DNA from: Basidiobolus meristosporus CBS 931.73
Taxonomy: Eukaryota; Fungi; Basidiobolomycota
Assembly (NCBI GenBank): GCA_002104905.1
Contig: MCFE01000091.1
Span: 112,313-176,312 of the forward strand
Reading direction: 5' to 3'
DNA: 64,000 nucleotides
Part shown: positions 1 through 64,000 of the stretch, piece after piece
How positions within the stretch are numbered: position 1 is the stretch's first letter
Layout: each line of letters begins with the position of its first letter
Made by a program: the position numbers and the translations under genes
The notes under the pieces: generated by a model
Told to the model about the DNA's origin: nothing
Seen by the model: only the letters and a program-made list of their open reading frames with translations
The model's database searches: none

Positions 1-1037
1 CTTTCCAAATGGGGATTGGCAGGAAACTATATGTATATGGATCATCTACAAGGTTTTACCAATCCAACAGGCCCCATGAGGTGTGCAGATATTAGAAACT
101 GCTGTATCAGCATAGGCAGGCACCTAGAGCATGATATATCAAGATTGAGACATACCTAGAGCAGATTGAGCTCATTTGTAGCACTGCAGATCACAGTTTA
201 TGTGTGAAACAGCTCAAAAAGGGTATGAACATCCTGGTCCTTTATGCAGACAACCAAATAATAGCTACAGGTGACCAGGAGGCACTAAAACAATAAAAGA
301 TTGAGCAAATCTGAGCCAGTTTAGGTGAAAATGGCTCAAGTATGGACCAAAACTTGCCCTATCAGCAAATTATTGGTAGCCCAATGTTCTTCATGGTGTC
401 TACAAATCTAGATTTTGCAGTAGCTTATGGAAAAGTCAGTCAATCCATGCAGACATATGGATCAGATCAAATTAGAGCAGTTAAGCAGATTTTCAGATAT
501 CTGCAAGGTACCATAAATATGGTACTGTAATATTCTGAAGCAGCTAATAAGCATAAGTTTGATTTCCATAGTAATTCAGATTGTAGAAGGGATTTGATTG
601 ACCAACACTCTACTGCTGGGTATGTATTACTTTATGATGGTGAGGCTATTACTTGGAAATACAAGTAACAACCATCTGTGGCCCTATCTACAATTGAAGC
701 TGAATATACGGCTCTTTTGCAAGCAGCTAAGGAGGCTATATGGCTACAGAAATTATTCAAAGACTTGGGCTTTAGTCCAGATGAGCCAATATGTATTTAC
801 AAATATAATTAAAGTTGTATTTCATTAGCTATAAGTCCTACTAATCATACCAGAGTTAAGCACATATATGTACATTGCCACTTTGTGAGGGAAGCTGTTT
901 AAAATAGCAAAGTAGAGTTGGCTTACTATCCAGTTGACAAAGTGGTGGAAAATATATTGACAAAACCATTAGCTAGACCACAACTTGAGAATCTCAGAGA
1001 GGAATTAGGATTAAGAAATTATTTAGTTGAGGGAGAG
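1..1037 (+). mobile_element. Degenerate Ty1/Copia 3' internal region (RT/RNase H) ending in a polypurine tract
   Basis: ORFs 342-530 (YQQIIGSPMF..DFAVAYGKVSQ) and 598-828 resemble the Copia RT/RNase H of the intact element at 17603-18451; multiple stops; PPT GAGGGAGAG at 1029-1037 directly precedes an LTR. Confidence 0.85.
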
Positions 1038-1406
1038 TGTTGAAATATTGGACTATTTAGTATCATTCAGCAGTTAAAAATCACTTAACAACTCTAGATT
1101 AGTCTCAGTCACTGTAGGACTAATTTACAGTCCCAACTCTGCCAGTTCCTTCAGGTCTATGATCTTGTGATTATTCCACTTTGGTCAAGAGCAAATTAAC
1201 AATTTCTACCAAACATTATTTATTAGCTCCAAAAATATTACCAAATACCCCTAAATGTTGAGAAACCCTCCTTGAGTAGTGTTACAGCTGTAATACATCT
1301 ACAAAGGTATAAATACTGACCTACTTTATCATTATACTACAGTTCAACTAAAATCACTATTTCTTGATAAGTTCCTTATTTTCAAATCACTTTTTAAAAT
1401 GCAACA
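1038..1406 (+). mobile_element. 3' LTR of a Copia element (family distinct from the 349-bp LTR)
   Basis: TGTTG...CAACA termini, 369 bp, immediately after the PPT. Confidence 0.75.
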
Positions 1407-1900
1407 GAAACATGGAGGATGAACTTCAAGAAGACTCAGAGCTCACCTCACATATCATAGAGGCATTTTGATCCCAAATGACTTCAAACTCAGAAAGCTA
1501 TTATACTTGAATGGAGTAATCAATGGTAACCTGCCAGGATTATGTTTGACACAGGAGTATTGCATGAGTCTACATCAGAGCAATTTGTCTTGAATGCTGG
1601 AATCAACTCAGAGCCCACCAAAGCAACTTAAGTCTCAAAAGCGGATGGGAACCCTTACTTAATCAATCATAATACTCTGCCAGTAAGAATAAAGATCAAT
1701 GACTATGAAGAAGACCTCTAGGTCTACATACCTGGGAACTGCAAATTTGATCATGTACTTGGGAAAACATGGCTATTCTGCTGTAATCCATCAATTAACT
1801 GGAGAACCATGCCACCCCAATCCAAAGAGACAACAATACTGATCAGGTCTTACCTGCCAGACTGGATTCAGATTGACCAACTACAGTTTGTGTAAAAATA
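1407..1900 (+). mobile_element. Gypsy protease-region fragment
   Basis: Nucleotide similarity to 3235-3600 (gaagaagactcagaactcacc...; FDTG/IDSG protease motif region), with stops. Confidence 0.75.
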
Positions 1901-1930
1901 TTGAACTTAGCAAAATTCATATCCATGGGG

Positions 1931-4900
1931 TGTTATGATCTACCACTTGAATGTTTAGGTTAGATCAGCTTTTAGTCAAATCAATTAGTTATATGGTAAG
2001 CCTATCAGTAAATCAGTGTTATCTATCAAATCAGTAGTATTAGTCAGCAAATGAAAGATCAGATCCTTATCAGACAGAAATAGGTATATTATGCAGGATC
2101 TTATTGGGTGATGATAATGCAATCAAATGACTCATCAGTTACAACCTACATTAGGCAATACAATTAGTCAGCAATTGATTTGGCAAAATGTATGTAAGGA
2201 GCTGCTGGAACCTCAATACAAATCAGTTCAAGTTTTTGTGATTACAATACTGGCTAAACTCTGCTTTCCTCTACAACTCTTATATCAAGACTTGTAACAT
2301 TGGTAGCAGCAATAATCAGAAACTTCCCCAAGAAAGAAGCAGCCTTCCTCAAGATGTTCAATAATGAAGTATGGAAGAATACTATGCAGCAGATCCTGGC
2401 CCAGCAGCAGCAGTTACTCCAGATCCTTAGCCAGCTACAGCAAGTAATGACTACCATGGCCCAAAGCCAGCAAAACCCTGTCAGTAGCAACTTTGGTGTG
2501 AAGGTCAAAGAGTACCATGGTAAAGTCAATGAAGACATGGGAACCTGGCTCTTTCAGATTGGAGAAGCTTTCAAGGCTGGGGGAGTTGCTGCAGAAATAA
2601 GTTACATTATGCAGCCTCTTACCTGGCAGATTCAGCTTTACAGTGGTACTATTACTAGATCAGCTCAGCCACCATGATGGGATGCTCTACAATCTCTACC
2701 TGGGGTGAGTTTGTGCTGGAAATTCAGATTGCTTTTGAACATCAACACCAGCAGTCACTGCCAAGAAGAAAGTTGAAGACACTCTGAAAGAAAGGAATGA
2801 TTCAAGAGTACTTCTATTAATATAAATATCTACTTGGTCATATTGAAAGAATGAACCCCTGGATCAAGTGGAATACTTTATTGATTGATTGAAATATAGA
2901 ACTTGCAAAGAAGTGAATTATCAAAGACATCAGACAATTGAAGAAGCCATCAAGATTGCTGTTGACTATGACTCAGCTATGTTTGGAGTTGGGGAGCCCA
3001 CAAAGACTAATCAGAGAGGCTACAATCACAATGAAAGAAGACAATCAGAAGCAGTGCCAATGGATATAGATTCTATGCAGAAGAATTCTCCCACTGAAGA
3101 ATGCAAGAAAAAAGGAATTTGCTATAATTGCCACCAGCAGGAAAATATTGCAAAGTGCTGCCATTGGGGGAGAAACAGTCACTAGCCATCAAGAACCTTC
3201 AACCATGTTGAGACCCTTGAGCATAGTAACATTTGGGGATGAGCTTGAAGAAGACTCAGAACTCACCTTCCATATGACAGAAGAATACCTATCCCAGATG
3301 GCCTTGAACACAGGAAAGCTACTATATTTGAATGGAGTAATTGATGGAGTGCCTGCCAAGATTGTGATTGACTCAGGAGCATTGCATGAGTACATGTCAG
3401 AGCAATTTGCTTTGAAGGCTGGAATCAACTTGGAAACCAACAAATCAACTTTATTGCCAACAGCAGAAGGGAACTCTCATATAATCAACTATATTACACA
3501 GCTACTGAGGATAAAGATCAATAACTATGAAGATGACCTATATGCCTATATGTTTGGGAACTGCAGGTTTGACCTTTTACCTGGAAAAATCTAGCTAATC
3601 CTTCCACTCCAGCACCCCAGAAGGTCCCGGCCCCCTTGAAGGAACATTCAGATGTATTCCCAGATGAACTTGCAAACCTACCACAAGTCAGAAATGTATA
3701 TCATGCCATTAACACAAGAGATAGCACACCAGTGAGTAAGACACCTTACAGAATGAGTCCATTGAAGTTGGAAGGGATGAAGAGATAAGTTGATCATTTA
3801 TTAGAGCAAGGATATATCAGACCCAGCAAGTCACCTAGGGGAGCACCAGTGCTTTTGTGAAAAAGAAGGATGGAGAACTTAGACTGTGCATTAATTACAG
3901 AGACCTCAACTTGGTTACCATGAAGAATAAGTACCCTATTCCTTGGATTGATGAGCTTTTGAACTAACTCTATGGAGCTGCCATATCCTGAAAGATTGGC
4001 CTTATAACAGGATACTATCAGATTAGGGTGAGACAGAAGTCATCCCTAAGACAGCATTCAGGACTAGTTATGGATATTGCAAGTACTTAGTCATCAGTTT
4101 TGGCCTTGCCAATGCCCTTGCAACATTCATGGCCTTGTTGTAGACTGTCTTACAGGAGTACTTTGAAAAGATTGTGATAATCTACCTAGATGACATACTG
4201 ATATACACCAGGACAGAAGAGGATCACTTGATCCACATTGAAAAGGTCTTGAAGAAGGTAAGAGAGAACAAGCTATATGGAAAGCTGCCCAAATGCAAAT
4301 TCTTCAAGGAACAAATTGAATATCTGGGACACATAGTGACTAGTGCAGGAGTGATCTTAGACCATAAGAAGGCTAAAGTTATCAAGAATCTCAAGCATCC
4401 CTATAGCATAATAGAACTCAGATCATTCCATGGAATGGTCTCCTTTTGTTGGAGATTTGTCAAGTCCTTTGCAAGTATTGCAGCCCCTTTGACCAATATC
4501 CTCAAGAAAGACAACACCTTCAAGTGGGACAAAGCCTGTGAGACTGCCTCTTAGACTCTCAAAAATGAACTTGCTAAACTGCCACACTTAAGAATACCTG
4601 ACTTCAGAGAGAGTTTACTTTGAGCACAGATGCTTCAGATTATGCAATTGGGGGAGTGTTGAGCCAAGAACACAAGGGAAAGGACTGCCCAGCTGCCTCT
4701 GAATACAAGAAACTGAACTCAGCAGAACAGAACTTTCCAGTGCAGGAGAAGGAGATGTTTGCTATAATTCACTGCTTGAAGACATGGAGATGCTATATAG
4801 AAGGAGCCATATGCACTGTGACAACTGATCATGCCTCCCTCAAATATATATTTACTCAGAAGGTACTCTGCAGAAGTATGACAAGAAGGAGTGAATAAAC

Positions 4901-6835
4901 TCAGCAATTTGATTTGGAGATTGTCCACTGCCCCAGGAAAAACAACACTTATGACTTATGGGATATAGCCAGCGCAACTGCCTTATGGATGCTCAAGAAG
5001 GAACTTGCTAAGCCACCAAGTTTAGGAATACCAGACTTCAGAAAAGTGTTTACTTTATGCACAGCTGCTTCAGACTATGCAATTGATAGAGTACTGAGCC
5101 AAGAACATGAGGGAAAGGACTAACCAAGTGCATTTGAGTAGAATAAACTGCACCAAGCAGAATAAAGCAATTCAGTGCATGAAAAGGAGATACTTTCCAT
5201 AATACACTGCTTGAAGACCTGGAGATATTGCATTGAAGGAGTCAGGTGCAAACTGTCCATGCCTCACTCAAGTATACATTGGACTTGTTCCATCATTCCA
5301 GCTGATCATAGTGCCCAATTGTGCCATAGCATGCCAGATGGAGCATCATCATGCCACAGAGTGCCGGATGCGCCATACAGTGCCAATTTGGGATCAAAAT
5401 TGACATGCATATGACCCTAAAATATCAAATTAATAACAAGATATACAGCACTTTCTGGCACTATGATCAATGGCACAATGGAACAAGTCTATTTACTCAG
5501 AAGGTACTATCAGAAGAATGTCAAGATGGAGTGGATAAATTCAGCAATTTGACTTGCAGATTGTCTACTGTCCTGGGAAAAGCAATACAGTTGCTGATGC
5601 CTTATCAAGATTAGAACAAGTTGCACAACGCAACCTGGTGCATGTATTGGATTGGCCTAGCTTATTACGAAAGTACTTGGATGACTAAGCCATTCATAAT
5701 GAGTTAGATGAAGAGATTAACAAGAAAATCCAGGATGAAGCCAGCAAACCATTAATACAGGATTGAAAACTCCACCAAATTGTTGATGGAAGCCATATTG
5801 CCTATTGCCCTTATGTTGCTTGCCTAGATTTGATGCATAAGCTACACAAGGTATATGGACATCTTTGAATTGAAAGAACTTATAGCTGTGGGAATGCCAG
5901 AGCATGGTGTCCAAGAATGAAGCAAGATATTGAGAAGCTAGTGATAAAATGTCCAAATTGCCAAAACAACCAAGACAACCACTAAGAGTTATTTACTCTT
6001 TCTCCTGGAGCCTGTAGGATCATTTGAGAGATGAGGAACTGACTTTACTGGAAGACTGCCAACCACTAGGAAATACAACTTTTGGATACTAGTAGGAATT
6101 GAACATGCCACTATATGAACCATGGTGAAAGCAGTACCTGTAGCCATTGAACAAGAAGTTATAGTATGTATCTACCAAAAGATCCTTACAAAGCTTAGAT
6201 GCCCTGTAAAAACTTCATCCAATTGAGGAGCAAGCTTTGTGGCAAAGACGTTGGAAGTTTAGCTAGAAACAAGGCAGATCAAACACTTAACAACCCTGGC
6301 ATATCACCCTAGAACTAATGGAGTCACTGAGAGGTTTAATTGATTATTTGGAAAAGCACTGACCAAGTATGCAAATGCAGCAGTCAGTAGATGGGATGAG
6401 TATTTGGACTAAGCACTTCTTGCCTGCTGACTCAGAGTGCATACCATCACCAAACAATAGCCATTTTACTTGGTGTATGGATGCAAAACAAGGATCCCTG
6501 GAGATCTAACACAACCAAAGCTTACAGATGCCTCAGAAGATGAGCTCAGCCAGCCAAGTAGATACCAGCAGCTGAAACAAAGATATCAGGAGGCACAGGT
6601 CAAAGTATTGCAAAGTGATACAAAGTCAAAGCAGAGATATAATAAAATTATATCACCAGAAGCATTGATAGTGGGCATATTTGTATTGCTGAGAACAACA
6701 CTTGGAAGAAGTTTGAGCCACTGTGGACAGGATGTTTCAAAATCATTAGAGAATGTCTTTTGGAACTTGTCAACTAGTGGACAAGCAAGATATTACCTGG
6801 GAAGATTTAGTGATAGTTACCATCCTGGATAGCCA
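1931..6835 (+). mobile_element. Degenerate Ty3/Gypsy element (5' LTR 1931-2299, PBS, gag, protease, RT, RNase H, integrase), 3'-truncated
   Basis: LTR TGTTA...TAACA matches the reverse-complement LTR at 8240-8609; TGGTAGCAGC right after the LTR; gag with CCHC knuckle (CYNCHQQENIAKC), protease IDSGA, RT YLDD (4174-4554), RNase H TDASDYAIGGVL, integrase ..HPRTNG..; many stops and frameshifts. Confidence 0.92.
5281..5490. mobile_element. 210-bp MITE, PIF/Harbinger (Tourist)-like
   Basis: TIRs GACTTGTTCCAT/ATGGAACAAGTC plus subterminal TGATCATAGTGCC/GGCACTATGATCA; 3-bp TSD ATT (5278-5280, 5491-5493); removing it restores the Gypsy sequence seen at 4838-4860; second copy at 25850-26060. Confidence 0.85.
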
Positions 6836-7960
6836 GCAGACAGGTTTCACACCCTTGTAGCAGCCCTAGAGTCCAGAACTGAAGACATGACCTTGTCACA
6901 TATACGGACAGCCTTTGGATGAAGAATTAAGAAAATTAAGCACCAACACAAAGGAAAATGAATATGCTTCAATAAGCAATGATAACAACCAAAGGAGATA
7001 CTTATGACCCTTGTAAGGCAAGAGCAACCTGTCATGTAACTGTTGCAAAACAAAAGGACACACATTGGGGTGGTAGCGCAAAAAGTGAAATAATCAGCAA
7101 TAAAATCCTAAATATGGAAATGCTGCAATAATTCAAAAACAGAATAAAAGAATAATCATATCTGCACTCAATTTGACCACAAACAAGGACTCCCAGACAT
7201 GTTGTATCAACTCTGGAGCGTTTCAACGCTTTACTCCTCAAAAACAACTTTGGAAATCAGTCATAATTTGAGCCAAAAAGTATAAAATGCTTATTTTTAG
7301 GCTAATGCAATAAGAGTAGGGCATACTGACTCAAAAATACCAAAGCAAAGAAGCTGCGTATATTGAGACCTACATACTGGTATCCAAGTTTATTTCTTTC
7401 AGACTTATATTGACTATTGCAGCCAAATATAAGCACTATATATATCAGATGGATGTAAAAGTGCATTTTAGAATGGAGAACTCAATGAGGATGTGTATAT
7501 GAACCAACCTGATGTGTTTGCTGATCAAGATAATCCCATTTGGTCTGCAAGTTTATAATATCTCTGAATGGATTCAAGCAAACACCCAGAGCCTGGAATT
7601 GCAAGATAGATTCTTATTTGGAATTTTTGAGTTTCGGAAGGAGTGATGCTGACTATTATATTTACTATAAGCCAGATAGTCCAGATCCTGCTTTATGAGC
7701 TTTACATTTGGATGATCCTATTATAGCTCCTAATAACCTAGAAATATCAGAAGAAGCTAAATCCAATTTATCTAAAGAGTTCAACATATTTAGTCTAGGG
7801 GAACTCAGTTACTACTTACAGATAAAGTTTTCTATAAACAGTTGTACCCAGACTATCACCCTGAGCCAATCCTGTGAACAAGCAGATACCCCAATAGAGA
7901 AAAACCTTCACTTAGTCAAAGCCAAAACAAATCAATAGAGTCACTGATATCATCATCTTC
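6836..7960 (+). mobile_element. Internally deleted, degenerate Copia fragment (gag, integrase 3' end, RT pieces)
   Basis: Collinear similarity to 14395-14800, 15880-15980 and 16540-17960 of the full-length Copia. Confidence 0.8.
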
Positions 7961-7974
7961 ATATCCTAGAGAAT

Positions 7975-8239
7975 CCTGACTAATTTTTTTGTTGGGACTT
8001 ACTTCAAATCTTTTTACCAAGACATCAGGTACCCATAACATTAAAATTCTCAAAATCATCCAAATAGTCCCAAACTTTGCACACATATTCTTAGGATCTT
8101 CCTAAGCATTTTCTATGTGTTTTCTATGCCAAGACCATGCAAAGGTCTTAATACTTTCTTTACATCAAATAAATCATCAAGTGAAAATCATAAGACCTAC
8201 TTGTTCTCCCAATCACTTACAATATCTCCAAGACTTTTA
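7975..8239 (+). mobile_element. Truncated, diverged Copia LTR (349-bp family)
   Basis: Similar to 13610-13880; cut at its 3' end by the Gypsy LTR starting at 8240. Confidence 0.75.
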
Positions 8240-11200
8240 TGTTACAAGTCTTGATATAAGAGTTATAGAGGAAAAGGGAGTTTAGCTAGTATTGAATTCA
8301 CTAAAACTTGAACTACTTTTTATTGAGGTTCCAGCTGCTGCTTATATACATTTTTGCCAGATCAATTGCTGACTAACTGTATTTCCTAATGTAGGTTGTG
8401 GCTGATGACTCATTTGATTGCATCATCATCACCCAATAAGATCCTACTTAATATATCTATTCCTGTTTGATAAGGATCTGCTGAATCATCTGCTGACTAA
8501 TGCTACTGATTTAATTGATAACACTGATATACTGATAGGCTAATCATATAACTAATTGATTTGACTAAGAACAGATCTAACTTAAACATTCAAGCGGTAG
8601 TTCATAACATTCTCCCCTACTAAAGTTGAGAGGGTTCTCCTAAATCTCTATTCTTATGATACCAATATCTTGCTGGTTCAGTATTGTTGGCAAGTCTTGC
8701 AAGCTCAAGTCTGTCTCTATGAACTAAGTCTTCCCAGATATTTCCTTGTTTGTCCACTAGTTGGTAAGTTGCAAATGGACATTTTCTGATGATCCTAAGA
8801 TGACCCATTCATTGTGGCTCAAACATCTTCCAGGTATTGTTTCTCAGCAATACAAAGCTTCCAACTATCAATGATTCTGTTGATATAGTTGTGTCAAATC
8901 TCTGCTTCATCTTTTCTGCACTTTGAGATACTTTGGCCTGTGCCTGTTGATGTGTTTGTTTCAGCTGCTGGTGTCTACTTGGCTGACTGAACTCATCTTC
9001 TAAGGTGTCTGTAAGCTTTGGTTGTGTGAGATCTCTTGGAATTGTTGGTTTACATCTATACACTATGTAAAATAGCACTAAGTAAAATAGCAATTGTTGG
9101 GTGGTGTTGTGTACTCTAACACTGCATGCAAAGCATGCTTAGTCTACATACTCATCCCATCTACTAACAGCTCCACTTGTATACTTTGTCAGCATTTTTC
9201 CAAATAATCCACTAAGCTGCTCAGTGACTCCATTAGTTCTAGGGTGATATGCCAAGGTTTTCAAGTGTCTGATGTGCTGCATTTCCAGGTAAGCTTCCAA
9301 TGTCCTTGCCATAAATTTTGCACCTCTATGATATAGAATCTCTGCAGCGCATCCAAACATCATAAGGATATCCTGGTAGATGAAAACTGCAACTTCTTGC
9401 TCACTGGCTACAGGTACTGCTTTGGCCACAGGCTGTTTAATGGCATGGTCAATTGCTACTAGGATTCAACAGTTGCACTTCCCAGTAGTTGACAGTCTTC
9501 CAATAAAGTCAATTCCCCATCTTTCAAATGGTCCTATTGGCTCCAAGGGAAAGAGTTTGGCAATTCTCTGTGGTTGCCTTGGTTGATTTGGCAATTTGGG
9601 CATGTTTTCACTGGCTTCTCAATGTCTTGTTTCATTTTGGGCCATCATGCTCTGGCTTTCACAAGGCTATAGATTCCTTCAACTCCAAGATGAACATATC
9701 CATTGTGTAGATTATGTATTAAATCCAGGCAAGCAACATAAGGGTAATAGGCAATAGGGCTCCCATCAACAATTTGGTAGAGTGTTTCATCCTGTACCAC
9801 AAATTTGCTGGCTTCATCCCAGATTATCTTCTTGATCTCTTCATCCACCTCATTAGGAATGGCTTGGTCCTTCAAGTACTTTGGTTGTAGGCTAGGTCAA
9901 TCTGATTCATGCACCAAGTTAAGTTGTGCAACTTGTTCTAATCTTGATAAGGCATCAGCAACTGTGTTGTTTTTCACAGGGCAGTTGACAATCTCCAAAT
10001 TAAATTGCTGAATGTATTCACTCCTTCTTGTCTTTCTTCTAGAGAGTACCTTCCAAGCAAATATATACTTGAGGTGGGCATGGTCAGTCTTCATGGTGCA
10101 TTGGATCCTTCAATATAGCCTCTCGATGTCTTCAAGAAGTGTATCATAGCAAGCATCTCCTTCTCATGCACTGGATAGTTTTGTCAATGTGCACCATGTG
10201 ATCTTCTTCTGTCTTGCTCTATATCAATATGTCATCTACGTAGATTATCACAATCTTTTCAAAGTACTCCTGTTAGACAGTCTGCAACAGGGTCATGAAT
10301 GTTGCAAGGGCATTGATGAGGCCAAAACTGATGACTAAGTACTTGCAATATCCATATCTGGTCCTGCAAAAGAGTCTGGACCTTCTGGGGTACTGGAGTA
10401 GAGGAATCCTCCTGTAATACTGCCATGAGGAACATCTGGGTGCCTTTTCTAAGTGCTCTACAGAGCTGTGTCTTGCTAAGTTCACTTGTTTCACACACTC
10501 TGGAATTGACCCGGTTAAGATCTAGTCTGGCAGGTAATAGCACATAGGTCTTGTTGTACTGCTGGATCTGAGTAGCATAGGCTCTGCAGTGGATTGATGG
10601 ATTACAACAAAATAGCCTGATTTTTCCAAGTACAAGGTCAAACTTGCAGATCCCAAATATACAGGCCTGTAGGGCTTCTTCATTGCCATTGATCTGCATC
10701 CTTGCTGGCTCAGTAACATGGTTGATTATAAGAGAGCTCCCATCAGCTGTTGAGACTGAAGTTGATTTGGTGGGTCCCAAGTTGATTCCAGCTTTCAAAG
10801 CAAATTGCTCTGACATGTACTCATGCAATGCTCTTGAGTCAATCATGATCTTGGCAGGTACTCCATTGATTAGTTCATTGAAATATAATAGCTTTCCTGT
10901 GTTCAAGGCCATCTGGGATAGGTATTCTTTTGTCATATGGAAGGTGAGTTCTGAGTCTTCTTCAAGCTCACCCTCCATGTTACTATGCTCAAGCGCTTCA
11001 ATCTGGTTGAAGGCACTTGATGGCTGGTGTCCATTTCTTCTCTGAGGGCAGTACTTTGCAATATGTCCCTGCTGGTGGCAATTGAAGCAAAGTCCTTACT
11101 TCTTACATTCTTCTGAGGTAGGATTCTTCTGCATAGCATCTATTTCCATTGACACTGCTTCTGACTGTCTTCTTTCATAATGATTGTAGCTGCTTGGATT

Positions 11201-11535
11201 AGTCATTGTGAGCTTCCCAACTCCAATCATAGCTGAGTCACAGTCAATGGCAATCTTGATGGCTTCTTCAATAGTCTGGGGTCTTTGATAATTCACTTCC
11301 TTGCAAGTTCTTTCTTTCAACTAATCAGTAAAATATTCCACTTGATCCAGGGAGTCCATTCTTTGAATTTGTCTAAGTAGACATCTGTATTCACAGATGT
11401 ACTCTTGAACCATTCCTCTCTGTCTGAATGTCTTCAACTTTCTTCTTAGTAGTGTCTGCTAGTGTGGAGGTTCAAAAGCATTCTGAATTTCCAACACAAA
11501 CTCATCCCAGGTAGAGATTGTAGAGCATCCCATCA
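8240..11535 (-). mobile_element. Degenerate Ty3/Gypsy element, same family as 1931-6835, opposite strand (3' LTR 8240-8609)
   Basis: 370-bp LTR; PPT (TAGGGGAGAA on minus strand) at 8610-8619; integrase ORFs 8620-9875 (YHPRTNGVTEQL); RNase H end; protease IDSRA; gag 11096-11320; most of RT deleted; no 5' LTR. Confidence 0.9.
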
Positions 11536-11817
11536 TGGGAATGTATAAAAATGTATGGATTTTATGGAAAATGTGATAAAAGATGAATTTTTATCACAAA
11601 ACAAATAATTACCAACTGCAACATACCAATTATGTGATGATACAACAATGCTAACAAATGGAACAAACTATATGTTGTTTAATGTACAACAATTTTTCTA
11701 TTATATTTGTAGGAAGAAGAATACAGGCAAAAAGAAGGAGAAGGAGGAAAACAAGGTTTAGTAAGATAAACAGTTAAAACTAAAACAAGGGTTGCAGATA
11801 AATAAGGCAGTAGAAAC

Positions 11818-12054
11818 TGTTGTAAAAATTTGTATTTCCACCTAAATATTCACCTAACTTAGTCACTTAGATCATTACCCTCAAATCCTAGAGAATACTG
11901 ACCAAATTCCTTGTCGGGATTTACTTAGAATATTTTCACCAAAATACCAGGTACCCAGAACATGAAAATTCTCAAAGTTGTCTAAACAGCCCCAAACTTT
12001 GCACACATGTTCTTGGGACCTTCCTTAACCTATTCTACGTGTTTGTAATGCCAA
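11818..12054 (+). mobile_element. Copia solo LTR, 3'-truncated by a foldback element
   Basis: TGTTGTAAAAATTTG start, near-identical to 13539 onward; similarity stops at 12054. Confidence 0.85.
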
Positions 12055-12460
12055 ATCAATTTTTTAACCTTTTTTTTGGGATCAAAATTGAGCATGATGT
12101 AAAAGAGCACAGACAGACTGAAGATATACATCTGGTACATAATACCTATGGCACTCTAAGTCTAGCCCCACAGGCTTGTAGCATGTCACAAAAATGCATG
12201 GCACTATCTTGGTCCACTGGTACTATCTGGCACTATACTTAATTATTTGCCCTAAAGTAAGATCCATACAAAGCATTTATAGTACCAGATAGCACCAGTG
12301 GACCAAGATAGTACCATGCATTTTTGTGACATGGTACAAGCCACAGGAGCTAGATTCAGAGTGCCATGGGTATTGAGCACCTAATGCATGACTTCAATCC
12401 TTTTATGCTCTTACACATCCTGCACAAAACTGACCTAAAAAAAAGGTCAAAAAATGGATT
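12054..12460. repeat. Foldback (long inverted repeat) element
   Basis: Core arms 12182-12237 and 12278-12333 are reverse complements with 3 mismatches; looser complementarity extends to about 12055 and 12460; spacer about 40 bp. Confidence 0.85.
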
Positions 12461-14269
12461 TTCTCCAACACAATGGGTGAAACACAGGGGCAGCTTTGCA
12501 TGAAGATGCAGAGCTATGTATCACACTCTGTGGCCATGTATAGGCTCACTTGGCCTCTCCGGCACACTAGGGCATTATTTCGCACTCATGGCTCAATGTG
12601 GCACTATACAATGGAACAAGTCAAGAGCCATACTGTAGCTACTGCATCTCATTGCCTAATTCATGCTTTGGCACAAGCCCTATAGACAATGCTACTTTGG
12701 TCTAATGCCATAAGAGAGAGAAAAAAGATCATGAGAGTATTGTTACAAGACTCCTGGCCATGAATTCCACAGAGAGCATTGGAATTAGTGCAAAATTACA
12801 GCCAGTAATTTGCCATACCAGTTGTATTAGAGCATTTGTTTTTCAATACTGTACAAACACCATCTTGCAGACTGCTTGATGCTTCTATAATGGTACCTAG
12901 CCCCACTTATCACCTTATGCAAACTGAGTCAGGTGAGCTTGTGAAGCCTATTGGCTCACCTCAACATTCTGAATATGACCTGCAGAGTGATAGCTCTCTA
13001 GAAGAAGGCTAATTGATGGAGTCAAGTGAGCCCGGTAATCCATCTGTAGGTGAATGATGCAATTTTATGGCTAGAGAAGTGGCATGTTTCCACCATTATT
13101 GGTAATGAGTGCTTTGAGGATTTACTACTACTTCTTGCCAAAATCATCCCACAATGCAATTTACCATGTACTTGGTATAAATAGACAACCATCATGCAGC
13201 AGTGATCCATCTGACAACTTTGTATGGGCCTTCATATTTAGGGTTAAGTGCAGATAGTTGGATTGGATCTAGTGTCATGACATATGACCCATCTGGGAAG
13301 CTGCTGTTCCTGTGTCTTGAGGTGGATGTTGAAGTCATCTTTTGCTGTGATGTCTTACTTCTGGCACTGATAGCAGGGTAGACAATGTTGGTAAAGTACT
13401 CAAGTTAGTTCTTTAGCTTGTCTGTATTTGATTTTGCTAACTCTGTATTCTGGTAGTCTCCAAAGTGGTTGAATTTTCTTCCAAACATCAAGGAAAATGG
13501 CATTTATCCAGGTAGAGCAGCAAATTTGGTGTTGATAATGTTGTAAAAATTTGTATTTCTACCTAAATATTCACCTAACTTAGTTGCTTAGAGCATTACC
13601 TTCAATTCCTAGAGAATACTGACCAAATTCCTTGTGGGGATTTACTTAGAATATTTTCACCAAAATACCAGGTACCCTGAACATGAAAATTCTCAAAGTT
13701 GTCCAAACAGCCACAAACTTTGCACACATGTTCTTGGGACCTTCCTTAACCTATTCTACGTGTTTGTAATGCCAAGATCAGGTAAAAGTATAAATACTAC
13801 TTTTACATTCAATAAATCATTAAGTGAAAACCACATAATCTACTTGTTCTCCCAATCACTTCCAATATCTCCAAGACTCTTACAACAGGTTATGAGCCCC
13901 AAGCTGTCACTCTCTGCAATGTCTACTACTGCTATTACTGGAATTTTTCCCTCTGCTGAAAAGTTGGATGGATCTAACTACCAAGTGTGGAGGGTGAAGA
14001 TGAAGATGCTGCTACAAGAAAGAGGCCTTTAGGATATTGTCATGGGAGAAGAATGCCCTCCTAAAAATGTGGGAGAGGAAGCCTTAAAGTACCAGAAGAA
14101 AGAACAAAGTGCCTTTAACTGCATATGCCTTAATGTTGAGGACAAATTGCTAATTCAATGCTCAAGAGCAAAAACGGCAAAGAATGCCTGGAAAGCATTA
14201 GAAGACACCTACCAGTCATGTTCAGCTGCCAAGAAGATGTATCTGAGATGAAAATTCTTTACTACAAAG

Positions 14270-15841
14270 ATGCTGCCAGGAGAAGAAATGAAAAATCTAA
14301 TTAACAGAATTACCCTGCTGGTAGATGAGATGGAATCTGTGGGCATACCAACTAGTGATGAGGATGTAATAGTTACCATCCTGAATAGCCTGACAGACAA
14401 GTTTCAGGGCCTTGTATCAGCCCTAGAGTCCAGAACTGAAGATTTGACCTTAAATTACGTATATGGAAGGCTCCTGGATGAAGAATTAAGAAAAACAAGC
14501 ACCAATAAGAAGGAAGAAGAAAATGCTTTAATAAGCAATGATAACCAACAAAGGAGGTACCCAAGACCCTACAAAGGCAACAGCAACCTGTTTTGTAACT
14601 ACTGCAAAAGGAAAGGACACACATCAGACCGGTGTCTCAAAAAGAGAGATTATCAGCAAAAGAAGCCTGAATATGGAAATGCTGCAACAACTGAAGATAG
14701 ACTATTCATATCTGCACTAAATATGACCACAAACAAGGATTCTCAGACGTGGTATATTGACTCTGGAGCTTCTCAACACTTTACACAACAAAAAGAACTT
14801 TTTACCCAATATCAAGAAATTCCAATTAAGAAGGTTTTCATGGGTGACAATAGAACACTTGATGCAGTGGGAGAAGGAACTATCCAAGTAAACCTTAGAA
14901 ACAGTGAAGGAAGCCATACACTGACCTTTAAAGAAGTACTCTATGTACCAGAAATAGCCAAGAACCTACTCTCTGTAAGCAAGGCCACAGCAGAAGGACT
15001 CAGTTTTAGTTTTGACAATTCTGGATGCAGGATCACTGATCAAAATGGTGCTCATATTGCTTTGGGCATCAGAGATCAGAATCTATACAAGCTGACTTAT
15101 ATTCCATCATATCTGGAAGCCAATATAAGTAACTTAAATGAAGAAACATCAATGCTTTGGCACAGGAGATTTGGACACATTAATTTTGATTATTTGCGTA
15201 AAATGATCAAAGATCAGCTAATTTCTGGAGTGAAAATTGATCCCCCAGCTAATTTGGAGCACTGTGAAGCCTGCATATATAAGAAACAAGCCAGACAACC
15301 ATTCAAGAGCTCTGGGTTAATCAAAACTAAGAAAAAATTAGATCTAATTCACTCAGATCTGTGTGGACCTATGCAAAATTTATCCTTAGGCAGGATGAAG
15401 TATTTAATCACTTTTATTGATGATTATACAAGATACACATGGGTCTACTTCATGGAGAGAAAGGAAGAAGCTTTGTCTAAGCTCAGGGAGTTTAAAGCCA
15501 TGGTGGAGAGAGAAACTGGTGAAAAAATCAAGAAAATACGCTCTGACAATGGTAGAGAATATACCTCAAAACTCTTCATCCACTTCTGCAAAATTCATGG
15601 GATAAAGCAAGAGACTACTGTACCATACTCCCCACAGCAAAATGGAGTAGCAGAACAAGCTAACAGATCAATAATTGATATGGCAAGATCTATGATCCAT
15701 GATCAAAATTATCCTATGATTTTTGGGCGGAATCAGTTGCCACTGCTGTATACCTTAACAATAGGAGTTATAACGGAATACTTTGTGATTCTACTCCATT
15801 TGAAGCATGGTATGGATACAGACCAAGTGCAGAACATCTAA
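14270..15841 (+). CDS. Copia gag-protease-integrase polyprotein segment (523 aa, frameshifted at the 3' end)
   Basis: Zinc knuckle, DSGA protease, GAG-pre-integrase (LWHRRFGH) and rve DDE motifs. Confidence 0.9.
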   Translation: MLPGEEMKNLINRITLLVDEMESVGIPTSDEDVIVTILNSLTDKFQGLVSALESRTEDLTLNYVYGRLLDEELRKTSTNKKEEENALISNDNQQRRYPRPYKGNSNLFCNYCKRKGHTSDRCLKKRDYQQKKPEYGNAATTEDRLFISALNMTTNKDSQTWYIDSGASQHFTQQKELFTQYQEIPIKKVFMGDNRTLDAVGEGTIQVNLRNSEGSHTLTFKEVLYVPEIAKNLLSVSKATAEGLSFSFDNSGCRITDQNGAHIALGIRDQNLYKLTYIPSYLEANISNLNEETSMLWHRRFGHINFDYLRKMIKDQLISGVKIDPPANLEHCEACIYKKQARQPFKSSGLIKTKKKLDLIHSDLCGPMQNLSLGRMKYLITFIDDYTRYTWVYFMERKEEALSKLREFKAMVERETGEKIKKIRSDNGREYTSKLFIHFCKIHGIKQETTVPYSPQQNGVAEQANRSIIDMARSMIHDQNYPMIFGRNQLPLLYTLTIGVITEYFVILLHLKHGMDTDQVQNI

Positions 15842-16747
15842 GAATATTTGGGTGTACAGCATATGCCAAAAAACTGGCCGGAAATCAGTCAAAATTTGAG
15901 CCAAAAAGTGTAAAATGCATATTGTTGGGCTATTGCAATGAGAGTAAGGCATACAGACTCTACAATACCAAAGCAAAGAAGCTTATCAAGTCCAGGGATG
16001 TGTTGTTTGATGAAAATTCAAAATTTTCACAAAAAATGACATCAGATGATGACAAAAATTTGATCTCAAGTCCACCAATTGTCATGATTGAATCAGAGCA
16101 AAACAATGAAAATTCTTTCACTCCAGAGGACTCAACAACCATGGTTCAGCCAGAATCAGTGCCCAGGAATATCCCAGAAGTGATCATTCCAGTATCAAAT
16201 GCCTGGAGATCAAATCGGACAAGAAATAGCCCAAATTACTACATCAATGAGGGTACAAACTTAGCCTATGCCTATTCAGTCCATATTGATGAACCCCAGA
16301 CTGTAAAAGAGGCCCTAAATAGCCCTCAGACAAAGTTTTGGAGATCTGCAATGACTGAGGAATATCAGGCACTGATGGAAAATCAAACTTGGGACTAAAT
16401 CAAATTACCAATCAACCAAAAATCAATTGGATGCAGATGGGTCTTCAAGACAAAATACAAGGCTGATGGTACAATTGAAAGATACAAAGCAAGACTTGTA
16501 GCCAAAGGATACTCTCAAACAAAAGGACTTGACTATACTGAGACGTTTGCACCGGTAGCCAAGTTTAATTCCATCAGATTAATTTTGGATATTGCAGCCA
16601 AATATAAGTTTTTTATTCATCAAATGGATGTAAAAACTGCATTTTGAATGGAGAACTTGATGAGGATGTTTATATGGACCAGCCTGATGGGTTTGTTGAC
16701 CAAAATAACCCCCATTTGGTCTGCAAGCTTAAAAAGTCACTATACGG

Positions 16748-17552
16748 TGTGGTAGGGTAAACATACCTCCCACAGACAAATTTATTCATATAGTCATTAT
16801 GATATACTTATCCATATTTTATCTTATCAGTATTATCCCGTTCTTCTTTTGCCCATATTATCAGTATTATCCCCATATGATGTTTACCCTGATTAGTTAT
16901 TAGCATTAGTTATCCCAGATGTTATTCAGCTTTGTGATCAGTAGATGTATCTATATAAGGCAAGTACCCGCGTCAGTACCTGTGACACATGACCTAGGTT
17001 TGTGTTACCATCCCTACCATTTCAATACCATTTATGGTATTTCTATGTTGCACAGGTTTCAGACTACTGATTCCTGATTGGTTGAGAGTGCTGTGCCTTT
17101 TAGAACCTTCCTGGACATTCTTGGCATATTTTTTAGCTCATAGTGATGTCATCAAGAATTCCACTGATACCTAGAATCTTCTAGAACCTTGTCATTAGTA
17201 ATCACTTGGCAATCAGGAAAAGTATTTAAGGGAAAGCAATCCCTCATCAATAAATCATCCCTTCTATCAGTAACACTTCTCCCTTATTGATTAGCAGTTG
17301 ATCACTGCACCTGCCTTCAACAGTACATCTCAGACCTGCCATCAAGGAGCTTTTCAAGGTAGTGTACAAGACACACAGAGGCCTTTGGAGACACTTGGAG
17401 CACCTAGGAAGCTAGAGAAGCAGGAGCTTTTACTATAGAGACATACTGACAAAGACACCAGCAGTTTAGACCCAGAGGTTATTGCACCCATCAGACACCT
17501 CACACACCTTGAGTTGTGTAGCTTCTCCCAGGAGTACCTCTACACCACCACA
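16748..17552. mobile_element. 805-bp insertion (probable solo LTR of another family) inside the Copia RT
   Basis: Termini TGTGGT...ACCACA (6-bp inverted repeat); flanks ACGG/ACAG (4-bp TSD with one CpG-type change); excision restores SLYGLKQSP. Confidence 0.85.
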
Positions 17553-17602
17553 ACAGTCTCAAACAATCACCAAGAGCCTGGAATTGCAAGATAGATTCTT
17601 AT

Positions 17603-18451
17603 TTGGAATCTTTGAGTTTCAAAAGGAGTAATGCTGACTATAGTACATACTATAAGCCAGATAGAGCAAATCCAGTTCTATTAGCTCTATGTGTGGATGA
17701 TCTTATTATAGCCGCCAATAACCTGGAAACATTGGAAGAAACTAAATCCAGACTATCTAAGGAGTTCAAGATGTCTGATTTAGGAGAACTTAGTTTCTAC
17801 TTAGGGATTAAGTTCTCCATAGACAGAAGTACCCAGACTATCACCCTAAGCCAATCCAAGTATATTCAAGATATACTAAAGAAGTACAAAATGGAAGACT
17901 GTAAACCGGCAGCTACCCCAATGGAGACAAACCTTAGCTTGGTCAAAACTCAACCAAATCAAGAGAGCTTGGTGCCATCTGAAAGCCCTGACTTTCCTTA
18001 TCAATCTATGGTCAGCAGTCGGATGTATATCATGCTTGGAACACGTCCAGATATCTCATATTCAGTGGGAGTTGTCAGCCAACATAATCAGAACTATGGA
18101 TCTGATCATATTGCAGCAGTTAAGCGGATTTTGAGATACCTAAAAGGAACTGCTGATATCTGCTTAAGATACACTTATAAGGATTCAGAACAGGACCTTG
18201 TGGGATACTCTGATGCTGATTGGGGACAAAATTTGGAAGACAGAAGATCCACCACAGGATACACCTTTCTTTACTGTAAAGGAGCAATTTCATGGAATTC
18301 AAGAAAGCAACCAACCGTAGCACTTTCTACTACAGAGGCAGAGTTTATGGCAGCCTGTGAAGCTACAAAAGAAGCAATGTGGTTAAGAAAACTCTTTACA
18401 GATTTAGGCCTATGTCAAAAAACACCTATTACTTTATTTCAAGATAATTGA
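17603..18451 (+). CDS. Copia RT 3' half and RNase H
   Basis: LCVDDLI, TRPDISYSVG, YSDADWG, STTEAEF motifs. Confidence 0.9.
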   Translation: MESLSFKRSNADYSTYYKPDRANPVLLALCVDDLIIAANNLETLEETKSRLSKEFKMSDLGELSFYLGIKFSIDRSTQTITLSQSKYIQDILKKYKMEDCKPAATPMETNLSLVKTQPNQESLVPSESPDFPYQSMVSSRMYIMLGTRPDISYSVGVVSQHNQNYGSDHIAAVKRILRYLKGTADICLRYTYKDSEQDLVGYSDADWGQNLEDRRSTTGYTFLYCKGAISWNSRKQPTVALSTTEAEFMAACEATKEAMWLRKLFTDLGLCQKTPITLFQDN

Positions 18452-21400
18452 GGATGTATACAATTAGGTAGAAATCCAACTTTCATGCTAGAACCAAGCA
18501 CATAGATATTAGACATCATTTCATATGTGAATCTATAGAGAATAACTTAGTTAGCTTAGTTTACTGTCCTACAGATGAAATGATTGCAGACATATTTACC
18601 AAACCATTAGCTAGAGACAAATTTGAATATCTTAGGTCAAATTAGGGCAGGTCAGTATGAGCATTTAGCTGAGTGGGAGTGTTGTAAAAATTTGTATTTC
18701 CACCTAAATATTCACTTAACTTAGTCACTTAGAGCATTACCTTCAATTCCTAGAGAATACTGACCAAATTCTATGTGGGGATTTACTTAGAATATTTTCA
18801 CCAACATACCAGGTACCCAGAACATGAAAATTCTCAAAGTTGTCCAAACAGCCCCAAACTTTGCACACATGTTCCTGGGACCTTCCTTAACCTATTCTAC
18901 GTGTTTGTAATGCCAAGATCAGGTAAAAGTATAAATACTACTTTTACATTCAATAAATCATTAAGTGAAAACCACATAATCTACTTGTTCTCCCAATCAC
19001 TTCCAATATCTCCAAGACTCTTACAACAGATAACACACTGTACAGTTGGAATGTACTTGTCCCAATTCTACTTGATACCTCTGATAGATTTCCTGATGAA
19101 GTTCACTGATGTCCGAACATGTCTTTCAGCAAGTCCATTAGCCTTGGGATGATAGGGAGTCATCAGCCAGTGGCCAATGGTGCTATTCTGGCAAAGGGCT
19201 TTGATCATGTGATTCACAAATTCTGTTCCATTATCCAATTGAATGACCTTGGGGAATCCAAATAGGCAGAAGAGCTTGAATAGTTCTTGTGCAATTGTGG
19301 CAGCATACTTGTCTGGGATAGCTTTGAAGAAGATAAACGTGTGCAGACATCCGCAATCATAAAGAGGTGGTGATTGTCATCATCACTGGTGGTGAAAGGG
19401 CCTGCTAGATCAATTGCAATATGATCCATAGGAAGGCTTGTATGGATGGGACTCAAAGGGTGAAATCCATGGCAGCTGATATTGTAAAGTTGACATTCTC
19501 TGCAAGACTTGATAAACTCTAGGCAGTCAGCTTTGTTGTTTGGCCAATAATATCCATCAGAGTGTAGCTTCTTTGTAAGTATGTCAGCTCCAAAGTGGCC
19601 AAGTAAATGACTCTTCTGTATCAATGTTTTCCTTTCATTGGCTTGCAGGATTTTTAAAGTTGCTGAATTCAGTTGAGGAATTATTTTGGAAGCTGTAGTG
19701 AGCTTACTGATTATGTCAGTAATCACATGTCTCTCCCAAGGTGAAGTTGGGAAAAGTCTTGAAAGGTGGTAAGGCAGGATGTTGAGGATTCTGGAGCAAT
19801 GAATAACTGTATGGTCATAATCAAGTAGAGTATTAGGCCAGTTGGTGAGCATTGGAGTCAGAGTCTTTTGATTGTAAATGTAGACAAGGCTTGATGGTCA
19901 GTATACAAGGTAAGCAGATTACCATTTAAGTACTGATGAAACTTCTTTAAGGCAAAGACAATAGTAAGTAGCTCCTTCTTGGTGGCAGAGTAGTTTCTTT
20001 CAGCAGATTGTAGTGATCAGGCTTGAAAAGAGATCCAGTGAGGCAGATTTTGGTCTTCATCCTGGTATAGGACAGCCCCTAACCCAGCATTAGATGCATC
20101 TGTAGCAACAACAAAGGTCTTGGTAAAGTCTGGGTTGGATAGGGTGGGTGCTTGTGGGAGCAACTGGCAGAGTGACTCAAATACTTGATCATGAACCTTG
20201 TTCCAGGCTGAGGGAAGACCAGAACTATGGCATAATGCATCCAAAGGGGCACTCAAAGAGGGCATGAGAGGAATGTATTCCCTGAAATAATTGAATACTC
20301 CAAGATAATGATGCAGTTGCTTAGCGCTAGTGGGTTTTGGCCATTCAGGAATATTGACCAGTTTGAAAGGGTCAAGTTGATGGCCATCTGGTGTGACTAT
20401 GAATCCAAGTAGATTGATTTTGAGGCAAGCAAAACTGCACTTTTCAGCATTAAGAATCAGTCCAGTGGCTGTCAGTCTATTGATGACATCAATGACATGA
20501 GTTACATGATCATCACAGCTTGTAGAAAATATGATGATGTCATCAACATATACTAAGGTGTATGGTGCATTCTGGAGTATTTTAGTAATGACACTCTGAA
20601 ACTTGCTGGAAAGTGTCTTTAGGCCAAAGGGAGCTCCCTGAAACATCCATTGCATATTATTCCAAGTAAAGGCAGTCTTATACTGATGATTAGGATGGAT
20701 CTGGAATTGGTGATATGCATCCTTCAAGTCCAATTTAGAAAATACTTTTGTGCCTGATGGTGAGGAAAAGATATCCTGGATTCTTGGAACTGGAAATATA
20801 TCATTTTGGATAAGTTTGTTCAGAGGTCTAGGGTCCAAACAGGGTCTCTTCAGAGTTAGATTTCTATTTGTATCCTTCTTGGGTGCAAGCCTCAAAGGGC
20901 TGTTGAGTGTTGTGTTGACTGGGGCTTGAGTGATAATTCCACTGTCAGCCCACTTTTGGACTATTTCATCAACTAAGTGTTGACAAAAATGTGGAATGGG
21001 GTATTGCCTCCTCTATGATGACTCACCAGGTGGGGTTTCTAGCGTAACAATGGATTCTGGAATAGTGCAGAAACTGTTCCTAGGATGGTGTAGAGTTTTT
21101 CTCAGGACAGGCTGGTGATCTATGTCCCATCTTTCCACATTAAAAGCATTTGTCATCAGCATATGGATTATCAGTTTTGGCATTTTGCTGCTTTTCTGAC
21201 GTGTTTCCTGACTTGTTTGACTGCTCAGTGATGCCTTTGCATTCACTAGTAGAGTGATAGCATCTTCCATGAAGCTCACAATGCTTTGTAGTGGTTGACT
21301 TCTTCTTGGTCACATGACTGCTCTCTTTTCTGGTTGTTGCTGCATCTTGAGTGGAGTTGCCTGAAGCCTGGCTAACAGCCGCAGTCATGGTGATTGCAAG

Positions 21401-22274
21401 TGTGCAAATCTCTGAAAGTTTGTCATAAGTGCATGCAGGGTTGCATGCTTTGACAGTAGCAACATTGCTCTGTAGCTGGTCTGAAAAGTTTGAAAGAAAA
21501 TGAGAAGTAAGCAATGGATTGCCATCACTAACTCCAGCTGTTCTCATTTGTCTCTAGAATATATCACAGAAGTGTTGTACAGATTCACTTTGTTGCATTT
21601 TAGTTTTCCATAGGTTGCAGTTTAGATGCACTTTGTTAGGTGGATCTTCAAAATGGCCACAAGAGAGGTTCTGGGCAACTTCCCATGTACTATTGGAAAA
21701 AATTCTCACTTCAACCCAGTCAGCATTTTGCATGGTTAGACACTGAGGCAGAAGTCTAACCCAATTGATGTTGGGGACTAGCTAGTGCGTAGCTAAGACA
21801 TGACTAAACTTGTAAAAAAACTCAGTAGGATTCCCTATGGCATTGGCTCCTTTGGCATAAAGAGGCAAGGATCTTGGGACAATCACTGGGGCAGGTTCAG
21901 AGGGAGATGTAGATCTGTAGGATCTAAAAGCATGACTTCTTGGCAGCTGATGCAGAGCAAGGCTTGGCGGATTTTCAAGGCTATCAAGTACAATGGCAAC
22001 ATTCTCCAAAGCTTCTTTGATAATTCCAATCTCATCTTGGTAACCAGAAATAACTTCAACAAGTTCATATCTACAATGACTATCAGATCTTGTATTGGCA
22101 AGCTTTGAGTGCTCAAGCATCAAAGTGTTTCTTTCATGCATGATGTTTTCAAGCTGCTCAGTTAGCTCTTCCTGATTTCTGCAGGCTTCTTCCAACATGG
22201 AAAGATTTGGATTGCTTGCTGCTGAGGACATATTGTAAAGCAGTTGAATGTAATGGAATTCAACAAAGAAAATG

Positions 22275-23030
22275 TTGCATCCAAAAGAAAAGTGCAATAA
22301 ACCCTTGAATGAGTTAACTGAACCTGAGCAACAACTAAGTGCAGAATCTTAGAATTGTCAAGGGTTATAGAAATATTAGCAGAGAAGTTCTGGTCTAATA
22401 GTGGCTTTGTATATAGTTGAGTTGGGCTATAAAGGCAACAGAGTTGGTTGGCCATAGAGGCTAGGCTTGGTGTTTTTGGGAATGCTATATATGCTAGGCT
22501 TGGGTAGAAACTAGAACAAAATTGTTGAATTCTTAGTTTTGCAGAGGCACAATCTTAATTTTGTTGAGATACACACTAAACCAAAAGGTTTAGGAAGCTT
22601 TATTTATACTTTTCCAATCAAGTTGAATTAGTAAGCACCAAGACACTGGACTAATTGAAATCTGTTGGGGTGTTGATAGATGCATAGGATAAATGAAAAT
22701 TTGCATCATTAATTGGCTGATGTCTTGGCAACTGCTAAGTGGTTGGATAGATTGCAGATGACTAATCACTTGGAAAGGCTTAGCAGATTAGTTGAGGACA
22801 TAATGACCACATGAAAATTGATCAGGTGTGACAGCTAAAAATAGATTCTGAGAAGTGATAAAATAAAGCATAACTGGGATTAGTTATGTTTGGGATTGGG
22901 AAGATCAGTTAGGGTACTAGATTTTCTAATGGAGTAAAATAGGTTAAGTATTAAGTGTTGATGCACAACACTGCTGGTTGTACTGAATGTCAAAGCAAGC
23001 TGTTATTCAACTGCTCTTCTGTGGCTGTTG
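22275..23030 (-). repeat. Dispersed repeat family D, longest copy
   Basis: High nucleotide similarity to 24010-24680 (same strand), 28850-29285 (opposite strand) and 59873-60181; no intact ORF. Confidence 0.8.
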
Positions 23031-24009
23031 GCAGTGGAGCTCAGTTGGGAACCAGATGACTTTGTTTTTTTTTGGTGGCATAAATGTAGAAGTGAGTTAA
23101 ATCAAAGAGGAAATGATGTTACATATATGTGTGTATGTGGTGCCACAACTTTATTTGTAATGATTACTATGGTAGGTCATCATTGAATCTTACATTTATG
23201 TTGGTGCAATGTTGCAAATACATGACTGTCTTAAACTCACATAGTTATTGACAAAAAAATGATATAATAGCATTACATTGGTGAGTGTCAAGCGGTTTGC
23301 CCCATGAACAAGACTACTTTGATTCAGCACTTAAGAGAAGAGAAAAAAGACCATGTGGCTATTGTAGCAAGCCACTCAGCCATGAAGCTCACTGATAGCA
23401 AAGAAATAGTACAGGATCACAGCCAGTGTTTTGCCACACAAGTCATATTTGATCTTTCATCAGTCACTACTGTACCAACAGTATCTTACTGGCCAGTTGA
23501 TACCTCTATAGCAGCACCTGGCTCTACTTCTCACCTTGCTCAAACTGAGTCTGGTGACTTTGCAATGCCTTTAGGCTAAACCCAGCCTTCTGAATATGGC
23601 ACACAGAGTGATAGCTCTGGTGAAGCAGGCTCACTGATGGATTGTGAGCCTATCTCCCCTAACAACCATACCCAGCATGAGCCTGGCAACATCCCATTAT
23701 GCAATGAGACAACACCAGTGGAAAAAAAACACCAAGGATACTTTATGGTCACTCTGGATATGCTCTGGTAATAATCTGTCTAATGAGGCTCACGCAGTCC
23801 AACAAATATTGTGAAGCTATAAAGACTGAACTCAGTATCAATTAAGTGCAAATATATCCAATATATTTAAAGGCAAACATTACAAACAGCTGAGATGCAA
23901 GGGCTACTTTGAAGGTATGTATGGCCATATCTTTGCCTGACACTTGATGGATTCTCATTAAACAAGTACACTTCAAGTAAATCCTTCTGGCCACTGATTC
24001 TTATTGTTG

Positions 24010-24680
24010 TATCCAAGAGAAAAGTGTAGTTAAACTCTTGAATGAGTTAGCTGAAACTATGAGACAACTATTTGCAGAACCTCAGAATTGTCAAGAGTGA
24101 CAGAAATACTAGTAGAGAGGTTCTGGTCTAATATTGGTCTTGTATATAGCTGAGTTGGGCTATAAAGGCAACAGAGTAGGTTTGCTATGCAGGCTAGGCT
24201 TGGTGTTCTTGGGAGTGCTAAACATGCTAGGCTTGAGTAGAAACTAGAGTGGAATTGTTAATTTCTTAACTTTGGTGAGACACACACACTAAACAAAAAG
24301 GTTTAGGAAGCTTTATTTATACTTTTCCAATCAAGTTGAATTAGTAAGCACCAAGACACTGGACTAATTGAAATCTGTTGGGGTGTTGATAGATGCATAG
24401 GATAAATGAAAATTTGCATCATTAATTGGCTGATGTCTTGGCAACTGCTAAGTGGTTGGATAGATTGCAGATGACTAATCACTTGGAAAGGCTTAGCAGA
24501 TTAGTTGAGGACATAATGACCACATGAAAATTGATCAGGTGTTACAGCTAAAAATAGATTCTGAGAAGTGATAAAATAAAGCATAACTGGGGTTAGTTAT
24601 GTTTGAGTTTGGGAAGATCAGTTAGGGTACTAGACTTTCTAACAGAGTGAAATTGGCTGAGTTTTAAATATTGATGCACA
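24010..24680 (-). repeat. Dispersed repeat family D copy
   Basis: Near-identical to 22290-22960 over several hundred bp. Confidence 0.8.
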
Positions 24681-25849
24681 ATACTCATCAACCTGAATCT
24701 ACTGCCTATCTTATGCTATCAGAACAGAAATCTGATGGTAGTCTCATGGGTATCTGGGCCTAAGTCACTGTCCATCCTGGAAAGCTACCTGTATCCATTG
24801 CTAGATCAATTTTGTAGGCTTTCCAGTGGGATAAGACTAAATGGCCATCATGTCAAAGCAGATATTACTCTGTGCATTGGGAATTCCCAAGTCATCAGCA
24901 AGATAGCCAGCTTTTCTGGGCACAATGAGCAGTATTGCTGTTAAATGTGTGAGATCCAGGGGACATACTCCATAACTCATATATATTATTATTACCCCAA
25001 CACCAACACTAAGAATATCATCTTCCCGCAAAGAGGATGTACAGAAGGCAGCATGTAGTTGTAGCAGAGTTGGCAAGCTATAAGCCATTGGCCAGAATGT
25101 GAAATTAATCAGAAACTGGAGATATGTATGATAGAGGGTATCTGTTGAAGCAAAAGCTCTCTGCTAGGTGCAATGCATTTGCTTTTCAGCAATATCCATA
25201 TACTGAAGATCAAGTTGTATATGAGGCATTTCAAGCCTAATGAGCCCTTTAAGATACCAGAGAAATTTGAAAGCATTGGCAAGATATTGCAGGGTATCAG
25301 CTACCTTAAGTACTTCTTGTGGGCTCCAACTAACATTCATACGCATATGCAGCAATACTGGTGCAAGGAGTGGATGAACTGGATATGTATTTATTCAAGT
25401 GGCCTTCTGAAGTCATTTCTACCAAGAGTACATTGGAAGCATTGGGAGTCATATGTGGATATTGTAGGAATATTTATCCAGAAGTGGATCACCAATGTCA
25501 ACCAAATGCATCTCCAGCTATTGTGCAAGGAGTTTATGACATGATTTGAGTGGCTATACTACAAACATAAAGCTGAACATGTAGATCTCTGCCACTACTG
25601 TATCCATTGTCTACTCTGTCTTGCTTGGTGTGGGGAGATATGAAGACAAGTCAAGTTGCAGGTACTACCATATCCCTATCTCATCAAGAATATAACCTTC
25701 AAGTCCATCATGGATGTGATGAGTTACCACATGGAGGACAGCCAGGAAAAGCTGGAAAATATTGAGGATAGATGTGCAGAAGGAGACACTTATGCCTATG
25801 GCATTAAGAAGCTAAGCAGCCCCAATGTGCAGGTAATCAGTTAGATAGT

Positions 25850-26060
25850 GGACTTGTTCCATCATTCCAGCTGATCATAGTGCCCAATAGTGCCATAGCA
25901 TGCCGTATGGTGCCTGATCATGCCACAGAGTGCCAGATGGTGCCATACAGTGCCAATTTGAGATCAAAATTGACATGCATTTGACCCTAGAATATCAAAT
26001 TAATAACAAAATATACAGCACTTTCTGGCACTATGATCAATGGCACAATGGAACAAGTCT
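25850..26060. mobile_element. MITE, second copy
   Basis: Same TIRs and body as 5281-5490; flanks AGT/AAT. Confidence 0.85.
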
Positions 26061-27849
26061 AATGTAAAGTTGGATTGGGTGCAACAAGCAGCTGATCTTT
26101 GTTAGGAAAACTCTGCCAGAGTATGCCAGGTTTCTCTTGGTCACAAGCCATTTTCTACACCATTCAACACAGAATTCATATAAACAGGAGCCAGAGCACA
26201 CCTATAATGGGGAGTAGACTCCAGCAGGGAGATGGAATACATTGGCTAAGTAACAAAAAACTCTTTGCAAATGCTATGGAAGTATTCATGACAAAAGTGG
26301 AGGCAATCAAGCATATGCTTGCAAGATGTATATGTTATCAGCAATACAGATATATGGCTACTTTGCAAGTATTGCACTGAAAAGGCATAAAGTTGAGGTG
26401 ATAGAAGTGTGTCAGTAGCAGCAAGTGTGTGCATATGTAGAGGTTAGTAAGCAGAAGGCCATGGTTTTTTTGGCTCATACTGTATGTTGAATATTCATGG
26501 TAGCAGTGGGCTAGCAAATAATGAGGGGTGATTCTATAGCTAGGTATAGGAATAGTGCAAGGGGAGGTAGCAAAAGGAAACACCATTTGGTAAATTGGTA
26601 CAGTGGCATTATATAGGACTAGCCATCGTCTGAAGTACTGTCACTACAATGCCAGCACTGGTCAACTAAGAGGCCATCAAAATACCATCAAGTATTTTGC
26701 CAAGTAAGGCAGTTGAGTGCTTTGGCCAGTTAGGTCAGCTGGTGAAAGTCTGAGTAGAAGCAAAGAAAGTATACACAAGCTAGAGAGAGAACAATGTGGC
26801 AAGAGGAGAAGTTCTTGCCAACTACCCTGTTGACACTGCACAGTTTGGATCCCACAATAGCCAAAAAGAAATTGCCGCAAGACAACAGCTGTTTCACTAG
26901 AGTTTAAGGTGCATTCAATTGAGCCAAGTTTCAGTGAGGTAAGAGACCTTGCAAACAAAGGCACTTCTTCTACTGTAACCTTTGTGTCCTCTATCAAAGA
27001 CATAGTGGGGATCCCAATGATGAGCATGGTAGTAGTGTCAGCAATTGAAAGGTTTATTACCAAGACTGTAGTAGAATTTTAGCTCAGTGATATCCATACC
27101 TAGAGGCTGCAGCATATCTCCAATGGTAGCTTGAATGAAAATGCACTTGATTATTGCATGGAGATATTGTAAAAACTGACAGATCACGTACATGACCCTT
27201 CACTGCAGCCTAAACACAAGGACCTGTGGTAACTAGTGAGTTATGTGTGTCATAAAGTCTCAGGGTTCCCACCAAGGATATGGATAAAGCATGTTCAGGC
27301 AGAGGGGCCTATTCAGTGGTGGATATTAATACAATCACTTGCTCTTTGTGGGGTAAGGCTTACTATTGACATTGAGTATAGGGCCTTCTTTAGGTCTGTA
27401 AGCTCCAGGATTGAATTATATATGATTATGTAACAGAAATAAATCTGTTCATATGCATGAATAACTGACACACCAGTAATGTTAGTTGGGAGGTGCATGT
27501 AGTAGTGATTATACCCAATCTACTGACATGTAGGAAGTGACTGAGTGTCTGAGATTGGGAAGTGAGTGGGGTGGCATAAAGCTAATGAAACACAACTAAG
27601 GGAGCATTAAGGTGGGAAATTTGACCAATTTTTTTGTGAACTCCAGGGTGCAGTTTTTTCATATATCTCCTACAAAGTATCCTAATGGCATCAATACCTC
27701 TTGAGCGTAGGATTTAGACTCTGGAATAGGCTTATGTTTAGATAAATATAGTTACTTCTTGTAAGGATAACTCTATCAAAACCTCAAATGTCTTATGTTG
27801 TACATAAAGTAAGGATCTCACCAGTGAGTAAAGCAACATAGTCTGGAAG

Positions 27850-28450
27850 TCAGAGGCTAATCACAATGCCTACACTGGAGCTTTGGAGCAGTAATACACT
27901 TCTCAAAGGGTTGCAGCACTTTTTCAAGAGCAGTTTTAGTGAAAACCCATCTGAGTAGTGCAAAGATCTGCTGCAAGGACTAGTACATGAGCAACCAGAC
28001 CTTGCACTGTAGGCTGAAGGCAAGGATGTATGGGAACTAGTGAATAAACAATAACATGGAACTGCAGGGTTTCTGCTAATGGCATGGATGCAGGATACTA
28101 AGGCACAAGCACTTATTGAATGGTAAATTTCACTGGAGTGACTTATCAAATGTGGAGCTGGGATCTACATTGAAACTAGGTATAGGTACTTCCACATGTC
28201 AGTACAATCCAAGATTAAGCTCTATCTGAAAGCTCAGCAATAACATACCAATCCATATGAATGAGAAGTAAGAGCACCAGTAGATTCAGTAAGTATGGTG
28301 TGTAAAAACACATGTAGGAGAAGATTGAGTGTCTGGGATGAGGATGTGAGAGAAAAGACAGGAACCAATCAAAAGCTACTTGGGTACCATTGAGGTGATG
28401 GACTTTGTCTAGGTTTTGTGAGATGTGAGGTGCCATTTTTTTTCAGTGGT
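27850..28450 (-). mobile_element. Possible hAT transposase relic
   Basis: CFYTPYLLNLLV resembles hAT C(F)AH.LNL(V); ..ISACALVSCIHAI..VPC..LF.SS resembles the hAT dimerisation motif; very degenerate. Confidence 0.35.
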
Positions 28451-28849
28451 CTTTACATGGTGCTCTGATACCACCAATACCTTTCAGTCATATGTTATAA
28501 ATTTTGTGGTGGCATGTTGACAAGATCATCTTGGTACTTTTCAAAGGTTAGAGTGGATATGTTCAGATCACTGGTGTCAGGGCACTTGTGTTTCTGCATA
28601 TAATATATTAAGATTGGCATCCAGATATGATGAAATGTTAGGCAACTAGTATAGAATTCAGATCTTTGATACCTAAGATAATATGGGTGGGTTTTCCTTT
28701 GCAGTCACCAAGAGAAGGGCTTTCATTTCCTTTACAGAGTCTTTGGTGTATTCATTGATTGCAATCTGTTGCACATCAACATTTAAATCTTAGCCAATTC
28801 AGCTCCATTAAAATATCTAGTAACCTCACTGATTTTCCCTAACCCAAAC

Positions 28850-29285
28850 ATGACTAGTCCCAGTTATAGTTTATTTTATCATTTCTCAGAATCCATTTCA
28901 ATTAATCCAATCTCTTGGTGCTTACTAACTCAACTTGATCAGAAAAGTATAAATAAAGCTGACTGAACCTTTTGGTTTAGTGTGTGTCTCAACAAAATTA
29001 AGATTGTGCCTCAGCAAAATTAAGAATTCACAATTTCATTCTAGTTTCTACTCATGCCTAGCATATCTAGCACTCCTATGAACACTAAGCCTAGCCTGCA
29101 TAGCAAATCAACTCTGTTGCCTTTATAGCCAAACCCAGCTATATACAAGACCAATATTAGACCAGAATCTCTCTGCTAATATTTCCACCACTCTCTGACA
29201 ATTGCTAGATTCTGCTCTTGGTCGTCTCTTATGTTCAGTTAAACCATTCAAGAGTTTTGTAGCACTTTTCTCTTGGGATACAATA
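28850..29285 (+). repeat. Dispersed repeat family D copy (inverted)
   Basis: Reverse complement of the 22290-22660 and 22870-22920 segments. Confidence 0.75.
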
Positions 29286-29554
29286 TGGTTTCAGAAGGGT
29301 ATCTAGCCATTTTCATCAGCAATATGTACTCCCATTGATTTCACCTTATCTACTAGCATGGTAATTCTTTTGGTTAGGCTTCTCATTTCTTCTCCAGAGA
29401 GCATCTTTGTAGCCAAGAATTCTCATCCTATGTACATTCCTTGAGCAGCTGAGCATGGCTGACAGGTGTCTTCTAGTGCCTCAGAAATGTAAAGGTGATA
29501 TTTATAGCTTTACAAGGTCTTGGCAAAGCAGTCATTTACAACAGGCTTGAGAAG

Positions 29555-29665
29555 TTCCTAGGAGCATGTGCAGAAAGTTTAGGCAACCTTTGGATTTTCT
29601 CATGTTCCGAATACCAGGAATTTGGGTGAAATATTTGATGTAAATCCCAACAAGGAATTTGGGTG
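29555..29665 (-). mobile_element. Old Copia LTR remnant at the repeat/gene boundary
   Basis: Diverged reverse-complement match to the LTR core (aaattccttgttgggattta..catgagaaaat..gcacatg). Confidence 0.55.
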
Positions 29666-30661
29666 AGATACTCTATGATTTGTAGACCACAATTCGAGTG
29701 ACCAAGTGAATGGGAAATCCGGGTGTAATTGCGAGATTTCCCACCAAGATTAGCCCAATTCACCAATGCCAATATTCCAGTGACACTCTCGACAGCTCCG
29801 AAACGTGCGCTTAGCTGCTCATTGGTTTGATACCCTTCAGTCCAAGAGCGCCCAGAATTTCTCTTGGACACCACACCCGTCAGCAGAAACCCTGGTGCCA
29901 TAGATCACCAGACTACAATCGAGCCGTTTTGAGATGCTTGCAGTGGAATTTTTTTCCAACGGTGGGTAGGTGGTGTATTACCTCCCACGCTAGATTCTAG
30001 ACAGCAGTAATCGATGCCCGTTGAATTGAGCAGATGTTAAGGAAAACTTGGTTTGCTGAACTTACGGCCTTACTGAGGGATTGCTTGTGAGCATTAGGGC
30101 ATAGGCGTGATACTGTGAAGGGTAATCACGTTCCACCTGGTCAGCTGGTTTTAGGAATCAAGGGGGGGGAGATGGAAGACAGGGGCGCGTACCCTCCAGG
30201 TTTACTTGACGTGCACCACACCTTTTGGTAGACGACACCGACTTTGGCCTCCGATGACACATCCCGGAATGCCAGATCCGGTCTACCCACCACCATTCAA
30301 TGCTACTCGGTGGGTCGAGCCATCCGTGGATCTCGGGCAACACCAGATCTGGCAAGGGGCCAACTCTATCGGCGGGTACCGTCGCGATGGGGAGGGATTT
30401 TAGGTTTGGACGATCCCAGGCCATCCCAATCCGGACCCGACCGACCCGATCCAAGGATGATGTCAATGGAAGAAGCCACCCCACTCCGAATCCCCCTTGG
30501 AGGTGGATTCCCAGACCCCGACTGGTGGCGGAGGATAGGCGAGGGTGAGGGGAGGGGAGGGGTTCACTATAAAACCGCCCGGCTCCACGGGACGTCCCCC
30601 AGAAAATTTCGGTGGTGGTCTTCGCGCGAAACCAAGTGGAGTTCGTAAACGTTTGCGCTTC

Positions 30662-31365
30662 ATGTCAAGGGAACCGAGTGAGCATCCACGGATCAGGCCG
30701 GGACTTCGTACGGGGTGCCTGGTGGTGAGCTACTTCCAACTGGTAAGGGATCCGAAGCGGTGGTCGCTGTTGGTAGACCGCGGGACTCACCGGGAAGGTT
30801 TTTCTTTTCATCGGGAATAGATACTCGCCGTGGTGGCGGCCCTGTTGACCGTCATCCTGCTGGTGCTGCTGAGGTCCAGCAAGGAGACCTACCTCTTTGG
30901 TTACAAGATCCAGAGCATCCAGGTCATCTCCTACCTTCTGTTCGGTATCGAAACCCTCAACGTCATCGCGGGTTTCCTGGGCGTCTGGGGTACGCACAAG
31001 GTAAGTGACAGCGAGGTGAGGTGAGGTAAGGTGGGGGTGGGGTGGTGGGACTCTCCACTAACGATTACGTACAGCGACAATCCAGAACACTGTTCGGGTA
31101 CCTCGTGATGAACGGGGTGTGCGTGGTGATATGGCTAAGCGGGTTGGCCATCGCCATTCAAACCCAGAACCCGCCCTGGGGGATCCTGTTCGGCGTGATG
31201 GTAAGCGAAACGAATGTTCCCGATGGAAGCTCGGGAAGCCCTGTACTCACCCGGAAGATGTTCTAGATGGTGGTGCAGCTCCTTCTCTACTGCCCGGTGC
31301 ACTGGTATCGGCAGGAAATCCGGCGCGCGTCAAGCCAGGTCCGCGAATTCCCCCTGAAGAAGTGA
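30662..31365 (+). CDS. Small four-TM membrane protein (tetraspanin/LAPTM-like), 4 exons
   Basis: ATG 30662; GT..AG introns after ..RTGCLV, ..GTHK and ..LFGVM give one open frame ending ..FPLKK-TGA at 31365; four hydrophobic segments. Confidence 0.75.
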
Positions 31366-31634
31366 ACCCTCCTCCTCTTGGATGTTTTCTCGCCCTTCGC
31401 TTAATGTGTCTTAGATTGATCACGCGCAACATCCATTAGACCTTAGCGGGCAAGTGATTTCAACCGATCCAGCCCCTAACAGACTCGTGGTATCCAAATT
31501 AGTTCGAGGGGGGGGGGTGACCCGTGGAGTGTAGGTGTCAACGCTGGTCGCGATGGAAATAAAGCACACACTCAGACTGGGGGATTTTATTTACAATATA
31601 TTCAACAGGGTGGGGCGGTGGCAGCATCGGTCGA

Positions 31635-32723
31635 CTATCCGGAGGCGGATACGGACAGGTCTTGATGCGCGGACTCCTCGAAGGAATTCAAGATCCGTCT
31701 CATCGACTCGGCGGTGGAATTCAATCGAGCCTGCTCGTCGCGATTCAGGGGAATATCCGCGATCCACTCGACCCCGTTCGCCCCGATGGCCGCGGGCAAA
31801 CTGAGGTACAGCCCGTGGCGTTCACTCCAGCAACTTACCGGCTGGATACGCCCGACATCGTTGACGATCGATTCGCACAGGGAGCTGACGCAGGCTCCGA
31901 TCCCGTAGTAGGTGGATCCTTTGAGGTTGATGATGTTGTAGGCCTTGCGTGCGGCCTGACGCTCGATCTTCTTCAGGTCCAGCCTCTGGACCTGGGGGAA
32001 CGAGAGCAACGGCATATTCCCCACGTTTGCACATGACCAGGCGACGAACTGGGCGTCCCCGTGCTCCCCCAGCACGTAACTGTGAATGGCGGTCGGGTTG
32101 AAGCCAAGGTGGTTGGCCAGGATGTTTCGTAGACGGAGGGAATCCAGGAAAGTCCCGCTGCCGAAGACCTGATTGTGAGGCAGGTTGGTCAATTTCTGCG
32201 CGAAGTAGGTCAGAAGGTCGACGGGGTTGGCGACGACCAGGATCTTGGCGTCGGGACGGATGGGGGACATGGATTGAATGACGTCCTTCATGATGTGGTA
32301 GTTCTGCTCGATCAGCTGGAGCCGGGTCTCCCCTGGTTTCTGGTTGACTCCGGCGGTGATGACGATGATGTCCGCCTGGCCGCATTCCTTGTGGGTGGCA
32401 GTTCTGACCTTGGTTGTGGTGAGAAACTGGCAGTCGATCATATCCATCACCTGTCCGTGGGCAAACCCTGGCTGAGCATCGCAGAGCATGACAGTGGGGG
32501 CGACATTCCGGAGCATTAGAGCGTAAGCGGAGGAGGCACCAACCACGCCGCTCCCCACGATGGAGATCTTCTTGGTGGTGCCTTGATGCGAACTCTCAAT
32601 GATCCGGTTGCTCCTGACCGCCGATGGGGAGGAAAGCCATCTCAAACCCCCAATCCCGGCGAGACGAGAGAGCAAGGGCGAGCGGGTGTAAAAAAGACTC
32701 GTACGGGGCTTCAATAGGTTCAT
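31635..32723 (-). CDS. LDH: NAD-dependent L-lactate dehydrogenase with an N-terminal extension, intronless
   Basis: IVGSGVVG Rossmann motif; ITAGVNQKPGETRLQL (LDH-type substrate loop with Gln); VVANPVD; GSGTFLDSLR; catalytic GEHGD; first ATG at 32723. Confidence 0.95.
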   Translation of the reverse strand: MNLLKPRTSLFYTRSPLLSRLAGIGGLRWLSSPSAVRSNRIIESSHQGTTKKISIVGSGVVGASSAYALMLRNVAPTVMLCDAQPGFAHGQVMDMIDCQFLTTTKVRTATHKECGQADIIVITAGVNQKPGETRLQLIEQNYHIMKDVIQSMSPIRPDAKILVVANPVDLLTYFAQKLTNLPHNQVFGSGTFLDSLRLRNILANHLGFNPTAIHSYVLGEHGDAQFVAWSCANVGNMPLLSFPQVQRLDLKKIERQAARKAYNIINLKGSTYYGIGACVSSLCESIVNDVGRIQPVSCWSERHGLYLSLPAAIGANGVEWIADIPLNRDEQARLNSTAESMRRILNSFEESAHQDLSVSASG

Positions 32724-33419
32724 GTTTACCTTCCACCGAGGCAACCCTCGGATATTTATAAAGAATCGGTCATTCAGCATTCTGTTGATAGGCCTTGTCT
32801 ATATGGGGATGTTGGAAATTTCGAAATTTCACGGTTCCATAGCCTCGAAGATTCGTGCTGGTGGGGAGTTCAGGTCAATCGATCCGCTCTGCAGTGGATG
32901 GGCGGATGGGCGGATGGGCGATAGAGGCAGATTAGCCGCTTGATTGTATTACGGAATCGTCTCAGGCCTTGGTATCTAGATGGAGGGGGATTCCGACTGT
33001 GTTGCTCACCGTTTCTCAATGTATTCCAGATAGCAACTCGAAGATACGGCAATCTCCGCAGGATCCATTCTAGCACATGATATTGAATCCACTAGCCCCA
33101 TTCCCCCTCCCGTTCCCACGGCCATTATATGTGAAGGCGAGCATCCGTCAAGCCAATGTCTCACGGCGCCTTCCATTAAGGTTTGTTGACCTTGTATGGC
33201 TTAGCTTGAGGGCCGATTCCAATTTAATCGGGGATTTATGTGGCAAGGAATAGCCCGAAGAACAAACTAGGAAATCACCTAGATGCTGGGTTGGTGGAGG
33301 CGTAACGTCATTCGCCTAAGCCTTCACTGCCTGATCATTAGCGAACAAATACGGAGAATGGATGAAAGGTGGATTTTATTCGGAATCCGTGTTTCTAATG
33401 TTGAACAGAGGGGAATGAC

Positions 33420-35559
33420 TTAGGCACCAGAGGGTTTCAACTTCAATGATAAATAGGCAGCCACGAACGAGCAAACCCCACCAACCCTAAGGACCCACCC
33501 GACAGAGTCTGTGGAGGACTCCTTCAAAAGAGTGAAAATGAACGTGCTAACCAGGATGATGACGAATTGCGGGAACACCACATACATGTTGTGGATTCCC
33601 AACACAATTCCAGAATCCAGCACTGGCTCCTGAGGCTCGGAATTGACCGTGGCCATGTTGCTTGACATGGTTATCACCGATGTGTTGTTTTCACTCGAGT
33701 AGAGAGTAGAAGTGGAGCTTTCTGGAACCGCCGGTAGACATTTTGTGTTCGCTGCCGATCCTGGGGTGGAATGGGAATGGGAATGGGAATTGGAAGAAAC
33801 AAACTCTCCAACTAGCGCGAATGGGATCCACAGGGCAATTCCCCATGATATACCGCAGAGCATGACGATGACGGACGCCTCCGTTGCAGACCCAACCCAG
33901 TAGGTCACCAACATGACAGTTCCAAAGAACACGAGCGAGAAGGTGTAGATGTTATGGATGTCGAAGAGATGGATGCACGCGTTCGAGCTCCACTTCTGGA
34001 TCTTCGTACAGGCAGAATCCTCACTTGCACACGGCTGCACCTCCTTCCCTTCCGATAAGTATTCTGTGAGCATTGGGAGAACCAATGTGGTCACCAACGA
34101 AACGATCGATTGAATGAATAACGCGAACGACCCGGCGCGAATGGCATCCTCAACTATGTCCGGATCTGTGGAACGGCTGTTTCGGATGTACACCTCGGTG
34201 ATCCAGGTGGTGCTACGAATAAAAAACCGATTAAAACATGAGCCGTACTCCAAGAGTGGATCCAGGCTCTCACCTATAAAAGAGAAACGGGAACCATCCC
34301 ATCCACGCGAAAAACTGCACGTTGCATATCTTCTGCACGGGGCTTGGAAGGTAGCGGAATCCGTACCAGATCTCTTGGAGGGTCGAAGTGATGGAGATTT
34401 TGCTGGTCGATGTCAGGGAGTTGGATGAGTGAAATGGTATCGAATAGACATGGAGCCAAGACTTACCGGGCTGGTCCAGGTGTATTCTCTTGGTGGGGCA
34501 CCACCTCGGTCACCGACAAACAGGTTATCCCTAAACTGAACACAAACACCATCCCGGCAATGGCGCACAAAATCTGCATCTGGGTCTTGCCTAACATTGG
34601 GAACACCTCGACCAGGTCGATGAATCCCATGAAGTAGCCAACCACACTCCCAATATTCAGCATCCTTCCGGCGTATGCATTTGCCACCTCTTGTTGATCG
34701 TGGGGAGCCCTGTCCAGGATCAATGCTCGACAGCATGCCTGCACAGCATTGATTGAAAAGTCCAAAATATAAAACGCCACCACCGCGATGAGGATCGCCA
34801 CGTTACGCTAGTGATGTCATTGGAAGCATGGTTCAGTCGAACGAGTCCATGAGAGAGAAGGTTGAGGTCAAGTGGGACGCTTTTTACCTTCACAGAGTCG
34901 TTGTCGGTCGAGTTGACTGCGAACAAATGAGCCAGCTCCTTGGCATAAGCTATGGCGGCCACTGACGACAAGACTAAAACACCGCCCCCAACAATATATG
35001 GTCTTCTTCTGCCATAGCGACATTGTGTGTCATCACTGATGGCCCCAATCACCGGTTGAATCAGCAAGCCTAGCGAGGAACTAACTTGTGAGCGATTTGG
35101 TCGTCCAAAGTCCACCACCCTTCCCCACCCTACCTGATAAAGGCCCAGCAAGCCAGACCAGAGACATCAGCGGTTTCGACAAGCCGAGCAGTAGAAGGTA
35201 AGGCGTGCCGTAGCTAAATTAGGCCCAGGGTCTACACGTTACTATCAGAAACTGTTTGGTTCTGGTCAAGACATACGTACGCTAGTTCCACCGTCCCTAA
35301 ATGTGCAGAAAGCAAACCAACAAAGTTAGAACTTGGGGGCATTTCGCAAACACTGAGGTTGAACTGGGAAGCAAAACTAACAGGTGAATTGCACGCCGGC
35401 CAAACATATGGATAGTTTGATGAGGTCGAGGACGCTTAGGGTGGGAGTGGTTGAGTTGGGAAGTACGGTGGTATGAACCCGAGGAAAACTCTTGTAGCCT
35501 GCTTCGGTGAGCGTTCTATGGATCAGAGGGGTTCTACTGGTGTCCTCTTCACTGGCCAT
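33420..35559 (-). CDS. MFS sucrose/alpha-glucoside:H+ symporter-like protein (SUT1/SLC45 family), multi-exon
   Basis: IQPVIGAISDDTQCRYGRRRPYI, LDFSINAVQACCRALILD, GIALWIPFALVGE and GIVLGIHNMYVVFPQ are characteristic family motifs. Confidence 0.9.
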
Positions 35560-35872
35560 GACTGTCTGCTCACTGTGTACACAGTTGTACTTTGGTTATA
35601 TGCTTCTGGGCAAAAGATAGGGATTATGGGGATTATTGGATATTATTTGTACTGTGGGTTGCTTCGGTTTGGGTGAGATTAGCAACAACGGCTCATCAGT
35701 GATGCCAAATAAAGGAAGCAGTCCTACACAACCATCCCTATGTCACGCGGAGACGAGCTTGCACGGTGACGTCAAACCACCTGGATTCACGTCATGTGAA
35801 CATGAGGATTAACATCAAGGTGACCGTAGCCGCAACCGCAACCGCCACCAAAACTACATTCCTAATCTCCTC

Positions 35873-36007
35873 AAACCCTACCTATTACCGTGCTACATCC
35901 AGATTACCATGGGACTCACCCCCAACGGCACCCTAACCCTAACCCTAAGTCGAAATCAAAGCGTCATTGAACAAAATCCAGGCTAGGAACGAGATCACCC
36001 CTAACCC
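35873..36007 (+). promoter_or_regulatory. Cluster of telomere-like motifs upstream of RPL37
   Basis: AAACCCTA 35873-35880, (CCCTAA)3 35931-35948, CCCTAACCC near 35999-36007. Confidence 0.6.
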
Positions 36008-36101
36008 AATCACGAACGAGGAAAAAATCCAACTTGATATAACGTTAACCAAAGTCTAAGCCGGGCCATTCTTCCTTTCATATCCTTCAAGTCCATCTGA
36101 A

Positions 36102-36446
36102 ATGGTAGGTGGAATGCATCCATCGCGCGAGTCGACACCACCACTCATTCGTTTCAATTTCTAGACCAAGGGTACCCAAAGCTTTGGTAAACGCCACACC
36201 AAATCCCACACTCTCTGCCGTCGTTGTGGCAACCGCTCTTTCCACAACCAAAAGAAGACCTGCGCTTCCTGCGGATACCCCTCGGCCAAGATCCGCTCCT
36301 TCAACTGGGGCGAGAAGGCCAAGCGTAGAAAGACCACCGGCACTGGTCGTATGAGATACTTGAAGGATGTTTCCCGTCGTTTCAAGAATGGCTTCCGTGA
36401 GGGTGTTGTCGCTCAAAAGCACATTGCCGTCGCCGCCTCCGCCTAA
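36102..36446 (+). CDS. RPL37: 60S ribosomal protein L37 (eL37); ATG-only first exon, intron 36105-36164
   Basis: Spliced product [54 protein letters not shown]. Confidence 0.97.
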
Positions 36447-36652
36447 ACGACACTCGATCTATTCATCCCTTGGCTATGAATTCTCTCATGACTAAGAATA
36501 AAACTGATCCCATTGCCCCACGCCATCCATTCATCCCTATCCATCCATCTAATCTCTACCGTCCAGATTGACTAGACACTTTCACGAACAATTCGAGGTA
36601 GCGGAAGACTTCCAGGTGATTTATTCGAGAAACATGCAGTTTGGTGATAGGT

Positions 36653-37764
36653 CTATATACAGGGGGTTTTATGCAGAGCAAGCTCGTTTTGAACCTGCAT
36701 GATTTGGTGTTCAACCAAGTGTAATTTGTGGAGCCAAGATTGGGCGATTTCGTATTCATCACTCCCCATCCAACCTGGTCTATTCTGTGGGAGATTGGTT
36801 AATTCCATCACTAGTTCATCCAAGTTTCCGATGCTTTGTTTAGAGGTGGCCGCGATGGTGCTCACTGGATCAGCAGTGTCCTGCACCCCTTTCGCATGCG
36901 GATCTGAGCGAGACTTCTCAGTGCTCGCGTTGCAATCCCATTTTTGCTCCCAGTGATCGCTTTCAGCCGCGTCACTGGAGGTGTACACACTTTTGTCGGC
37001 ACTTCGCTCTCTCATTTCTACCACCCGCTTGCCACTTTTACTGAACCAATATTCGGGGTAACGGCGACCGATATTATTCACGATCAGCGCGACGACGAAC
37101 TGAACGGTCAAGCCGAAAAGAATGGGGGTGACCAGAAACATGAAGCCTAGGTTATATATCGTCGGGCCTCCGGAGAGAATGATCAACGCGGAGGCGGCAG
37201 CTGGTGGATGGGTGGTATTGGTGAGCTCCATCAACAGCATGGATAAGCTTAGCCCAAATGCGATTTGGAACCATATCAGGTGGTCCTCGGTGGGCAGCAG
37301 GCAGATGAAAAGTTTTTTCAGGCTGATGCACATCAAGTCCACCAGCAAATAGCCAAAAACTGGTCGAGAAGGTTAGTGGGGGGAGGGGTGGACAAGACTG
37401 GTGTATGGAGAATGAGCATTACCGAAATTACGAGGCATTGACGCAGTCAGATCAGCCGCACCATACAGCAGGACTGCTGAAGAGGCCTAGACTGGGTTAA
37501 GAGGATGAATGAGGGAAATTTAACTATATTGGTCGCTCAACTTACAAATGAAGGGATCAGGGTTGGCAGCCGGTTCGAGACAAAAAATTGGGTGTGGTAT
37601 GACAAGTAGGTGAGCAAACCTATGGTCAGAAATGATGCCGTAAATCCACGCAGAAAGCCCCATATATCCGGAACCCTGAGCTGCTTGCCTCCTGACGATC
37701 CTAACCACCTGGTCAGGTACTCTTCGATGAGGTGAAGTGGGTATTTTGCGATGGCTTGGCGCAT
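36653..37764 (-). CDS. HPP-family membrane protein, multi-exon
   Basis: Exon pieces give ASSAVLLYG..PRNF and THPPAAASALI, the two HPP-family signatures. Confidence 0.85.
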
Positions 37765-38315
37765 ATCCTAGCCCAAGACCACAGAGGGGGGAAATGGCAT
37801 TCCCGACGGCAGGTGAACTATATATATCATAGCTCAAGATTGAAGCACATGCCGGCCTTGATAGATCTGAGATGGATGAATGGGTGCTTCAATATGAAAC
37901 GTATCCTGGCTGTTAATGAGACTCGGATAAAGGTTTTCGAGACAAATTGTTACCCGAGATTGCAACTGCACTCTAGGTGTTGTCACACAACTTCCCTATA
38001 CCGCCCCACCGTAATGCTCGCCGTAATGCTAGATTGATTATCGGCAACAAGCAAGTGGAAAAACCTCATTGGGCGCGCCTTGCCACCGAAAATCAATTTC
38101 ATCAAACCCCTACTTGGGCCCGTTCAACATTCTTGGCGTTGTTTACGGGTCCAATCTAGCTATATTAATCAGGCATTGGTGAAGAGCAGATCCGCCGGCA
38201 CGCATCGTCGGATTTCCTTGGAAGTGGAATTAATTTACCTCGTTCGGGGTCTGCATTGATTATATTATCATCCGTTCCCCCCCAGCCTCCAAGACATTCT
38301 CTTTTCTTCGCTCGT

Positions 38316-39238
38316 ATGGCGGCCCTGTCGGATTCGATTAGGGGTCAGATCCAGTACTCCAACGGAACTCTGATCCTGTACTGTGTCGCTTCGTGTGTTT
38401 ATTTTCATACTTTCTACCGGTTGAATCGAACCATCTCCCGCACATGCAGAAAGCCGGAGCTGGCTCTTTGCGGTCTAGCCAGCCTGGTGGGCCTGTTGTC
38501 AAGTATCTACATGCTTGTTTACTACTTCGTATACGACACCTCCTGCGTGCTTAGAAACCTGATCACCAGTATTGCCAATGGGCTGCTCTGTACTCTATTC
38601 CAAGTGGCTACCGCCATCTGGGTCTATCGCAACTTGAAGTGCAAAGTGATTCTGGCGTTCGTCGTCATCCTAATATTGGTTAGGACTGCCCCGCTGACGC
38701 TTGGTCTAGTGAGCGCCATCCAATATTCCCGAATTGTTGGGCTGTGTACACTCAGTGGACCACAGTTGCTGTATCAGTCAGCCGTGTTCGATATCACCAG
38801 CAACATCATATTTATCATGTCACTAAACTACTGCTTGTTCTACCAGTATCTGCCATTCAAACCCAAAACGACCCCCCTTTCTGATATGTCTGTGGAGGAT
38901 ATCACCAGGTATCAGCATTACTCTTCAGCAAGGATGCGGGCAGCATTGGGGCTTTTCATACAATGCTTCATACTAGCAGCAATCGTCACCGATACATCAC
39001 TGTACCCAGAGAGTAGCATGGCCATCACCAGCTTCCATTTCAGTTGTAAGTATGGGTTGGCAGAGCTAGATCTAAATGAGCCCACATCTAATGCCCACTT
39101 GGATTCGTAGTGTGTATCGCCTGCAAGCTGATCACCGACATTTTGTATCGGGTGCTCCCCCCGTTTGATGGCCCCAACCTGGATTCACCAGATGAGCCTG
39201 CGGGCTTCATCGTCACCGACGAATCAGTGAGGAAATAG
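38316..39238 (+). CDS. Multi-pass (about 7 TM) orphan membrane protein, GPCR-like topology; one 3' intron
   Basis: ORF 38256-39110 with regularly spaced hydrophobic helices; GTAAG..TAG intron near 39046-39110 continues to ..SVRK-TAG. Confidence 0.65.
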
Positions 39239-39340
39239 GATAGATCGAGATCAACTAGCCCAGCCGAAAATGGACTGCTGAGCTGCCTCAGCCTTGGTCG
39301 ACTTCTATAAAAGAGAAAGCCACGGGAATCCTCCATCAAA

Positions 39341-40004
39341 ATGGTGCCGAGCCGTCAGACATGTTGTGGATGTATCAATCTCCGCGTAGGTAGTTTGCTG
39401 CTAACGATCTTCCAGATGGTAAGGGTGTTTGTTACTACGGGTGCCTGAGATATCTGCTGATGTGTTGACCCAGCTGCTGGGAATCATTGGATGCGGCCTT
39501 TCCATATGGATCCTCTTAGAGACCTCCAGGAGGTCACCTGGCTCCAGGGATCTGCTGTGGGCGGGTCCATTTGTCTTGTTGATCGCGTCAGCCATCGTGT
39601 TCACGGTTGGGATGATTGGAGTCATCGGAATAGCCAAGGTAAGACCGATGCGATTCCACATGCCGTTTTCATTGGAGCGACAGTGTACTGAATCATCATG
39701 CAGAGTAAAAGCACCGTCCTCTTGGTCTACCTGATCTTCAATACGCTTTCCGTGATGTGCTCCGTCGGCGCAGTGGTCCTGGCCTTCAAGAATGGAGACG
39801 TGCCGGGCGGGGTGCAGTCCGTCCTTGTGGTAAGCAGCAACATCCCTCTTTCCAACCTCCCTCGTGCCAATCTTCGCTTTGATCTAGGCTTTATTGCAGG
39901 TTTACTTCTTTTTCGTGATTCTCCGCTATCGAAGGGAGGTGAAGGCATTCAAACGGGCACACAACATGGTTCAGTTCCGACGAATCGAGAGTCCCGTCGT
40001 GTGA
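39341..40004 (+). CDS. Small four-TM protein (CCGC.NLR.G N-terminus), likely paralogue of 30662-31365, 4 exons
   Basis: MVPSRQTCCGCINLRVGSLLLTIFQM plus three GT..AG introns give an open frame ending ..ESPVV-TGA. Confidence 0.75.
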
Positions 40005-40100
40005 ATTAGGTCTATACGTGTAGATACATGCAGTTGATACAAATAAATAAGCTGGGTTATGATTACATGGGAGCCAAAATCCATTCCTGATGGCGCGAGA

Positions 40101-41060
40101 TTAGCTGTAGATTGGTGGGCAATCAGCAGGCAATGAGATGTATGGTGGGAGAACGTCCGAGTCCTTGTGGGTTAGATGGATCTGATTCCTTATCAAGATG
40201 TATTTCTTCACTCCGGAGGAGCTTAGCATGCAAATTTGCACCTCGATCGAGTGCGAGACGCTCAGGTAGTCGCTCTTGGAATCTGGTTGGATGCCGGAGT
40301 CGACCGGGATTTTTAGGGTGTTTTGATGACGATTGGGGTTACGTCGTCTCAGGTCTTCATATCGGATGGTGTCGACCAACGGGCGTTTACTGGACTTGAT
40401 TGTCCCATGTTTGGTGTGGTACTTGGACACCTCAACTATGCAGGCTTGAATAGACTCGATCCTGGATTTGGTGTTTAGCAGTTTGGTCCCGATCTTCAGG
40501 GGCACTTCCTGGCCAGGCTGGTACGAGTTGGAGCTCGAGTAGATGGTGAATCCCAATTCACCTTGAATCTCCCCAAGCTTTAGTAGCTCTTGAGAATCCA
40601 TCTCGTTAGCGTCCAAGGACTGGATCCGTTGCACTTGGATCTCTCGCTCGGCTTTTAAATCAGTCTGGAAAGGAAAGCCCTCCTTCGTCGCCACCGCTTT
40701 GAGCATGTACTTTATCGAGCCGTTGCGAGAGTGGATCGTCTCTGGTTGATCGCCCATCAAGGAGAACTCGAATTGATAAATGTAGGTACCGCTTGAGAAT
40801 GCCTTCTTCGTCTCCGTTTCATTCAAAACCTGGGTCTGCTGGTGCAGGAAGGTCTCGGAACTCTCGCCTGGAATCGAGGCAACCCCTTGGAAACTAATCT
40901 CAAGCGAGGAGAATTTGCTGGTGTTACGTAGGCTCAACGTGACATAACCACGAAGTATGTGTCCCGAGGCGGTGTCTCTGTCGCCTCTGAGAACTACCGC
41001 CTCATTGTATAGGTGAATGTGTAAGTTGTTACCGAACCACATAGTTTGGTCTTTAGTCAT
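40101..41060 (-). CDS. Alpha-arrestin-like protein, intronless
   Basis: ..ILRGYVTLSL, YQFEFSLMGDQPET..GSIKYMLKA arrestin-N motifs; C-terminal PY motifs LPPY and PPIY. Confidence 0.85.
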   Translation of the reverse strand: MTKDQTMWFGNNLHIHLYNEAVVLRGDRDTASGHILRGYVTLSLRNTSKFSSLEISFQGVASIPGESSETFLHQQTQVLNETETKKAFSSGTYIYQFEFSLMGDQPETIHSRNGSIKYMLKAVATKEGFPFQTDLKAEREIQVQRIQSLDANEMDSQELLKLGEIQGELGFTIYSSSNSYQPGQEVPLKIGTKLLNTKSRIESIQACIVEVSKYHTKHGTIKSSKRPLVDTIRYEDLRRRNPNRHQNTLKIPVDSGIQPDSKSDYLSVSHSIEVQICMLSSSGVKKYILIRNQIHLTHKDSDVLPPYISLPADCPPIYS

Positions 41061-41593
41061 AGCGCAGCCGGGCCATTTTATAGCAACCCAATTGTTGTAT
41101 GACGCTTTCCAACATGCGGTGAGGGATCTATTCATTTCTGGCCCATCCAATCAGACACATCCGAAGCCAAGCGATGATTCCACATAAACACTGAATGATA
41201 CCGAACGCTCACTTGAGCTTCGAAACTGGAACCTAATTTGGATCCCATCCAATGGCTGCGAGTGTGTCTCAACAACTATCATAGCCGATTGTCTGATTAT
41301 CCTTAGACCAGACTACTTGATTATCCTTAAACCCTACCTATCCAGCAAAACGCTACCAAATCTTTATGCAAGCGCGTCCTTCTAGAATGAACGGAAAGCC
41401 AAGCGTTCATGCAGCCCCATTCTTCCGGAACGAAGGCCAAGTGTTCATGCAACGGGGTTTTTTTTGGAAGGACAAGCGGTGACTGCCTTTTTTAAGTACA
41501 ATCCTAGCATCCAGTCATATGAGGGCTGAATGGGTTTTAATTGACTAATTTGTACATTGGTTCCGAGCGTATTTACATGGTTGCAGATGAGGA

Positions 41594-42574
41594 TTAAAAA
41601 TAGTACAATGGTTGATGGGATGTGCTGGAATAGCAGGGTGGCTCGATTAGCGCAGAGTCATAAGAGGGGAGCCGCTCATCGGATGTGGCGTCCAGGCTGG
41701 ATGTGAACTTGATGGGGGCTTTTATGAGGATGAATTTTTTCACATTGTCGACATCGGACATGCTGATGGTAATCTCCAGACTGTGTGTCACCTGGATGAA
41801 GTCATTATCGCAGTCGGGTTGGATGGTGTGCGATTTGGTCGACGTTTTCAGGACCATGGGTTCAACCCACATCCCGTTTTCAGTGGAATTCCAGCTGTGT
41901 GTGCAGTCAGTAACCTGATGCTTGTTGGGTTTGACCCATTCATCATTGAACTTACACCGGATGCTCTCCGATATACCAACTTGCACGCGGTTGATGCGGG
42001 CTCCCTCGGCAAGCGTCTTGATTCCAACGTTCAAAGGCACTTCGGACCCGCTTTTGTAGGTGGTTGATGGGGAGTGAAGGCAGAAGGCTATCTGCTTTGG
42101 AATTTCCCCTAGTTTGAGTAGCTCCTGGGCTTCGGAGTTGTCGGAGTCGAGAGAATTTGTTCGTCTAACAACCAACTCCTTTTCGGCTTTGAAGTCGCCC
42201 CATATGCTGGCTCTTTTGGCGACAGCAGTTAAGCAGTACCGCACCCCGGCCCCTTTGTATGACTCGACGGATTCTGGCAAATTCCCTGGTAAGGGAAACT
42301 CGAAATGGTACTTGTACAGTCCAGGATAAAAGTTCTTGCATTTGTCGATGTCTTCCAGAAATTGAATTCGGTGCTTCAAGAAGGTGTTTTGACAGGCGTT
42401 GCCAATCAATGAGTATCCAGCCATGGTAAGTTCAATTGAGGCAATGCTGCATAGGGAGTGCAAATCAAGTGACACGTATCCGCGAAGGATATGGCCCGAT
42501 GAGGAGCTTGTGGAGCCGTGGAAAATCACCACGTTGTTATCAAGATGAATGTTCATTGAGTTGGTGGACCACAT
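41594..42574 (-). CDS. Alpha-arrestin-like protein, tandem paralogue, intronless
   Basis: HILRGYVSL, YHFEFPLPGNLPESV..VRYCLTA; LPSY and PPCY motifs. Confidence 0.87.
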   Translation of the reverse strand: MWSTNSMNIHLDNNVVIFHGSTSSSSGHILRGYVSLDLHSLCSIASIELTMAGYSLIGNACQNTFLKHRIQFLEDIDKCKNFYPGLYKYHFEFPLPGNLPESVESYKGAGVRYCLTAVAKRASIWGDFKAEKELVVRRTNSLDSDNSEAQELLKLGEIPKQIAFCLHSPSTTYKSGSEVPLNVGIKTLAEGARINRVQVGISESIRCKFNDEWVKPNKHQVTDCTHSWNSTENGMWVEPMVLKTSTKSHTIQPDCDNDFIQVTHSLEITISMSDVDNVKKFILIKAPIKFTSSLDATSDERLPSYDSALIEPPCYSSTSHQPLYYF

Positions 42575-43227
42575 ATTCTTGGATTGGCAGACTAACTGAG
42601 CAAACCTGGCTTTTATAGTGCACTAGCGTGTATGCAAGTGATGGTTCGATTTCTCTGCGGTTTCATTCCATTTTCACCTTTGCTTTGGTAGCCGCTGCTG
42701 ATATTCTTACAAAACCTTCCATCAGGACCGAGACATATTGGAATGCCTGATCCGGATCCGTAGGAATCCAATTTACCGTCATTGAGATCTGGATTCAATA
42801 TACTGTTTCACCTGATCTTATGCAGAAATCGAAGTGGTTTCCAGCTTTACAGTTGCCCAATAAGGTTTGGTCTGATTCCACTAGATTCACCGAATCATAC
42901 ACTGTTAGTTATTTTCAGGGATTCGGGCGCAGAGGATGAACAATAGATGGAACAGAGCCAATCACCGGGGCAGTCGACGACCAACACTGACCGGGTGTGG
43001 TGAAGAGCCAAGATCAAGTTCCAAGAGCAGTGAGTCTAAACTCACACATCTGTCACTCACTGCCGTCTATGGGAATATGAAGATTTAAGCAGGACTCTGA
43101 TGTGTTTATTGTTCATGATCATTAGATAACTAGGGAGCAAGGCTCAGTGTGTATACTATTACTATATTAGAAAGTAACCTGATGGGTATATATACATTAC
43201 ATGCTTAGAAATCAACTAGATAGATCA

Positions 43228-45055
43228 TCACCTTCCTTCGTTTATCTTTTCATACAACGAGAGGCAGGCAGTGTATGTGCCAAAGCCACAGCTCATAAAT
43301 CCAATCAGGACAACGACTGTTTCCCAGGCCTTCCTCGAGAGGGCTGTTGGGCCGCCGAACAAATGATTATTAAAGACGATGGGAATCACCTTGGTGGGGA
43401 GGGGCAAGTGCCAATTAGTACACGCAACCACTGAACAGGCACAACCAATAATACTCACAAAGATCAACATCGAATTGGAGACCGCCCCCAGAAGAGTTAC
43501 GACCTCAGCAAAATAAGGGAGGTTGATGGCAACAAATGCTGAAGAGCCGAGCATGAGGCTTCGGAATGCGACTCTAGATAAGAGCTCTCTCCCACAAGAC
43601 ATGTGGATACGGTCAATCTTCATTGCATGCTCTGCCTGTGATCAATAGGGGGAAATTAGTGTGACGCCAAGAGATCAATCACCACACTTAATACAATCCA
43701 TACTTCCAAGGAGAGGGAGGCAAGTAGAATGGGATTTGTTAGTAGCACATGGGCAGTGATCACTACGATGGCGAAGTTTAAGCACAAGCCTACCAATAGA
43801 ATGAAGGTCAATGGATCCATCAATCCTGATGTCAACTGATGGCTGGGTTAGTTTACCTGAAGGTAAGGTTTTCAATATAGGGGATTCGACCGTATCACCA
43901 TACACATAATAGCCAACGAATGCGGTTACGAAATACATGGCAAAGACGGTGAGCAACGCATTCCTCAAGACCTTTGGCCAATCCTTTCTTTTTCCCATGC
44001 CGTGTTCCACATGGGGGAACACGCTATTCCCACCAAACGAGAACCCGATCGAGGCCAAGACAGAAGGGAACGCCATCCAATTCACGTATTCATGGTTCGC
44101 ATCTGAGTAGTGTGGAAGGTCCATCATCCCGGTTACCAGGACAATAAATACCATGATCAGGGTGGAAAAGGCTCCAAAGAAACTAGAGGACCATGGGCTG
44201 GGATTAGGGATGGCTTCTACAGTGGGTTGAGGCTACCATGTTACCTTAATATCGCCACTTCCTTCAAGGTTTTCATAAATACAAACGGAGGCCAGATCAA
44301 CATGGTGCACAGAATAATCCTACATAGCAGTATCAGTGTCTCCAACGATACTATGAAGTAGGCCATCAAACAAGCCTACCAATGGGTTCCAGTGATGCTG
44401 GGCAAGGTTTCGTGAAAGAGTTGACGGAAATTGGATGAGGCGAGGATGAAAAACAAAGCCGAGGAGCCAAACAACATGGTCCCCGTAAAGAAATTCACCA
44501 AAGCACGGCCAACGTTTCCATAAGTTATCTGGCCAACTTCGGCGAGATTGTTCAAACGTTTCCTAAGGTGGAAGTCCTAGTGAGTACACTCCTAACGGGA
44601 TGCTTTCAAGCCACTAACCCATCAACATAGAGGCATTTGATCAATAAAACCCCGCTGTAGTATGCGATATAGGAACACAAGGCAATGCTCCCCAATCCAA
44701 TCCATCCGCCTTGTCTCAAGCAGAATGGAAGCTGGAGGTAGTGACATGTTAAGAATAATCACCAACAATAAAGAAGCGACTGTACTCATATGACGAAAAG
44801 GATATCACACCCGAACCAGCCATTATGCACCTGTTGGATGGATTCACTCAATACAGAGAATAGCTGGTATCGTTAAAGTGAACATACTTACACTAGATTA
44901 AAGTAAGCACCCCAGTTAGATCCATGAGGAGTTTCGTCGTATACTTCAGGTTCCTCGTCGGTTTTGCCTTCCCAGCTCACACTTTTATACTTCGTGGTAG
45001 CGGGGCCTGATATTAGGGGTTGTTTATCCAGAGGTTTTATACTAGGCCAAGTCAT
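43228..45055 (-). CDS. Amino-acid/auxin permease (Aa_trans, AVT1-like), multi-exon
   Basis: NWGAYFNLV..MAGSG, GGW..YSGVLLIKCL, SIGFSFGGNSVFPHVEHGM, PYFAEVVTLLGAVS motifs. Confidence 0.85.
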
Positions 45056-45689
45056 ATTGAATGAGATTTACAGAAGGCAAACGTCTAGCAAGGGGTTGTT
45101 GAGGGATAGTACAAAAAGTGAACCGAACCAGAGGTTCTTATACAGCAATGACTTGATCAAATAGGACGACCATGTTCTCTGAATGACCAAATCTGCAACG
45201 GAAAGCACCATATGTGGTGGCATAATATGGAAGCTACTCTATTTGCCAACTTCAAATTTATCCGACCCAGTATTTTTATGGATGATGGCGAAACATGCTG
45301 TTAGGTACATTGAGGTTTGGCATGTATTGAACGTAACGCATGATCGTAGATTCATATTAGTCAACGTAATGAGCCATCTGACCTATGCAACACCCTCGAC
45401 CCGTATGGCCATTGATTTATTTACTCACGAGGTGGCAACTGCTTTAAACTAATTAAGTAACCGGCTCTGGCCATTTATGGTTCAAGACCAATATGGCCAC
45501 AGGTGAGACACTACATTGTAATTTGTTTGCCTTTTCTTCTCAATTGAACCAAGCCAGTTGCCCAGCTGGTAAACTTAATGAAGTTGGGTAGCATCGCTGA
45601 CATGGTGATGATTGGTGATGAAACCTATCAATCAATTTATTCGTTACGAGTTTGTTGATTGTTGGAGGCAATTCATCTCTTTAGTAGCA

Positions 45690-47442
45690 GCTGTGTATCT
45701 CGTCCCGATTGTGGCTCTCACCAAGAGTCAAGATGAGGAAAAATACTCCAAACAATTGGAACCCTGCCAATCGGTAGGCTATCATATTGGTGACGTAGCC
45801 TGCGACCGTGGAGGTCAGTGTTGATGCTAACAAGAGCGCGGTGAGCATCAAAAGTAGCCAGCCGGGAATCGTGGCAAAGGCTAGGAGTGTGAGCTAGAGT
45901 ATGGGAATTAATTGTCAGCACATGGTGCAGTATTTAACGAACCGAGAGAACCCTACCCTGCGTATGCAGAGCTTTGATCTATCAGATAGTTGCATTATCT
46001 TGAGATTCTTCAGGAAGTAGCAGCCGTAGTAGCAGAGCAGTATAGCATTCAGTAGAAACAGTACCGGTACTTCATTGGTCATCAGTAGCACTCCTATTTT
46101 GTAGAGCGAGTTTACGCGACCGCACACCCCGGCAACCATAAGAGTAATCACCACGGTGAAGTTGATCATGGAGAAGTACAACATGAGGTAGAGGAGTTGA
46201 AGATTTCTCGGCCGGTGATACATACTCAAGACAACTTGACCCCTGAGAATCAGAATTAGCCATTTTGGCAGTCAGAGAGAATCATTTTCCCTTCATGCCC
46301 TACCAGGAAAGTAGTATTCCTCCATACGCCAATATCCAACTAGCCAAGAGAAGTAGATTGAAATTTGGCCGAGCACCCCATTCACCTTGTTCGTGTCCAC
46401 ACATACTCCTACTTTGTGTTGGAGAGAATGTTAGTCTTGTGATGACTTGATGGGAGGGGGCGAATGAAAGACCCCTACTCAGTAAATAGATGAATGATGC
46501 ACCATAGATCCCGACCCGGAGATCCAGTATGATTCGGTGCGTACTATAGAAGCAGTATAGACGGTACACGATATATGCTAGAAATAATATGGACTGGTGC
46601 CACGTTAGATGATGGTTGCGAATAGCACTTGTATGCTTCAGTAGCTTACTATTGCAAAGTATGTCCATCTCATGACGGCAAACCCAACCGATTTCAGCAG
46701 CTGGTTCCAAGGGCCAGGGTCTAAAGATTCTGGTCAGCACGGGGTGGTCACATCACGGACCATTCTTGAGTCATACCTTCCCATATCTGGATGCTGAGCG
46801 GCTTATTGGCCGAGTCTATGAGGTTTCCAAGGATCAGTCCATGGATCTTTGGCTACCAGGGCAAGATACACTCCGTCAGGCTTGCTCTTTGGGTAGTTCC
46901 CATAGCTCTCGTGGTACAAGTTGCCAATGGTATAGCTGCTGTCCAGGGCCGTGGTGAACAAGGTCACCTTTAGTGAGGGGTAGCTCAGGCCTTGCATTAG
47001 CTTAGCGTAGCCATTCAGTTGCTTCACAACCTATACATCGAGATCTGCTCGTTAGTGATTGGGACAGGTGCACTCAGACGATGTCAATCATCAGATCTCA
47101 TGCCTCAGCAAACTCGTAGCACCCTTTCTTGGAGGCGTCTTCCCAGTTGATCAATATGACGGAGCTGCTGGCATCAGGGAGGGTAGGCTGAGAGTTGTTT
47201 CGCAAAGGGACGGGAGTCAATTGGCAATTACTGGAGAGCTCAGCTCTTAGGAGAATTGCCGAGTAGTTGTAGAAGCCAGGAGAATCCTCGTAGAAGTCAT
47301 AGGAAGGGTAGTTGAGTGGGAGATCGGGAGTCATGGTAAGCTGGTTGGCATATTGGCTCAGCTGAATAGTGGCAGTAACAGGAGATAACCAACAAAGAAT
47401 AAAAGAGGGTATTCGGGCCAACCAATGGTATACCTTATTCAT
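45690..47442 (-). pseudogene. Copy 1 of a duplicated receptor-like gene (signal peptide, ectodomain, DPGPWN, multi-TM); 1-bp frameshift
   Basis: Direct repeat of 47.9-49.6 kb at an offset of about 2.24 kb; extra A at 46845 (atggAtcttt vs atggtcttt) shifts the frame to a stop at 46803-46805. Confidence 0.6.
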
Positions 47443-47874
47443 GTAAACTAGTGTAAGTAGATAGAGCAGAAAAAGCTAGAGACCACAGTGCATTACTTAT
47501 ACCGAAGAAAAATGGCATGTCTAGATATCTGTCTGAAACACTATAGCATTGGATAGGACCAAACTGGCTGAGCTTCATACCACAAAGAGTATCTTAAACA
47601 ATAAGAAGTGTGAGGATCAGCATCTTTTAGCTTCTTCAGCTGGATACGAGAGAGTGAACAGGATGTCAGTATTTCAGAGAGTGAACAGGATGTCAGTATT
47701 TCCATTGTACATTTATTACTTCAACAAAATCCGGATTATGCTTGTTACTTGATTAATTGGATATAGGGAGTGTGTTGGCCTGCTAGCATAGTCGCAGTAA
47801 TATAAACAGGATATGAAATGGGGGTGAAGATATGGATCACAAAATAAGATTTACACGTCTGGGTGTAGAAGCTC

Positions 47875-49738
47875 CTACACTTTTAAACCGTTCTCCTGCA
47901 CTTCCTGGTGGCTCGAAGAGCTGTCGTTTGGGAGCTTTTGCATTTCCGCCTCTTGGTGGTTTTCCCCAAGTGTCAAGATGAGGAAAAATACACCATACAA
48001 CTGGAACCCCGCCAACTTGTAGGCTATCATGTTGGTGACGTAGCCTGCGACCGTGGAGGTCAGTGTTGATGCTAACAAGAGCGCGGTGAGCATCAAAAGT
48101 AGCCAGCCGGGAATCGTGGCAAAGGCTAGGAGTGTGAGCTGAAGTAAGGGGATCAAATATTAACAAATGGGACATCATCTGATCAACTGAAAGAACCCTA
48201 CCCGGCGTATGCAGAGCTTTGATCTATCAGATAGCTGCATTATCTTGAGATTCTTCAGGAAGTAGCAGCCGTAGTAGCAGAGCAGTATAGCATTCAGTAG
48301 AAACAGTACCGGTACTTCATTGGTCATCAGTAGCACTCCTATTTTATAGAGCGAGTTTACGCGACCGCACACCCCGGCAACCATAAGAGTAATCACCACG
48401 GTGAAGTTGATCATGGAGAAGTACAACATGAGGTAGAAGGGTCGAAGATTTCTTGGCCGGTGCTGCATATTCAATATTACTCGGCACCTGGTGACATAGA
48501 TTAGAAATTGAAACCGATAGCGCTTATTCTGGGAACATACCAGGCAAGTAACAACCCTCCATACACCCAGTAACCAACTAGCCAAGAGAAGTAGATTGAA
48601 ATTTGGCCGAGCACCCCATTCACCTTGTTCGTGTCCACACATACTCCTACTTTGTGTTGGAGAGAATGTTAGTCTTGTGATGACTTGATAGGGGGGGGAG
48701 GATGAAAGACCCCTACTCAGTAAATAGATGAATGATGCACCATAGATCCCGACCCGGAGATCCAGTATGATTCGGTGCGTACTATAGAAGCAGTATAGAC
48801 GGTACACGATATATGCTAGAAATAATATGGACTGGCGCCACGTTAGATGATGGTTGCGAATAGCACTTGTATGCTTCAGTAGCTTACTATTGCAAAGTAT
48901 GTCCATCTCATGACGGCAAACCCAACCGATTTCAGCAGCTGGTTCCAAGGGCCAGGGTCTAAAGATTCTGGTCAGCACGGGGTGGTCACATCACGACCAT
49001 TCTTGAGTCATACCTTCCCATATCTGGATGCTGAGCGGCTTATTGGCCGAGTCTATGAGGTTTCCAAGGATCAGTCCATGGTCTTTGGCTACCAGGGCAA
49101 GATACACTCCGTCAGACTTGCTCTTTGGGTAGTTCCCATAGCTCTCGTGGTACAAGTTGCCAATGGTATAGCTGCTGTCCAGGGCCGTGGTGAACAAGGC
49201 CACCTTTAGTGAGGGGTAGCTCAGGCCTTGCATTAGCTTGGCGTAGCCATTCAGTTGCTTCACAACCTATACATCGAGATCTGCTCGTTAGTGATTGGGA
49301 CAGGTGCACTCAGACGATGTCAATCATCAGATCTCATGCCTCAGCAAACTCGTAGCACCCTTTCTTGGAGGCCTCTTCCCAGTTGATCAATATGACGGAG
49401 CTGCTGGCATCAGGGAGGGTAGGCTGAGAGTTGTTTCGCAAAGGGACGGGAGTCAATTGGCAATTACTGGAGAGCTCAGCTCTTAGGAGAATTGCCGAGT
49501 AGTTGTAGAAGCCAGGAGAATCCTCGTAGAAGTCATAGGAAGGGTAGTTGAGTGGGAGATCGGGAGTCATGGTAAGCTGGTTGGCATATTGGCTCAGCTG
49601 AATGGTTGCAGTAACAGGAGATAGCCACAAAGGAGCAATGATAGTTACTCGAACTAACCAGTGGTATAGGCTATACATAGGAGGACCTTCCAAAATCTTC
49701 ATGGGAGCCAGCCAAAGCACAAAATTGAATCTTGGCAA
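47875..49738 (-). CDS. Copy 2 of the duplicated receptor-like multi-TM gene, apparently intact, multi-exon
   Basis: Hydrophobic N-terminus, about 200-aa ectodomain (SYDFY..GC), DPGPWN, then several TM helices; frame open through ..KDHGLILGNLIDSANK. Confidence 0.7.
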
Positions 49739-50175
49739 TAGCTCTGGGACTTCTATACATTACTTATACCTTCATTCGGACATCTTTATCAACTAAGGGA
49801 TGATTCATGGGGGGGGTGGCTTTCGTACCAAGGCCATGAGCACAAATATACACCAACACATTTATCGTGGTGCAAAAATCAAGTTTGAATCTTTAATATC
49901 CATGCTGGGCAACAATCATAACAATCTGGCAATAGATATTACCAAAATTTGATCCGAGGATTGAAAATCAGACTTGTTTGCCGGTTTCGTTTTCATGCAT
50001 AGCGTCATGCATCCAGATTTGAGTGAGGAATTGGTTGTTTGCTACTGACAAATGTTCGTTTCGAGTATCATTGCGATTCAGCTAGAAAGGGAGCAATGGG
50101 AATTCAATATATTGGTCTTAAGCCTTTTATTCGATGTGGGGCTTAGATATCGCCAAACCAAGTCTCCTCCGTTGG

Positions 50176-51147
50176 TCAGAACCAGTCATTACCACCTAGA
50201 TGCCACACTGATACCTGTGTTGCACCTAAGCTCTCGACCAGTTTTCGCTTTACATTCATAGACTCCCTATCATTACTGACATAAACGGTGTTCCCCACAA
50301 CCTTGATGATTTCTGCAGAGGAATTATCTCGTATTCCACCATGATATCCGTTCAAATGTTTAATTTGCTCAAGGGATAAATTCTTGATGTTGTACTGTCC
50401 GAGGCTAGCAGTATACCCATAGGATGGTAGGCCAATCACCAACCGCTCATTTTTGAATAGCTTCTTCATCATCAAGATCCAACGCTTGAGCCATGCAAGA
50501 GGGCAAGTCGGTTGGCCAGCCCCATAATCCCATTGATAGTCGTAAACCATAGGGGTGATATAGTCTACGGGAAGGTTCACAAAATCGATATATTTCCACT
50601 GGTGTGGTGAGTGTGATGATGTCCACATTGGCCCACATACTGCCAACTTTTTACTGGATTTGTGCAGCTTTGATCCAAGAACGGATATGAAGTGTTTATA
50701 ATTCGTGTAGTCAGTCTTCGTCCATAGATTGTAGCTCTCGAAATCGATGTCAATCCCGGTCAACTGATGCTCATTGACAAAATCCACTAGTATGTCCACT
50801 ATACCAGTATAGTTGGTCGCCCTTTTAGCAAAGGCATTTCGCATCCCTGTGACATGACCAGAGATTGTGACGAGCTGCTCTTTTGAATACATCTTGAGCT
50901 CAGATATGTTTTTCTCGGAAAAGGCGTTCTGTGTAGTATATAGATCGTATGGATCCTCGTCAATACGTTGTAGGCTTCCATCATCTAGCAGATTGAAATA
51001 TTGCGGGCGCAATACATCAATCTTGTGCTTCTTGTAGGTGTCTGGAGCGTTTTGTGCAGGTGCGCCATAGTAAATCCAGGCATGTAGTGCGGTAGGATTC
51101 TGGGAGTTGAATATGCTGGAATGGGCAGAATGGTAGTTAGAAAGCAT
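50176..51147 (-). CDS. Glycoside hydrolase family 18 (chitinase-like) catalytic domain; N-terminus uncertain
   Basis: GIDIDFE (DxDxE), PMVYDY, IGLPSYGY and WHLGG motifs; no intron within the domain. Confidence 0.9.
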   Translation of the reverse strand: MLSNYHSAHSSIFNSQNPTALHAWIYYGAPAQNAPDTYKKHKIDVLRPQYFNLLDDGSLQRIDEDPYDLYTTQNAFSEKNISELKMYSKEQLVTISGHVTGMRNAFAKRATNYTGIVDILVDFVNEHQLTGIDIDFESYNLWTKTDYTNYKHFISVLGSKLHKSSKKLAVCGPMWTSSHSPHQWKYIDFVNLPVDYITPMVYDYQWDYGAGQPTCPLAWLKRWILMMKKLFKNERLVIGLPSYGYTASLGQYNIKNLSLEQIKHLNGYHGGIRDNSSAEIIKVVGNTVYVSNDRESMNVKRKLVESLGATQVSVWHLGGNDWF

Positions 51148-53635
51148 TCCAGACACGCTTATTGTAGTTGGCTTTTTACCTGAGCTTCAACCCGCAGTGC
51201 TATTTAAACTCAATGAGTGCTTGAAGTTTTGATTGGTAACCCAAACTGCGTCGATCCTCCAGCTAAAAAGAGCAATTAATGAAGCCAGTCTATGAGGTGA
51301 TTGGCAGGATGGATTAAGGTTTTCCGCCCTTGAGCCCACAAACATTACTCCCACTACCAATAACGAAGGAGAATTCTCAGCAATCCAACTTTGGCTGATC
51401 TGATTTACCCGAGTCTTTCTTGAGTAATCTAGTTGGCGTTCAACTTCCTTTGCCATTGCAATGAGTTTTTTACATGCATTCCTAGATTAATCGGTGCTGA
51501 ATGCCCCCAAGGATACTTAAGCTATGCTCGTTTCTAAGGAAAGAGATGGGCGTGGGATGCTCCCAATTTTGCAGTTAGAAAACAGTGCAGTGATACAAGT
51601 AAATCCCATTCCAAGCATTGGTTGAAAATTTATCCTAGTGGAAGAAAGTCTATCTACTTCAGGCAGCATTGTTCAAAGGAGAGAATTGAAAATGGGAATA
51701 TTTGGCTGATGACCCATTATGGCTGGCTATCTAGATACACAATCGATCTAATGGTGATTCTGGCGTATAAACGAGATATTGTACCCGTGATTAGTAATGC
51801 CGACTTCTAAATCAAATTTGTTTCTCCGTTTGTCTTGATCAATCATCTTGATTAATGGGACAGCTCACCTCAAGAATATCACATACACAAATAACCATAA
51901 TTTATCGTTAAGGTTCATTTTTACCATCGACTTGTTCGCTTTTCTTGCTGAAAAACAATATTACCTTAATTTATGCTGAATGGCGTGACAAAGGAGGATG
52001 AAATGATAATGCAATGGCTCTGGGTAAAGAGTATCTACCATCCTTCACTATTCTGAAACATTTCCCAAGTGTTTGAAATAAATCCGGAATTCTACAACTA
52101 GAGCAACTCTCATCAATACAGTTGTAGATTTGCTTGATATTTGTTTTCTATAAACTTTTGATCAAGTTCTTACACATACTGTTTTTACTGCCGAATTCTG
52201 TAATAAACTGATGGTTTTTCAATTGTATCTTGGCAGGACTTGCATGGCATTCTGACAGTCTTAATGTGGTATACATTTATTTGAGCAGACCTAACCAGCC
52301 AATACATGTAATTGCCTTATATGGAGATAAAATCAACGGTGTTTTGACAGCTTTGATGCAGACCATTGCTGGCATTATTATGGCAGTACAGTGGTCTACA
52401 GCTGGTCCAGTATAATGCTACTGTACCTATTTACCAAATGATATTTCATTTTTTGCCTCCCCTTGTGCCATTCATATATGCCACTGTAGAATCATGACTC
52501 TTTATTTGCTTATCCACTACTACCATGGGTACTCCACATACAGCTCAAGTCAAAAAACCCATTCCCTCATGCTTACCCACCTCTAGATACACATACACCT
52601 GCTGTAACTAACACACTGCTATCACCTCAGCTTTACAGCTTTTCAGTGTGATACTGTAAAGTAGCCATATGTCTTGTTTTGCTGGTAACATATGCATCTT
52701 GCAAACATATGCTTGGTTGCTGCCACTTTTGCTATGGATGCCTCTTGAATATCTGCAAAATACTTCTTGTACTTGGCTGATATATTCCTTTTACCTGCTG
52801 GACTCTAGTCCCCCTTACAGATGTGCACTAGTACTTGTTTGTGTGAATTCTGTATTGAAAGATATGGAAATCAGATTGTACTCAGGATAAACTTGGCATG
52901 CTCTGGTACAGTTGTCTTAATGAAAATTAGTTGCTGGTTGCATCTAACCCTACCTTGCATTACTTAGCTGATCACCCATATATTGGGGCTGCTTGATATC
53001 TTAATGTTGAATGCATAGGTGTCTCCATGTGCACATCCCTGCGCAGTATTTTCCAACTCTTCCTGGCTGTCCTTCATATGCCAACTCATCATATCCTTGA
53101 CAGACTTGGAGGGAATATTCTTAATGAGGTTGGGATATAGTAGTACTTGCAACTTGTCTTGTATTGCTATCTCCCCACACATCTGCTCCATAGGAAGCTC
53201 ACAAAAGGTGAAGTAAGACCCAATTTTCTTCAGACACTAAGCAAGATGGGGGCAAAAATGGATTCAGTGGTGGCAGAGATCTATGCACTCAGATTTAAGC
53301 TTGTTGCATAGACACTTGTATCCTGTCCAAACTCTTTTCATGATAGCTGTGAGTGTGCTAAATTGACATTGGTGATCTGCTTCTGAAAAATATTCCTACA
53401 ATGCCAACATATGACTCCTAATGCTTCCAATGTACCCTGGTTAAAAATTACTTCAGTTAGTCACTTGAATGAATAGATATCTGGTTCATTCAGTGATTGT
53501 ATTTGTATTGTTGGATATGCATACAAATATTGAGTGGGGCTTGTAAGAAGTACCTTTGGTAACAAATACTCTGTAATATCTTGCCAATTCTTTCTAACTG
53601 CAATGGTATCTCAAAGAGCTCATTTAGCTTGAAAT

Positions 53636-54338
53636 TATTACAATATTCTGAGGAGTATTGGAAGTGATGTGGAGAATTAGAGTATTTATATGTAATTCAC
53701 ATGTAGATAGGTTGAGGAAAATTATAGATTGTATATTTTTGATATGGTAAGATAAATAACTGGATAGAGTTAGCTCAAGAATACCACAGGAATATGCGCG
53801 CAAAGTTTGAGGTCTTTTAGAGAACCTTGAGAAAGATCATAATCTGGATACTGTTGTAAGAGTCTTGGAGATATTGGAAGTGATTGGGAGGACAAGTAGA
53901 TTATGTGGTTTTCACTTAATGATTTATTGAATGTAAAAGTAGTATTTATACATTTACCTGGTCTTGGCATTACAAGCATGTAGAATAGGTTAAGGAGGGT
54001 CCCAAGAACATGTGTGCAAAGTTTGGGGCTGTTTGGACAACTTATCAAATTTTCATCTTCTGGGTACCTGGTATTTTGGTGAAAATATTCAAAGTAAATC
54101 CCAACAAGGAATTTGGTCAGTATTCTCTAGGATATGAAGGTTATGATCTAAGTGACTAAGTTAGGTGAATATTTAGGTGGAAATACAAATTTTTACAACA
54201 GATACCTGATAATCTGGTGAGAATATTCTAAGTAAGCCCCATCAAGAAATCTTGTCAGGACAGAATGCTAATCACAGAATAACATAAACATGACTAAGCT
54301 AGTATGAATCCCCAGGTGTCAAGTCAATAATTACAACA
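53636..54338 (-). mobile_element. Solo LTR (second Copia LTR subfamily) with TSD GAAAT, itself interrupted
   Basis: GAAAT at 53631-53635 and 54339-54343; body homologous to 58868-59215. Confidence 0.8.
53852..54200 (-). mobile_element. Solo Copia LTR (349 bp) with TSD GATAC nested in the previous LTR
   Basis: Reverse complement of 13539-13887; GATAC at 53847-53851 and 54201-54205. Confidence 0.92.
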
Positions 54339-54944
54339 GAAATATGCCACATATAACTTGGCCATCAGTGTTGGAATACTGTCAAAGAGCAAATGCATTG
54401 CTCCATATGGATAGCTTTTGCTCCAACACATTCCTACTATCTTGGTATCTCCAGTTTTTGATTAATTCCATGTTTGGCCAATGCTATAGCTGCTAGCTTC
54501 TGTAATGGCAAGCTGACTTCTCCATGTTCTCTGCTATGGGAAGATGTTGTTGTTAGGGTGTAGGTGTTATAGTAAGGGCTAGGATATGGTTAGAAGAGCA
54601 GGGGGTCTGGGGGACAGAATCTCCAAGGGAGTAGAAAAGTAGGGGGCTTGGGGATGTATCCTCCATAGAACTCCTATACTCTTTAAAATCCCTCTGATTT
54701 ACCTTTCTTTCATTTGGAGTTCTTGTCCCATAGGGCTGCAATTCCCTCTGTTAAGCATAACCACCCTAATCATAAATGTCTTTACCCTGCACTTTGCACA
54801 TATGTCTAGTAATATAATAGGCATGTCTGGACCCATATTTGACTCCTTACTCTCTCTGTATGTAATATATAAGTCTTGCTAATTTATTGATTACTAAAGT
54901 GTTACCTATGATGCTATAAATGATAATTTATGTAACTCATCCCA

Positions 54945-55218
54945 ATCAGGCCACTTGTTCTTGTGTTGGAAATCACATTCCATTCTACTCCAGAACCGGC
55001 GCTGACAATGATCCACCACAGTGATGGCGAAGGTTTCCCCGGGGGTAAGTAGCCCCGCATTGGCAGGCAGGGGAGTGTTGTCCCAACGCCACCAACCATA
55101 CATCGTGGGTGCATTAGTTTTTGAAGACGATATTATGGACCAGCTCATCGACCAGCGCCAAATGCACAGTGGCAAGGAAGGCGAGGAGGGAGCCGATAAT
55201 TCTAACAGTAGACAACAT
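54945..55218 (-). pseudogene. Thaumatin-like (PR-5) pseudogene fragment
   Basis: Signal peptide MLSTVRIIGSLLAFLATV.., then IVFKN*CTHDVWLVA and, after a frameshift, GLLTPGETFAITV..RRFWSRMECDF, matching the thaumatin N-terminal pattern (F.NNC..TVW; L.PG.S; GRFW.RTGC.F). Confidence 0.6.
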
Positions 55219-56046
55219 TCTAGAGGCTGATGACGATGATGGGAAACAGGCAAGGCGGGATTTTATAAGTTCCATTGTTTTTGGCCAACAAACCACTTGG
55301 TCTGTTTAGGTTAAATCCTTCCTAGTCTATTACCAAAACCATCCACCGATTTTCGCGATCCACAAGGCACCAAGCGGGTCTCCTTGCGCCGGTGTACGCG
55401 ACTTTTAACCGGGAAAACCGTGCACAGCTAGTTCACCTCATTGTTTACCATATCCCCTCCTTTGTTCTCGCGTTGATCTATGCGTTGTTTCGTGTCTTCC
55501 GTTTCCATGCTGGTAAGTTCCGAACCGCAGCGCGACCGAAAAGGAGCCCGATCCTACACCATCATCCCCGGCTGTCTCGAGTGTAAAACACCGCTGTTGT
55601 GGACGCAATAATATAAATCATTTCCAAAGGGTATGGGCACTCTTAAGCTGGTTGTGGTGGGTGATAATGCTCAAATCAAAGATCGCACCTCTGCGGTTAG
55701 CATTATCGTGAATACGACACAAATGCTCCAATCTACCATTCCCGCAAGCTACCCTCGTGGTAAATACCAGGTAGAGGCGGGTAAGAAACAGTCTTGTGGG
55801 GAGGATTTCCGCCAAGAAGCGAATTTCTATATTGGACTGCGCTGAAGGTGTCTAACCTCATGGATAATATAATACAACCGATTTGGAGCAAACAGAAACC
55901 GGTTTGGGCGAAAGCCGGCAGCCATGGTAGAGGGAACGGGTTGATTGGTCGTAGCATGGATTTTCTAGGTTTCGGAGGTCAAAATTATAAAAGAGCTGCG
56001 CACCCCCTCTATCTCGATTCATCCAAACCTCTATCCTTTCTAATCA

Positions 56047-56958
56047 ATGTCCAAGAAGCCATCTTCATCCACTCAGTCTGAGGCCTTGACCACTCAGCCA
56101 AGTAGCCATGTAATGTCCAAGTCTTTTGCCAAAGAAATCCCAGCAGAGCCAGTCGCGGGCTTCTACGGGGTTGCCATGCAATCCCTGGGAAATTTATTTG
56201 GGGCCCTTGGCTCTATTCCTGGGTGTTTCTGCTGTCCAAATCCCAACAAGGAGGTGGATCAAGGCTATGTTGGTCTGGTCTCTCGTTTCGGCCGAGTCTA
56301 CAAATGTGTGGATCCAGGTCTGACCACAGTGAATGTCTTTACCGAGAAACTGCATAGCGTTGATATCAAGTTGCAGATCGCTTTGATCGAGGACATTCGC
56401 ATCATGACCAAGGACAATGTAAACATCAAGATCGATTCGGTGGTTTACTACCATGTAGTGGACCCTTATCAATCATTATTCGGAGTTGGCGACGTTCGCC
56501 AGGCTCTAATTGAGCGTACACAAACCACACTCAGAGGGGTTCTCGGAACTCGAGTTCTCCAAGACTGTATTGAGAATCGAGAGACCATTGCTGATGACAT
56601 CCGTGAGATGATCGATATTCCAGCCAGAGAGTGGGGAGTCACCATCGAATCCATCCTGATTAAGGATCTTGAGTTCTCCAAGGAGCTACAGGAGTCGCTT
56701 TCCAGCGCAGCCACCCAAAAGAGAATCGGTGAATCGAAGGTGATTTCCGCCCAAGCCGAAGTGGACTCGGCCAAGTTGATGAGAGAGGCGGCGGAGATTC
56801 TCAACACTCCAGCAGCCATGCAGATTCGTTATCTCGAAACCCTGAGCTCAATGAGCAAGAACACGGGAACCAAGGTGATTTTCATGCCACTTGAGCATGG
56901 TTCTAGTAGCAATGCTATCCACAAGGCAGTGGTTCAAAATCAATTGGCCGAAATGTAA
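56047..56958 (+). CDS. Stomatin-like SPFH/Band 7 protein
   Basis: MTKDNVNIKIDSVVYY, QTTLRGVLG, EWGVTIESILIKD, AMQIRYLETL. Confidence 0.95.
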   Translation: MSKKPSSSTQSEALTTQPSSHVMSKSFAKEIPAEPVAGFYGVAMQSLGNLFGALGSIPGCFCCPNPNKEVDQGYVGLVSRFGRVYKCVDPGLTTVNVFTEKLHSVDIKLQIALIEDIRIMTKDNVNIKIDSVVYYHVVDPYQSLFGVGDVRQALIERTQTTLRGVLGTRVLQDCIENRETIADDIREMIDIPAREWGVTIESILIKDLEFSKELQESLSSAATQKRIGESKVISAQAEVDSAKLMREAAEILNTPAAMQIRYLETLSSMSKNTGTKVIFMPLEHGSSSNAIHKAVVQNQLAEM

Positions 56959-57399
56959 ATCGTTTATTGATTGTGCTATACCCCTCGTAATGTTCCTGTT
57001 TGCCATTTTGTAAGCATGTACAACTACATAGTCCTAATACATATCCCAACATCAATTTATAAAATTTCACTGCTTCTATAACATGCTAGAATTAGCTGCT
57101 TCTATAACATGCTAGAATTCGTTACTGTTGGTTATTGTGCACGTTTCTTAAAATCCAATTCTGGCTTATGATTCGCCCTACACATGAGAGAACGGTTGAC
57201 AATTGTATATGCCAGATTCGTCGATCAATCACCTTTATCGATCACCACCTCAATATTAGATTCAAATGGTGCCAATTACCAGATATATAACAGCGCCACT
57301 CAGCTGGCCACTCGACTGGCCAATAGGTGGCCCAAGACACATTGATATGGATGGTTATGGGTTAATCGAGAATACCGGTTATCCAATGATATCATATAT

Positions 57400-57753
57400 A
57401 GAACCCCGGTATTAGAGCATTTGCCAGATCCAAGCCACTTCTTCAGATTTGCCAAGCAATGCTTGAACCCAGAATCCGGAAAACTGTTCATCTCAAACAT
57501 GCATCTCAATATGGGTGACGCGACAAGCGCTGGTTTTTATAATCCTAACACCGGGGAAAAAGTTTTGAGCTACTCCGCCAATCACTCAGCTCAGAACCTA
57601 ATCGAACAGGCCGAGGGGTGTGGGTTCATCTTTCTGGAGAAATTTGAAGATGGCGTGGAAGACGCTGCCCATGCCGAGAGATTGAACCTGAGAGCAAAGA
57701 AGTGGGTGGGTGTCAACATGTTGCTATCCTTGGTATTCGGCCTCCGTAATTGA
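57400..57753 (+). CDS. C-terminal part of a class I SAM-dependent methyltransferase-like protein; upstream exons not resolved, possibly a pseudogene
   Basis: VLEHLPD..LFISNMH..MG..SAGF.NP.TG.K..RAKKWVGV resembles fungal methyltransferase-11-like proteins. Confidence 0.5.
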   Translation, partial: RTPVLEHLPDPSHFFRFAKQCLNPESGKLFISNMHLNMGDATSAGFYNPNTGEKVLSYSANHSAQNLIEQAEGCGFIFLEKFEDGVEDAAHAERLNLRAKKWVGVNMLLSLVFGLRN

Positions 57754-58475
57754 ATCCTTACTTAGATGTTTGTATTGTACTCTAATAAATATTCATCCAT
57801 AAACGTTCATCTATCTGGTCTTTTCAATGTCGTTGAAGTAGTTTGGATACTCGTGTATACACTTGAAAGTGCGTTGTTTGGTACATTATTAATAAATAAA
57901 ATGCCCAACTAAAGCGACGTAAGAGTAAGGTACTCCGCATGATTCAAGTTGCGGGAGAGTAGGTTTTGTTGCTGGTGGCAGCGCTGGGTAGGCAAAATAT
58001 TGGTGAAATGCAAAGAAATCCTCCAACACTGATTTAACATTGGTTTGATGATCTCCAAGTCCTTGGTGACAATTGGTGACAAACTATATAATCCCAACAC
58101 TCAAAGCTCCAAAAATTCTTAGTATTCATGCGTACGATATAGGTAGTTTGACCAAAGTTTATCTAATTGGCAGCAATGGTAAGATTGAAGAGATATTTTT
58201 GGCTGACTGAAGTATATACTCCATCGATGCATTATATTCAAAAGTATATGATATAAGATATGTACCGGAGGGTGGCCAATGAAATGCTCAACTTTTATCC
58301 TGATAGATCTACTGTGCACTAGAATTTTGGCTGGGATGAGCTAGACATTGCAAGAGTCTTGGAGAAATTGAAGTGATTGCAAGCACACGTAGGTTTTAAG
58401 ATTTAAATTATCTATTTATCAAATGTGATGGTGGTATATATATGTCATGTAAAAAATGGTCAGGAAGGTCCAAAG

Positions 58476-58806
58476 TGTTGTAAAAATTTGTAATTCCACC
58501 TAAATATTCACCTAACTTAGTCACTTAGATCATACCTTCAGATCCTAGAGAATACTGACCAAATTCCTTGTCAGGATTTACTCAGAATATTTACCCAGAA
58601 CATGAAAATTTGATAAGTTGTCCAAACAGCCCCAAGCTTTGCACACATGTTCTTGGAGCCTTCCTTAACCTATTCTACATGTTTGCTATGCCAAGACCAT
58701 GTAAAAGTATAAATACTACTTTTACATTCAACAATTCAACAAGAGAAGCCACATAATCTACTTGTCCGCCCAAATCACTTCCAATATTTCCAAAACTCTT
58801 ACAACA
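58476..58806 (+). mobile_element. Solo Copia LTR (internally deleted) inserted into an older inverted LTR remnant (about 58340-58832)
   Basis: TGTTG..CAACA; flanks CAAAG/CAATG; the interrupted ggaaggtcc/aacatgtgtg LTR sequence resumes after the insert. Confidence 0.8.
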
Positions 58807-58867
58807 CAATGAACATGTGTGTAAAGCTTGGGGCCCTCTGAATCAATGGTGATTCTTGGCTGATACC

Positions 58868-59215
58868 TGTTGTAATATTCTGAGGAGTATTAGAAGTGAT
58901 GTGGAGAACCAGAAGATTTACATGTAATTCACTTGTAGATTTATTGATCAAAAGTATGTTATATATACTTTCAGTAGAGTAGAGCAAACAAACATGTAGA
59001 GTTTGCTAAGGAAGGTCCCAAGAATATGTGCGCCAAGTTTGGGGGCTTTTGGACAACTTTGAGAAAGATCATAATCTGGGTACCTGATAATTGGGTAAAA
59101 ATATTCTAAGTAAATCCCAACAAGTAATTTGGTCAGGACAGAATGCTAATCAAAGAGTAAGATCTATGTGACTAATCTAGCATGAATATTTTGGTGACAA
59201 CTTAAAATTACAACA
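58868..59215 (-). mobile_element. Solo LTR (second subfamily, 348 bp) with TSD ATACC
   Basis: TGTTG..CAACA; ATACC at 58863-58867 and 59216-59220. Confidence 0.88.
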
Positions 59216-59511
59216 ATACCATGCATTCATTCTGTTTCTGTACTCTAGTAAATCACAGGATAATTGCCCAAGTAATACTAATATGCCATGGTTCACTGTT
59301 CCATATCACTTGAAGATATGTTAGCCAATGTGAGAAAAGGGTGTCACCAAATGTGCAGTGGTGAGTAATATCCAATAGGTGCTTGTTGTGCCACAACATT
59401 CTTGTAATGAGAGACATGCATTGTAATATCTAATGTGAGGAAGGAAGGTTTATTTACCCAAATTGCAGATAGAACAATCAAGGGGAAGGAAGCAAATTAG
59501 GAGAAGGTTAT

Positions 59512-59854
59512 GGGAGAGACAGCTATAAATAGGTGAAATTTTTTCCAGCTGAAACAAAGAAGCCAGCACTAATGTTGTAACCTTGATACAAGATGTGTAG
59601 CTGAGGGGTATTGGTAGATCAGTTAATAAGAAGTGATGATAGTTCTTCAGTGCTCAAGACACTATTCAGTGGGAAAGGGGGGAGCAAGAGGGGTAAGAAT
59701 GATTTGCAAACAACATTAATAAGAGAAATATGATAGGGATTGATATTCATCATAAAGGGAGTGTGCTGTTTCAGATATTGCTGCCAAAGGTCTGTCAAAT
59801 ATTTCAGGTAGGCCAGTTTGGGTTTTCTGACTTCACAATATATTGAGCAAACTT
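59512..59854 (-). mobile_element. Subtelomeric module C, older degenerate copy
   Basis: Homologous to 61309-61655, with a decayed 3' tail; followed by GGTTAGGTTAGGGGGG. Confidence 0.8.
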
Positions 59855-59872
59855 AAGGTTAGGTTAGGGGGG

Positions 59873-60181
59873 AGATGGTCACTGCTATATCCAAGAAAAA
59901 AGTGTAATAAAACTCTTGAATGAGTCAACTGAACCTAAGTGACAACTAAGCACAGAATCTTAGAATTGCCAAGAGTGACAGAAATATTAGCAGAGAAGTT
60001 TTGGTCTAATATTAGTTTTGTATATAGTTCAGTTGGGCTAAAAAGGCAACAGAGTTGGTTTGCTATACCGGCTAGGCTTGGTGTTCTTGGGAATACAAGA
60101 TATGCTAGGCTTGGGTGCAAACTAGAATGGAATTGTTGAATTCCTAATTTTGCTGAGGAACAATCTTAATTTTGTGGAGAC
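59873..60181 (-). repeat. Repeat D copy within the subtelomeric array
   Basis: Similar to 22275-22570; its minus-strand 3' end GTGACCATCTCCCC resembles the module C tail and abuts a TTAGGG linker. Confidence 0.7.
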
Positions 60182-60182
60182 A

Positions 60183-60799
60183 GGGGAGGGAAAGTCACCC
60201 AGGGAGGTGAAATCTTTATTTGATTTCAGACTAGTCTAACTACAAATAAAGAAGCCAGCTGGGTATAGAAGATTCCCAAAGTAAACACTAAGTTGAATAT
60301 GAATTATTCTAAGCTAAAGTTAAGGCAGTATTGCAGAGTACACTGGAGTTCAGGATCATGGGGGAGTGAAGTGGATAAGCTTGAGAGATATAATAATCTT
60401 TGAGGAAGTGGATAACTGCAGGTGAAGGGGAGCTTTTGATAAGTGGAGTGAGTCTTGAGATCAGAGATTCCTCTAATGAGAAGGTCTTGTAAACTGGAGA
60501 ATCAGGAAACTCTTTAAAGGCATGATCAGTAGGTTCCAAGCAAAATTGGTCAGACACATTTTGAGAGAATTGTTTGGCAATATTTTTGTCAAGTACTACC
60601 TCCAGAGTATGATTGTTGATAAATCTCATGTTAACAATCCTGGATAAATTGTAACCTGGTTGCTTGAGATACATCCTATGCTCAGATATAGCAATAAACT
60701 CCACAATGGCAAAGTGGCAGACAGCCCAGCCAGTAGCAGGAGGCAACTCAGAAGTGGCAGGAAACTTTCTTTTAGTCTTTGTAGGAGCAGCAGTATGTC
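60183..60799 (-). mobile_element. Subtelomeric module B, 5'-truncated (ORF 60309-60799)
   Basis: Homologous to 62889-63503; open frame with the same C-terminus (..TALTLA*); shared 3' tail. Confidence 0.85.
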
Positions 60800-60807
60800 T
60801 TAGGGGG

Positions 60808-61295
60808 AGGAAAGTCACCAAGTGGTGAAATCTTTATTTACTTATGACAAGTATCTAAAGAAGCCAAGTTAATTTGAAGTAATTCCTAGAAAGCTAGGTC
60901 TGAGAGTTGAGAAGCTGAGTGGTACTATATTTCCTAGTTAGCTAGGTCTGAGAGAGGTTTCCTGGAAAGCCAGGCCTGAGAAGTGAGAATCTGAATATAT
61001 CTGAGCTAAGTTATACTGGTTTGCGGTAGCTGGATTGTGGCCGGAAAGGCCAGTAGACTGGGGGAACTGAGATGAATTTCTGGGCGATCACTGGCCAAAT
61101 TTACTAGGCAAATCTGGCCATTAGCATTTCAAGGATTTCAGCCAATCAGAGCCTTTACTTTGCCCGATGGTTGATCAAGCCATCTCCCAATGAGCACACA
61201 TCAATTTATTAATCAAATTTTTGCTGGATCCAGGATTTGAACCCACAACCATGGGTATGGAAGGGTTAGGGATAACCACAAGGCTAAGTGTTCTT
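60808..61295 (-). ncRNA. Module A copy 1 (488 bp): tRNA-headed SINE-like structured RNA
   Basis: A-box and B-box at the 5' end, shared 3' tail, 29-bp deletion of one hairpin repeat relative to copies 2 and 3. Confidence 0.7.
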
Positions 61296-61308
61296 GGGTT
61301 AGGGGGGG

Positions 61309-61824
61309 AGACAGTCACCAACCGGTGAAATCTTTATTTCAGTTGAAACAAAGAAGCCAGCGCTACTGTTGTAGCTTTGATACAAGAGTGTGTAGCTGAG
61401 GGGAATTTGTAGGTAAGTTAATAAGAAGTGATGATAGTTCTTCAGTGCTCAAGACACTGTTCAGTGGGAAGGGGGGTAGCAAGAGAGGTAGGAATGACTT
61501 GTGAACAACATTAATGAGGGGAATGTGATAAGGATTGATATTCATCATAAAGGGAGTGTGCTGCTGCAGATATTGCTGCCAAAGGTCTGTCAAGTACTTC
61601 AGGTAGGCCAGCTTGGGTTTTTCTGACTGCAGAATATAGTGAGCAAACTTCTTGACTTCAGGATCTCCAAGTATAGTTCTCCAGCAGGAGTCAGGTGTAG
61701 TGTGGTGTGTTCTCTTCCAGGCCTTAATCAGTGGGTTGTTGCAGTTGTGAAGTCTGAGGTATAATCTGGTTCTAAGGTAGAGAAGTCTGATCTTATAGGG
61801 CATAAACCCAAAAGCACCAAGAAT
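61309..61824 (-). mobile_element. Subtelomeric module C, 5'-truncated; ORF open from the truncation point to a stop at 61363 (putative C-terminus of an RT-type ORF)
   Basis: About 153 open codons (ILGAFGFMPYKIRLLYLRTRLYLR..); 54-nt 3' UTR consisting of the shared tail; identity as an RT C-terminus is inference. Confidence 0.6.
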
Positions 61825-61831
61825 TTAGGGG

Positions 61832-62349
61832 AGGAAAGTCACCAAGTGGTGAAATCTTTATTTACTTATGACAAGTATCTAAAGAAGCCAAGTTAATCTG
61901 AAGTTATTCCTAGAAAGCTAGGTCTGAAAGATATCTTCCTGGTAAGCCAGGTCTGAGAGTTGAGAAGCTAAGTGGTACTATATTTTCCTAGTTAGCTAGG
62001 TCTGAGAGAGGTTTTCCTGGAAAGCCAGGCCTGAGAAGTGAGAATCTGAATATATCTGAGCTAAGTTATGCTGGTTTGCGGTAGCTGGATTGTGGCCGGA
62101 AAGGCCAGTAGACTGGGGGAACTGAGATGAATTTCTGGGCAATCACTGGCCAAATTTACTAGGGAAATCTGGCCATTAGCATTTCAAGGATTTCAGCCAA
62201 TCAGAGCCTTTACTTTGCCCGATGGTTGATCAAGCCATCTCCCAATGAGCACACATCAATTTATTAATCAAATTTTGCTGGATCCAGGATTTGAACCCAC
62301 AACCATGGGTATGGAAGGGTTAGGGATAACCACAAGGCTAAGTGTTCTT
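61832..62349 (-). ncRNA. Module A copy 2 (518 bp)
   Basis: Near-identical to copy 3; bounded by TTAGGG-containing linkers. Confidence 0.7.
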
Positions 62350-62362
62350 GGTTAGGGGGGGG

Positions 62363-62879
62363 AGGAAAGTCACCAAGTGGTGAAATCTTTATTTACTTAT
62401 GACAAGTATCTAAAGAAGCCAAGTTAATCTGAAGTAATTCCTAGAAAGCTAGGTCTGAGAGATATCTTCCTGGTAAGCCAGGTCTGAGAGTTGAGAAGCT
62501 GAGTGGTACTATATTTCCTAGTTAGCTAGGTCTGAGAGAGGTTTCCTGGAAAGCCAGGCCTGAGAAGTGAGAATCTGAATATATCTGAGCTAAGTTATAC
62601 TGGTTTGCGGTAGCTGAATTGTGGCCGGAATGGCCAGTAGACTGGGGGAACTGAGATGAATTTCTGGGCAATCACTGGCCAAATTTACTAGGCAAATCTG
62701 GCCAATTAGCATTTCAAGGATTTCAGCCAATCAGAGCCTTTACTTTGCCCGATGGTTGATCAAGCCATCTCCCAATGAGCACACATCAATTTATTAATCA
62801 AATTTTGCTGGATCCAGGATTTGAACCCACAACCATGGGTATGGAAGGGTTAGGGATAACCACAAGGCTAAGTGTTCTT
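62363..62879 (-). ncRNA. Module A copy 3 (517 bp)
   Basis: A-box TAGCCTTGTGG (62860-62870) and B-box GGTTCAAATCC (62817-62827) on the minus strand; no TTTT on the sense strand. Confidence 0.7.
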
Positions 62880-62888
62880 GGTTAGGGG

Positions 62889-63778
62889 AGGGAAAGTCAC
62901 CAAGGTAGGTGAAATCTTTATTTGATTTCAGACAAGTCTAACTACAAATAAAGAAGCCAGCTGGGAATAGAAGATTCCCAAAGTAAACACTAAGTTAAAA
63001 ATGAATAAATCTAAGCTAAAGTTAAGGCAGTATCCCAGAGTACACTGGAGTTCAGGTTCATGGGGGAGTGAAGTAGATAAGCTTGAGAAATATAATAATC
63101 TTTAAGGAAGTGGATAACAGCAGGTGAAGGGGAGTTTTTGATAAGTGAAGTGAATCTTGAGAGCAGAGATTCCTCTAATGAGAAGGTCTTGTAAACTGGA
63201 GAATCAGGAAACTCTTTGAAGGCATGGTCAGTAGGTTCCCAGTAAAACTGGTCAGAGACATTTTGAGAGAATTGTGTTGCAATACTTTTGTCAAGTACTA
63301 CCTCCAGAGTGTGATGGTTGATAAATCTCATGTTAACAATTTTGGATAAATTGTAACCTTGTTGCTTGAGATACATCCTATGCTCAGATATGGGAATAAA
63401 CTCCACATTGGCAAAGTAGCAGACAGTCCAGTCAGTAGCAGGAGTTAAATCAGAATTGGCAGGAAACTTTCTTTTAGTCTTGGGAGGAGCAGCAGCATGT
63501 CTTGAGGGAGCAGGAACAGGCTTTTTGACAGCTTCAGAGTAGGAAGAGTGAGCAGGAGCAGGTGATTCTTGGGGAGTCTTGTTGACAGGAAGAGTTGGCA
63601 CAGGGACAATAGATTCTTGCAGATCAGAAAAGGCAGAGAACAACTTTTGAACTTGTTTCTTGAGTAGAGCATTTTCAGCTTCAACAAGTGCAAGCCTTTC
63701 CTCAAGGAAGGAAATCTGAAGGGAATGGAGTGAAGGCATAAGATATAAGAAGAAGAGGGTTGGATGGGGTGGGTGGGT
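62889..63778 (-). mobile_element. Subtelomeric module B, terminal copy, capped directly by the telomere
   Basis: Single 242-aa ORF plus the shared 3' tail; its 5' end runs through (CCCA)n into (CCCTAA)n. Confidence 0.85.
63011..63739 (-). CDS. 242-aa gag/ORF1-like protein (coiled coil, Pro-rich linker, globular C-terminal domain)
   Basis: Heptad stretch EERLALVEAENALLKKQVQKL; SYSEAVKK; conserved block FIPISEHRMYLKQQGYNLSKIVNMRFI also open in the 60309 copy; function is inference. Confidence 0.65.
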   Translation of the reverse strand: MPSLHSLQISFLEERLALVEAENALLKKQVQKLFSAFSDLQESIVPVPTLPVNKTPQESPAPAHSSYSEAVKKPVPAPSRHAAAPPKTKRKFPANSDLTPATDWTVCYFANVEFIPISEHRMYLKQQGYNLSKIVNMRFINHHTLEVVLDKSIATQFSQNVSDQFYWEPTDHAFKEFPDSPVYKTFSLEESLLSRFTSLIKNSPSPAVIHFLKDYYISQAYLLHSPMNLNSSVLWDTALTLA

Positions 63779-64000
63779 GGGTTAGGGTTAGGGTTAGGGT
63801 TAGGGTTAGGGTTAGGGTTAGGGTTAGGTTAGGGTTAGGGTTAGGGTTAGGGTTAGGGTTAGGGTTAGGGTTAGGGTTAGGGTTAGGGTTAGGGTTAGGG
63901 TTAGGGTTAGGGTTAGGGTTAGGGTTAGGGTTAGGGTTAGGTTAGGGTTAGGGTTAGGGTTAGGGTTAGGGTTAGGGTTAGGGTTAGGGTTAGGGTTAGG
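63779..64000 (+). repeat. Telomeric repeat array (TTAGGG)n
   Basis: About 37 tandem TTAGGG units to the window end, G-rich strand pointing outward; two TTAGG variants. Confidence 0.99.

Follow-up and report, generated by a model that had tools for sequence, protein, structure and literature searches.

The array of eight retroelement units that borders the telomere in a contig of Basidiobolus meristosporus is, at a probability of roughly 78%, a stack, at the chromosome terminus, of a non-LTR retrotransposon family specialised for telomeres and its dependents, built by TTAGGG-primed reverse transcription with the enzyme of a LINE (C), which would act in trans on a short SINE-like element (A) and on an element with ORF1 only (B). 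This LINE/SINE family occupies very many chromosome ends of the Basidiobolus-type fungus. In the proposed sequence of events, the C-encoded reverse transcriptase (RT) would bind a hairpin tag, in cis on the C RNA and in trans on the A and B RNAs, the terminal C-run and CCCUAA of the RNA would pair with a TTAGGG 3′-OH of the G strand, and reverse transcription would lengthen that strand. Because the RT would extend the G strand, each new copy should lie distally, be antisense on the G strand, often be 5′-truncated, and carry neither poly(A) nor a target-site duplication; telomerase, which is encoded in the genome, would afterwards restore the TTAGGG cap. None of the RNA runs that were searched for the array sequence contains it, and for this reason we infer the transcripts, their 3′ ends and trans-mobilisation.

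The array and its elements

The window, i.e., the whole 64,000-nucleotide stretch of DNA that was analysed, is the final 64 kb of its contig (labelled C1268). Reading of the sequence, a repeat finder and BLAST searches with the modules placed eight minus-strand units at 59512–63778 in the order C′-D-B-A-C-A-A-B, in agreement with the order, strand, telomeric cap and head-to-tail polarity (3′ ends toward the centromere) that an earlier note on this DNA had given. The junctions between units are made of a C-run and TAA(CCC), three units are 5′-truncated, and the distal cap consists of about 37 TTAGGG repeats:

59512–59855, minus strand: C′, old 5′-truncated LINE 3′ end with a decayed tail, the most proximal unit
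59856–59873, plus strand: junction GGTTAGGTTAGGGGGG, two telomere-like units and a G-run, read directly
59874–60181, minus strand: D, 3′ part of a longer dispersed repeat, fused to the last ~20 nt of the tail (…GTGACCATCTCCCCCCTAA)
60182–60812, minus strand: B, 5′-truncated, B positions 263–893, 92% identity
60804–61297, minus strand: A, older SINE-like copy, 93% identity to A positions 2–525
61302–61825, minus strand: C, last 524 nt of the LINE, mapping to C positions 4043–4565
61826–62352, minus strand: A, full-length (527 nt), non-coding, SINE-like
62357–62882, minus strand: A, second full-length copy, 98% identity to the neighbouring A
62886–63778, minus strand: B, full-length (893 nt), ORF1-only element with a 242-aa ORF at 63011–63739
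62886–62960, minus strand: one instance of the common 3′ tag, with hairpin 1 UCUUU…AAAGA, hairpin 2 UCACC-loop-GGUGA, then CUUUCCCU-CCCC-UAA
63779–64000, plus strand: terminal (TTAGGG)n, ~37 units, reaching the window end, which is the contig end

Poly(A) and target-site duplications were looked for in the array and at its junctions and none were seen; target-site duplications would be invisible within a repeat. The proximal C′ is 88% identical to C positions 4217–4563, and the remnant of its tail was picked up by the repeat finder (family D7). The ORF of the truncated B is still open, with no stop codons over 170 retained codons, and the older A is shorter by one internal ~30-nt repeat. The C unit at 61302–61825, which has more than 40 other copies at 99–100% identity, spans the last 146 codons of ORF2 together with the 3′ UTR and the tail, its ORF being the end of ORF2 in a full-length copy at another locus (L004).

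Full-length C is about 4.6 kb long and starts with a constant 5′ end (CTCTTTAAATTAG) and a 5′ UTR that holds a ~100-nt repeat in one to three copies; at least 40 copies of this UTR (68 candidates) are 99–100% identical. The copy at 5164–9601 of L004 encodes ORF1 (511 aa), which stops 16 nt upstream of ORF2 (917 aa). LTRs are absent, the truncation points of C-family copies are scattered along the element, and the 3′ end has no poly(A), with a C-run and TAA(CCC) in its place. ORF1 encodes a coiled coil and an RRM-like domain, besides a motif resembling a zinc ribbon. It is intact in 7 of the 13 copies examined which, like the near-identical UTR copies, speaks for activity of C. Residues 461–673 of ORF2 match RVT_1 (E 6.8e-25), the best solved relatives of this RT are L1 ORF2p (E about 1e-12), and beyond the family the nearest matches, at ~25–31% identity, are to Exo_endo_phos_2 LINEs of insects and others. 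ORF2 also matches Exo_endo_phos families weakly (PF14529, E 3.4e-4, below the curated cut-off), a profile of its endonuclease region matches the L1 endonuclease (E 3.8e-11), and alignment with canonical LINE endonucleases recovers the motifs N, Y, GDLN, D and SDH. Activity of the putative endonuclease is uncertain because the catalytic Glu is replaced by Asp (LCLIDVQ) in C and in its relatives P0001 and P0003. The predicted domain and all other catalytic motifs are kept in at least five lineages, which are 45–55% divergent there, and a second telomere-ended LINE family (X) has fully canonical endonuclease motifs. Judged from its coding sequence, C is a LINE with a predicted N-terminal APE/EEP endonuclease and an RT, and the putative autonomous member of the family. 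The earlier note had taken C for the end of an RT gene, which is correct for the 3′ end seen in the window but not as a description of a lone module, the full-length element being a ~4.6-kb LINE with two ORFs.

This domain content bears directly on the proposal, made in the same note, of a multipartite system akin to the endonuclease-less Penelope-like elements of the Athena/Coprina type, with gag, RT and a Pol III RNA as separate mobile units. The polarity and the telomere-complementary 3′ ends would fit such a system, but the RT relatives of C are APE-type LINEs, an APE-like domain is present, ORF1 and ORF2 both lie on full-length C, and neither a hammerhead ribozyme nor any other Rfam family was found in the window at either threshold. 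Contradicted by what full-length C encodes, the Penelope-like reading is very improbable. Since C carries its own ORF1 and ORF2, the system would be one autonomous LINE with non-autonomous partners, as in TAHRE/HeT-A or MoTeR1/MoTeR2.

The first of these partners, B, is 893 nt long at full length, with a 5′ end CCCACCCACCCACCCACCCC…, a constant start CCCACCCACCC and the shared tail at its 3′ end; about 40 scored copies match positions 1–893 at 96–98% identity. The B ORF and the C-terminal half of C ORF1 are homologous (35% identity, E 3e-21), which bears out the earlier description of B as ORF1-like and contradicts, for B and C, the statement that the bodies of the modules are unrelated. AlphaFold predicts for this B ORF a helical domain in addition to a coiled coil and an RRM-like domain. 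Nine B copies that are 4–8% divergent have no stop codons, and their pairwise dN/dS values lie mostly between 0.2 and 0.6. B is a non-autonomous ORF1-only relative of C.

Element A (527 nt) has no ORF longer than 49 aa and is non-coding, as had been proposed. Its head, in which A-box-like and B-box-like motifs can be recognised, is followed by four hairpin repeats of ~30 nt each and by the tail it shares with B and C; its 5′ start is constant, (CC)AAGAACAC. The genome holds at least 82 matches (436 first-look candidates) at 93–98% identity, and more than 50 copies match over 1–525. By eye, TAGCCTTGTGG in the head agrees with the A-box consensus TRGCNNAGTGG at 10 of 11 positions and GGTTCAAATCC, ~32 nt from it, with the B-box consensus GGTTCGANNCC, again at 10 of 11. 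Rfam gave no tRNA match to A at E up to 10 and ARAGORN made no call, the folding of the head does not surpass that of shuffled sequence, and a T-run terminator is not present in A; Pol III transcription of A, suggested earlier, is not supported by more than box-like motifs. A is a short non-coding SINE-like unit that shares its 3′ end with the LINE.

Unit D carries just the last ~20 nt of the A/B/C-type tail. Its other copies, at 22279, 24010 and 28986 in the window and in L005, L006 and L008, all extend 5′ into the same extra sequence and finish at CTTGGATA without a tail, so that its membership in the system, assumed in the earlier note, is not supported; D is a piece of a longer dispersed repeat.

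The earlier note had also considered that A, B and C might be neighbouring stretches of a single long element that unequal recombination has shuffled, and the three are indeed always found together at chromosome ends. Each, though, begins with a constant 5′ end peculiar to it and finishes in a tail of its own, every order occurs with telomere units in between, and B and A have the full-span copies given above. The one-element reading is contradicted by these observations and deserves practically no weight.

The shared 3′ tag and the growth of the arrays

A, B and C all end in a ~75-nt tag of two hairpins followed by C(4–11)TAA, and the tail common to them reads AAATAAAGATTTCACC-loop-GGTGAC...C-run-TAA. 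The end of the tag, i.e., the C-run and then UAA(CCC), is complementary to the telomeric G strand. Folding and a consensus structure gave the two hairpins, with three compensatory pairs across families and species. The tag core has 1552 exact matches in the 89.5-Mb genome versus 0 for the reversed control, and 1429 of them (92%) lie on one strand; the pattern is far beyond chance, and the 3′ signal that had been noticed as common to A, B and C is confirmed. In the loci that were fetched, the tag is mostly less than 10 kb from contig ends. Seven of the first ten loci finish in TTAGGG tracts, with the 5′ end of every unit facing the telomere, and every terminal array examined is capped by about 100–220 bp of TTAGGG; the terminal location genome-wide is an extrapolation from ~20 contigs of known length. 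L007 and L008 depart from the terminal one-way layout, with arrays that are internal or inverted. The tag and the head-to-tail layout also occur in related Basidiobolus-type sequences, in LINEs from other samples at 48–63% ORF2 identity (L027, L028) and in a B-like element of B. ranarum (L032).

Addition at the chromosome terminus, as the earlier note had it, is supported by an age gradient, identity to young copies increasing toward the telomere (Spearman −0.59, p 1e-4, n = 37). The arrays might alternatively grow and spread mainly by break-induced replication or by unequal exchange via interstitial telomere repeats, with retrotransposition being rare. Tandem A-A or A-A-A runs are present in the window, L006 and L016, the short interstitial TTAGGG tracts are suitable invasion sites, the arrays in L007 and L008 show that rearrangement occurs, and MoTeR arrays amplify by such a route, through recombination after telomerase loss (PMC8381367). 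Logan contigs of the source sample, however, contain more than 100 distinct 5′-truncation points joined to the same three exact tail starts, and the flanks that precede the tails terminate in GGGTTA. No two of the arrays examined have their units in the same order, neighbouring A copies are ~2% apart with junction C-runs of unequal length, and the ORFs are intact and under constraint; together with the age gradient, this makes recombination an unlikely main route.

Junctions and the source of the primer

Beyond the tail and its TAA, the 58 junctions contain no telomere unit in 21 cases, one in 31, two in 4, three in 1 and seven in 1, so that 52 have at most one further unit, and the phase of the repeat is constant across all 58. 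Junction tracts are nearly all ≤1.5 repeats, versus terminal tracts of ~32–37 repeats. Among the junction tracts, the four longest (3.5 to 7 units) occur without exception where the junction is youngest and farthest toward the telomere. At three places (L001 5062, L004 2895 and L010 2702), tails adjoin unique DNA without any TAA.

Where TTAGGG-primed reverse transcription by the C enzyme would obtain its 3′-OH is a finer question, for which an endonuclease nick in the proximal-most telomere repeats is modestly favoured over a natural, critically short end. Random nicking inside the telomere would not give ≤1.5-repeat junctions beside the long terminal tracts. Priming from the natural chromosome end is possible, and it forms the basis of an explanation with the same elements and no endonuclease: the CCCUAA of the RNA would pair with the 3′ G-overhang that a critically short or deprotected end naturally presents, and the RT would extend this end, perhaps also making serial jumps, each from the 5′ end of an RNA template to the 3′ end of another. 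A mechanism of this kind, like that of HeT-A/TART or Athena, was put forward in the earlier note. It would account for the short junctions despite terminal tracts of ~200 bp, for the tails set against unique DNA, for the Glu-to-Asp change in the endonuclease, and for D, whose fusion to the final ~20 nt of a tail is what a template switch would produce. The 5′ ends are, moreover, C-strand-like (e.g., CCCACCCACCC in B, AACCCTAACCCTAA in the C 5′ UTR and CCCTAACCC in the A head), so that a finished cDNA would end G-rich. The endonuclease domain, on the other hand, is kept in at least five lineages and canonical in family X, and the occurrence of the longest tracts at the youngest junctions implies that insertion does not need a repeat-free end. 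Telomerase is also present, a Telomerase_RBD match above the cut-off having been found in the genome, and the telomerase loss considered earlier is not borne out. Endonuclease-free priming is a serious but less probable alternative.

A more far-reaching version is likewise tentative: a consortium in which a LINE is joined by a gag-only element and by a SINE truly specific to telomeres would be added directly onto nearly repeat-free ends, with the end as primer and the RT sometimes jumping between RNAs, as a back-up for end maintenance beside telomerase in a host nucleus with very many small chromosomes. If this is true, an early-diverging fungus would independently have arrived at an intermediate between ordinary telomeres and the Drosophila state.

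Relation to known telomeric elements

Telomere-specialised elements of this kind are already known from insects and a few fungi. In stringent LINE–SINE pairs, such as UnaL2/UnaSINE1 of the eel, the SINE bears the 3′ hairpin of its partner and a short terminal repeat at which reverse transcription starts. A resembles such a SINE in being short, non-coding and equipped with both features, but those pairs are dispersed, whereas here the pair is restricted, together with a third, ORF1-only member, to the ends of chromosomes, and its terminal repeat is complementary to the telomere. In SART1, structure in the 3′ UTR is needed for recognition by the RT.

TRAS and SART, LINEs of the R1 clade that occupy TTAGG telomeres in Bombyx, Tribolium and aphids, are similar in being APE-type elements with ORF1 and ORF2 that lie in fixed repeat phase and orientation beside telomerase-type repeats (PMC10088271). 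They have poly(A) and sit in long repeat tracts, and the same survey lists no dedicated SINE or ORF1-only partner for them (PMC10088271); the fungal array differs in its host, its lack of poly(A), its junctions of mostly ≤1.5 repeats and the Asp at the catalytic Glu position. Literature searches found no description of a Basidiobolus family with its own SINE and gag-only partner.

Closer in host are MoTeR1/MoTeR2, FoTeR and Cnl1, which also lie head-to-tail in fungal TTAGGG telomeres with short telomere tracts between them, form autonomous and non-autonomous pairs with shared termini, and have variable tandem or telomere-like 5′ repeats and internalised relics (PMC8381367, PMC12857005). They belong to the CRE/SLACS clade, with a C-terminal restriction-enzyme-like endonuclease and no APE domain (PMC12857005), unlike C, which has ORF1 and a predicted N-terminal APE-type endonuclease, and whose ORF2 matches only EEP families and RVT_1 in Pfam, placing it outside the CRE clade. 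No SINE partner is described for them in PMC8381367, where the word 'SINE' does not occur, or in PMC12857005.

Athena/Coprina elements and Terminons share the telomere-complementary 3′ ends and the polarity at chromosome ends, but have another class of RT, no APE endonuclease and hammerhead motifs, and these Penelope-like features are absent here. HeT-A, TART and TAHRE of Drosophila, which are Jockey-clade elements, are also arranged head-to-tail with 3′ ends toward the centromere, include 5′-truncated copies that are younger distally, and have in HeT-A a gag-only non-autonomous member that shares 3′ sequences with an RT-encoding relative, TAHRE (PMC5537684). Drosophila has neither telomerase nor TTAGGG repeats, and its elements have poly(A); here, the retrotransposons do not replace the telomerase repeats, which cap every terminal array examined, and the tail at the end of each element is complementary to the telomere.

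The terminal array and element C

The array, as the earlier note had drawn it, was recovered by direct reading, by a repeat finder and by BLAST: eight minus-strand units follow one another as C'-D-B-A-C-A-A-B (C' being an old truncated copy of C) within the last 4.5 kb of the window. Distal to it, ~37 TTAGGG repeats run out to the last base of the window, where contig C1268 also ends. On their own strand the units end in 4-8 C and then TAA, often followed by CC(C), so that the plus-strand junctions read …TTAGGGG…. The identity of the units to reference copies is 88-93% proximally and 98-100% distally. The rest of the window holds the following:

14270-20895, copia-type (gag, integrase, RVT_2) and gypsy-type (RVT_1, RNase H) retrotransposon ORFs
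22279-22569, 24010-24279 and 28986-29276, internal copies of the repeat that contains D, in both orientations
31-57 kb, ordinary genes (malate dehydrogenase, two arrestin-domain proteins, GH18, Band 7)

Immediately next to the array, on its proximal side, are two inverted copies (58474-59219) of a ~350-bp dispersed repeat that looks MITE-like and has very many genome copies at ~90% identity. A positive GC skew, like that of the array, is seen at 20-28 kb, and three perfect CCCTAA units stand in a GC-rich gene region (35931-35948) in the orientation opposite to that of the terminal tract.

The 524-nt C unit of the window is the 3′ end of a far longer element. A telomere-capped copy at another locus (L004) encodes an ORF1 of 511 aa and an ORF2 of 917 aa, the full length is ~4.6 kb, and the true 5′ end (CTCTTTAAATTAGTCAAC…) was shown by twelve further copies. 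The 5′ UTR, followed in loci L016, L017, L021, L022 and L024, opens with one to three tandem copies of a ~100-nt unit (CTCTTTAAATTAGTCAAC…TTTTTTCC), resembling the MoTeR/FoTeR 5′ repeats and mouse L1 monomers, and then has an internal AACCCTAACCCTAA. With Pfam, ORF2 matched RVT_1 (E 6.8e-25) and, weakly, endonuclease/exonuclease/phosphatase families, and a profile of its endonuclease region matched the human L1 endonuclease (E 3.8e-11). Alignment with ordinary LINE endonucleases showed the motifs N, Y, GDLN, D and SDH, with the catalytic Glu changed to Asp (LCLIDVQ), as in two relatives ~55% identical in this region. At least 40 copies of the 5′ UTR (68 candidates) are 99-100% identical, and ORF1 is open in 7 of the 13 copies examined. 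The ORF content, the endonuclease motifs and profile match, and the near-identical 5′ UTR copies together mark C, as judged from sequence, as a young, autonomous, APE-type LINE. These domains rule out a Penelope-like identity, and the comparison with Penelope-like elements made in the earlier note was given up; Rfam detected no tRNA, hammerhead or credible family in the last 14 kb of the window at E up to 1, or in the whole window at gathering scores. Pfam searches with the short C ORF of the window and with the B ORF returned nothing useful.

The partners B and A, and the passenger D

B is a discrete 893-nt element that matches end to end in ~40 scored copies. Its 242-aa ORF has 35% identity to the C-terminal 160 residues of C ORF1 (E 3e-21), a homology found solely through comparison with full-length C; it contains no stop codon in nine copies differing by 4-8%, with pairwise dN/dS mostly 0.2-0.6. 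An AlphaFold model (pLDDT 78) has a long N-terminal helix, a disordered linker, a β-α-β-β-α-β domain and a helical end. Foldseek found no match to this model in the PDB at E up to 0.001; in a wide structure search the β-α-β-β-α-β domain matched many RRM domains (Z 6-8.7), so the domain is predicted to be RRM-like in a general sense, the matches giving no specific tie to L1 ORF1p. B is an ORF1-only, non-autonomous relative of C, standing to it as the gag-only HeT-A stands to its autonomous relative TAHRE. In Basidiobolus ranarum AG-B5, a B-like protein with 45% identity is encoded in an element bearing the same tail; this element (L032:1-200) also opens with ~100-nt repeats.

A had been described earlier as a non-coding Pol III RNA. 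The first half of that description held, as A is 527 nt long without a coding ORF; it contains four ~30-nt hairpin repeats. The second half is tentative at most: the head has A-box-like and B-box-like motifs, but Rfam, searched with the head alone at E up to 10, gave no tRNA or credible family, ARAGORN gave no tRNA, and a T-run terminator is absent. The sequence justifies calling A SINE-like.

D had been counted as a member of the system, a view that had to be abandoned because the other D copies are tail-less and part of a longer repeat: all of them extend 5′ by one and the same further stretch and stop at CTTGGATA, and the copy in the array is joined to just the last ~20 nt of a tail. D is therefore a passenger, possibly captured by template switch. 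The three internal copies in the window are each preceded by the same tail-like sequence (…ATAAATAAAGCTTACTGAACCTTTTGGTTTAGTGTGT).

Each of the three families carries a C-strand-like motif near its 5′ end, namely CCCTAACCC in the A head (window 62847-62855), AACCCTAACCCTAA in the C 5′ UTR (L004:9570-9583) and CCCACCCACCCACCCACCCC at the start of B (window 63750-63778), so that a finished cDNA would end G-rich; such an end could seed telomerase or be bound by telomere proteins.

The shared 3′ tag, its distribution and the growth of arrays

The tails of A, B and C consist of AAATAAAGATTTCACC, a loop of 4-6 nt, GGTGAC, a few bases and the C-run, with a loop specific to the family (TGTT or GGTT in C, ACTT in A, TACCTT in B). 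Each tail folds into two hairpins. In hairpin 1, (G)CUUCUUU… pairs with …AAAUAAAGA, which places the apparent AAUAAA inside the stem; hairpin 2 is UCACC-loop-GGUGA. When eleven tails drawn from different families and species were aligned, both hairpins were kept and three base pairs had changed in both partners; in B. ranarum, for instance, UCACC/GGUGA has become ACACC/GGUGU. LINEs from other samples with 48-63% ORF2 identity to C have the same tail, and one such locus (L027) holds three elements head-to-tail with CCCTAA units between them. Another isolate, filed under the same species name, yielded no C or B bodies at ≥80% likeness; it has a diverged A-like sequence and conserved tails after GGGTTA. 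By these comparisons, the tag outlives the bodies.

An exact search of the 89.5-Mb genome with the core pattern of the tag found 1552 matches (0 for the reversed control), and of the first 96 contigs 29 carry some. As 1429 of the 1552 are on one strand (92%, the minus strand of their contigs), the telomere is almost always at the right end of the contig, a bias that probably reflects the orientation given by the assembler to contigs ending in a graph tip rather than biology. Many array-bearing contigs are ~15-20 kb or ~165-176 kb long. Seven of the ten first-fetched loci reach the contig end with 100-220 bp of TTAGGG, all unit 5′ ends pointing outward; in two others (L007 and L008) the arrays are internal or inverted, and in L001 an element of a second LINE family, X, sits on top of a truncated C:

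L007:3764-8605, two arrays whose 3′ ends are turned toward each other, located away from the contig ends
L008:2895-7505, an array ~97 kb inside a 218-kb contig
L001:5610-10000, minus strand, family X on contig C1018

The L007 and L008 arrays may stem from telomeres that became internal, from chromosome fusions or from misassemblies. X, likewise telomere-ended, carries ORFs of 135 and 194 aa upstream of a 1015-aa ORF2, which combines an RT with a canonical APE domain (…FLAETW…); it finishes in a CCCCTAACCCTAACCC end of its own (…AATAAAAGAATTTAGACCCCTAACCCTAACCC) and lacks the hairpin tag of A, B and C. The abundance of arrays is not a product of assembly redundancy: in the unique subtelomere of the window (55500-59400), the first ~3 kb occur once at 100% identity and elsewhere at ≤95% on two contigs only, so that the arrays are not copies of one locus. 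The genus is reported to have "about 60 to many hundreds" of small chromosomes (PMC3281927), which would explain so many array-bearing ends.

Every array examined has its own order of units and its own truncation points. In contigs of the source sample, more than 100 different truncation points are all joined to the same three tail starts, and GGGTTA closes the flanks in front of the tails. The nearer a unit lies to the telomere, the more closely it tends to match young reference copies (Spearman -0.59, p 1e-4, n=37; four of the points are self-matches). The individual orders and truncations, the private junctions and this gradient argue that new units have been added distally, one by one, over time. 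Alternatively, arrays might have grown and spread by recombination, which surely reshapes them, as seen in the internal or inverted arrays of L007 and L008 and in tandem A runs; however, it cannot account for the many private truncation junctions. The notion of A, B and C as one composite element was also rejected.

Known telomeric elements and the proposed priming of reverse transcription

To our knowledge, telomere-specialised retrotransposons are known in few lineages only (insects, Giardia, Chlorella, rotifers and a few higher fungi). By function, leaving the RT clade aside, the Basidiobolus system belongs with TRAS/SART, HeT-A/TART/TAHRE and MoTeR/FoTeR/Cnl1. Unlike the insect elements it lacks poly(A) and has very short junction tracts, unlike the Drosophila system it occurs in a genome where telomerase is still present, and unlike the known fungal elements, whose endonuclease is REL, it has an APE endonuclease in C. 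It adds an independent APE-type case in an early-diverging fungus, on an unusual scale (~1,500 tails, on roughly a third of the first 96 contigs), and brings together an autonomous LINE, a gag-only element converging on HeT-A and a telomere-confined SINE under one two-hairpin tag; a literature search found no description of such a SINE and gag-only partner beside telomerase. Because three partners are tied by one conserved tag and telomerase is present, it becomes directly testable how an RT chooses its RNA and a telomeric primer, and how a telomere parasite may drift to a telomere-maintaining role.

The G strand passes directly into the cDNA strand, and the end of the RNA is complementary to the G strand, which suggests that a TTAGGG 3′-OH pairs with the C-run/CCCUAA end of the RNA and would prime the cDNA. 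A search of RNA sequencing runs found none that contains this stretch of DNA. In stringent LINE-SINE pairs the RT recognises its RNA through a 3′ hairpin, and here the RT presumably selects its RNA through the two hairpins of the tag. The 3′-OH itself may come from an endonuclease nick, a reading put at roughly 55%, in keeping with an endonuclease domain kept across diverged lineages and in family X, and with the finding that the longest tracts (four, of 3.5 to 7 units) all occur at the youngest junctions. A natural, nearly repeat-free chromosome end is a tentative second source: at most one further telomere unit is present at 52 of 58 junctions, versus terminal tracts of ~35 units, a few tails adjoin unique DNA with no TAA, and the Glu-to-Asp change in C ORF2 would fit. 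At another locus (L006:3983-4220), two tandem mini-C copies, each just the last 115-118 nt of C, fit the outcome of abortive reverse transcription or of an early template switch.
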